From the human T2T-CHM13v2.0 reference genome, Homo sapiens: DNA of 64,000 bases. Of this stretch, positions 1 through 64,000 are shown piece by piece (within the stretch, counting starts at the first letter, position 1; every line of letters begins with the position of its first letter). The position numbers were made by a program, and so were the translations under genes. Location: the NCBI RefSeq assembly GCF_009914755.1, contig NC_060936.1; one strand, given 5' to 3'. The notes below the pieces were generated by a model. It was not told the DNA's origin, did no database searches, and saw nothing but the letters and a program-made list of their open reading frames with translations.

Positions 1-409
1 ACTTCAGATGTTCAGACTAAAAAAGATACATGTATTTAATGAACACAATTTGAAAGGAAGCCAACTATGTGTTTGGTGTTGAGATAATTATTTAAGTATT
101 AGCTCACTTAATCCTCTCCAGAACACTATGATATCCTCACTTTTAAGTTGGATGTTACGCTATTACTAAAACTCTTCAGCTCAGGATTAGGAGATTAAAG
201 TTTCTCTTCCATATCACCATAATTTTGCTAAATTTTCTTGGCACTTTGCAGAAATTTTAAATGTCAATGCATTTATATATTCAGTGATATTTCGGAACCC
301 CTATATTCATTAGATTGTTCATCTCCCTTTCCTTTTAACTAAAATATATATAATGGGGCCAGTACAATGTTGCATGTTAATTTTTATTCAGATGCTATTG
401 ATTAGGAGA

Positions 410-3400
410 TTGGAGTGGGGCCTCAAGATGGCTGACTAGAAAGAAGCCTTTCATGCCCACCTCCTCCATTTTAAAAACCAAAATAGTGTATAGACAGTCA
501 CATATTGAATATATTACCTGAGAGACGGTGGTGGAATTCAATAAGGAAGTGACAAAAACACCAAAAGCAGGAAGGAGAAGGGAGAGAGAGACAGTCTGCC
601 TGCCCAGAATCAGCTGGAAGCTGGGAGTGACTTCCCAGCCCAGGGATTAGGTGAGCAAGACACATCCAATGGCCCACATCACTATCATGGAATTATGCAG
701 TCCTGACTATAGGAGAACCCCTTATTATTCTCAACCCCTGAAACTATCATAGGGAGTTGCCAATAGACTGCAGAAAGAAGGAACTGCTCCAGGGAGGGAG
801 CTTGCACTGGGTCCCACACCCTTTCTGAGACCTAAGTGGCTACAGCAAGGTGCCATTTTTAAACCTAGCTTTTGACAGGCTTTCTGTTGTCCTGGGGTGC
901 AGCAGCGTTGAGTCTGAGGTGTTAGGGAAACTTGGGCTGTCCCTGATGGGACTGAGGAGCAAGCCGAGAATGTTCCTACAGCCAAGGCTAAGAAGCAAGT
1001 GAGGTGTGGGCTGTAGCGGCCACTGCCAGGAAGCAAGCACTGCTAGGACAGAGACTGAGACACAAGCAGGATGCAAGTTGACACTGAGACATGGATGCCA
1101 GCTGGGTGGACACTCCTGTAGCCAGGGCTAGGGCCTGAGCTAGGCTCAGGCTACCACTGGTAGTGGTGGAGTATGAGACAGACCTGTGTTTTCTACCAGC
1201 TATGGCCACTGAGGATAACCCCACCCTCTCCAATGGCAGGGTCTCAGTATCGCTGCTACTGCTTCTCCCCGGAGCATTGCACCTGGCACCTGAGGATTAC
1301 CCTACCCCACCCACAATGGTTGGTGCTTGCTTTCCCCACTCGGGGTACTGAGCAAAAGGCCACCCAGCCCGGCATTGCATCTGCAAGACAGAGCACGTAG
1401 CCTGTGGCCTTGGGGATGGCCCAACCCAATTTACCACTCTGGAACCAGAGCACTCCTACTAGCATCCTGAAGTTGGCTCTAAACTCCCAGCCACTACCAC
1501 TTCAGCTGGCACTTATCTGCAAGTGCCATCTGTGAGCCTGGAAATGGGCCCGCCTAGCCCATTGCTGCTACCACCAACATCAACACACACCAACTGAGAC
1601 CCAAATAATTTTTCTGCCATTGCTATTGCCATCCTCCATGCCACACCAGCTACCCAATGTCCAAGTATCTGAACACCCACTTGGCCTACTGCTGCCACTA
1701 CTGGAATCTGAGCAAGACATCTGGAGTTTCAAGAGTCAGCCCTCCAGTAACTGCAAACAAAAGTACCTGTGTATATCACCCAGTGGAACAAAAATAGGCA
1801 AACTCAACCCACTGCTGCCAGCACTGTGGCCTGAACACTGGCCCACCTGATATCCTAGTACCCAGCATAACTTCACCACAGCCTCCACTAATAACCATAC
1901 CCTAACCCACCAAAAAATGACAGGCATCACTAATGCTGTATGTAGCAAAAGAAATTATACAGAGACACACTTAGAATCAAAGTCAAAGTACCCTACCCGA
2001 ACAACTCCATAGAAATATCCTTAGGAAAAGTTCTCCCCTACACAAGTAAATTCAAAAATAGGAAGAAGCAACAGTTACACCATATGTGCAGATATCAATG
2101 CAAGGATACATGAAGCATGAAAAAACAAGGAAATGTGACACCGCCAGAGGAACACTGTAATTCTCTAGTAATAGATCTTAATCGAAACAAAATGCAACAT
2201 TTCAGGCAAAGAATTCAAAATATTTATTTTTCAAACACTCAGTGAAACACAAGAGAAGTCTGAAAATGATACAAAGAAATCAGAAAAAACAATCCAGGAT
2301 ATGAATGAGAAATTTACCAAAGATATTTTTTTCCTTAAGAAAAAACAAATAGAAATTCTGGAACTGAGGTACTTTTTGAAGGAAAAACAAAATACATTTG
2401 AAAGTATCAAAACTGGAAGCTAGATCAGGCAGAAGAAATAATCTCAGAATTTGAAGATAGGTCTTTTGAAATAATGCAGTCAGACAAAAATATAGAAAAA
2501 AAACTTAAAAAGAATGAGCAAAGCCATTTTGACATTTGAGACAACATAAAACCATTGGATAGTCAAGTTACTGATATCTCCAAGGGTGAAGAAACAACAA
2601 CAAAAAGATTAGAAACTGTTTAACGAAATGATAGATGAAAATTTCCCAAATCTAGCAAAAGATTTAGACATTCAGATAAAAGAGGCTTAGCAATCCCCAG
2701 GTTGATAAAATACAAATGTGTCTCCATGGCACATTATAGTATGACTGTCTAAAGCTATAGATAAAAAGCCAATCCTAAAAACAGCAAGAGAAAATATCTA
2801 GTCATCTATAAAGGGAACCCCATTAGATTAAAAGCAGATTTGTCAGTTGAACACTTACAGGCCAGAAGAGAATTGGATGATCTACTCAGTGCTGAAAAAA
2901 TGTCAGTCAAAAATGCTATATCCAGCAAAATTATCCTTCATTAATGACGTAGAAATAAAGTCTTTCCTAGTCAAGCAAATGCTGAGGGAATCCATAACCA
3001 CTAGACCAGTCCTACAAGAAATGCTCGTCCTAAACCAGAAAGCAAAAGAACAACATTCACCAGCATGAAAACAAGTAAAAGTGTAAAATCACTGGTTAAA
3101 ATAATAATACAAAGGAGGAAGAGATAAAACTCAAACAGTGCCACTGCAGAAATCCACCAAACAACAAAGAGTATCAATAAGAGAAAAAGAAAAGGACAAG
3201 GAATATATACAACAACCAGAAAACAACAATATGACAGGAACAAAGCCTCACGTATCAATAATAATCTTAAATATAAATGAACTAAATTCTCCACTTAAAA
3301 GTTATAGACTGGCTGAATAGATTAGAAAACATGAACCAACTTTTGCTACTAATAAGAAACTCACCTTACCAGTGAAGACACATATAGACTGAAAGTAAAG

Positions 3401-5280
3401 GAATGGAAAAAGATATTCCACATAAAAGGAAACCAAAAGCAAGCAGGAATAGCTACATTTATATCAGGTAAAATGGACTTTAAGTGAAAAGCAGTTTAAA
3501 AAAAGACAAAAGTCATTATATAATCATAAAGGAATGAATTCAGTAAGAGAATATAACAATTCTATATATACATGTACTCAACACTGGAGTACCCAGATTT
3601 ATAAAGAAAATATTACTAGATCTAAAGAGAGAGAGGCTATAAAGAATAATAGTGAGAGACTTTAACACCCCACTCTCAGCATTAGGCAGATTATCTAGAC
3701 AGAAAATCAGCAAAGAAACATTGGATTTAAACTAGTCTTTAGTCCAAATGGACATAATAGACATTTACACAACATTCTATCCAGCGATGGCAGAATATAC
3801 ATTCCTATCATAAGCATGTGGAAAATTCTCCAGGATAGATCATATGTGAGACAGCAAAACAAGTCTCATCAATTTTTTTTAAAAATTGAAATTATATCAA
3901 GTATCTTCTCAGACCACAATGGAATAAAACTAGAAATCAATACCAAGAGGAACACTGAAAAGTAAACAACAAGCTCCTGCATTAACATTGAGCCAATGAA
4001 GAAATTAAGATGAAAATAAAAAGGTTTCGAAACAAATGAAAATAAAGACAGAGCATACCAAAACCTATAGGGTACAGCAAAAGCAATGCAAAGAGAGAAT
4101 TTTATAGCAATAAATGCCAACATCAAAAAAGCAGAAAAATTCACAATCTAAAGGAACTAGAAAAACAAGAACAAACCAAATTCAAAATTAGCAGATGAAA
4201 AAAAATAAAAATGAGACCAGAACTAAATGAAATAGAGACTAAATAAACAATACAAAGGATCAGTAAAACAAAAAGTTGGTTATTCAAAAATATAAACAAA
4301 ATGGATAAACCTGCAGCTAAACTAATCAAGCAGAAAGACCTAAATAAACAAACTAAGAAATAAAAAAGGATATATTACAACAGATACCACAGAAATACAG
4401 AAGATCATCAGAGAACTATTATGACCAACTATACACTGAAAAACTGGAAATGGATAAATTCCTAGAAACATACAACCTACCAAGGTTAAATCAGGAGGTA
4501 GAAAACCTAAACAGACCAATAACAAGTAGCAAGAGTGAATCAGTAATAAAAAGTCTCTCAACATAGAAAAACCCTGTATCAGATGGAATCACAGTTGAAT
4601 TCAATCATACATACAAAGAAGAACTAATAACTACCTTCCTGAAACCATTCCAACAAATTGAAGATGAGAGTATTCTCCCTATCTCATTTTATGAGGCCAG
4701 CATCAACCCGACACCAAAACCAGACAAGAACACAACAAAACAAGAAATCCCTAATATGTCTAAGGAACATGGACACAAAAATCTGCAACAAAACACTAGC
4801 AAAATAAATCCAATAACATAACAAAAAGATAATACACCTTGATCAAGTGGCATTTATACCAGGTATGCAAGGATTGTTCAACATATGCAATTCTATAAAG
4901 GTGATACATTACATTAATGGAATGGGGGACAAAAACCATATGATATTCCAATAGATGCAGAAAAAAAATTTGACAAAATTTAATATCCCTTTATGACAAC
5001 AACTCTCAACAAGCTAGGTATAGAAGGAATGTACCTCAACATAATAAAGGCCGTATAGGACAAACGCATAGCTAACCTCATACTCAAAGGGGAAACGCAG
5101 AAAGCCTTTTCCTTAAGAACTAGAAGAAGACAAGGATGCCAGCTGTCATCACTCCTATTCCACATAGGATTGATACCTAAATGTCCTGACTTGATCACTG
5201 TGCATTATAAACATGTAATAAAAGTATTCATTGCCCCATAAATTTATACAAATTTTTTTTAAAAAAAGAAATAAATAAAA
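410..5280 (+). mobile_element. Old LINE-1 (L1MA-type/L1M2-like) with 5'UTR, ORF1 and ORF2 EN/RT remnants, large internal deletion, 3' end and poly(A)
   Basis: Starts with L1-type caagatggctgactaga. ORF1-like peptide MLYPAKLSFINDVEIKSF..MLRESITTRPVLQEML (2847-3068). ORF2 start MTGTKPHVSIIILNINELNSPLK at 3231. RT-region sequence runs to 5167, then an L1MA-like terminus and A tail. Degenerate TSD 390-409/5281-5300 (16/20). Many stops and frameshifts. Confidence 0.92.
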
Positions 5281-5555
5281 AGATATTTTTAATTAGGAGA
5301 AAGTCAAATATAATTTGAAAAATAAGCCACTCATAAACCCTAATCTAAGTTAAGTTAAAAAGGTCACTTTGCTTGAGTATGGAAAATGTGACTGGCAAAT
5401 ACAGAATAAAGTGCCATTTGAGGAAATACGTACATTTTACAAGATGTTTGTTGCATGTACCCTGCTGAAATATCAGTGAGTATCTTGATGAACAAGTTTT
5501 CAATAAATTTATATTAATTAGCTTGTTATTGGTTCCTCTAAAATATGTATTGTTA

Positions 5556-5820
5556 ATAGCAGGTAGAAGGAATAAGTTCAGTGTTCAATAATAAAATAGG
5601 AAATTGTAGTTAACAATAATTTACGGTATACTTCAAAATAGCTAGAAGAGAAGAATTGCTATGTTCCCAACACGAAAGAAAACATAAATGTTTGAGGTGA
5701 TGGGTATCCCAATTATCCTGATTTGATCATCACACATTGTATATAGGCATCAAATTATCACATGTACCCCCATAATATATATAACTTATGTATCAATAAT
5801 CATTGTAAAAGAAAAAATAA
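5556..5820 (+). mobile_element. L1MA 3' end fragment
   Basis: gctagaagagaagaattg..gttcccaacac..gaggtgatgggtatcccaattatcctgatttgatc..cacatgtacccc is typical L1MA 3'UTR. Confidence 0.85.
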
Positions 5821-5914
5821 TAATTTTTAGTTTCCCTGAGGAGATGCTTTAGACACTTTTGCTTCCTTCCTATCTCTGTCAAGCAAAACTAAATATTAAG
5901 TAGTAGAGTCTTCT

Positions 5915-6030
5915 GTGTAAGATTGAAGATTATGGAGGGCAACAATCTGCTTTGTTCATCTTTGTATTCCTAGTGTCTAGCACAGTGCCTTGAACATAGT
6001 AGATGTTCAATAAATGTATGTTGAATAAAA
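5915..6030 (+). mobile_element. L2 3' end
   Basis: tattcctagtgtctagcacagtgcc..atagtagatgttcaataaatgtatgttgaat. Confidence 0.75.
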
Positions 6031-6149
6031 GAGCACATGAATTATTAATATGAATACATTATTATTTGTCACACCATCCAATTAATAGACTTTTAGGGAT
6101 TTGTTATGTTTAATGTACATATCCAATGTAAGATGAATTCTGTAGTAGT

Positions 6150-6430
6150 CGATCTTGTTTTTTAATGACGAAAATGTGTCTCAAACTAACGTAGGCAAAA
6201 GGGGGATTTTATGCAATGATATAATACCACATACCTGAAGGCTGTATAAGCAAATGCTAAGAAGGATGGAGTCAAGGTGTAGCTGGACCTAAAGTATACC
6301 TTAACTAGAGACATCCAGAATCAACACTGTCAGCTTCTCTGAATACGGGCTTCATTTCCAATGAAAACTAACTCCTTTATGCCTTAGAAAACATACCTGA
6401 TCCTAAGTCTAGGTATTTTCATATCTTGCA
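6150..6430. mobile_element. Degraded MLT1-like (MaLR) LTR fragment
   Basis: ctcaaactaacgtaggcaaaagggggattt resembles the old MLT1 LTR motif; boundaries uncertain. Confidence 0.4.
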
Positions 6431-7280
6431 GCACTTCCAATCCCCCTCCTACCAGTAAGTATGTTTTTGTGATAGTTTTTACAAATATTATGTTGTAAAT
6501 GGCCAGTTCAGGTGATAAAGCATAAATATTTTGTTGACATATTGATTGGAAAATTAATGGGAAAACATTAGGTTGAAAACTTGAACAGATATTCTGTTCA
6601 ATAAAAGTTCTTTGAATAGTTTAATAAAAAAGAAATTGTGGCTTATGCTGAAGTTAATGAATATTAGGGATAAAAGTAATTAAAATATTTTAAATTATTT
6701 TAAGTAATATTTGCCATCTTTTCAGACTCCATGGAAACAATATTCTGCTTATCTCTCCATATCCCCAACATTTGGCACATTGCCTGGTGTATTGTAAATT
6801 GTTGGTTTACATTTGTTATTAATATATTGATAATAAGGTCTTCTCGGCTCACATATGAATGGACTACAATTAGGCAGTTGTGATAAGAAAGTATGTACAA
6901 AACTAGCAAATGCATCCCATATTGTGACCCACTCATACTTAAAGGGCAAATTATATAATACAAATTGTTTAGAGATAAATGCCCTGCAAGATAAGCAAGG
7001 ATCTAGACCAAAAAGAATATGTCTGGTTGGGCCTGGTTTGTATCATATTCTTAAAAATAGCCTGAAATAGTACATCGTTTCTTTGGAATTCATTGAAGAT
7101 GTTAAATACGTGGGAAATCCTTGAGAGGAGTAGAACTAAGTAGAAATAATAATAAAGATTTTGAGAGAAGTGGTTATTTCTGCCAAATTAGCTAGAAGAA
7201 CAAGAACATGGCTAAATATTTTCACATAGATATATTTGGATGAGACTTTTGCAGGAGTGCGTGAATGCCAATATTGTTAA

Positions 7281-7626
<346 letters not shown>

Positions 7627-8799
7627 ACAATGATTTTTTGAAGTTATTGAATGCAAGCAAAATCACAAATATTGTTTTTTTGTGTGTGTTCTTTACTGAA
7701 AGTAGAACGTAGCCCTCACCTATGAAAATATGAATGCCTTTAAGCAAAGCCTTCCCTTAATTTAAATTGAACCTAAAAAAATGCTTCTTGCAGTAGTGAA
7801 AAAAATATTTTTGGTAATCTAAGAGTGATATTATTTAGAATTTCCCTCTCTAATCCTTCACCAAGAATAAAATGAAATCTTAGAAACGGAAGAAGTCTTA
7901 TAAAGATTGTGACTAACCCTTTAGTTTTTACAGGTAGAAACTGAATTTCTCATGATTGATTCTTGCTGTCTAAGGACCTACTATTTATGCATACCCATGC
8001 AATGAAAACTAAGTTTAAAAGCATAAATAGTTAAAAGTGTAATAATAATTGAAAATTGCAGTAACGTTTTTCTTAATTGTATAATTATTGATTCAAGTTT
8101 AATGTTCTTTATGTGAATTACATTTTTAGTTTGAGGGAAAATATTTTTTAATGAATTGTTTTTGCTTTGCTAAGTGATCTATTTCAAGAAACAGTCTTTC
8201 TCCAGAAAATAAAGGAAATTTCAATGAAAGAAAAAGCACTCTTCTGTTATTCCAAACATGTATATTTCTTAGATCTTAACCACGGAAGAGTAATGTTGAA
8301 AGAAAATCATTCATGAGCATTGATTAGGAAATTGGTGCCCATTGAGATATGCTCAGCATCAATATAAACGTAATTTTTCTTTAAAAGAGCTAGTTGTATG
8401 TCAGTTGACTTGCTGAAAATGCTTCGGTTATATTATTAAAAACAGAAATTTCAGTGGCTTTTAACTTAGGAATAAACAAGAGTAAAGGTGAGAAACTTGA
8501 AATGCAAGTTTATCAATCTCCCTTTGTCATATAGAAAATTGATTAGAATTGTTAGCCCAGTAAAGTGCAGATATATAATAGATACTAAATGTAGAAAAAC
8601 TAAGAACATAATATTGGCTACAAATTAGACAATGCAAGAAGAATGAACACAGGTTAATTTAACTTGTTAGTCTCAAATATATATTATCACCTGTTTCACA
8701 GCAAAATTATACTATTTATTGTGTTTTATTGACAGAACAGAGTACCAAGTAAAAGAAGAACTATTAGACTATTAAAAAATAAAAAATGCCATCACATCT

Positions 8800-9147
8800 G
8801 AATTTATGTTAATGAGATGGTGTTGAATAAAGCTCCTAGATAGCCTCAAGACGGGGGCTAGTCACCAGAAAGACCAAATAATTAGAGAGCTGGAAATTTC
8901 ATTTCCACCCGCCAGCCTCTGGAGATGAGAGGAGGGCTGGAGAGTGAGTTATATAAACTTTTCACCAATGAGATTCAGGGAGCATCCCACTTGGTGAGCA
9001 CACTGGGGTATGGGGAGCGTGGTGCACCCAGAGAGGGCACAGAAGCTCTGCACCACTCCCCAACCCCCATAACTTGCCCTATGTATCTCTTCTATTTGTT
9101 CCCGAATTGTAGCCTTTATAATAAACCAGTAAATGTAAAGAAAGTGT
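8800..9147. mobile_element. MER21-like LTR fragment
   Basis: gctcctagatagcctcaag..ggggctagtcaccagaaagacc..attagag; cccagagagggcacagaagctctgc; aataaacc. Inverse-related to the 23578-24303 element. Confidence 0.7.
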
Positions 9148-9466
9148 CAAAAACAATAAAAAATGAATATTAGTGGAATGGAAATTAAATATTCCCCATT
9201 AACAGTAAAAAATGATTACCGACAGATTGAGTTGGGGAATGTGAATTACATAGTGACTTTCGAGTGTGATCTAAAATGAATTCAGCAAACAGATCTATGG
9301 GAAATAATCAGTTTATAGGTGATAAAAAATTACTTCAGCAATAACACTGCGGAGAAAGTTAGAAAAACAGTAAACTCATACAGATAATTGATACAAAAAG
9401 GACAGAGCAAATTCTCCAGTAATTAATAAATAAATGGCAGGGATTGGGGTGAGGGTAAAAAAAAAA

Positions 9467-10699
<1,233 letters not shown>

Positions 10700-11046
10700 T
10701 TTCAATTGCAATTTCTGTAGCAAAGTACTTCAAATCAGCCAAAACTTTTTTTTTGTTTTAACGTTTATATTTCAGGGGAAAAAAACTGAATTCACTAATG
10801 GTTGCTCTTAATTTGTGTTACTTTCAAATGTTGTGTTCACTATTTATGCAAATTAAAACTGTAAACTGAAATTTTAATTTTATCAGTTTCATGGAAAAGT
10901 TTAGAAAGCAGTGGATTTATAATGTGAATAGCAATTACAATTATATTTTACTAGTTATATCCCAGGCACATTCTTGAATAAGAAGTTGAATTACAGCCTG
11001 AAGGAGTGGGCTGTCCCTCTCCTGTTGGGGATCCTCCACTGGGAAT

Positions 11047-11383
11047 CAGTGGCCCCCAACCGTTTTGGCACCAGGGACAGGTTTCATGCAAAACAGTTTT
11101 TCCACGGATGGGGTGAGGATGGTTTTGGGATGAAACTGTTCCACCTCAGATCATAAGGCATTAGATTCTCATAAGAAGCGCACAATCTAGATCCTTTGCA
11201 TCACTTGCACGGGCAGTTCACAATAGAGTTTGCGCTCCTGTGAGAATCTAATGCTGCCACTGATCTGACAGGAGCTCAGGCAGCAATGCTTGCCTGCACT
11301 CTGCTCACCTCCTGCTGTGCGGCCCCCTTCCTAACAGGCCACAGACCCATACCACTCGGCAGCCTGGGGTTTCGGGACCCCTG
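11047..11383 (-). mobile_element. MER1B (hAT-Charlie non-autonomous)
   Basis: Termini cagtggcccccaacc..gggacccctg; internal cattagattctcata/tgagaatctaatg palindromic motif. Confidence 0.9.
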
Positions 11384-12309
11384 TTCTAGAGTTTCTAAAC
11401 TCTACAAATATTTTTTCTAGGAATAGTCAGCTTTATGCCTTGACAGAATGGATTCTCCAGGCTGTGATTTGACATCAGAATTCATATAAGGATTCATGTA
11501 TAAAGAACGCATCTGATACTCTTCTCTACTTCCCTTTAAATTACTATTTCCCCCAATTTCATTTATATTAAGTCAAAATTCCTATAGTGTTTAATGTTAG
11601 CAAAAATGGTACTGTGCTCTAGGCTAGATTATTAATTCCTTTCATATTGTTACCTCATTTATTATTGTGTTGAAAGCTTTATTGACTATGTAAGCTGTCA
11701 CAATTTTTTTGGAAGTATTAGTGTTTATATAATGAAAAATTAAGTAGGTGAATAATGTATGAGTTAGCATCTAGCCCCTCACTTGTTTTGAATGAGTCAA
11801 GAGATTCAGATACTATTTTGAAAGTTATAATAAACAGTAATATGACCACATTCAGTTCTCTTTTAAAACGATATAGATGTAATAAAATGAAGGAAGGATA
11901 TTTCGAAAATGCTCTTTTGATTTTTTTTCAAGTCCTTTCAAGGATGCATGTCACATGTCTGGTTCCTAGCAAAGGTACTTGGTCTTTAGGTCTTCTCAAA
12001 GTTGTAAGTCCTACTGAAGTTGTACTGTACTGAGTTATACATGATGGTTTTATATTGTAGTTCAGACACTCTAGGGCACCAGGTGTGTTTTTTTTTTTTT
12101 TTTTCCAGTAACAGTAGGGACTGGTTATAAAGGAGAAAAATCACTTCTTTCCCTATGGATTAATTGCCCTCTTAAATAAAATAATCAAATACAGTATAAG
12201 AATATAATGTAATCATATTTGTGATAGATCCAAATTACTAAGGTAATGAACTATCAAAAGAAAACATTCCTGTGGAGTTAAAAGGATCAATAAATATTAG
12301 TGTGGTTGT

Positions 12310-12480
12310 ACCATCAAACACTGGACTAAGAACCGAAGAACCTGAATTTAGTCCCTTGAGATTTTAGACAAATGGCTTAATCTCTCTAAGCTTCAGGCTA
12401 CTGATCATTAAAATGGGGATTAGTAATACCTGGCTTCACCAATTGTCAAACTGCTCATGAAGTACAAGTGAAATATTCCC
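12310..12480 (+). mobile_element. MIR
   Basis: actggactaagaaccgaagaacctgaattt..cttaatctctctaagcttcag..aaaatggggattagtaatacct. Confidence 0.7.
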
Positions 12481-13095
12481 TGAACTGCTTATAATCTTTA
12501 CACTTATTTAAAAAAGGTGTAAAGACCAAGAAGGTAAATTTAACATTAGCAACAACAAGAAAACCTACATACTTGATTAATAAGGGTGATTTTATTTGAT
12601 TAATATATATGTAAAGTTAGTCATTCAGGGAAAGTAAAACATAAACAAATGTAATAAATACATTAATGACTGACTCCAAAAGAAGCATATTATAGCTTGG
12701 AAATCATAGTGAATCTCTCAACCAATTCCTGCAAAACTGACTCATAATTATGCCCCAATCGAGTCTACCCTCTGATTCCCCTAATAGCAATCATGGAGCT
12801 TGGTTGTAATTGATTAGGAGAAACAAAGGTAACTGTGCTAGCCATTATATTAGGGTCTCTAATTTATTCTCAAACTATCTGAAGAATTTCTATTAAGGGG
12901 ACTGAGTCTACATAAAATATGGAATGCTAACAACACTTTCTTAATTACCTTTGTAGTAATTGCTAATGTATAATAATATATTAAACAAATAATAGTGATT
13001 TGTATTATTAAAATAAGGATTTTCAATTTCTCAGCATGCCATATGCAGCCAAAGCCAAACAAATTCAAATAAGGAAAAGACTCTTTTTTTAAAGC

Positions 13096-13275
13096 CTGTG
13101 AGACACAGAATACTATTTTAGTGAGATACATATATGGTACATACAGTATATATATAGTACATACAGTATATATGCATCTCACCAAATATATATATCTCAC
13201 TGTATTCTGTGAAACATAGAATACTATTTTAGTGAGATCTATATATATATATGTGGGTACTATACATATATGTAG
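13096..13275. repeat. 32-bp direct duplication with internal inverted copies and TA-rich tracts
   Basis: ctgtga(g/a)aca(c/t)agaatactattttagtgagat at 13096-13127 and 13207-13238; inverted copy at 13194-13211. Confidence 0.85.
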
Positions 13276-13612
13276 TTAAGAATCAATTCCAATCAACTCT
13301 TTAGAAAATGATATTGATGTATATTTGTAAATGCTTGTATCTTTAGCATTATAATCTATGCTTGTTGAGTCAATTCTATTTAATTTGAAATTGTGATTTT
13401 TACACAGGCACCCAACAATTTGCTAATTTTTCCTGAACTCTCCTTCCATGGACATGCCCTGTAAACCTACCTATATTGCTCATTATGAAATTAACTTATG
13501 ACAAATCTTTGTTCATTTTACATTTTTCTAAAGACTGTTAGCTTGCATTCATTTGGCTTGAAGTTTCTATAGACTAGGCCACAGTTATTTTTTCTTTCTC
13601 TTGATTTTTCAG

Positions 13613-13711
13613 ATATGAATTTGAATTGATTCATTACTTTTCAGCCATTATGTTAGATGCATTCCAAACAGTGCCCTGCAGGGCTATCCAGAAGGAGTTT
13701 TGGTAAAAGGA
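13613..13711 (+). other. Candidate internal exon (alternative acceptor at 13645), host gene unidentified
   Basis: Acceptor tttctttctcttgatttttcag, second acceptor ttacttttcag, donor GGA|gtgagt; non-repeat sequence. Confidence 0.35.
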
Positions 13712-14875
13712 GTGAGTAGTTATTGAAAGCTCTATTCCTTTATATGTTATAAAACAAAATGGATTTGCTAAAGCCTTCCATCTGTTCCTTTATCATTCTT
13801 TGCATTAAAAAAAAAAGCTTTTAGAAGATGCAGACCCAGTCTGAATCTTTTATTGTTCCCATTTCAACTGACATAAACAAAATTATTCAGCGATGATATT
13901 AAAATATGAGCTAGTCTTTATAAGTTGCATGACTAGATGAATAAGTATAAATAGTTTTTGTATTCTTCAGCTGTCTATGAGATTATGGTTGGTGTAGATT
14001 TGTACCAAGTGATCTGAGGGGTTTCTTTAATTGTTAGTGGGAGTTGTGGATAAGGATATTTACTCATTTTTGCATTATTACTGTACTAAATCTAAGCCAA
14101 TTATAAATGATCAGTCCCCATTTTATTCTTTTTCATTTTGAAATTTAAAATACCATTTTCTTGGCATAAATGGTGTTTGTTTGGCATTTTGAGGTTTACA
14201 AAAACCATTTGATTGGCACGAAACGATTTATTTCCATCCAATTGTCTTGAATAGGGAATTACTTTCATCTAGATAACTTTCAGATTTTAGGGCATGAAAT
14301 GGAAGTATTCCTGCTGGGATTCTGATTGGGACTGTATTTACTGTGCAGTGAACCTTCATTTGCTACAAATCAAGGACTTTTCCAAAGCCTTTGAGTAGAC
14401 TTCTGATAGTGGTAGTAATTGGGACTCTGGATTAAAGGTGGTAACAGAGTTTCCATGTGCTCTGAGATCAAATAACATTTTAGTAAAATTAGAGCTTAGA
14501 AATAGGTGTGACTCTCGTCTCTAGTTTGTATATACTCTTTTCACTTTTCTCTTTCCCTCTCATTGTCCTGGCATTTTTCCAGTGCACTGGGGATGAAAGC
14601 CCTAGTTTAGAAAAAAGTATATACGTGCACGCTCACATGTGCACACACATGTATTTGCTTTAAATCATATTTCACAAAGGAGTAGGTAATCCGCATGAAA
14701 TATGCAGTCAAAAAGGAAGTCTTATCCATATTTTGAGACTCTGCTGGGACATCTATCTTTCAGCCATTCTCAGCCTCTCTGGGGTTAGTCTTGCTAGAGA
14801 ATTATATGCTCATTTTTGTTAAAACAACAAAACTACATTTGTAAAGTTGTTATTCATACTTTTTTCTCCCCTTAT

Positions 14876-15529
14876 TGTTACCAGCCAGGTCCAGGTCCAT
14901 TCTGACCATGCACAGTAAATTAATCACTGTGACGTGGGTTTTGCAGAAGAGAAATTTATTCACACAGACATCCAGCAAGGAGGCAGGAGCACACCTCTCA
15001 AATCTGCCTCCCCAAAGATAAGGCTTAGCGATATTTATGAGTTAGGGAAGTGGGGTGGTCTAAGGCATGGGGAAAGGTGATTCGCAGTGGGGAAAAATGA
15101 AGTAATGGGTTTATTCTGTGCAAGTATAGTCAGGATTGATGGCATTTCATAGGACATATGTACAGAAAATGGCAGCATTAGCATAATCTGAGGGTCAAGT
15201 TTTGGGCCCTCTGAGGTGAAAAGGACATCTTTCCGGTGCCTGTACAGGCTCCAAGTTGAAGGCTAGGTGGTCTCAACTGGCTTGAACTGGACAGGAGCTG
15301 GCCCAAGTTCTTGAAAAACAAATAAATCAACCATTACCATGGTGACCAATGGATGTTGTCTGTAAAGTAACCAGTGAAGGTTAAGTTTCAGCATTCAGCA
15401 GAGAGGCCTTCAGCTACAGTGGCTTTCAGCTTCATGGAAAAAAGAAAAAGAATAATAATAATAACAAAAAGCAAGTCAGTGAAAGCAAACAGGGCTGTCA
15501 GACCCGATCAAATTAACCCCTCGGTTTCC
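14876..15529 (-). mobile_element. Solo ERV1-class LTR (MER4-group/LOR1-like)
   Basis: tgttacc..ggtttcc termini with 4-bp TSD ttat; tttattc and tctcaaatctgcctcccc motifs. Confidence 0.7.
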
Positions 15530-15544
15530 TTATAGTTACTCAGC

Positions 15545-15690
15545 CATACTTAAGGTTGGTATGAAAGCCATTTTTCTTCTTATTTTATAGATGAGGAAAC
15601 GTTCAGAGAAGTTGGCTTTTGGGTTGATCAGCAATGCTTGGTTTTAAACTTGGCTGGCTCTCTCTGGGACCAGTGCTCTTTCAGGTACCT
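15545..15690 (-). mobile_element. MIR
   Basis: attttatagatgaggaaac core. Confidence 0.6.
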
Positions 15691-16807
15691 GGTATGACTG
15701 TGGCTTGGCTTTCAAGCTCTTTACCAGATTTCCTACATAACATTCATTTACCCAAAAATGTTTATTAGTATTTTAAGAATCTTGTGTGCTGCCTTTTTTT
15801 TTTAGTGCCATATTCTCTCAATTCTAAATGGCACATTTTTCCCACTACTAAAATTAATGTCCCAATGGCATTTTTTTTCAAAATCTGAGAATAAATTGAT
15901 TCAACAGCTGATGTCATAGAAATGAGGAAGAACAATATTTGCGTTCCATCACTATGCCTAGAAAACCTATTACATGTCTTGAATTCCCTCTTCTCCTACC
16001 TCTGAAAAAAATGTTTGCTTTTGTGTGAAAACTTTATGTATCTCAGTTACTATTATTTCTATTCTTACAATCTTCCTTTATTAATTTTCATGATTCTAAA
16101 TTTATTTTTTAAGTCACTCAGTTTTTTCAAGAAATAATCCTTATTGCATAGTTTTTTTTTTATCCTGAGAGAATTTGATCTAGTATCTACTAGTTTTTCA
16201 AATGATCTTGCTAAATAGTTACTGAGGTTTTTCAATAATGGCTGGACTTATTGGAATGTATTTTCTCCATTGCGTTAACATAAACATTATCCTGTCTTCA
16301 AACTTACTTATATTCCATGACATCTTGTCAGTATTTTTCAGCCCTGGTATGAAAAACAATATGTAAGAAATTAAGTTTTATAATTTCTTGCTGACTTTTT
16401 CTGTCTTTGCCTTAACTGCTGGAGGTTTTGTTACCAGATATGACAGGACCTGAGCAGAGTGAAATCAAGGTTGAAAAAAAATTGAATGTCTGAACCATTG
16501 ACCCTAAGAGCAAGAGGGAAGGAAGAAGTGGAAAGCATTCCAAAATATTATGTTCAAAGGACTATGGAGCTCAAAACCTCAGCATAAAGAATTGAAGTGA
16601 AATCAATGGCTCCATTATTAGTGGATTAACTAAAGTATTGAACAGGAGACCAAGACTGGATTTTTGTTGAATGAACCTTGCCCACATGAGAAAAGTTAGT
16701 GAAAGACTCAACTGAACGCTCAATCCAAGGCATCCTTTGTATTTGATCTGTGACATCAAAACTGTTTCCAACATGTGATGGTCATGTTTACATTGTCTTA
16801 GTCTGGC

Positions 16808-16990
16808 TTCATTAACTCATTCACCATTTATTTATTCAACACCCACTATCTGTAAGACACTGTGATAAACAAGTGATATACAAGATAAACAAGAGATATA
16901 CAAGATAAACAAGAGATATACAATCCTTTTTTTTCCCCCTATAGACTGTAGTCTATTGGGAAACTTGGGCAATAAAATAGGTAATTACAA
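16808..16990 (-). mobile_element. L2 3' fragment containing a 3x20-bp tandem repeat (16864-16923)
   Basis: ttcattaactcattcaccatttatt..; unit gataaacaag(a/t)gatatacaa x3. Confidence 0.7.
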
Positions 16991-17329
16991 TGAAGGCTAT
17001 AGCTTTGATATCAGGAGTTAGTCTAGCTCCCTCTCTAGCTCTATCCGTCTCCTTTCCCAAGCCCCTCTGCCCTTACTTTTTGTTTAAACAGCTCTGATCA
17101 TATCAAGTTATTTTGAATAACTTTAAAAAATGCAGGAAGATATACAGTCCACTGACCATATGCCTCAGTAGTGAAAAAATGTGTTTATGTATACCTGCCT
17201 CAGAATGAAGCTTCCTGTACCTCCAAATTTATAATAATTTTCCAAATATTTTCTCAGCTTTTTTCAACACTTCTTTTACAGCATCCTAGATCAAAATGAT
17301 TGATTTTAGAGATTTTTATTAAATATTCT

Positions 17330-19960
17330 TTAACTCATTCCTACTGTATGCTAGGTACTATGCTATCTCTCAAGGATATAATGATAAGTAAACAGACAGG
17401 CTGACATGCTATCTATACTTAGGAAGTTTACAGTCTAGTGGTAAATACACATATTAAATTAAAAATATGCAAATGACAAGTCAGCTTGTCATACATGTTA
17501 ACAGGGAAATTGCAAGAGCATAGAATTTCCTCATGGGATAAAAGTGAGTGGGAGAGAATTTAGATGAATGTGAAAAGACTGACTCTTGGTGAAAGTTTGA
17601 TTTATTTTGAATCCTGAAGAATAAAGATTTATTCAAGACACAACATGGGGGAATAATTAGTTATTCCCACATTCTCATATTTAGTTTCATCTCATCTCAT
17701 ATTTCTAGATTTAAAAGTTTGGTCATGGTTTTTTAAAGATGTGAATTACCTTAAGTCTCTAAGTCAAGACTCTGTGTCTCTAAACTTGGATCAGAAACTA
17801 GCTGGAGAAATAAGAAAAGAAAAAAAAGACTGTCATGCAAATGTCTAACCATTTAAAATATGAGGATTTAAGGAGCCAAAGGCAGATCAGCAAGTGAAAG
17901 CTTTTCACTTCCGTTAACATTTCTCATTCTAAATTGGAAGTTATGTGCTATGACAACATAAGAAGAGGATTTCTAACTCAGAGTAGGAGAGCCAAGGAAC
18001 ATATTCTAAAGCAACTGATTTCAGAATTGAGACCTAAGTGATAATTAGGAGCTAATCAGAAGAGCAGATGGCGGAAGGAGAAAAAGTGGAGGAAGATAGC
18101 CCAGAGGAGTCAGGGAGTCAAGAAAGAAGAGGAATTTGAGAACGAGCCCAGAGGCAAGAGGGCTGAAAAGTCCTGTAGTTCAGTACTCGGAGGGTGCTGG
18201 TAGAGGGGAACAGTGGCAATGTGTCACTGGGGAGGTGATAGGGAAGGCAATGAGAGACCCTTAGATTGTATTAAGAAGACAAGTGACTTGATTGAATTTT
18301 TGTCTGCAAGAAAGCTCTGGCTACTGTTGTGAAAACATTTTTGAGTGAGGCATGACTGTGAAGCAGAAAGAATACTAGAGGGTAGTGCAGTAACCTTGGA
18401 TAGAAATACCAATGACCTAGTCTAGTGGTTACCAAACTTTGTTCCTCAAACACTCCCAAAATAATTTTGTAAAATTGTATATCATCTCATATACTTGTGA
18501 ATTGACATAAACATTCATCATAAGTTTAAACCGTTGCAAAATGTAATTTTCAGCATATTGTAAATTTTGCCATTTTAAATTGTCTGTTGTATTACTCTTA
18601 ATAGTATCCATTAGAGTCTGAATAATACCGAGATTCAATGCTCGTCATTATCTATTTAAAAATATTTGATATATCTCTTGCACAACTCTAAAAATTTTGT
18701 GCCATTTTTTTCTTTTTAATTTCTATTTTCATTCTCATGGATTTCACTCTTTTATTATATATCATATGCTCAAAAGTATTTAATTATCTAATAATGCATT
18801 TTAGTTATAAAATGGTTATAATTTAATTTTAAACATTTCCGATAAGGTTTTAAGTGTTAATTATTTTTCTAGAATGAGTTGTCAATAAAATTTTTATTAT
18901 TGAACACTTGAATAAATCTATATAACTACATTTCAAATTCTGAAAAAATTGTTACTGACAAAAGAAGTACAACTTTATTGGCAATGTATAGCTTAATGTA
19001 ACAGACGGGCTTTTAAAATTTTAATCCCTCTACCTTTGGGAGAATGTTACTTATTGCCAAAATTAGACAGAGTTTAATATTAATTCTGTTTTGAATTTGA
19101 TCTATTGTCAAAAATTATCTTTAATAAACTTAATTTTGTTGAATGCAAAGAAATGGAAATTGCTTGACTTACGAAATAATTTAGTTGCTAGCCATTCACT
19201 TTCTCAATAGCCATACCAGTATTTCTCAACATTTATATCAGTTATCTTTTTGTTTGGTGCTCCCAAAGAGTTTACATGCTCAATCAATGCACATTAAATT
19301 TTGGGTGGGTGAGAAGTATGTCTTTCTTCTGTAAAATAAGAGGAAGGTAACTAGGAAAGAGGGAGCTGGAAAGTAGAGCCTGCACTTGTGTCTGAAGATA
19401 GAGCTGAAGATAAATGTATCTTAAGTTAATTATCTAAAATCTTTTTCCAAGTACAACTTGGAAGGATTTGTATGCCCTCAGGAATATATATACACCAGTT
19501 TAAAGACCACTCAGATAGATTGAGGCAGTGACAATGACAGTAGAAAAAAGTGGAAAGACATTAGAAAGAAAGAGAAATATAAGGTGAAAAACTCAATAAA
19601 TTTCTGTATTGTGTTAGATTGGTAGCATGTATAAAAGTTCTAGAAGTCAACAAGAGTGGGCTACATTTTAAATATTCCTCTGGAGAGTAGAAAATCGCTG
19701 AGTAGGGAAATAGAATGATTTGCCTGGTATCTGGAGATAATGAGTTTATAGGGCTGACCTGCAAGGCTGTACAATTTTCTCTGCAGTCATCAGCCACAAG
19801 GGTGAAGATGCAGAGAAAGCACAAAGTTGAGGGCTTTGCGTGCTAATTTCAGAAAGTCGATTTTGAGGGATAGTGAATTATTATGAATGAAAATTGATAA
19901 ATTTCAATTTCTCTGGGCAAGATAAACTAAAAGTGGACTCAAACAGAGGAATGTATGTGT
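17330..19960 (-). mobile_element. Fragmented L2, split by a hAT element
   Basis: ctactgtatgctaggtactatgct..gaagtttacagtctagtgg; purine-rich L2-like sequence 18000-18420 resumes after 19512. Confidence 0.6.
18423..19512. mobile_element. hAT-Charlie-like DNA transposon (~1.1 kb)
   Basis: Inverted termini tagtggttaccaaact / agtttaaagaccactc; interrupts L2. Confidence 0.6.
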
Positions 19961-20205
19961 AGTAGTAAGGAAGATTTGCCAAAGTATGTCAGGAAGGGAA
20001 AAGAACTTGAGGAAAAAGTCCAGCGGCAGGAGGTCTGGGATGTCCTGCAAGGTTGACTTTGAGGTAATCCATACACAAAAATAACTTGAGAATGCATAGT
20101 TCCGAGAAACAACCCCTGCAGATCAAAGCAAAGAAAGCTGCCATAAAAATAATCAGAATGACATTCAGGAGACAAAGTTCTGGAACATTCTAGACTCTCT
20201 CTCTC

Positions 20206-20382
20206 CAATGTTTTACAAACATATACTTAAAGCAACTATACAATATATAACACACTGGACATTATATTATTTGAAACTATTGACATACATATTAATAAGA
20301 GTTTAGATGTCAACGTATAATATGCAAAGGGGTAAATAACTTTTTAAGGGGGTTTTGTAGGCAAAAACTTTGAAGACCACTG
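20206..20382. mobile_element. Short hAT-Charlie-like MITE
   Basis: Termini caatgttttacaaac / ctttgaagaccactg. Confidence 0.45.
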
Positions 20383-21634
20383 AAATGAAGTACTGAGAAC
20401 TAGAAGCAGAAATTTAGAGATAATGATGTTTGTCTAGATGCTGGGGAATATGTGATGCTGAAGGTTGGTGCTGGTAGACTTAGAGTCAATTTTAATAATA
20501 AATCTACACAACTTTTCCAAAGAATTGTATGACTATGAGTATTCCAAAGGTATTCACCAAATAAGCCATTCTAAGAATTTGGTAGGGCTGTTGAAAATAG
20601 CAAAGGCAGTATGGGCAGGTAATACCTCTTTTAGTGGAAAAGAATTTGATAAATTCATCTTCATTACTACATTCTAGCTTGCAGAGGTTTGTGGGCGGTG
20701 GAGATGTCTTAGGAACTTTGATGAAAGTTGACAGAGAAAGCAGCCTGGGGTTAGAAACACTTATACCTTTAAATCATTCACAAGAAATGAATGACCTGAA
20801 AGCAGGTGGGTTCTCAGAAAATAGACAGAACTATGGTGCTGCTCCAGTAGAGAAATGAAGTTGCTTCCCATGGAAAAAGTCAAGTCAGAACCTTGATGCC
20901 TTCCAGCAAAATAGTATTAAATTGATGAATTAAATTTTTCTAAATGTGTTTTTGCATACTCATACAAAAGAAAATCTCGGAAAAGTCAGTCATTGTCACC
21001 TTCCAGGTACAAAAAGCTGAGCTCTGCATACACAGCCCTTCATATTTCCAGAGATAGCCCAGGCCCTAAACAGGATTTGGCCAGCTTCCTTGACTCTCTG
21101 TATGAATCTGCAAGTTCCTTTGTGTTTTGTTTTTCTTGTCTCTGGTAGTGGTGGTGGTGGGATATTACTTTTTAATTCTGTGTACACATTGCCACAAATT
21201 TAGCAACTGTTAAAACATACTTGGTTATCTCAATTTCTTTGGGTTAGGAGCATGGGCACAGCTTAGCTGGATCCTCGGTTCAGAATCTCACAAGGTTGAA
21301 GTCAAGTTTGGCTGGGCTGTGTTCCCTTCTGGAGCTTGGTGTTCTCTTCCAGTTGTTAGCAGAATTCAGTGCCTTGTAGTTACAGGACTAAGGTCCTGAT
21401 TTCTTGCTGTCAGCTCTGAGAGGTCACTCCCTATTCTTTGCCCTTCTCACTGCACCTTCATTTGGCCTCTCCCAACATAGCAGCTCACTTCTTCAAGGCC
21501 AGCAGGAGACCCCTTTCTCTTCTGGAAGGGCCCAAGCCCTCTTTTAAGGACTTTCACTTGATTAAGACCAGCCCATTCAGAATAATTTCTCTTTCAATTA
21601 AGTGAGAACCAACTTATCTGAGACCCTAATTAAG

Positions 21635-22415
21635 ATTAACAAACAATATGAAAAAAAGCTGAACATCACAGATTATTAGAGAAATGCAAATCAAAACCAC
21701 AATGAGATACCATCTCACGCCAGTCAGAAGGGCAATTACTAAAAAAGTCAAGAAACAACAGATGCTGGAGAGGCTATGGAGATGTTGGTGGGAATGTAAA
21801 TTAATTCAACCATTGTGGAAGATGGTGTGGTGATTCCTCAAAGATCTAGAACCAGAAATACCATTTGACCCAGCAATCCCATTATTGCATATATACCCAA
21901 AGGATTATTAATCTTTCTATTACAAAAATACATGCACACGTATGTTCATTGCAGCACTATTCACAATAGCAAAGACAGGGAATCAACCCAAATCCTCAAC
22001 AGTGATAGACTGGATAAAGAAAATGTGGTATATATACACCATGGAATACTATGCAGCCATAAGAAGGAACAAGATCATGTCCTTTGCGGGGACATGGATA
22101 GAGCTGTAAGCCATTGTTTTCAGCAAACTAATGCAAGAACGGAAAACCAAACACTGAATGTTGTTACTTAGAAGTGAGGGCTGAACAATGAGAACACACG
22201 GACATAGGGAGGGGAACAACACACACTGGGGCCTGTCAGAGGGTGGGGTTGGGGGAGGGAGAGCATCAGGAAAAATAGCTAATGCATTCTGGGCTTAATA
22301 CCTAGGTGATGGGTTGATAGGTGCAGCAAACCACCATGGCACATGTTGACCTATGTAACAGACCTGCACGTCCTACACATGTACCCCAGAACTTAAAATA
22401 AATATAAAAAATTTA
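21635..22415 (+). mobile_element. L1PA (older, PA10-16 group) 3' fragment
   Basis: gaaatgcaaatcaaaaccacaatgagatacc..gcagcaaaccaccatggcac..catgtaccccagaacttaaaataa. Confidence 0.92.
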
Positions 22416-22557
22416 AAACAGATATAAAGAGGAGATGATGGTGAAAGGGGATGAAAAGGTTAAAGAATATGGAGAATAGACCCATAAGTAGGTAAAATAA
22501 ACGACTAATAGACTAATAGTTCCAGAAGGCGAGAACAGAATTGAGAGATGAGGAGAG

Positions 22558-22800
22558 GGGTAAACTATGGACTTTAGTTAATAAATATCAATATTGGCTC
22601 ATCAATTGTAACAAAAGCCTCACACTAATGTAAGATGTAGGATATAAAAGATAAGATAATAGCGGAAACTGTGTGGGCAGATGAAGGGGGTATATGGGAA
22701 CCTATCTGATCTTTTTATCACAATTTTTCTGTAAACCTAAAACTGCTCCCAAAAAGTTATTAAAATAAATAAGTAAACAAATTGTGCAATGGAAAAAAAA
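22558..22800 (+). mobile_element. L1MC 3' end fragment
   Basis: gtaaactatggactttagttaata..ggctcatcaattgtaacaaa..ctgtaaacctaaaactgctc. Confidence 0.8.
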
Positions 22801-23577
22801 ACGACAAAAAGATTTTCTTTTTTTGCACTTTTGCCACACAGTATTTTTTCACTTTTGTGTAACCTAATACAGAGAGTAATATCCCATCATATTGACAGCT
22901 TCCACCCACATTCAAGGGAAGAATCAACAGGAGCATTATGCTGGGGGTCAGGGCAAGAATTTTGAGATCTTACAATTCTGTTTACCACAGGAGTGAAGGG
23001 TACAGAATTATAGTGATATTTGATTATCTATATCCTGTCACTTTATTATAAAATTACTTGATTCAAGTTTTAATAAATTTTTACCAATGCTAATGTTTTC
23101 AATTTGGCTTGCTTAAATAATTCACCATCCAAAACTTTTCTACTTTCAACATTTAAAACTGAAGACTGCTTTTTATAGCTGATGTCAGTAAAAAATCTAT
23201 TAATATAATTATTAATCATACTTTTCCAAAACTTTTCCAACTATACTGTTTTCCTTGAAATAGAACATCCATTATCTTACATATTACATTTGAAGTCTTC
23301 ACCTGTTACAAACCCTATAAGACTTTTACATTTTTTCTAATTCTTTACATAATATTGATCAGAAATCGGATTTTTAAACTCATTAGGCTCAATTCAACAG
23401 ACAAAATTCATCTTTATAAACATATATTGCATACTTTATTAGCTAGTCAGTTTGCCAGGATATAAAACTGAAAAAGATTATTCTGTTCTCAAATAGTTTG
23501 TGAAAAATTTCCTGATGATACATTAGGATAATTTTTAATATTTTGTCTGGATGTCTTCTAAGGTCTGGTGCAATATG

Positions 23578-24303
23578 TGTGATGTCTTCTTTAATAACAC
23601 TTATCCAGTTTTGATTCTCTGGACACCAACTGGGTGTTCAACAATTCAATTCAATTGTGCCTTTAATTTATTGGAGTTAGTGCAGACCCCACAGGTTAAT
23701 GGTTCAGTCTTACAAGATTGCCCCCCACTTCAGATGCCAGTTGCAAGCCTCAAGCTTCCTGTATTTCTGATCAACGGGCTACAAATTGCAGGCTCCCACG
23801 ACATCTTACACAGGTTTAATAAATTGCTGTAATGTCTCATAGAACTCAAAAGAATGCTACTTACTATTACCAGTTTATTATGATGGATGCAACTCAAAAA
23901 CAGCCAAAGGGAGGAGATATGTAGGGCAAGTATGGGACAAGGGGCAGGAGCTTCCATACTCTCTCTAGGCATGCCACTCTCCCAGTAACTCCATGTGTTC
24001 GCCAACATGGAAGCTCTGCAAACCCCAGCATTTAGGGATTTTAATGGAAAGTTATTACTTACACATGATTCATTGGCCATTGGCAGAAAGTTTGAGGTGG
24101 GGCTGAGAGTTCCAAACTTCTAATCAAGGCTTGGTATTTCTGGCAACCAGCTCCCTCATCCTGAAGCTATCTAGGGGCCCACAAAGAGTCACCTTATTAC
24201 TACAAAAGATACTTCCATCATCTTTAACACTCAGGAAATTCCAAAAGCTTTAGGAGCTCCGTGCCAGGAACAGGGGACAAAGACCAAATATCTATGTTAC
24301 CAC
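23578..24303. mobile_element. MER21-type solo LTR
   Basis: gacaccaactgggtgttcaacaattcaattc..gcagaccccacaggtta..ggagctccgtgccaggaacaggggacaaagaccaaata. Confidence 0.85.
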
Positions 24304-24790
24304 TCAGGGTAATGTAACTACCAATTCAGAAATTATCACTGTACAACATAATTTAAATTACTTTGGAAAGAAACACATGGCTACTTTAAAGTTAATTGAA
24401 GCCTGTTTGCTAACTTAAAGAACATATCACATTTTCTTGACATTTGCCCCAACTGAGTTGGCTTGTCCATGTTAAGTTTTTTTCTCTTTCTGCAGACTTA
24501 AGTGTTTTGGCTGCATTTGTCTCAGCCCATTTATAAAACATTAGATGAAATGTTTTATCTAATGCTCCTAGCACTAATCCTTAGGGAACTCTGATTAAAA
24601 GTTTTCTATTTAGAAAAAAATACATACTCATGATTAAATTTGCCTGTTTAAAAAAAAAGTAGAAATGTCTCTCAAGTACCTAGTGAAACATTTTTAAAGT
24701 TTTTTAATGGAATCTTGTTTCATAAATTAAGAAAATAAGTGTAAGTAATTTCTACTAGTTTTCTTTCTCTTTGATTTTTTTTTCTCTTAG

Positions 24791-24867
24791 CCAGAGATTA
24801 TTTAGGAATGTATCTTCCCCTTGAAATACTGCTGGATTGCTCCCCAGTGCACCATTTTATTGTAGAA
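24791..24867 (+). other. Weak candidate exon
   Basis: Long polypyrimidine tract ending ctcttag; donor GAA|gtgaga; one open frame RDYLGMYLPLEILLDCSPVHHFIVE. Confidence 0.2.
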
Positions 24868-24949
24868 GTGAGATTCACTCACTCTATAATAATCCTTAAG
24901 AACCGTTCTGTGCCTATTTATATTTACCAATTTCTTTAAAAGAACCCTC

Positions 24950-25466
24950 TTCAAAAAAGTTATTTTCAGTTTACTCATTAATTTTTTATTGGTTTCCTTT
25001 GAGTTTACAATGTGTATCTTTACTTAATCACTTTTGAATAATATTATGCCACTTTCTATATAGTACAACCACCTTTACAACAGTGTACTTCCAGTTCTTT
25101 CTGCCGTCACTGTTACTGTTGTCATACATGGCATTTTTACTTATGTCTTAAACCTCACAACATATTGTTACTATTTTTGTTCTAGATAGTGAATTTTCTT
25201 TTACAGCAATTACAAATTAGGAAAAAGTGGGAGGGTTGCTTGAGGCCAGGAGTTTGAGGGCTAGGAGTTTGAGACCAGCCTGGGCAGCCGAGTGAGGCCC
25301 CTGTCTTTACAAAAATAAAGAAAAAAAAAAAATAGCTGGGCTGCACCTAGCTTCTCAGAAGTCTGACGTGGAACAATCACTTGTGCCCAGGAGTTTGAGG
25401 TTGCAGTGACCTATGATTGTACCACTGCACTCCAGTCTGGGTGACAGAGTGAGACCTTGTCTCTTA

Positions 25467-25504
<38 letters not shown>

Positions 25505-25680
25505 AATATTTTTCTTATTTACCCTATTTTTACTTTTCTGATCCTCTTCACTTCTTTCTGTAGATCCAGGTTGTGTTCAGTGTCATACTCTTTCTGCTGT
25601 GCAGCCCAGTTTCTAACAGGTCACGGACTGGTACCAGTCTACTGCCTTTCACATTTCTTAAAACGTGGGTTTCCCTTTAT
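24950..25680 (-). mobile_element. Old L1M (MC/MD-like) fragment
   Basis: gagtttacaatgtgtatctttactta..aataatattatgccact; gtagatccag..tttctgc..cctttcacatttctt. Confidence 0.6.
25227..25466 (+). mobile_element. AluJ, 5'-truncated, followed by (CA)n at 25469-25502
   Basis: gcttgaggccaggagtttgag..gttgcagtgacctatgattgtaccactgcactccag. Confidence 0.88.
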
Positions 25681-26803
25681 GGGGTTTACAGAGGTTACTG
25701 ATTTCTCCTGTAGTCTGACAAAAATAAAATGTTACATGTGTTTCCTCTCCTTTTGGAGAGGTTTGGCTTTTTTTGTTACCCAGGTTACTCGGTGGCTTTA
25801 CAACTTCAGGTCTCTGATACACTCAAGGAAAGTTATGAATATCATCTGGCTTTTTTCACATTGTTACACAGAGGCGAGATTCTTTGAAGCTTTCAGCATC
25901 CAATGCAGAAGCAGAAGTCCACTCACAATTCACTCCTTCAGTGATTGTATGCTGTATTGTCAATGTAAAGGTCATGAAAAAAATCTCCTTGTTATTTCAT
26001 GAATTTAACCCTCTTTTCTGAACTGGGTAAAGACTCCTTCTTTCACTGAATTTGCCTTAATACCAAGCTACATCTGTAATCTTTATAAATACTGAATACA
26101 TGCTTATTGAAAGTTACAGAGCAAACTGGTTTTTCTCCCCATTTCATCCTAACTGTATACATAATATTTTGAAATCTACCATTACTATAAACTAGAAGCA
26201 TTTTTATATTTATTAAATCTTTACATCTTTTCTCTACCTTATTAAATGAAGATGTATTAAAGAAAGCATGTTTTAACTTTAGTCATTTAAAATATAGCTA
26301 TCACATATTTGCTGTTTTATAGGCATTGAGGAAGATGTTCATGAGAGCACTGTCCTAATGACAAAAATTGGGTTCAGGGACCTTGATATTTTATGAATTT
26401 AAAATGATAATCTTAGAATTATTGCCAAATAGAACTGCAGGAAGTATATTATGTTCAATGCTGGACTGTTAGAGGTTCTGAATTAATGTTTATGAATATA
26501 AGATTCATCCATGATACTTAAGAAAGCTAAAATTGTTGGGATTTTCCTTCTATATACTGTTATTTCAGTTAAAATATAATTGATGAATAGATAATTTATA
26601 ATTCTAATTCTAAAATACTGTAATTCTGTATTAGACAGAATAGGCTAAGATAAAATAGGCAACAATTGTATTAACAAATATCCATAAAACCTTAAGTATT
26701 TGACATAGTAAAGGTTTATTGGCTATTCACATCACAGCTAAATGCACTAATATCCTATCTCTTAATTTATGTATAGCAAATAACCTCTAAGGATTCCCTG
26801 TAG

Positions 26804-27587
<784 letters not shown>

Positions 27588-27589
27588 TA

Positions 27590-30010
27590 TTTTTCTTTTT
27601 CTTTTAATAACTTTATCGAGATATTATTCACATACCCTACAATTCACCCATTTAAAGTGTACAATTCACTGATTTATAGTTGTGCAATCATTAATCTAAT
27701 TTCAGAACATTTTTATTCCTTAAAAGAAACTCTATAAGTGTTGGCTTCATTCTGCCCCCATCCCCTCCTCTTACCCCTGAGCAATCACTAATCTACTTTC
27801 TATCTTTATGATTTACCTATTCTGGACACTTCATGTGAATGAAATTGCACTATATGATTTCATACCTTTTGTGAATTTTCTTTCACTTAGCATAATGTTT
27901 TCAAGGTTCATTGATATTGTATCATGTAAAACTACTTCATTCCTTTTTATTACTGTATAATATTCCATTGTATAAATATACCACCTTTTCTGTATCCGTT
28001 CATTAGCTGATGGACATTTGAGTTGTTTATGCTTTTTGGCTATTATGAATAATGCAGCAATGACTATCTGTAAGTTTTGTGTAGATATATGTTTTTATTT
28101 ATCTCATGCATACAATTAAGGGTGGAATTGCTGGGGCATATGGTAACTCTATTCTTAAATTTGGAGGCAAAGTTACCACCAAACTGTTTTCCAAAGTAAC
28201 AGCACTATTTTTACATTTCCACCAGCAATGAATAAAGGTTCCTTTTTCTCCACATTCTCACCAAAATTTCTTCTTGCCTTTTTTATTAAAGCCATCATAG
28301 TGGGTGTGAAGTAATAGTTTATTGTGGGTTTGATTTGCATTTTCATAATGAGTAATGATAGCAATGATTTGGATGTCTTTTCATGCGATCATTGTCCATC
28401 TGTGTATCTTCTTTGGAGAAACACCTCTTCAAATCCTTTGTTTATTTATCTAATTGGGATTTTTGTCTTTTTAAGTATTGAGTTATAAGAGTTCTTTTAT
28501 AATTCTGGATACAAGTCACTTATTAGATATATGTCTTGCAAATATTTTGTGCTATTCTGTGAGTAGTCTCTTCACTTTCTTGATGATATACTTTGATGCC
28601 CAAAAGTTTTCAATCTTAATGAAGTCTAATTCTATTTTTGCTTTTGTTGCTGATGCTTTTTGTATCCTATGTAAGAAATTTTGGCCTAACTCGTGGTCAA
28701 AGATTTACTCCTATGCTTTCTTCCAAGAAACATACAATTTTAGCTCTTACATTTAGATTTATGACTTATTCTGAATCATTTTTTTGGTATGGTGTGAAGT
28801 AGGGGTCCAAACTTATTTTTTTTGTATTTGAATATTTAGTTGTTTCAGTACCATATACTCATTGAACTGTCTTCACATTCTTTTCAAAATCTATTGACCA
28901 TAAAGGTAAAGGCTTATTTCCATACTCTGAATTCTGTCCTATTGATCTATATGTCTATTATTACCAATACTACATTGTCTTGATTATTGTTACTTTGTAG
29001 TGAATTTGAAATTTACAACTGTGAATTCTCCACTTTGTGCTTCTTCTCAGTACTCTTTTGGATATTCTGGGTCCCTTGGATTTTCATATTAATTTTAAGA
29101 TTGGCTTGTCAAAATTTGCAAAAAAGTCAGGTGAAATTTTGAAAGGGATTACATTCAATCTGTAGAATACTCTTGGGAATATTGACATGTAAAATATATT
29201 AAGTCTTCTGAACAACGAACATAAGATGATTTTCCATTAATTTAGGCCTTTTGTTTCTTAAACAATGTTTTGTAGTTTTCAGTGTAAATTTCTTGCACTT
29301 CTTTCATCAAATTCTTTCCTAAGTATGTTATTCGTCTTGGTGCTATTGTAAATTTAATTATTTTTAAATTGTATTTTTAGATTGTTCATTGCCAAGTATA
29401 TAGAATATGATTATTTTTTGCATATTTATCATCTACCCTGAAACCTTGCTGAATTCATTTATTAGCCATAATTTTTTTAGTGGATTCCTTAGAATTTTCT
29501 AAATACAAGATTATGTCATCTGCCAATAAAAATAGTTTTATTCTTTTTTCCCAACCTGGGTTTATTTTATTTCTATTTCTTATCTATTTGCTCTGTCCAG
29601 AACTTTCAGTAAAATGTTCAGTAGAAGTGGTGAAAGAGACATCTTTGTCTTATTCCTGATCATATGGGAAAAGTATTCAGCAATTCATCTTTAACATAAT
29701 GTTAGCAGTGGATTTTGTGTTGATGCTCTTTATCAAGTTGGGAAAGTTTCCTTCTATTCCTAGTTTAGTAAGCATTTTTATTATAAAAAGTGTTGGAGTT
29801 TGTCAAATGCTTTTTCTACATCTATGCAGGGTGATCATATGGTTTTTGTTCTTTATTCTATTAATATGATGTATTGCATCAATTGATTTTTGGATTTTAA
29901 ACTAACATTGTGTTATTGGGAAAAATCTCACTTGGCTATGATGTATAATCCTTTTTACCTATCTAGCCAGATTCAGTTTGCTAATATTTTGTTGATAATT
30001 TTTACATTTG
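27590..30010 (-). mobile_element. L1MB 3' 2.4 kb
   Basis: ctttatcgagata..caattcacccatttaaagtgtacaattca terminus; ORF2-like MKMQIKPTINYYFTP on the minus strand. Confidence 0.9.
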
Positions 30011-30652
30011 TGGATCTCACTCACCTGTTTATTTTTTTATATATTTTACATTGATAACTAGATGTCTTAGATAATAACATCATAGCAACTCTGGATACTG
30101 ATTTCTCCACCTTGCTATTGTTATTGTTGTTTAGTTTTTGGTCATTTGTGTATTTGTTTTGTGATCCAGCTGAAATAACTTTGTGAAGTCTTTCTGTGCA
30201 GGTTGTTTTTAAGGGCCAGGCCTAAAAGTTACATACATCACTTTTGCCCCAATCCCAAATGCCAGAATTTGGACATGTGGTCCACACCTAACTGCAAGAG
30301 AAGCTGGGAGATGTAGACAAGCACAGTGTTATTTGGTGAGCACCAGAAGTCTCTACCATCATTCAAACTTCTAGTTATCAAATATCTCTTTTCCACATTT
30401 AATGTACCTTGTTGTCCAAGGAGTTCAATCGTAAATCACTGAATTCCAAGTTGAAGAACCCTCAAGTCAGGAAATGCATCCACTTGGTCTAGTGACATAG
30501 AAACTAAAAAGACAAGGTCTCCCCACACCCCATCTGCATCCATACATGCCCCTAACCTAAATGGTGGGGCAGGGGAAAGAAAAATATATCTACCATTAAT
30601 AAAATGGAAGGCTGGATGACACACAATGATCACTAATCTTTCTATGAGATAT

Positions 30653-30908
30653 TGGTCAAAGGACACAACATGTCAGCTAAGTAAGAGGAATAATTTCAAC
30701 AGCATGGGACTATAGTTAATAACAATGTATTGTATTTGAAAATCTCTAAGAGTCCATGTTAAGTGTTTTCACTACAAAAAACAATAAGTATGTGAGGTAA
30801 CGCATATATTAATTAGCTCAGTTGAACCATTCCACAGTGTATACATATTTCAAAATGTGTTGTATATGGCAAGTATATATAAATTTTATTTGTCAATTTA
30901 AAAATAAC
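30653..30908 (+). mobile_element. L1MA7/8-like 3' fragment
   Basis: actatagttaataacaatgtattgtat..aagtatgtgaggtaacgcatat..ttttatttgtcaatt. Confidence 0.82.
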
Positions 30909-31150
30909 TTGTCTGCAGAAATACTAGAATCCTTTAGGACAGATAATTTTTGAAGTTTTTCTGCTCTGACAGTGAGGGAAGTCTCCTGAGACTCATTCAT
31001 GCTCTGCTCTCCAAGCATGAATTTTTCTCTTTACTTTTCTCTTTACTTTGAATGAATTTTTTCTCTTTACTTTGTTAAACGTTTACTAATATAAAATGGA
31101 GTCACACTGGTTCCTTTCTGTAAAGGGAGAGAAGATGGGCTTTCTGAGTT

Positions 31151-31178
31151 TATTATTATTATTATTATTATTATTATT
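31151..31178. repeat. (TTA)n microsatellite
   Basis: Directly visible. Confidence 0.9.
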
Positions 31179-31829
31179 TTGTTGATATCTTTGGTGGTAC
31201 TTTTATATTTGTGCTACTGTGGTTAGAAACACCACTGGATTACATCTTAGCTTTGAACCTAATTTTGGGACCTGTTGTAATTTCTGGTTTTAGCTTTACT
31301 ACTGGAGAAATTATTTGCTTTGAGAAGTTAAAAGTGTTATTGAGTCCCAACTTACTAAGATCTTTTAGATTTTATTATTTCTTGAGATAATAGCTTCTAT
31401 TTCTTTTCTTTATTTTTATTTCTAATGTATTTCCTTTCTCTCTGGGCATAAGATCTTCACCACCATAAATAAAAATAATTATCCCAATGGAAGTTTTTTA
31501 TTTATTAGAACTAGGAGGCCATTTGAATGCTAAGTTTTCTCTATACAAAGATCATTAAGATTTTAATTTGGATGAAAATTTGTAATTTGTAAGTAAAATT
31601 TCAAAGCAAAGCTTCTAATCCAGTCTGTTAAACGGGATTACAGAGGATTACATCCTTGGTAGATGGGAGCAGAGATTCAGGTTGAGTCAGTACTTATGTG
31701 GTTCAACCTGAATCTGAACCCAGAATGCCAGAGGAACAGTCGCTATAATAATTTCTATAAAGTCTACAAAAGGGTAATTAAGGATGCTGAAAACTGACCT
31801 CAGCAGTAGCATTCCTTTACTCTTCACTT

Positions 31830-32172
31830 CCACGGACCTAACTCCCCTGCTCTCTGCGTTAGCCTCCCGGAACTACTTTCACCTCCTTAAAAATTGCCCT
31901 CTTTGCTCCTCTTGATGCTTCTGCACCTGCTCCCTCTGGGTGATAGGTTGCCATTGATCCTGTGGCTGATTGTACTGCATCCCAGCCTGAACACCTATCC
32001 CTGACAATTTCATGGTCTTTGTCTCTACGTGCAGTCAATTATAAATTCTGTGTGGATTGAGACCAACTGTGTTTTCTCTTCCCAGCAGCTGTAACCTCAC
32101 ATGTCCCCCGCCACTGGTACTGTGCTAGAAAGCAATAATAGATGCTTTAAAAAGAGTTGTCATATGAATAAA
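31830..32172 (+). mobile_element. L2 3' fragment
   Basis: Pyrimidine-rich L2-like body ending aatagatgctttaaaaagagttgtcatatgaataaa. Confidence 0.5.
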
Positions 32173-32543
32173 ATCTCACCCACTTCTCAGTTTTGCTTGA
32201 GTTACGGACCTTGAAGTTAGTTATTTGCTATTTAGAAATTTTGATACTACACTGTCATTATTCATTTCAGATTTTTTTCAGAAATATTAAAGTCAATATT
32301 TCTGTGAAAATTGAAAAAAAATTTTATGATTAAATTTCTATTAATTTTGAATAAAATGCTACATTAAGGAATGAATGTTTTGATAGTTTATAAAACGCAA
32401 AATAATACTATAATAATTTAAGTGATATACAATAATAATTTAAGTAATATTCTTTAAGGTTTGATCTAAGGACACAAATATATGCATTAAATATTGAAAA
32501 AAAATAAGGATGACAGGATACTAGATCCATCATTTCATTCCTC

Positions 32544-32838
32544 TTTTTTTCTTTTTTGAGACAGGGTCTTTGTCACCCAGGCTGGAGTGCAGTGGAGCTA
32601 TCACAGCCCACTACAGCCTTGCCCTCCCTGGGATCAAGTGATCCTCCCAACTCAGTCGCCAGAGTAAGTTTGGACTACAGGTGTATGCCACCATGCCTGG
32701 CTAACTTTTGTATTTTTTGTAGAGACAAGTGTCTCACTATGTTGCCCAGGCTGATCTTGAACTCCTGTGCTCAAGCAGTCTGCCCACTTCAGCCTCCCAA
32801 AGTGCTGGGATTACACCTGTGAGCCACCGTGTCCAGTC
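32544..32838 (-). mobile_element. AluJ
   Basis: gagacagggtct..gatcctccca..ctcctgtgctcaagcagtctgccca; TSD ttcattcct(c/t)ttt. Confidence 0.92.
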
Positions 32839-33150
32839 TTCATTCCTTTTTTATATACATATATTATTATAGTCAATTCATCAGAATGAACTATAGTTCA
32901 TAGGAAAATATTTTGTATATAGTTTCTTGATAAACAATGCTTGTTATTATGCTAAACCTATTGCAAAATCTATAGTGGTTTTTCATATCATGTTGCTTTC
33001 ATGGTTTGCAAACCAAACACAAATGAACTATTAGAACCACTAATTATTTTGTCTGTTAGTGAAGATATTGGAATGGAAATTATTTTGAGTTTCAAAGGTA
33101 AATGATATACTCTGAAGACAATTATTATTTTTCTCATTTAAAATGTACAT

Positions 33151-33505
33151 TGATATGGTTTGGCTTTGTCCACACCAAAATCTCATCTTGAATTGTAACT
33201 CCCATAATTCCCACGTGTTGTGGGAGGAACCTGGTGGGAAGTGATTGAATCATGGGGGTGGGTCTTTCTCATGCTGTTCTCATGGTAGTGAGTGGGTCTC
33301 ACAAGATCTGATGGTTTCAAAAGTGGGAGTTTCCCTGCACAAGCCCTCTTGTCTGCTGCCATGTGAGATGTGCCTTCACCTTCCACCATGATTGTGAGGC
33401 CTCTCAGCCACGTGGAACTCTAAGTCCAATAAATCTCTTTTTTTTTTTTCTAAATTGCCTAGTCTTGGGTATGTCTTTATCACAGCATAAAAATTGACCA
33501 ATACA
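33151..33505 (+). mobile_element. THE1B/C solo LTR
   Basis: tgatatggtttggct..aataca termini; 5-bp TSD tacat/tacag. Confidence 0.93.
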
Positions 33506-33869
33506 TACAGGTTCCATTAGAATTATTCAAAGAATAAAGCAAAAATATTAACATAAAATGACTGAGTTACTGGAAAATGGGACTACTCATGGCAGAATCT
33601 GTTGTAACAAAAGACTTCTTTGTCAAAATTGTCATTTCATTTGGGATCTCTTTTTCAATTCTCAAGGCAAAAATAAGATAATTTATATGTATAGTTTAAT
33701 TTGCAGTCTAGGGAGACTTGGTATATAACTCTAGCCATAATGTTTATTTCAACTTCCATTTTTTTGACATAAGGCACTCAATCAGACAGATAATAGATTT
33801 TCATTTCCAAACCTAACATTTCTGGCAGTCCTGGGCAGCACTTTTTGGAGGGAAATCAATAAATCAAAT

Positions 33870-34870
33870 TTTAATCAGTATTTATTGAGCACCTGCTAAC
33901 ATAGATGCTATGGTAGGGAAAGGTTGTGGGTGAAGGAATGACAGAGGTTTATGAGATATTGTTGCTGATCTAAAGAAATTTTTATGCAGAATAGATGCAC
34001 ATAAGACACATGCACGCACACACACACATACCAACCCAAACACACCGTCACACACAAATAAATAAAAAGCTTATTATCGTTGAGCTTGGCCAGTTCATAA
34101 ATGGTTGGTCTGAGTGGAAAGACTAATGAGAACTACAGCATCCTTGGTTTGCAGATGTTTCCATCTTGTGTTATATAGAGTTAGCAAACAAGTATCTAAG
34201 AATAAAAGTGAGTGAATAGATGCAGTTCCTCCTTGAAGCATACCTGAATTTTGTGCTCTGTCTACCTGGAGGAGAGAGATGAGTGAGGATTCTGCCAGGA
34301 CAGATAAACATAAACCACTGTGTGTCTCACAACCTTTTATTCCCTGGAATAATCCTAACTAATATTTCTCTTGCTACCATAAAAGACAATTCTTTGTTGG
34401 GAGTCAGTTATGTAACTAGTGAGAAATCCCTAAGTAGTGACTTGGATCTGTTACAGAGAAAAAAAAAACAGAAGAAGCAGCTAGAGGATGATAAACACAG
34501 GGTATGGTATTCTGTGCTATGTTCAGGAAGCAGGCTGGAGCTGAGATAGATTGAATACTATGGGACTTACATAATACCTAATTGCAATAAGTTTTCATTG
34601 TATGACTCTAGGGAGAGGAGAAGTATGGCTTACCCTTTAAAAGATCATTCTAAGCAATTTTATAGAGAGTAGACTACAGGGAGGTCAGTTGGGAGGCCTG
34701 GACTACAGTAGTAGTGGAAATATGGGGCAAAGTGGTTGGATTTGGGATATTCTGAAGCTAGACTCTAAACATCTTGCTAATAGATTGGATATCAATGGAG
34801 AGAAGAAGGATAATCAGTAATCTCTGTTTTGTGCTTGATCAACTGAGCGAATGTTAGTTTCATTCTCTGA
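33870..34870 (-). mobile_element. L2 fragments (~33870-34010 and ~34540-34870)
   Basis: tatttattgagcacctgct; aaagatcattct..cttgctaatagattggat. Confidence 0.6.
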
Positions 34871-35462
34871 AATGATCCCCAAAGAGACAGAGGAAGAGGT
34901 AAAATGTTTTGTATAAAATGTTAAGGTTATATTTTGCATTTTACATTTCCAAAATAGAATTAATTTGGCTAAAAATGATCATGTTCAATGGAGTGAGTCA
35001 GACCAACTTGCATAATTCTAAGATAATTTGAATACTCATCTGTTATTTTTCTTTTGGCTGGAGGTTATTGTTGGTGGTGGTAGTTTGACAGAAAAAATGC
35101 AGATTTTTTGGCCAACTATGAGAAGGAAAAACTTGACACAGAAAAAATCTGGTTTATTGAGTGATTTCTAGAAATGGAAGGTATTTCTATTTTCCTAAAA
35201 TGTGAATTTATATTTGTTTTTTGTCCACCACTGAATGAGATTGGATAGTCTTTGAGAGGAAATGATAAAAAACTATTTTTACTTTTATGGGGCCCCTTTC
35301 TTGAAGTTACCTCGGAAGTCATCTACTGTGAATCTTGATTTTATAGTAGGAGAAAATTGAGCTATTATAAATACCAAATGAATTTTAAAAAGATCTTACA
35401 TATTTAATCAGTCAGCACAGACCTTGAGCTTAAGAGATTTCGGTAGGGTTTTTCCGTTGCTT

Positions 35463-35466
<4 letters not shown>

Positions 35467-35509
<43 letters not shown>
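35467..35509. repeat. (TG)n microsatellite
   Basis: About 21 units. Confidence 0.97.
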
Positions 35510-35513
<4 letters not shown>

Positions 35514-35814
35514 CCTATCATGATACAGAAAATCACAATCATTATTTACAAAATTAAAAACTTTTAGTGTATAGTTATGTCAAGTGTAACAAATCAATAT
35601 CAAGTATCAAAATCATTAAATGAATTTGTGTGGACTCAAATAAAGGCTTCCACAATATAAATGAAATGCTCTGCTTACCCTGCCTTGAGTATTTCTAACT
35701 ATATAGTTGTCTTGAGAGGGCTTAGCGAAATGCCTCTGATATTCAAATGGCCTTTGAAATACTGATTATACTGTTTACAATAATAGTTTGTATTGCATGT
35801 ACTAAGCATTTTTT

Positions 35815-36109
35815 CTTTCTTTTTTTTTTTTTTTTTTTTTTGAGATGGAGTCTGGCTGTCACCCAGGCTGGAGTGTAGTGGCGCTATCTTGGCTCACTGC
35901 AACCTCAGCCTCTTGGGTTCAAGCAATTCTCCTGCCTCAGCCTCCTGAGTAGCTGAGATTACAGGTGCACACCACCACGCCCAGATAATTTGTGTAGAGA
36001 TGGGGTTTCACCATATTGGTCAGGCTGGTCTCGAACTCCTGACCTTGTGATCCACCCACCTCGGCCTCCCAAAATGCCGGGATTACAGTCGTGAACCACC
36101 GTGTCCAGC
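35815..36109 (-). mobile_element. AluS (Sg-like) with shortened linker, inserted in a MIR (~35780-36320)
   Basis: TSD tgtactaagcattttt on both sides; MIR core tattattaccccatttt follows. Confidence 0.93.
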
Positions 36110-37329
36110 TGTACTAAGCATTTTTATAGTCATTTTCTTGTTGCATATTTACAGCAACCTTATGAATCTGGTACTATTATTACCCCATTTTAAAAAATGC
36201 GTAAACTTAGGTTGAGAGGAAACATAATTGCCTCAAACCATAAGAAGGTAAGCAGCCCATCCAGGACTTAAACCCCAGTCAGGCTGACACCAACCCCATG
36301 CTGCTGTCTACTCTCCTCTGCAATTTTAGTAGTTAGTAACCCAATAAAAGTATCACAATCATGTGACTAAATTCTTACAGAAAGTGGAACATATTATAAT
36401 GAAGACAGAGAGGCATTAGGTAAGAAACAGAAAATGCCTAAGTAAAAATTCTAAAAAGTGCTATAAGATATACAAATTATTTTAACCTTTTTACACACAA
36501 ATTGCAAGAATTATCATTAGTATATATTCCTGAAAATTTTAGCAATTTGATTTCCTGTCATATTATACATTATATGTAATGAAATATGGTGTATTATAAA
36601 ATGTATAAGACATAAGCTTAACTCATGCCTCAAAGGATAGTTATAATCCTCCTTATTGAACACAACTTTGACAGAGCTTTCTTGGGTTAAGCTTTTGATT
36701 ATAACACATGTATTTTAAAACATAATATAGATTCTCCATATTGGTTTGATTGCTAAAATATTTTTTAAACCAAAACATGTAAAATTTGAGCAATTTTTCT
36801 TTGCTTCTTCCAAATGTTCCTGTTAAAGTTTTAGTGTGTTAGGCCAAAGGATATTTATAATGATATGAAAAGCCTTAACATATGTTTTTGCAGTCCATGA
36901 TATTCGCCCAAGGATCTTCCTTTTAGAATACAATACAATTTTAAGATGTACCAATATGTTTTAAAGGCCATATCTGTGAAAACCCAAAACATAATTCAAT
37001 TCTAAATTTCTCCACTCTTTCATCCTCTACATTTTTTTTTGTCAGTTTATTACTCTGTAGACTAAAAATCTGTAATGGTTCCTCATTGCCCCCAAACTAA
37101 ATATGTAACAATAGCTATCAACTATTGGAATATCTGCTGTGTACTGGGCCCTTTAGTACATTACCTCTCATCCTTCCAATCACCTGCTACATATAGAGAC
37201 AGGAAAACTGGAGCACAGGGAGCTGACCTTGAAACCCATGTCTATTTGATTTGAAAATCTTGTATTCTTTCCACTAGAAATGATGGTACCTCCTATTTAG
37301 TAAATGCCTACCATGTTCTAGGCACTATA

Positions 37330-37550
37330 CTCAGGAGTTTGGGTTCAAATCCCAGCTCTACCATTCCCAACCCATGTATTCTTGGGATCATTACTTAAAC
37401 TTTCTTTGCCTCAGTTTTCCTATCTATAAAATTAGGTAAATAATAATAATAAGAGTACCTTATAGGGTTATTGGGAGGATAAAATGAATAATCTATATAA
37501 AGAATTTAGTATACAACCTAGTAAATACAAATACGTATTAGTTATCATTA
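37330..37550 (+). mobile_element. MIR (an oppositely oriented MIR piece lies at ~37100-37270)
   Basis: gggttcaaatcccagctctacca..gcctcagttttcctatctataaaat. Confidence 0.85.
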
Positions 37551-38035
37551 TTTTTATTAGGAAATACTTCAGATATACAAAAACCTATAATGATAATAAA
37601 TATCAAAGTCACAACGAAATTTAAAGGATAGAACATTATAAACACAATTGGAGCACATGTTATTTTGTAGCTCAGTATTTATCCTTCTTGTGCATGCTTT
37701 TGTTCTTTCATTATAGATGTGTATATTATTTTACAGATGTCTAAATTATAAAGCAATATATAGAAACATTTTCAAATTTTTTAATGGATGAGACCAACTG
37801 CATTTTTTCTGTAACCTGCTTTTTATGATAAATATGACGCTTGCAAAATCCATCATAATTGACAAATGAGGCTCTAGTTCATTTATTTTCACTGCTATGC
37901 ACTATTTATGAATGAAACTGCAGTGAAACTAGAATAAGTCTATTGTAGGAATGAAACTACAGTTCATTCATCCACGCTATTATTGATGTATATTTAGGTG
38001 TGTTTTAAAACTTATACTATTTCATAAACTGCTAT
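37550..38035 (-). mobile_element. L1ME-like fragment
   Basis: ctagttcatttattttcactgct..ttcatcca..tattgatgtatatttaggt. Confidence 0.6.
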
Positions 38036-38439
38036 AGCATAATAAATGATGATAAAAATAATATAAAACACTTTCTAATGCTTACTTCTCAGGCAATGAT
38101 TTACATATGTTGAATCATTTAATCTCATAAAATCTCATAGGAAGAACTATTATTATCTACAATGTACAGATGAAGAAAGTGGGTCAACTTGACACATCTG
38201 GTACATGGTGTTCCTGGAAATAAAAATAAGGTAATCAGGCCAAGATGTAGCTGTCTTGACCACATGTGCCTTTGGGCACACGTATATACAAGAGTGCTCT
38301 AGGACTAGTTCTCCATCTTGTCTGCACATTAGGATCATCTGGACACTTAAATATAATGACTCATGCCTAAACCTCTTTCCAGATAAATTGACTCAAAATA
38401 GCTGGGGATCAAGTCTAGACATAAATATTGTTTAATCTG

Positions 38440-39155
38440 ATTTTTAATTAAACTTCTTGTTCTGAGATAATTGTAAATTTGCATGTTGTTGTAATACTAT
38501 TTACCATTTACCCAGTTTGCCCCAGGGATACCATCTTGCAAAACCATAGTAAAACATCACATCCAGGATTGACATTAATACAGTCAAGATCCTGAACATT
38601 TCTGTCACCACAATGATCCCTCCTGTTGCCCATTTGTATCCACACCCATTTCCCTCCTGCTCATCCCCTCCTTAACCCCTCACAATCAGTAATTGGTTCC
38701 ATATTTCTGTAATTTTGTCATTTCAGGAATGTTATAACATTCTATATAAATGGAAAGTCAATTCCAAAAGGTTGCATACTATATAATGGAATTCCATTAT
38801 ATAGGATTATATTATAGGATTCTATTACACAGTGTGGGATCCCATTATATAGGATTTCATTATATATACCCTTTTGGGATTGACCTTTTTTAATCTATCA
38901 AAATTCTCTGCAGATTCATCTAGGTTGTTGCATGTATAAATATTTCACTTCTTTTATAGCTTATAGTAGATCATGGTATGTAAGTACCACAGTTGGTTTA
39001 AACATTCACCTGTTGAAGGATATCTGGATTGTTTTCAGGTTTTTTTGGCTATTAAATATAAGCTTCTATGAATATTTATTTACAAGTTTTTGTTTGAATG
39101 TATGTTTGCATTTCTCTGGAATAAACACCAAGGAATGCAATTACTAGGCCATATC
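38440..39155 (-). mobile_element. L1MC-like 3' fragment with a rearranged palindromic insert
   Basis: gagataattgtaaatt..catccaggattgacattaatacagtcaagat..aacattcacctgttgaaggata. Confidence 0.82.
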
Positions 39156-40575
39156 ACATCCTGACTTATTCTTGTCTTTTAAGTAAATTGTGTTAACTGG
39201 CCAACACCTCTCTCTTTGATCACACTTAAAGGTCAAAAAGTCAGTGTCTATCTCAAGGTAACATTATTTTTTATCTCCAATAATGATTTTACCACCAATA
39301 TTTTTAATTTTGATATGAATATTATTTCTAAGAAATTGGAGATCACAAAATAGCTACAGGTTAAATATTGCTGACATCATTTAGTAAAAGCCAAAAAAAA
39401 AAAAACCCAGAAAACAGTTTAAGGTTTTCTAATCTACAGAGCACCCTACAAGGAAATTAATATCTGTATGCAACCATCTCACTAGCTTTGTTTACCAGAC
39501 ACGGCATGTGAGAAAGAAAACACTTCAAGTGTTTAAACATTTCTAAAATCAAATTCAAAAAAGCATACTTTTCTAATGAGATGTTCATTGACTTGAAACC
39601 AAAGTAACAAGAATGCTTTGAAGAAAATATACCCAACAATTTGTATAGTAAAGTGAATATAGTGTTCCATTTAAACCTCATAGAACCCCATGAAAAAATT
39701 AACCAAGTAAGATTGGATGATATCCACATCCTAGAGGCATGTTTCTTATTTATTGGAAATTTGACTAAACCATCAATATGACCACCTTTATTCTCAGATA
39801 TTTTTAGGATACTAGAGCCAATGAATATAATGTTCTATTAAGGAGAATATGTTTAAATAATCACAGAAATTAAATATCTTATTCCATTATTATTTAAAAA
39901 GTTGTATGTGTCTATTTTTATACCAAAACATTTCCTATTAAACATATATGTATATATAATAACTTTTCTTATTAGCTTTGTTTTTTCCTACCTTCTGCAA
40001 CCAGAAATTTCTCTGCTTCCTTGAGACAGAAACATAATTGTGTATCTGTTGGACAAATACTATTTTCCTTTTTTAACAAAACTTTTTGATAGAAGAGCTT
40101 TATGTTGGCATCATTTTAATGAATTCAATACATTCATTAAAGAAGTGGTAAGCCTAATAATATATTTGCTTCTGTGCATTATTTTTCTCTAAATTTTGGG
40201 CTACTTGTCTTTGTATACTGTTTCAAAACCTAGGCACTCAAGTGTGTCATTTTCCATTGCAATTAATCACTTGGTTTTGAGCTGCTCTAAGAACTGAATT
40301 TCGCCAAAATAATTGTGAGTATGAACTTTCCTGTTTGTGAGCTTCTTGAACAAGTTGGCATATTTTCCCTTCGACAACTGTCACCATCTGACAATTTGCT
40401 ATTATAGCTAGACTAACATTAAGATTTAAGTATCTAACTCTGGGCTCAGTGAAGGTCAGGCATATTTAGACAGTTTTCCACAGAAAAGTTTGAAGTTAAT
40501 ACCCTGAGTTTCCTTGAATTGCATTTAATAACTTCCAGGTTAAAACCCCAAATGGTAGAATCAAATAAACAGACT

Positions 40576-42001
40576 CATGGCATAGGTCCTGAGAGATGAG
40601 CAACTGGAGAAAGAGGTTCAGATGAGATTATTTCCTCTGAAAGTACTAGTTCCTATTGTCATGGAGGAAAGAAGATCTAGATGAATATTCATATAACCCA
40701 GTTTTCTGCATTGCACATTACAGAAAGTCTACAGAGAACTCTCTGGGAGAGTGAGTCAGAAACCAAAATCAATCTGGGACAATATATCATTTATTTTCAT
40801 ACTGGAATGACTTTCAAATCGTCTACTTTTATTGTTGTTAATGACACAAGTTTCTCCTATGTAACAGTCTCTGAATCAAACTAAGAAAAGGCATAAATAT
40901 ACTGATGAGGTTTATATAACCCATGTCTAAATAATCAGAACAAATCACTAATGGCATTTAAAATATTCCAAAATGCTTGTTACTTCAACTTGTTCTCTCT
41001 ATACCATTTCATATGCCTGTTTTTCTGATACTTACTTCTTTTGTTGCCTTATCCAATCACAATCAGGATTAAAGCTTGGGAAATTGAGAAGTGACCCAAA
41101 TTTATTATAGGCAATTATTTTTCCACTTCTGCCTATCTGTCCCTGTAAACTTTCCCCTCATCATCTGATGCCTAATATATTGAAGTCCCCATCCTGCTAT
41201 CTTCACCTCTTCCTTCCCCACCAAAGAAACAGTTTTTTCCTTTTTTTTTTTTTTTTTTTTTTTTTAGATAGAGTTTTGCTCTTGTTGCCCAGGCTGGAGT
41301 GCAATGGCACGATCTTGGCTCATAGCAACCTCTACTTCCTGGGTTGAAGCGATTCTCCTGCCTCAGCCTCCCGAGTAGCTGGGATTACAGGCATGCACCA
41401 CCAAGCCCGGCTAATGTTGTATTTTTAGTAGAGACAAAGTTTCTCCATGTTTGTCAGGCTGGTCTCGAACTCCTGACCTCAGGTGATCGCCGGCCTCAGC
41501 CTCCCAAAGTGGTGGGATTACAGGCGTGAGCCACTGCACCCAGCCAAGAAACAATTAAAAAAAAAAAAAAAGAACCCTGTTCTCTGATCATTCACAGTAA
41601 GTTATAAATAGCTCATAAAATTACTAAACATATACAAAAACAAATCACATTTTACAAAGAGGGCAAAATGGTCTAGACTTAACATATAGAAAGCAAGTCA
41701 ATTTTTTCTCCAACTACAAATGACTGATATGTTCAATTAGTTTTACCATTTTTAAAAAAATCGGAGTCCATTATCCAGAACTCACATGAGGAAAAGTTTA
41801 GACAAAAATGGTAAACCCAAATCACCTACGCAAGATCTTTATGAATGGGTGTGATAGTCCATTATGTGTAATGTTACTGAACTAGTAGCTGCAAAACTTT
41901 TGTCTATTTTCCATTTTCTGATCCCTCTTAGGAAGTAATAACACATTTTTGTAATTCAATAGCTATCGCCATGATTCCCGAAATAGGGGCCTACTAGAGT
42001 A
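40576..42001 (+). repeat. Left arm of ~1.09 kb inverted repeat (contains AluSp)
   Basis: Reverse-complement match to 44822-45908 along its whole length outside the Alu. Confidence 0.97.
41235..41545 (-). mobile_element. AluSp-like
   Basis: gagttttgctcttgttgccc..gcaatgg; tttctccatgtttgtcagg; TSD aagaaaca(g/a)tt. Confidence 0.93.
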
Positions 42002-43871
42002 TTTTACATTTTTCGAGTGACACCCAACTTCTTTATCTTTCAGATCTCAATATTTTGTTTTATGAAAGAATCAAAGTAAGAAACCTAAGATATGAAAAAA
42101 CACTTATTTCCAAAGGAAGAGATCATCCTAGTTGTTCGAAGGCTTACATGCTTAATGCACTTTCTATTTGTTAATGAGACTTGTTCACATTATATAGCTT
42201 TCAATTAGTTGTTTTGAATTAATTTTTCATAGTCCATATAAAATTATAATATTACAAAAATAAAATCAACACGACTGAGGAGTCTGAAGGGCAGCGAGGT
42301 CACATATCCCAGCCTTGGTTTATTCAGAGATTGATTAACAGGCTGTGCCTTGGAGTTGGCTCATGTGCAAGAACTAAATCAATGTCATGGTTTTTCATGT
42401 TGAAATTTTAAGGCACCATGATGACTTTAATTATATATATTAAATTTATCAAATATTATAAACAGCACACTTTACTGTTTCTTTATAGAACATTGGTTGG
42501 CAGCTCTTTTCGAAAACCAGTCACCCATCAGAATTTTATTTACTACTTCTCCAAAGGATTTTCCAATATTCTTCCTACAGTTAAGTAAAGGCCATTTCTC
42601 TGGCATGTGTTTTCTAAAGTCCCTTAGCTTACTCAAATATTCTAAGAAAACAACAAAGATCCTGCTTCTCTAAGCAATACCAGACATAAAATTCCCCAAA
42701 GAGAAATAAATTGAGCATTTTATGCTGAACCAAGAATGTTCTCCTTCTCTCTCCTTTTTTATATGTTATGCAAAATGAGCCAAATGATGGGGATTAGGAA
42801 TGAGAAAAAGAAAATTAAGAAAGGAGTGAGACAAAAATCAAGGGTCTAGTATTATATCACCTAAAAATAAGATATGTGTCAGGCAGCAAGGAGGGAGATT
42901 ACAGAAACTAACTGAAGGCTGAAATAAAAATATGCATAGATTTGTTCTTGATTTCCTATGTATAGGAGGAAATTATGGTCCTCTGTGAGAAGACAGGTTA
43001 CGAAGTTCACAGAGACACGTAAATTCTTTGTTACAATCAATCCTACTTGTATTATGACTTTTGCCTTTTGTGAAACTTTATGTCCTTGTTTTTTTTCTCT
43101 GTTGGGCATTTAGAAATTTGTATCAAGATAAAGAAAAAATAGGTAACTCATTAAAAGCAAGAAATTCGTAGTGATTATTGCATGCTACATGAAAATAAAC
43201 AGCATTGTCTTATCAAACAAGCTGAATAAAGATTGTGAAAAATGTCTGTAGTAATACCTTTGCTCCAAGAATTTTAGTGCTAACTGCTGCAAGGAATACA
43301 AAATGGTGTAATACAGAGTGTACTCTCAAGGAACAAATTTATTTGAGGTGACGCAAAGTCATAAATAATGTAAATATTATATAATAAAAAGTAAAAAGCA
43401 GATTAGCAATAAGGAAAAGGCAGATTATATAGTGGATACATACTATGAGTGTATTCATTTATTCAACAACTATTTCCTGATTGTCAGTAAACCTAAAATC
43501 AGCTAGATTTTAGAGATCCAAAGATTATTGTGAATTGGACAATTTAGGAAATCTGAGTAAGAGGATTTCCTTTTAGTAAGTTTTTATGTACGTTTGAAGG
43601 GGATGTAGGAGAATATTCTTTCCTAAGTGGATGTAAATACGTTTGCTGAGTAAATGGTTATAAAGAAAATAATAAAGTCATCAAGTTTTCAGGATATAAT
43701 GATAAATACCTTTGTCTGTAATGCCAAGTACAAATACATTTCTGCTTAAATGATATAGAAGTGAGAATGCTAGAAAGGAGAGATTTTAATCATTATTCAA
43801 AATATTTGCTATTGGTGCTATGTGCAAAAAGAAACTTTACTCTTAAGCAAGTAGATGATGTAGTAAAAGAT

Positions 43872-44467
43872 TGTGCGTCACTTAGTACTCCTTTGACAAT
43901 AAGTGTCAGAGAACCCAGCTAAAGCTGACCAAGAAAAGAACAGGTTTGTATTGATACATACGACTGAAAAGTTCAGAAGTAAATATGGCTGTACGAATAC
44001 TCTGGAACACAGATGATTTAATCAGGAACTTGTTTTTATCCTTCTCTTGACTCTATTTTCTTCTCAGGCTCCATGACACTTTTTTTTTCAGTTTTAGGCT
44101 TATATCCTCAAAGCATTCAGTCCGGTAGAAAAGAGAGGGAAACTTTGGTTTGCTTCTGAGTAAAGTTACTGTGTTCTATGCTTGGAACTTCTAAGGTCAG
44201 AAGCTTATCTCTTAGCCAATCACTGGGGCTAAAACGATGGAATTACACAGATTTACCCGTAGTAGACTACAAACCTATCTTTCACCTCCTGTGAATAGAA
44301 GAATTCAGTAATTTAGTGTTATAACTGGATAAGCATAGAATCTATGTGCTCCCACATACATCCACATAGAATGAGAATGGAGGAAGTTTATTTCCCAGAG
44401 AATAATTGTTGTACTGGAAACAAGTGCAATGCAGAAGTTTTGTAAACCCACCCAAATATTTACTCCA
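43872..44467. mobile_element. Old MLT1 (J/K-like) LTR
   Basis: aagtgtcagagaacccagctaaagctg..gactgaaaagttcagaagt..ccaatcactggggct. Confidence 0.6.
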
Positions 44468-44709
44468 GGGTGTTGTATAATAGCACTATGCTGAAAGGGT
44501 TGGATGAAAGAACACTTGGAGAGAGAATGACCACGTACTATGGCTATAAATTGTGTGAATTTGAGCTATATACATAAACTGGAATGGAAAGGGTGATATT
44601 CATGTGCAAAATTTTTTGAAGAATGACCTGGTAGAGCTTGGTGATTGTCTATTAGCTTATCCAATAGTAGATGTTTTCATAGTTACACATATTAGGGCTA
44701 TACTATGGC

Positions 44710-44815
44710 CAGAGGTTCCTAAACTTTTGCAAGTTACAGCACTCTTAATTTTTCGGTTATTTTTGCATGGCACCCCTTCACCAAAATAAATAATTAAGAA
44801 ATACATTTAATAAAT
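44710..44815. mobile_element. One end of a hAT-Charlie-like element
   Basis: cagaggttcctaaactttt..cagcactctt..catggcacccct; no partner terminus found. Confidence 0.45.
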
Positions 44816-44821
44816 ATTGAC

Positions 44822-45908
44822 TACTCCAGTAGGCCCCTATTTTGGGTATCACAGCTATAGCTATTGACTTACAAAAATGTGTTATTACTTCCTAAGAAGG
44901 ATCAGAAAATGGAAAATAGATAAGGGCTTTGCAGCTATTAGTTCAGTAACATTACATATAAAAGACTACCACACCCATTCATGCAGATCTCGAGTAGGTG
45001 ATTTGGGTTTACCGTTTTGTCTAAATTTTTCCTCATGTGAGTTCTGGATAATGGACTCTGATTTAAAAAATGATAAAACTGATTTCACATATCAGTCATG
45101 TGTAGTTGGAGAAGAAATTGACTTGCTTTCTATATGTTAATTCTAGACCATTTTGCCCTCTTTGTAAAATGTGATTTGTTTTTGTATATGTTTAGTGATT
45201 TAATATGCTATTTATAATTTACTGTGAGTGATCAGAGAACAGCGTTTTTAAAAAATTGGTTTCTTTGGTGGGGAAGGAAGAGATGAAGATAGGAGGATGG
45301 GGGCTTTAATAGGCATCAGATGTTGAGGGGAAGGAGTACAGGGACTGATAGGCAGAAGTAGAAAAAGAATTTTCTGTAATAAATTTGGGTCACTTCTCAG
45401 TTTCCCAAGCATTAATCTTGATTATGATTGGATAAGGCAACAAAAGAAGTATCAGGAAAATAGGTAGGCATATGGAATGATATAGAGAGAACAAGTTGAA
45501 CTAACAAGCATTTTGGAATACTTTAAATGCCATTAGTGATTTGTTCTGATTATTTAGACATGGGTTAAATATACCTCATCAGTATATTTATGCCTTTTCT
45601 TAGTTTGATTCAGAGACTGTTACATAGAAGAAACATGTGTCATTAACAAAAATAAAAGTAGATGATTTGAAAGTCATTCCAGTATGAAAATAAATGATAT
45701 ATTGTCCCAGATTGATTTTGGTTTCTGACTCACTCTCCCAGAGAGTTCTCTGTAAACTTTCTGTAACATGAAACACAGAAAACTGAGTTATATGAATATT
45801 TATCTAGATAATCTTTCCTCTAAGACAATAGGAACTAGTACTTTCAGAGGAAATAATCTCATCTGGACCTCTTTCTCCTGTTGCCCATCTCTCAGGATCT
45901 ATGCCATG
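44822..45908 (-). repeat. Right arm of ~1.09 kb inverted repeat (Alu-free)
   Basis: Reverse-complement match to 40576-42001; empty Alu site tttttaaaaaattggtttctt near 45245-45265. Confidence 0.97.
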
Positions 45909-46319
45909 CCTAATCATATGATAGAGCTGAAAATAGTAGTCCATCTTCACTAAGCCCACCTGGTGTACCTTCTAAGCTTAACATGAGTATCAATATTCAT
46001 GCATACATAGTCTCCTATTGTAATGCTTTGAATTTAACATATTTCATATTTAGTATAAGTAAAATAGTTTATAATAGCAAAGACCTTTTAAAATTATTTT
46101 TTTTCTTACTTGCTTTGCACATATGAAGCTTTGATTTTTACATTTTAGCTTCTTTGTGGTTTTATTATCTGAACTGTACATTTGACTCATTTGAGCAAAT
46201 CTCCTTACAAGCTAGAATATTTAAGATGCATCTGATCGTCTTTCAGTAATTATTCCAGAATATTTATTCATCACTGACTCTATGTCTTGCACAATATATA
46301 TGCTTTTAATTAGGCCATG

Positions 46320-46460
46320 TGTTACAATCACCTGAAGATTTCCTCAAGCCTAAATTTTAATCAAGCCTGACTCCAAACAGAATAACTAGAGTTTTGAACC
46401 AGGGGAGGGGTATGTTTTTAGATTCCCAGGTGATCCTAATTTGCATTCATGGTTGAGAAT
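46320..46460. mobile_element. MER5-like hAT MITE (another at ~38305-38430)
   Basis: aatcacctgaag..ttcccaggtgatcctaatttgcattcatggttgagaa. Confidence 0.6.
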
Positions 46461-47599
46461 GATCTAATTCAAGCAATGCTTTTTTAAGTTAAATGTATTC
46501 TTCAGCTATTTGTTGACTATTTCTGGTATTGAGAAAAATGAGGATGATATAGTCATGGTGTCTGTTCTTTTTCAGTCCACATTCTTGACAATTAAAAATA
46601 TTATGAAAGTCATACAACTGTGACAGAGAAATGCAAATGTATTTCTCCAAACTTAAAGCACAAGCGTCATAATATTTCAAAGGAAACAAGAAAATTCTAG
46701 TGATTTTTGAATTGATACTCCTTTTCTCCCTTTCCAGCTGCCTGCTACCTAGTTCACATGGTTTAGTCACAGGATAAGAGAAAAGTTTTCAAGCATTTTC
46801 TACAGATGTGAATGTTTGATATAAAAAAAAGACACTCTGGTTTAAAGAATGTTGCTAGGAAACACAGTTTGAAGATGAACTCCCCTACAGAGCTGTCTTC
46901 CATCCTGTAATAAGAAAGTGTGGTGGTAGCATGTCCTCATTTAAAAGCAAAAAAATAATCTATTAACTGTGTATCCAGAGGGAACTTGTTACAGGCTTAT
47001 TTAAAACTTATTTGGAAATAGTTTTGGTTTATTATATGCACCACAACTTCCAGGAATTCTTTTGTTTTTTAATTGGTGCAAGGATAAAGTTGTAAGCATA
47101 TAATATTTTGTCCAAATAATCACTATAAGAGAAATGCGCTTAAATACAATAATGAACTCATGTTAATTTTTGCTTTAATAGTAATTTCTATTAAAGTAAT
47201 ATATCCTTTATCATAGGAAAATGTGGATATACAAAAAATATGCTAAGATAATAAGGACTGCCCATAATGCCACCTAAGAGAAATAATCATGCTTTGGTGT
47301 TATTTATGTTTTATTTCTTCTAAATACTCAAGGCATGTTGGCTAATTGTTGTTATAGGTTTGTTCTGACACACTGCCATTTAGCAAGTAAAATAGTTTAA
47401 TCCACTTATATTTATTATAATTTCTTATGTACCTTGATGTATTTCTAAAATCTTATTTTATGTTCTTTTAATTACCCATTTTTTTCTTTTTCCTTATTTT
47501 CTGCCTTCTATTTGATTAGTTTATGTACCATGTATTATTGAGGTCATAATATCTAATATTTAGCCCTGCATTTTCATATAATCCAGTATAAGCTTTTCC

Positions 47600-49640
47600 T
47601 GATTCTGATTATTATAAAGCACTTGAAAGTGTAATTTTAAGGCTTCCCTAATATTTTTATCATATTGCTCTATTATATGTAAACACATCAAATTATTTAA
47701 TCAGAATAGATTTCTCTATGAGGAATCACTGTATCAAAGTATCTGAATACTTTTAAGATACTTGATGCATATTACTAAATTATTTCCTGAAAATGTTGTC
47801 TTAGTTACTACTTCTTGTAGCAGTATAGGAAAATATTAATCATTGCATCCACATAAACATCGAGTATTGTTAATTTTAATGCTGTGCAAATTTTATCAAA
47901 TAAAATATATATACAGCATTAAGTTGCATTTTTTATTCATATGTCATACATGTATGTTCATTCATGTAAGTTTAGCATGTTCTTTATTCATTAGTCTATT
48001 AGTATTATAATAGTCTTTCATATATTAACTGCTGTGAGTTCCTTATAGCTATGTCTGTAATCTTTTTGAAGTTTTTTCCCAATTTACATTTTGCCCTTAA
48101 AATTCATTCATAACTTTTATATATACAACTTAAATTTTTTCCTTTGTATTTTCTTATATTCAGGGAGTTGGTGTATTTATTTCCTTTTTAAGTTTCTGTA
48201 AGTTAATTTGATTTTTATATTTTGACTTTTAATTCATCTGAGTTTTTGTTGATATATGAAGTGAGATTAGAATGCTTATTGATTTTTTTCTAGCTATTTA
48301 GTTGCCTCAGTGCCCTTTATTGAGTCGTATTTCATATCTTTACCTGTTAGCACTTTCACAAATAGAGGATGCAAGCAATATAAATGTAAGCCTGGTTTAA
48401 ATCTTAATTCCACCACTTACTAGTACCAGAAACACCACAATCCTGGGCAAATTGCTTAACCTACATGACTCAGGTGTTTCATCCCTAAAATGGACACAAA
48501 GAAGAACCTATATGAAGGTTTTTGTGAGGGGTGAGATAATACATGTAAGGTGTCTGGCACACAATAAATGCTCAGAAAATGTTAGTTCTTATAGAATCTG
48601 TTTGTTCTGTAAAGAACACCATTTTTTATGAAGTTTTTATTATGATTTTCAATTGGTGGGATTATAGTTATTTTATTAGCCTTGAGAAACAATTTGGTAG
48701 AGTACTTAAGCACATGGACTCTAGAGCTAAACTGCTTGGTTGTGAATCCCAACATGCCTACTAGTTAACTGTGTGACCTTAGCTACTTCACATCTTTGTG
48801 TCTCAATTTCTCTATCTGTAAAATTGAGATATTCATAGCATTTACCATAGAGATTTTCTGTGAGAACTCCAATGAGAATTAAATGTATTTACAGTGGTTA
48901 GTAGTAAGTGCTATGTATGCATTAGCTATAATTTGTTCCAAAATAGTCTTAATGTCCTTTTCAAACATTTTTCTTCTCTAATAAATTTGAGACTTATTCT
49001 TTCAAGTTTAGAGAAATCCCATTTGTGCTTTGATTGAAAGTATGTCATTTTGGAAAACTTTAAGAATATTGAGTCTTGTTATCAGGAGCTGGTATAGTTT
49101 TCCAATTTGTCAATGCTTCTTTTAAGTCTATCAATAAATATTTATAGCTTTTCATTTCTTGTACTGATTATTAAAAGTATTTCTAGGTCATCAATCGTGT
49201 GTTTGTTAATACTGCAGGCTGAGGCTTCACCTTTCTTATTTCTAAGTAGACATTGTTAGTACAAAAGAAAACTATAGTTTAGTTTATATTTATCTTCTGC
49301 TTAGTCACTTTGCTGAACTCTTAATGTTCATATTTTATTTAAATCAATTTTCTTTGATATCCTGGTCTATAATCATACCGTATGCAAAATAATAGTTCTG
49401 CATCCTCTTTTTTGATTGTTGTAAATACAATTTTTGCTTCATTTTGAACTATATTTGCCTAAGCTCCAAAACAGTGCTAAATTCTGTGTTTCCAGTATGG
49501 TAGAAGACACTGGGATAAAAAACAGACCAGACAGCGATGGGCCCTGTCTTCACAGTGTTTTAAATCTATTCCCATGGACTTAACATAATATTGATCTATC
49601 AAATCCTGTGTGTTGGTTTGCATTATTTAGGGGAGATGTT
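47600..49640 (-). mobile_element. Highly degraded L1M fragments with two MIRs (+) at ~48380-48590 and ~48690-48930
   Basis: L1-like ttgatgcatattactaaatt, atattgagtctt, cactttgctgaactc; MIR cores ctcaggtgtttcatccctaaaatgg and tctcaatttctctatctgtaaaat. Confidence 0.6.
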
Positions 49641-49641
49641 A

Positions 49642-51211
<1,570 letters not shown>

Positions 51212-51929
51212 ACAATGAGAACACGTGGACACAGGAAGGGGAACATCACACTCTGGGGACTGTTGTGGGGTGGGGGGAGGGAGGAGGGATAGCATTAGGA
51301 GATATACCTAATGCTAAATGACGAGTTAATGGGTGCAGTACACCAACATGGCACATGTATACATATGTAACAAACCTGCACATTGTGCACATGTACCCTG
51401 AAACTTAAAGTATAATAATAATAATAAAGAGTCTTTTATCCTAATTTATAGTGATAAATCAGTCTTATTAATAACCCGATTAATTTTTGTGATGATTTAT
51501 ATGTTCTTATTCACTGTTACGGACTTTTTAAAATTTCAAAATAACTGTGATAGTGTTACCCATTTCCTTATACGTGTACAGTATATATATTTCTAATTAC
51601 CCATATTCTCAAAAAACAATAACTAATTTTTCATAGAGAAATGTTAAAATATGTCGAAAATAAAAAGACTTTAGGTACATTAATTTACATTTTTAAGAGA
51701 CTTATTTTGAGTTTTCAAAAGTAGTACTGGAAACATAATTCAGTCTGTAATCATGGCTTGGTCACCTATGGTTTCTGTAAACATAAATATAAATACAGAT
51801 ATGGTTTACAATCTTAACTTGTTTTAGACTCCCGATTACAACGTAAAGAAATGTGATTAACAACAACAACAAAAAAAGGAAGTATATAGAATTTGGTTTT
51901 CTTTTGCCAGGAATTAATCTTTTTGTGGA

Positions 51930-52420
51930 CTGCAGAAATACTGGGGAAAGATAGCTGATTGGTAGGAAAGACAGCAAGGTGTTTACTGGGCCTGATAGAG
52001 AGACTACGGGCCCATTTTATCAGTTTAATAAACAGAGTTAAGAGTCTAACAAGCTGGGTGGCTTTCCACAAACAAAACAAGTTTGAGAGTTGCAGCAAAA
52101 GGAAGAGATCCTTTCCCCTGATTTAGCATCTAGGAGACAACCATTCAAAGGAGGGATACTCATGTAAAGAACACAGCCTTGCTTCCCCTCCTGCCACTCG
52201 GTTCACTCCACAGCGTCTTGCCAGTGGGCGTTCAGGCCTGTGCCAGGGATGCGCTCCATGGAGCCAGTCAGCAGAAATCTCTTGAAAGTATTTTGACTGA
52301 AGCTGTAAAAAGTTGAACCATTTGAAAATTCCTTCCCAGGTTATTCTCTGTAAGGGTTAAACCTGCTGCCTTGGGAAATTCACTTCCTATCTGTATACCT
52401 GTATTTATAGTGGGAGGGAG
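51930..52420. promoter_or_regulatory. Candidate enhancer or alternative promoter
   Basis: Non-repeat, locally GC-richer with several retained CpGs; motifs tgtttac and acaaaca (FOX-like), gattgg (CCAAT), gggaaattcac (NF-kB-like). Confidence 0.3.
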
Positions 52421-53429
52421 ATTCTTTAATAGGTTGGTGAGAAGTAGCTGGGCCTATAATTAAAATCACTGCTCTTTATTAACTAGATTTTAGCCATAAT
52501 GTTGAGTGGAAAAAACAAAGATGGGGGATGTGATAAGTGATTAGAAAGAAAACAAAACAAAATTGTTAAGAGTCAAATATAGTGGTCCAGTTTGAATGGA
52601 ATTGAAGGAAAGAAAAGGGGCAATTGGAATGTCATTGCTTCTCTTTTCAGTCTCTTCAATTTATCCCTTTACATATTCTGTACAAATACTAAGCAATTTT
52701 TTTAGATAAGTGGCATAGTTATAACTCTCAAAACAATTTGCTAATTTATACGTTCAGGAATTTAAAAACTGTTTACTAAGCATTTCCCATGTGATAGGTG
52801 TTGTGGTAGGTTCTCGGGTTTTTGAAGCCCCAAATCAATGGGAGAGTCAGACACTGAGAATTATTTAATCATAAAATGTAATACTCATCCTTAAAGAAGG
52901 GCAGAAATGGTATAAATCTCAATGTATTATTATGAGTATTAAAAAAAGATAATTCACATAAAGAACTGGCAGTGATCGTGGCAGTTTACCTATCATATGT
53001 ACTCCAGTGATGAGAAGAATCATGAAGACGAGCATTATGCTGAGGATGAAGATGTTAGGGGACAGGTACTGCCATTTATTATCATTGGCAAGCTGCTTGA
53101 CTTCTCTAAACCTCATTTCTCGATGTGTTAGTTGGAGTCAATAATAGTTACCTACACGTAATTTTGAAGATTAAAGGTATTTGTGAACCACCGGTATTTG
53201 AAACAGTGGGTGTTCTATAATTGAGTTATTTCCTTTACTAGACTCCTATCCATGCGATATTAATCTCTAATACTATATGGATATTATCAATAAAAAAGAA
53301 ATACAGATACATGAGTGGTATATTCTGAGAATAACATTAGATATGGACTATCTCTAAGGTCATTTTTAAACAGAGCGAATATCACCTTTCCTGTGACTCC
53401 CCACTGTACTTTATTTCTCCTTATAATTT

Positions 53430-55257
53430 TGTTATTTTTTAATAGACTTTAAGAGTTTTAGGTTTACAGCAAAGTTGAGCAGAAATAACAGCGAGTTCTC
53501 ATATACCCCTTGTCTCCTCACACATAGCCTCCCCCACTGTCAACATCCCGCACCAAAGTGGTACAGTTGTTAAAATCGATGAACCCGCACTGATACATTA
53601 TTATCAACTGAAGTCCTTAGTTTACATTAGGGTTACTCTTGCTGTTGTACATCCTATGGATTTGCATGAATTTATAATGATAGTATCATACAGAATAGTT
53701 TCACTGCCCTAAAAATCTTCTGTGCCACTGCATTCCAGCTCTGTGATCTCCCTATTCATTTCTCCCTCCTTGCTAACCCCTAGGAAACACTGATTATTTT
53801 ACTGTCTCTGTGGTGTTGCCTTTTCCAGAATGTCATATAGTTGAAATCATACAGTATATAGTCTTTTCATATTGAATTCTTTCACTTAGTAATATGCATT
53901 TAAGTTTCCTTAATATATTCTCCTGGCTTGACAGCTCATTTCTTTTTAGTGCTAAATAATACTCCATGGCCTCGTTGTACCACAGGTTATTTATTGATTC
54001 CTCTACTAAAGGATGGGTTTCAATTTTTGGCAATTATTAACTAAGGTGCTATAAACATCCTTGTGCCAGTTTTTGTACTGACATACATTTTCAACTTCTT
54101 TGTGTAAATACTAAGGAGTGTGATTGCTGGATCATATGGTAAGAATATGTTTAACTCTGTTAGAAACTGCCAAACTGTCTTCCCAAGTGGCTGAACCATT
54201 TTGCATTTCTACCAGTAGTAAACGAGAGTTCCTGTTCTTCCACATCAAATGCTAGTGAGGATATGGAACAGCAGGAACCAACAACATTTGGTGTTAGATT
54301 TTTGCCATTTGAATTGGTATGTAGTGATATCTTTTTATCATTTTAATGTGCAATTTCCTGATGATATATGATGTTGAGCATCTCTTCATATATTGATTTG
54401 CCATTTGTTTATCTTCTTTGGTGAGATGTCTCTTCAGGAATTTTGACCGTTTTCTAGTTGAGTTGTTTGTATTCCTATTTTTAAGTTTTAAGAATTTTTG
54501 CATATTTTGGATAACACTCCTTTATCAGATGTTTTCACAAATATTTGTCCCTGCCTATGGCTTGTCTTCTCCTTCTCTTGACCGTGTCTTTTGCAGAGCA
54601 GGAATTTTAAATTTTAATGAAGTCCTGCTTTGCAATTCTGGTTTTCATGGATTCTGCCTTTATTGCTATATCAAAGAAGTTTGGATTCTGCCCCTATTGC
54701 TATACCAAAGAAGTTATTTCCATACCTACTTTCTCCTAGGTTACCTTGTAGGAGTTTTATAGTTTTGCATTTTAAATTTAGGTCCCTGACTCATTTTGAG
54801 TTAGTTTTTGTGAAGAGTGTAAGGTACGTAGCTAAATTTTTTTTGTTGTTGCGCATGGATGTCCAGTTATTTTAACACAATTTGTTGAAATGACTGTTTC
54901 TTAATTAAATTGCCTTTGTTTCTTTGTCAAAAGTCAGTTGATTATCTTTATATGATTCTATATTTGAACTCTCTATTCTGTTCCATTGATCTATGTATCT
55001 GTATTTTTCACCAGTACCACAGTATCTTGGTGACCATAGCTTTATAGTCTTTATGGCTTTAAGTCTTGAGGTTGGACAGTGTCCGTCCTCCAGCTTTGCT
55101 CTTTTTCTTCAATATTTTGTTGACTATTCTGCTTCTCTATGTAAACCTTAGAATCACTGTCAATGTAAACAAAATAACTTGCTGCAGCTTTGATTGGAAT
55201 TGTATTGAATCTGTAGATCAAGCTGGGCAGAACTGATATCTTGACAATTTTGAATTT
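53430..55257 (-). mobile_element. L1MB1-2/L1MC1-like 3' 1.8 kb
   Basis: ttttaggtttacagcaaagttgagcagaaa..aatcgatgaacc..cagaatagtttcactgccctaaaaatc; ORF2-like KRHLTKEDKQMANQYMKRCSTS. Confidence 0.9.
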
Positions 55258-55929
55258 CCCTCACTATGTTTTTATCTTTGTGTTTTACCTAAATATTTGT
55301 TCAAGGAAAGAATAATTTGAACTTTTCCATACTAGAGCCCTGTCTAAAACGTTTACCCTCTTTGCTATCCTTAGTTTTGGTCAAATAACTAGTTGGCTGT
55401 GAAGGCTGAGCAAAGATCTACCACTAAGAATTTGTATTGTGAGCCTGTCTGAAGGTGAATGATGTATAGATTGGATGCGAATAGCAAAAAGTGGTAAGAA
55501 AGACATAGCTACAGTGGAAATGAGCTTCTCTCAGGGTCTAAAATCTGTTACTCTGCATACTCCTTAAAGTGTTGCTCTCAATGGATTTTGTTTGTTTGTT
55601 TGTTTCGTAAAATAATATGTGTATTCCAGATGAATCCAGGAAGTTTCTCATTCTAAGAAAAACACTAAATCCCAGCCACATTAGAATTTTTCCATGAGAG
55701 GCTGTATTAGGTTACTGACTCCTATTAAAATAAAAATATTAATTACAGAAAACAAAATGGAATCATTCCCAAAGAAGGAGACACAACAAGAAGAGATGAA
55801 AAACCATAGCCAAACAATCATTATTACTGGCATATCAGAAATAGTACCTGACTTAGTTAAGATATTGTGCTTCGACAGGAATGCTAATCATGTTTCAGGA
55901 CATAACTTGTCCAAAAACTATATACTCAC

Positions 55930-55953
55930 AGCTTCCGGAAGGGAAGTCCACTT
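55930..55953 (-). other. Candidate 24-nt microexon
   Basis: Minus strand: aatctcttgcccttgcag|AAGTGGACTTCCCTTCCGGAAGCT|gtgagt. Confidence 0.25.
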
Positions 55954-57039
55954 CTGCAAGGGCAAGAGATTTGAAACCTGAAACTTTGTAATTTTTTTGC
56001 TGACAGGGTTGGAGGGTGATTTGCTAACATCTCATTATACAATGTATGTTAAGAGAAATGTAAAGGTCAAAACATGGTGCTTTTTGTTTCTGCTGGAGTG
56101 CTCAGTCAGAGAGATTCAGTTCAGCACAATATCAATCATTACAAATTCTTCCCCGAAATTCAAGACACATTAATCAAAACAAATGGAACTCAAGAAAAAT
56201 GAAAACTGGGGGGGGGGGTGAATAAACAAATACATGATTGAGTTGAAAACATAAAAATATTTATTAAAATACCAAAAATATTAAATAGAAACATTCTGAT
56301 GTAATGATTTCTGATACAGTTCAAACTTAAATAAAGAATGTATGGTCACATAAAATGTAAGTAAGTATATCACCTTTCACCTAAAGTTTTCCAGTTAAAT
56401 GCAAAACCTTCCTCTTTACCCTAACTAGGTAGATAATTATATCACTCTGCATAGTCATGTTAGGAGTTTAATTTTCAAGCTAAATCAAAATCACTTAAAA
56501 TGTCAATGATAGTTTAAAATTTAAGAATAGAAATTTGGACATATCAAACTCAAAATTGATGCTTTATTGAAAAAAACTAAATGTCTTTAAATTGCTATAA
56601 CAAACTTTATATGTTCAAAATTAGTTAACAAAAATAAAAGAGGACAAATTTCTGCATTCTTCAACCTCCAAATTTCTAATATCTTTATTCTAAGAAACTG
56701 CAGCTATTGTAGTGATATTCCTTCAATCCTGAAAACACTCAGGAAGCAATTTTTTTTAAATGTTTTACCTTGGCAGGAACTTTAGATCACAAGTCAAAGG
56801 TATCTCTTCTAAACTTGTAAAGAAAGTAAACAATCTACCAAGAGAACAAACAGCTCCCAATAGATACAGCTCTTACTGCTTCCTCCCCTTATTTTGTTTC
56901 TTTTAGTTAGAGAGCCATGACAAAGGAAAAACAAAATAATTTCAGATTTATATTTCTGTTGCTTCTTTTTTCTTCCTTCCATTTTGTTCATTGCATAAAA
57001 CAAATTGATTAGGAGGTTCTCTTGCTGGGCTTCAAATAT

Positions 57040-57410
57040 CATTAATATGTAGATGACTTCCAAGTAGCTATCCCCCACTCCTGTCTGACTTCTAAATTCT
57101 GGTCTTATTTATTCAAATGTTTACCTAGTATCTCCACTTGAATGTCTAATGGGAAACTCAAATATAATACGTTCAAAACTAAATTATTGGTCAACTCACT
57201 TTCCCATCAAAACTCAAGTTCCCCTTTGTTGAATAGCAACATCGTTACACTCTAATAGCCACCCCAAAAGGCAAACACTCATCCCTGAATTCCTCCCTTT
57301 TCCTCATTGTCTGTTCCAATATCTCTACAGGTACTAAGCAGTCAATGTTTATCTTTCACTGGTTCATACCCTCCTTGAAGCCAAGAACCATATTTCTTGG
57401 ATCTGTTAAA
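57040..57410 (+). mobile_element. L2 fragment
   Basis: atgtagatgacttccaa..tatctccacttgaatgtctaatggg..aactcaaa. Confidence 0.7.
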
Positions 57411-57618
57411 TCCCTAGGACCTTTAAAGATTTTAAAACAAATAAAATTACCTATATAACAGCTTCTTCATTTGCTAAGCAAATGATTACTTTTACATACC
57501 TACATTGCAAGTGATACTGGCACTTCACTGCATTGAAGAAGTCACTAGATCTTGAAAGATAAGCTCTATTGTATCCTTCCTCCCAATTGTTAAAACCCAC
57601 AGCAGATATACATGAAGA

Positions 57619-57815
57619 GTGAATGTTGATTTAAACTGTGAACTTTAGTTAATAATAATGTATTAATATTAGCTCATCAATTGTAACAAATCGACTACAG
57701 TAACGCAAAATGTTAATGGAGAAACTATACAGGAGAGAAGGGATATATGGAAACTCTCTGTACTTTCTGTTCAATTTTCTTTAAGTCTAAAACTGTTCTG
57801 AAAATAACATATAAA
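57619..57815 (+). mobile_element. L1MC 3' end fragment
   Basis: aaactgtgaactttagttaataataatgt..ctcatcaattgtaacaaa..ggaaactctctgtactttct. Confidence 0.8.
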
Positions 57816-58556
57816 ATATGTCACAGAAAAAATATTTCTCTCATTTTATGCCATTGTATTCTCAAGACATCTAGAGACCCATTTTTTCTCCAGTCCCCAA
57901 TGCCTTGTCTTTTAATACCTAACTTTTTATTTAATATTTTATCTATTAGCTGAGTATATTTCATTTCCCTTCCCACAAGTGAAAATAGATAATATATAAT
58001 GCTGGCTTCATGAAGACTTATGAAGAAATCAATTCTATGAAATAAAAATATTTCTGAATGAGTTTATTACAACTGAGTGGGGAATTTGAGTGTCATTTCT
58101 AGAGAATTTGGTCCATATAAATTCAGTCTTGGCAGCTAGCCATTAGGGGTTTTTGAACTGGCATATTTGAGAAGTGTTCTAACTTCTCAGTGGAATAAAG
58201 AAGAGGGGAAAGAACATTATAGAATGATTCTTTTCTTTAATAAATTTCCATATAAAAGGGTTTTGAAAGTCTGGCCTCAAGGTAATTCCAGAAATAGATT
58301 TCAAAGACTGCGACTCAAGTTTCTGTGTTATAGTAAGCTTAAGTTTTATAAAGTGTCAAATTGATGATCAGTTATATGGAAGCCTCTATTTATAATAGTA
58401 TAGTCCATTTTTATACTACTTTTAATTTGCAAAGGTGCTTTCATATATTATCTTATTTGGTATTCATAGTCATCCTGGGAAAATTGTAGAACAGATGCTA
58501 ACTCCTAAATAGATAACCACAATTTCACAAAGTAAAGAAAAAGAAATGCATGGAAG

Positions 58557-58970
58557 TATCCTCAGTCCAATTTTATCAGTCCATTTTCTATTGCTTCAAA
58601 ACACCTGCAACTAGGTAAGTTATAAAGACAAGAAATTTATTTCCTACAGTTATGGAGGCTGAGAAGTCCAAGGTTGAGGGGCCATATCTGGTGAGAGCCT
58701 CCTTGCTGGTGGGGACTCCGTAGAGTCCTGTGGCAGCAGCAACACAGGGCGTCATGTGGTGAAGGGACTGCGTGTGCTCGGGTGTTTGCTCAGGTCTCTC
58801 TTCCTCTTCTTGTAGAGCCACCAGGCCTACTCCCATGATAACCCATGAATCCATTAATCCATGAATGGATTAAAATTCAATCACCTCTTTAAGGTCTCCT
58901 CTTTAAATACTGTCATGTTAGGGAATGTTTCCAACACATGAAATCTGGGGGACACAAGAAAACCATAGCA
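58557..58970 (-). mobile_element. MST (MSTC-like) MaLR solo LTR
   Basis: gaaatttatttcctacagttatggaggctgagaagtccaaggttgagggg..aaaccatagca. Confidence 0.85.
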
Positions 58971-58980
58971 CCAATGTTAA

Positions 58981-59320
<340 letters not shown>

Positions 59321-62300
59321 GCTTCAAGATTTCTTAATGAAGGTAGTTGCATCGATGTTCATAGGTGCTTTTCTTTTAATTATCAGCTCTATTCTAAGAC
59401 ACCTAAATCTTCTGAACACACACACACTTACATGCTGACACACACATGCTGACACATGCTTACACTTATGCACATGTATTTATTAATCACACACTGTGCA
59501 AAGTATTTAAGCCCCAATAGGAATATAAAGATATGTATAAGGTATGTTTTTTTTTCCCTCTCTCTCAGAAACTTATAGTATAGTTAGGGGTAAAGAGAAA
59601 TGATCACAGGTATCTTACATACATTTTTTATATAATTCTCAGAAGTATGTATTATATTACTATTCCCATTGTACAAACACTGAAATGACTTGCCTAAATC
59701 CACTGAGCCATGTGCATCACTTCTGACTAGACTCACAGTCTGTACCCTTGTCTCCTAGCCTCACTGCCTTTTGATAATATAAACATCTAAAATGCTATGA
59801 ACATAGGCTCAGATTTCCTAGGACAGTTTTATAGTTGGTTATTGTGTTCTATTTATTGTCCATTAAGACATATCAGAAACACCAAATTTCGACAAAGAAA
59901 ATACTTCTCCAAAATACTTTCTTTCCTCAACCTTTTAAGTTGTCCTCAAATATATTTTTTCTAATTCAGTTTCCCAATATTCAACTGGACGTGGCCTTGC
60001 ATTTAAAAAGTAAGCAAGAATATAATAATAAGATACCAGCAGGTGAGACAAAGGACCACTTGAAGATTTTTGACAAGGGAGAAGACCTCAGAGGAGGAGG
60101 TTGTCTGAGGAGACACTTTCCTATAAAGATAAAATTTAATCTGGATCCTGAAATAGAGTTGAAATTCTTATTTTCTCATTTACAAACTGAAGCTAATAAT
60201 AGTAGCTACATCATTTGTTTAGATGAAAATTGAGTTAATACTTAGGCTTTTAAAACAGAGCCTGACTTAGAAGTTGGAAGATGGAGTACATATATCTTAA
60301 CTACTAAGCTAAAAGTTTTTATCTTTTAATTTCTATTGCCTAGCATAATGCCTAACACATAAAAGTATTTAATAGATAATTGTTGAATGAATGATGAAAT
60401 GATAGTGTATCATTGGTAAATTTTGAGTCAGAGAGTATAGTAAGAGAATTATAGTTTTTGGAGGTCAAATTGACATTTGTATTGTTCACTAAGCTTCAGA
60501 GATTTGGATATATGTTCTTTACAATAATAAATGCTTAGACTGTTTCCTCTTGGTGGAAGGGATCAAAAGGTAGATCCATCAAGTTTTCTCTAAAGCTTCT
60601 GCCTAACTAGGTGCTAAGCTTTTGAAGTTTGAGAATTTGCTTCTACTGTTATTACTAACTGGGGCTTGTATGAAGCATTTCACATAGCAGGTACTCAGGA
60701 AGTATTGATTGATTGATAAGACTTGGATTTGATACAAGGAAATAGTTGCTTACATTCAGGGAGAATAATTAAAGATACCAGAAACTATAGAATCACTTTC
60801 CTTTAGATACCAGTTTTTGTATAATATACATCTCTTTCTGTAATTTCATATGACTGGAGGCATGTATTGACCCTTGCCCTACTGACAAATTAATTAATAT
60901 TTGATATAAATTCGAATAAAAAGGAACAAAGCTCTCTGTATAGCCCAAGACCGTGTTGTGGATATAAGTCTGAAACCTCAATGGTTTGGGGGCACCAGGT
61001 TAAGGTAGCCCCGTAATTTCCCCAGTATCTGTTCTGGTAATGAAACCTTTAAAAGGAGCCAGAAGAGCAGAGCCTTCATAAACCAAAGCACTTAGGATTA
61101 AATATTATGATGATATTTTCTTGTAGAACTATTCAACAACTCTCTGTGAAAGAAACAAAAGTTCAACACATGGCATTTAAGGTGCCATGATTTTAACACA
61201 CTTCTCTTTCTCAAATATTTTCACGAGTATATGCCCTAGCCATGCTTATTCTTCAAGGGTCTCTGAATTTGACCTTTATTATTCTCCTTTCTCTATTGCT
61301 ACTTCCTCCTGGATCTGCTTGCCAAGTATGGAACAATAATTTGTTTTTAGTAATTTCTCAATAAACATATTCAACAGATTTTAATGGAGTATCTTTGATG
61401 TGTTAGGCATCATGTTATATGATGTGGGGGGTATAGAAAAAGGAATGAGATAATCTGCTGTTGAGGAGCTTGTAATTTAGAAATTCCCTCCCTGAATAAA
61501 TCTCTTTGATTTACCAGTACTTATGCTACTGCTACAATATGTCTGGACATGGTAGATACTTAAGAAATATGTATGCAATAAATTAATAAATAATTTTAAA
61601 TTACCATTCATCTTCCCTTATAGGATTACTTTGTTATATATTCTTCAAAGAAAATGTAATGCATTTCTTGGTCTTCGAACGGGTTTTGAATAAAAACAGA
61701 TGTCTGCATGGTTAAATTGCACAATCATTGAGATTAACTTATATATGTTTCAAATATAAATACTTGAACAGTTTTAATTGAATTGAAGTGAATTTAACAT
61801 AAAATTCTCTTATGTTCTTTCTAGAAATGAGGGCCTAAATAATTTTGGTATGAATCACTTATCAGTTTAAGTACTGATACAATGACCTGTATTCAATGAC
61901 TCTTTTACCTAAAAAACAGAACGTCAATGATTACATCATGCTCCCAGGAGGACTGTACCTTCCATATTGACGTCTCTTAATCTGAACAGCAGCTAATAGG
62001 AGTTATGAGATCATCAGTCTCATTCTCCCTTCAGGGGTGGTCTCGTGTCAGAAGACACTCAGAAGTTTTGTGTACCTTTAGATTTGTGAAGTGGAATAAA
62101 TGCCTGATATTTTAACAAAGACATTCAGATACTGTGCAGCATGCAGCAGCCTCGAGCATCATAATCCTATGCAGCAGCATTAGGTAGAACGACTTAGAGT
62201 GGAACCTCAGAAAGCACAGTGGCAGCAGTGATGAAGCCTTCTTATTAGATGTGGGCATCTCCACAGTGGAGTAAGGCCATACAAAGGGATTATTACAGCA

Positions 62301-62934
62301 CAGGAAGTCTTTAAAACTCTCAGGGTACATTGAGTGAGCTCTTGGATCTGGCACTATTTCTTTACAGGTCTTATCCTTTTATGCTTATATGTGAGAGCAA
62401 AAGAGAAAGGAGTTTGAACATTCTATCCTGCTGACATAGGATTTTTTTCTGCTGTATTAAATTCAAAATTCTACTTTGGATCTAGATATGATTCACAGGT
62501 ATCACAAAGCATATTTCTTTTGTAGTAGTCTACCAATCTCAGATCGGTTTGAATTGCAGTTGAGCAACAATGGTAGTTAAAACACATTCAATCAGGTCAT
62601 TATCGTCCAATAAGACAGTCTCACATAAAAGTCAGAAACCTTCTAGTTATTAGTCAAAGCAATACATCAGAATGCCTTGTTTATTATGATATGGCAAAAT
62701 GAATCAGATGTAGACATAGAGGATATTTATTCATCATGTAGACCAAATGCCACACAAAATATACCATAGACATAATTTTAAGAGACAGACTATTAAATAT
62801 CATGCATCTTCTAATTTTTAGAGATGCGTTGGCTGAACGTGTGGCCCTGGAACACATTTGCATGCACATAGATACCTATACATTGTTCTCTGTGAGCAAC
62901 GAAAATATTCCAACCTTCACTTAACATACTTACT

Positions 62935-63100
62935 ACGACAATCCTTGAACTTTAGTATGCCTACAAATTTCCCGGAAAACTTGATTAAAATGAAAATATT
63001 AAGACTATTCTTCAAGAGTTGCTCAGAAATCGATCTTAACAATCACGTGCCAAGTGCTGTTAATGTAGGTGGCCCTTGGACCACAGTTTGGGAAACACTG
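62935..63100. mobile_element. MER5-like hAT MITE
   Basis: caagtgctgttaatgtaggtggcccttggaccacagtttgggaaacactg terminus. Confidence 0.6.
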
Positions 63101-64000
63101 ACTTATTGTTATGAAAAATATGTTAATTATTAAATATGCAAAATACTGGTTTTTTAAATAATCTAAAGCAAAGACAGATACTAAGTATCTTTTAAAAAAA
63201 TTAAGTAATAAACGATAAGGGATTTAAATCTGTACGGAATAGAAACCCTTGCTCTGTGCTCTGTTACTAGCTATTTGTATTAGAGCAATCCATGTAATCC
63301 CTTTAAGTCAGTCCATCTCTAGAAATGGCTGCTGAGGAGAAAAAAATCTTAAGGCTTTGACAGATATGGATGTTAATTAAGTGCTGACAGGACGGCATGC
63401 ATTTTACAGAACAACTGACTGCTTACATTTTTGTATAATTGGATTTATAATTAAATTAATTGCTCATTTATTTTTGAAATGATGTAATGCAAGCAGAGGA
63501 ATGTAAAAATAGTGAAACTTTATTTGTGATATTTATAGCATATATTTTTACTGGGATAATTTAAGCCCATGGTGTCACACAGGACTATAATTGCTACAGC
63601 CACACGTATTCCCTGGAATTTCAGGAAACCATCATTTTTAGGTGGTAGCAAAAATAGGAAGGCCCACATAGATTTTTGTCCTACATTTTGGGAGTGTGTG
63701 TGTGTATGGTTAGGTGCCTTGTAAAGTTTGAGAAAATGCAGAAAAGCCCTGCTGATTCCAAACTATCTTGCCTGTGGAACTGATAAGGTACCAACTCCAC
63801 ACAGTTATTTTGCTTAGAATTACAAAATTTGACATGCTAATGGAAAATGGAGATAGTAATAATGAACAAATCAAGTGATATTATTTCTTGCTTATCAGCA
63901 ATGCTGAGAATTACTGATTCAATCAATGAACAAAAGAGGCACTGTTTTAGCAAGCAAGATTTAGAACTCACAAATGTATTTACGAGATTCCACTCAACCT

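What the first reader, a model, noticed from the sequence alone, without database searches (positions are those of the whole stretch)
40576..45908. Old 1.09-kb inverted repeat of non-transposon-like sequence enclosing a 2.8-kb loop: candidate invertible cassette or giant RNA stem
Seen: arms 40576-42001 and 44822-45908 are collinear reverse complements. An AluSp with TSD sits in the left arm only, while the right arm keeps the empty TT/AAAA site. Faint homology continues outward (tgggct(c/t)agtgaag near 40441 and 45946). Inference: the duplication predates an AluS-era insertion yet persists. Inverted repeats of this kind are known to mediate recurrent NAHR inversions. If transcribed, the arms would form ~1 kb of dsRNA able to drive ADAR editing, endo-siRNA production, exon loop-out or back-splicing.
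Basis: partly seen in the sequence, partly recalled or inferred. Interest (0 to 1): 0.8.

Follow-up and report, generated by a model that had tools for sequence, protein, structure and literature searches.

The report
Old inverted duplication in CNTN1 intron
Two 1.1-kb stretches inside an intron of the human CNTN1 gene are reverse-complement copies of each other, about 92% alike; the pair looks like an old, decaying local duplication with no sign of a special function.

Summary
The inverted repeat is real. The arms are 40576-42001 (which carries a minus-strand Alu) and 44822-45908. They align over 1100 columns at 92.0% identity (90.5% counting gaps) around a 2820-bp loop.

In the whole T2T genome the right arm matches only itself and its partner. 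A young L1 used as a control gave 15214 first-look candidates. The arms are therefore a locus-specific inverted duplication, not two copies of a multicopy repeat.

The Alu has an 11-bp target-site duplication, and the right arm keeps the empty site. The duplication therefore predates a middle-aged Alu insertion.

The "faint outward homology" is at chance level. No exon, Rfam family or Pfam domain lies in the arms or loop (hub table).

As RNA the arms could form about 1022 base pairs, so intronic ADAR editing is plausible but untested.

The longest perfect identity tract is 91 bp, so recombination between the arms (NAHR) should be inefficient today. The three inversion sources I could read list nothing here.

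Verdict: an ordinary, probably neutral, borderline-size small segmental duplication. Low interest.

The parts
40576..41234 (+). Left arm, outer part, up to and including the first copy of the Alu target-site duplication (41224-41234)
   Evidence: Pairs with 45250-45908 at 90.9% over 668 columns. Alignment.
41235..41556 (-). Alu insertion, present in the left arm only. The poly-A tail is read as T25 at 41241-41265, the body is about 41266-41545, and the second target-site copy AAGAAACAATT is 41546-41556.
   Evidence: Rfam Metazoa_SRP-type hits on the minus strand at 41264-41411 and 41429-41544. 368-deep pile-up of hits against a 263.5-kb genome sample. Junctions shown. Non-CpG divergence from a 114-copy Alu consensus is 13/226.
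41557..42001 (+). Left arm, inner part
   Evidence: 41570-42001 pairs with 44822-45249 at 89.8% over 432 columns. Weak extension to 42011-42039 under laxer scoring.
42002..44821 (.). 2820-bp loop (spacer). It is single-copy apart from one old 106-bp repeat fragment and holds no annotated exon.
   Evidence: The whole-genome search finds only itself plus one 106-bp match at 73% identity. No Rfam hit. The 6 stop-to-stop frames scanned here have no Pfam match above cut-off. The hub's RefSeq table lists no exon here.
44711..44816 (+). Old interspersed-repeat fragment inside the loop, abutting the inner edge of the right arm. It is not part of the duplication.
   Evidence: 73% identical to chr1:179316543-179316648 on the minus strand. 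No partner terminus in the window.
44822..45908 (-). Right arm (1087 bp), the reverse complement of the left arm. It carries the unoccupied Alu target site at about 45250-45265.
   Evidence: The whole-genome search returns only this arm and the two left-arm blocks.

Best explanation
This is an old, locus-specific inverted duplication, a borderline-size small segmental duplication lying inside an intron of CNTN1.

Origin (inferred). About 1.09 kb of unique intronic DNA was copied once and re-inserted in reverse orientation 2.8 kb away. The likeliest route is a replication template switch or break repair, because both edges are sharp and there is no target-site duplication.

Dating (shown for order, inferred for age). 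The duplication happened before a middle-aged Alu landed in the left arm. That places it roughly in the catarrhine or anthropoid ancestor, tens of millions of years ago.

Decay (shown). The arms have since drifted apart by 8% in substitutions plus small indels.

Consequences today (inferred). They are passive. In CNTN1 pre-mRNA the arms can pair into a long imperfect duplex with the Alu bulged out. Such a duplex would be an ordinary nuclear ADAR substrate and would be discarded with the intron. Recombination between the arms that would flip the loop was possible when they were young. It should be rare now because identity tracts are short.
For: - Copy number. Exactly two copies exist in the 3.1-Gb T2T genome: 2 first-look candidates, both scored. 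The L1 control gave 15214 candidates.
- No repeat family. In 39501-47000, arms, loop and flanks have no hit against a 263.5-kb sample of the same genome, apart from the Alu and the one chr1 fragment I had fetched.
- Sharp edges. Flank alignments are at or below the shuffle means. No farther collinear homology exists.
- Order of events. The Alu has a target-site duplication in one arm and the other arm has the intact empty site.
- Comparable ages. Non-CpG divergence of the arms is 79/1066 = 7.4% pairwise, or 3.7% per lineage. The Alu differs from a 114-copy consensus at 13/226 = 5.8%. The difference is not significant (one-sided p=0.08).
- Nothing functional detected. No Rfam family outside the Alu. 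12 of the 15 stop-to-stop frames of 60 aa or more were scanned against Pfam and none reached a curated cut-off. The hub table lists no exon and no RefSeq functional element.
- No selection for pairing. Transitions split 32 G:U against 23 A.C in the sense RNA (p=0.28).
- Duplex potential. Cofold gives dG -1742.6 kcal/mol, 1022 intermolecular pairs and a longest helix of 104 bp.
- Context. Barak et al. 2020 (PMC7006430, passages read) report that inverted duplicated sequences are not strongly depleted in pre-mRNA. They treat only pairs longer than 300 bp and above 96% identity as the special class (197 in human RefSeq transcripts).
Against: - Divergence along the arms is uneven. The 100-column windows range from 85% to 97% (chi-square p=0.03). 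The 91-bp perfect run is longer than permutation expects (mean 51, p=0.003). This could mean past gene conversion or local constraint rather than pure neutral decay.
- The Alu looks slightly older than the per-lineage divergence of the arms (5.8% against 3.7%, p=0.08). That is the wrong direction for a simple clock and hints at homogenisation between the arms.
- No other primate or human haplotype could be examined. Age, the parental arm and loop orientation are all inferred from one genome.
- No expression, editing or conservation data were available, so a function is not excluded.
- The genome search is insensitive to very old repeats. Its first look found only one relative of the 106-bp repeat fragment. 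The arms may therefore contain undetected ancient repeat debris, although that would not change the local-duplication reading.
Confidence: 0.8

Rival explanations
1. The arms still mediate NAHR, so the 2.8-kb loop is an invertible cassette that is polymorphic or recurrently flipped in humans or other primates.
For: The architecture matches validated IR-mediated inversions, for example 1.6-kb and 2.8-kb IRs around inversions of 7.1 and 5.1 kb in Aguado et al. 2014, Table 1 (PMC3961182, section 6 read). The uneven divergence and the 91-bp perfect run could be traces of past exchange between the arms.
Against: Identity is only 92%, and the longest perfect tract is 91 bp (the next two are 55 bp). 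From memory, NAHR needs a few hundred bp of uninterrupted identity; the review by Gu et al. 2008, PMC2583991, was seen only in a search listing. Aguado et al. place refined breakpoints in regions of high identity and define highly identical IRs as 97% or more (passages). None of their 22 candidates is on chr12. There is no 'chr12' or 'CNTN1' in 12 of the 14 supplementary files of Giner-Delgado et al. 2019. In the supplements of PMC12229492, no number with the hg38 prefixes 40876-40878 or 40880-40882 belongs to a chr12 inversion. Of 17 CNTN1 mentions there, only 2 passages were shown, both for an unrelated 649-bp inversion at 40939781.
Confidence: 0.08
2. The arms are kept because the intronic dsRNA does something. 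Candidates are an ADAR-dependent or structure-dependent effect on CNTN1 splicing, an effect on use of the alternative terminal exon about 10 kb downstream, and a source of endo-siRNAs.
For: Both arms lie in one CNTN1 intron on the transcribed strand (hub table). The predicted duplex has 1022 pairs. The divergence of the arms is somewhat lower than the Alu clock suggests, and a 91-bp stretch is perfectly identical.
Against: There is no bias toward pairing-preserving G:U substitutions (32 against 23, p=0.28). There are 55 hard mismatches, 18 indel columns and a bulge of about 320 nt from the Alu. No Rfam family is hit. No exon lies in the loop. Intronic inverted pairs of this quality are common and not selected against (PMC7006430). 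No paper links CNTN1 with hyper-editing (0 papers) or with an inverted repeat at this locus (4 papers hold both words; the 3 listed have unrelated titles).
Confidence: 0.07
3. The arms are two independent insertions of an interspersed repeat that happen to face each other.
For: No Dfam or RepeatMasker annotation was available. The genome search is only a lower bound and is weak on old families.
Against: Only two copies exist genome-wide, against 15214 candidates for the L1 control. The arms have no hit in a 263.5-kb genome sample. Both arms stop at the same two ends, which independent insertions would rarely do. There are no TE protein domains.
Confidence: 0.02
4. The whole 5.3-kb unit is a DNA transposon with 1.1-kb terminal inverted repeats.
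For: The shape is arms-loop-arms with sharp outer ends.
Against: There is no target-site duplication: the outer flanks read ...AACAGACT and CCTAATCA.... No other copy of arm or loop exists in the genome. No transposase-like frame was found.
Confidence: 0.02
5. The repeat is an assembly artefact.
For: None.
Against: The arms differ at 87 substitutions and several indels, and only one carries an Alu. A mis-join would not give these features.
Confidence: 0.01

Closest known systems
Small inverted segmental duplications / inverted low-copy repeats of the human genome
   Same: Unique (non-TE) sequence present twice on one chromosome in opposite orientation. Length (1087-1100 bp) and identity (90.5-92.0%) just reach the conventional thresholds of 1 kb and 90% (thresholds recalled).
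   Different: It sits at the very bottom of the size and identity range. It is old and interrupted by an Alu. Whether SD tracks list it could not be checked.
IR-flanked polymorphic inversions (e.g. HsInv0278 and HsInv0347 in Aguado et al. 2014, PMC3961182)
   Same: Inverted repeats of 1.6-2.8 kb bracket a few kb of unique DNA (Table 1).
   Different: In those inversions the exchange occurs in regions of high identity between the IRs. Here identity is 92% with at most 91 bp uninterrupted. No inversion is recorded here in the sources read.
Inverted duplicated sequences in pre-mRNA and inverted Alu pairs as ADAR substrates (Barak et al. 2020, PMC7006430)
   Same: Two reverse-complementary stretches lie in one intron and are predicted to form long imperfect dsRNA.
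   Different: The arms are not transposon copies. The duplex is about 1 kb, longer than an Alu pair, but falls below the class of over 96% identity singled out as potentially immunogenic. Editing was not examined.
Inverted insertional duplications made by replication template switching (FoSTeS/MMBIR-type events; recalled)
   Same: A nearby segment is copied in reverse orientation with sharp junctions and no target-site duplication.
   Different: The junction microhomology that defines those events cannot be read after about 8% divergence and without an outgroup. The mechanism is inferred, not shown.

Membership tests
Segmental duplication (low-copy repeat) | At least 1 kb aligned (threshold recalled) | tested here: met
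   1087 bp (right arm) and 1100 alignment columns. Borderline.
Segmental duplication (low-copy repeat) | At least 90% identity (threshold recalled) | tested here: met
   92.0% without gaps and 90.5% over all columns. Borderline.
Segmental duplication (low-copy repeat) | Not a high-copy interspersed repeat | tested here: met
   2 copies in the genome, against 15214 first-look candidates for the L1 control. No hits in a 263.5-kb sample.
IR-mediated (NAHR) polymorphic inversion | Inverted repeats flank the segment | tested here: met
IR-mediated (NAHR) polymorphic inversion | Long tract of near-perfect identity between the repeats, where exchange occurs | tested here: not met
   Longest perfect run is 91 bp. 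The best 100-column window is 97% and the overall figure is 92%.
IR-mediated (NAHR) polymorphic inversion | Both orientations observed among haplotypes or species | not testable with these tools
   Only one human assembly is held. The catalogues read list nothing here.
DNA transposon with long terminal inverted repeats | Target-site duplication at the outer ends | tested here: not met
   The flanks ...AACAGACT and CCTAATCA... share no direct repeat.
DNA transposon with long terminal inverted repeats | Multiple copies, or a transposase remnant | tested here: not met
   Arm and loop are unique in the genome. No Pfam match above cut-off in 12 scanned frames.
Intramolecular dsRNA substrate of ADAR (IRAlu-like) | Both arms in one transcript, in opposite orientation | tested here: met
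   Both lie in a CNTN1 intron (hub table). Orientation.
Intramolecular dsRNA substrate of ADAR (IRAlu-like) | Stable long duplex predicted | tested here: met
   dG -1742.6 kcal/mol, 1022 intermolecular pairs, helices up to 104 bp. This is a prediction for isolated arms, not for the whole intron.
Intramolecular dsRNA substrate of ADAR (IRAlu-like) | Clustered A-to-I editing observed | not testable with these tools
   No RNA-seq or editing database is available. 0 papers hold both CNTN1 and hyper-editing.

The most novel reading that the evidence does not exclude
The arms have been kept partly alike by repeated exchange (gene conversion and loop flipping), and the 2.8-kb loop is still found in both orientations among humans or apes. 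Alternatively, the 1-kb intronic duplex tunes CNTN1 processing, for example the choice of the alternative terminal exon 10 kb downstream. The uneven divergence, the 91-bp perfect tract and the arms looking younger than the Alu they predate do not exclude this.
Probability: 0.07. Interest if true: 0.5.

Novelty: new member of a known kind. Interest (0 to 1): 0.15.

Why it matters
It matters little. It adds one well-delimited example of an old non-transposon inverted duplication inside a neuronal gene's intron. The relative order of events is clear: duplication first, then Alu insertion. It could serve as a small test case for how fast inverted low-copy repeats lose the ability to recombine, and for whether kilobase-long imperfect intronic duplexes are edited. 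If the loop proved polymorphic in orientation, it would show NAHR or conversion working at unusually low identity.

Tried and rejected
- Outward and inward extension of the homology. Flank alignments are at or below the shuffle means, and no farther collinear inverted match exists in 25001-62000. Rejected.
- Multicopy-repeat origin. Genome search with the L1 control, plus a sensitive blastn against 263.5 kb of the same genome. Rejected.
- Using the old repeat fragment at 44711-44816 to decide which arm is the inserted copy. Only one relative was found. Its homology stops at the arm edge in both loci. No partner terminus lies in the window. Inconclusive; dropped.
- Structured-RNA families. Rfam at E up to 1 gave only Alu-derived hits below gathering score.
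- Coding or TE-protein remnants. There are 15 stop-to-stop frames of 60 aa or more. 12 were scanned; the three overlapping the Alu were left out. No Pfam match reached its cut-off; the best was RNF180_C at 18.9 bits against a cut-off of 27.
- Clock comparison of the Alu and the arms. A first 12-copy consensus was too noisy. The 114-copy consensus gives 5.8% against 3.7% per lineage, p=0.08. Not decisive.
- Selection for pairing. The G:U against A.C split of transitions is not significant.
- Literature. No chr12 entry in Aguado 2014, Table 1. No chr12 or CNTN1 in 12 of 14 supplement files of Giner-Delgado 2019. Nothing at the estimated hg38 position in the PMC12229492 supplements. The Strand-seq recurrent-inversion paper was not among the 10 listed papers and was not seen.
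Full report
**What is there**

The window is T2T-CHM13 chr12:40796001-40860000, inside CNTN1 (hub table).

The repeat finder on 39500-47000 returns six collinear inverted blocks that tile 40576-42011 against 44812-45908, at 87-94% complementarity. blastn joins them into two blocks:
- 40576-41238 with 45250-45908, 90.9% over 668 columns
- 41570-42001 with 44822-45249, 89.8% over 432 columns

With the intervening Alu left out, the arms align over 1100 columns: 995 matches, 87 mismatches (55 transitions, 32 transversions) and 18 gap columns. That is 92.0% identity without gaps and 90.5% with them. A separate global alignment of the whole arms gave a K2P distance of 0.088. The right arm is 1087 bp and the loop, 42002-44821, is 2820 bp.

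**The Alu**

The 41229-41569 gap in the left arm holds an Alu on the minus strand.
- Rfam's 7SL-type model hits both monomers, 41264-41411 and 41429-41544, below gathering score as expected for Alu.
- The tail reads T25 at 41241-41265.
- AAGAAACAGTT (41224-41234) and AAGAAACAATT (41546-41556) flank the insert and match at 10 of 11 positions.
- The right arm reads straight through ...AAGAAACCAATTTTTT/AAAAAC..., an unoccupied L1-endonuclease-type site.

The Alu therefore entered after the duplication.

I could not test the label 'AluSp'. Against a majority consensus of 114 near-full-length Alus, this copy differs at 13 of 226 non-CpG positions (5.8%) and at 16 of 45 CpG positions. The Alus came from the window and from 207 kb fetched elsewhere in the same genome. 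This copy ranks 40th of 114, where the median is 6.3%. It is a middle-aged Alu.

**Edges**

The 'faint homology' outside the arms is not above chance. The best local alignment of the 600-bp outer flanks scores 12 against a dinucleotide-shuffle mean of 14.4, and 193 of 200 shuffles reach it. The inner flanks score 13 against 14.5.

A laxer blastn stretches the inner block by about 38 AT-rich bases, to 42039 and 44783. It finds no other collinear inverted match between 25001-43411 and 43412-62000.

The duplicated unit is therefore a discrete segment of about 1.09 kb with sharp outer ends and an inner end fuzzy by 10-40 bp. The outer flanks (...AACAGACT | arm ... arm | CCTAATCA...) share no direct repeat.

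**Not a repeat family**

- Searching the whole 3.1-Gb assembly with the right arm gives three places: itself and the two left-arm blocks, from 2 first-look candidates, both scored.
- The loop is unique apart from a 106-bp match at 73% identity (44711-44816 against chr1:179316543-179316648).
- As a positive control, the masked stretch 49698-51434 gave 15214 first-look candidates, of which 40 were scored, with dozens of places at 94-97%.
- A sensitive blastn of 39501-47000 against 263.5 kb of the same genome gave 490 HSPs. All but one fell on the Alu (depth up to 368). The single exception was the chr1 fragment I had fetched because of its match.

The tool is weak on very old families; it found only one relative of the 106-bp fragment. 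Ancient repeat debris inside the arms cannot be excluded. But a family active at the time the arms diverged would have left many copies at 85-95% identity, and there are none.

**No gene-like content**

- There are 15 stop-to-stop frames of 60 aa or more in 40300-46200, the longest being 90 aa.
- 12 of them were scanned against Pfam; the three overlapping the Alu were left out. None reached a curated cut-off.
- Rfam found nothing in the arms or loop.
- The hub's RefSeq table lists no exon or functional element here. The nearest exon is an alternative terminal exon at 56069-59342.

**Age**

Non-CpG differences between the arms are 79 of 1066 (7.4%), or 3.7% per lineage. The Alu must be younger than the duplication, yet it shows 5.8%. 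The difference is not significant (one-sided binomial p=0.08).

Taken together, the two figures place both events in the same broad era. With the recalled primate neutral rate of about 0.15% per million years, that is very roughly 25-40 million years ago. These are estimates from one genome, and the rate is from memory.

Divergence is uneven along the arms. The 100-column windows range from 85% to 97% (chi-square p=0.03). The longest perfect run is 91 bp (40730-40820 with 45664-45754), which exceeds the permutation mean of 51 (p=0.003). Together with the arms looking slightly too young, this hints at some past gene conversion, but the evidence is weak.

**How it most likely arose and what it does**

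Origin is inferred. The evidence is sharp ends, no target-site duplication, unique sequence, and a copy placed 2.8 kb from its source in reverse orientation. These point to a single replication template switch or break-repair insertion rather than transposition. Which arm is the copy cannot be told without an outgroup. My attempt to use the adjoining old repeat fragment failed.

RNA. Both arms lie on the CNTN1 sense strand in one intron. ViennaRNA cofold of the two arms gives -1742.6 kcal/mol, against -319.1 and -258.1 for the arms folded alone. It predicts 1022 intermolecular pairs and helices up to 104 bp, with the Alu bulged out. This would be an ordinary nuclear ADAR substrate.

Barak et al. 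2020 report that inverted duplicated sequences are only weakly depleted in pre-mRNA. They reserve special status for pairs longer than 300 bp and above 96% identity, of which there are 197 in human RefSeq transcripts (PMC7006430, passages read). This pair falls below that line. Transitions split 32 G:U against 23 A.C in the sense RNA (p=0.28), so there is no sign of selection to keep pairing. Back-splicing or exon loop-out has no annotated exon to act on.

DNA. The architecture resembles validated IR-mediated inversions, with IRs of 1.6-32 kb and inversions of 5.1-226 kb (Aguado et al. 2014, Table 1). In those cases the exchange maps to regions of high identity between the IRs. Here the longest uninterrupted identity is 91 bp. 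From memory, efficient homologous recombination in mammals needs a few hundred bp. The review that defines this was seen only in a search listing (PMC2583991).

**Catalogues**

- None of the 22 candidates in Aguado et al. is on chr12.
- 'chr12' and 'CNTN1' are absent from the 12 of 14 supplementary files of Giner-Delgado et al. 2019 that were searched.
- In the supplements of PMC12229492, no number with the prefixes 40876, 40877, 40878, 40880, 40881 or 40882 belongs to a chr12 inversion. The only hits were an unrelated field value on chr11 rows.
- The two CNTN1 passages shown there (of 17 mentions) describe a 649-bp gnomAD-SV inversion at 40939781-40940430, which is elsewhere in the gene.
- Four papers hold both 'CNTN1' and 'inverted repeat'; the three listed have unrelated titles. 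No paper holds both 'CNTN1' and 'hyper-editing'.
- Pangenome and primate assemblies, editing databases and several catalogue supplements could not be consulted. Paper reading closed.

**Verdict**

The object is an old, locus-specific inverted duplication, a borderline small segmental duplication in a CNTN1 intron. It is most likely a neutral relic. Its only probable present-day activity is incidental intronic dsRNA formation. It is a new instance of a well-known kind, and interest is low.

Noticed in passing
window 49698-51434: A young L1-type repeat (15214 first-look candidates genome-wide). Query positions 2-862 and 863-1727 match adjacent parts of many other genomic copies at 94-97%, but in opposite relative orientation. 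This looks like a 5'-inverted (twin-priming-type) L1 insertion.
   Followed up: no
window 44711-44816: A 106-bp old interspersed-repeat fragment begins CAGAGGTTCC... and ends within a few bases of the inner edge of the right arm. It is 73% identical to chr1:179316543-179316648. No partner terminus lies in the window. The family is not identified.
   Followed up: partly
window 40730-40820 and 45664-45754; also 40776-40975 and 41602-41701: Divergence between the arms is uneven. There is a 91-bp perfect run (permutation p=0.003), and 100-column windows of 95-97% lie among windows of 85-88% (chi-square p=0.03). This may be an old gene-conversion tract or local constraint.
   Followed up: partly
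window 41557-41571 versus 45250-45258: Just beyond the Alu's second target-site copy the left arm has A15, where the right arm (reverse complement) has TTTTAAAAA. This simple-sequence difference is not explained by the insertion itself.
   Followed up: no
window 59037-59320: A minus-strand Alu lies inside the annotated alternative terminal exon of CNTN1, 56069-59342 (blastn hit; exon from the hub table).
   Followed up: no
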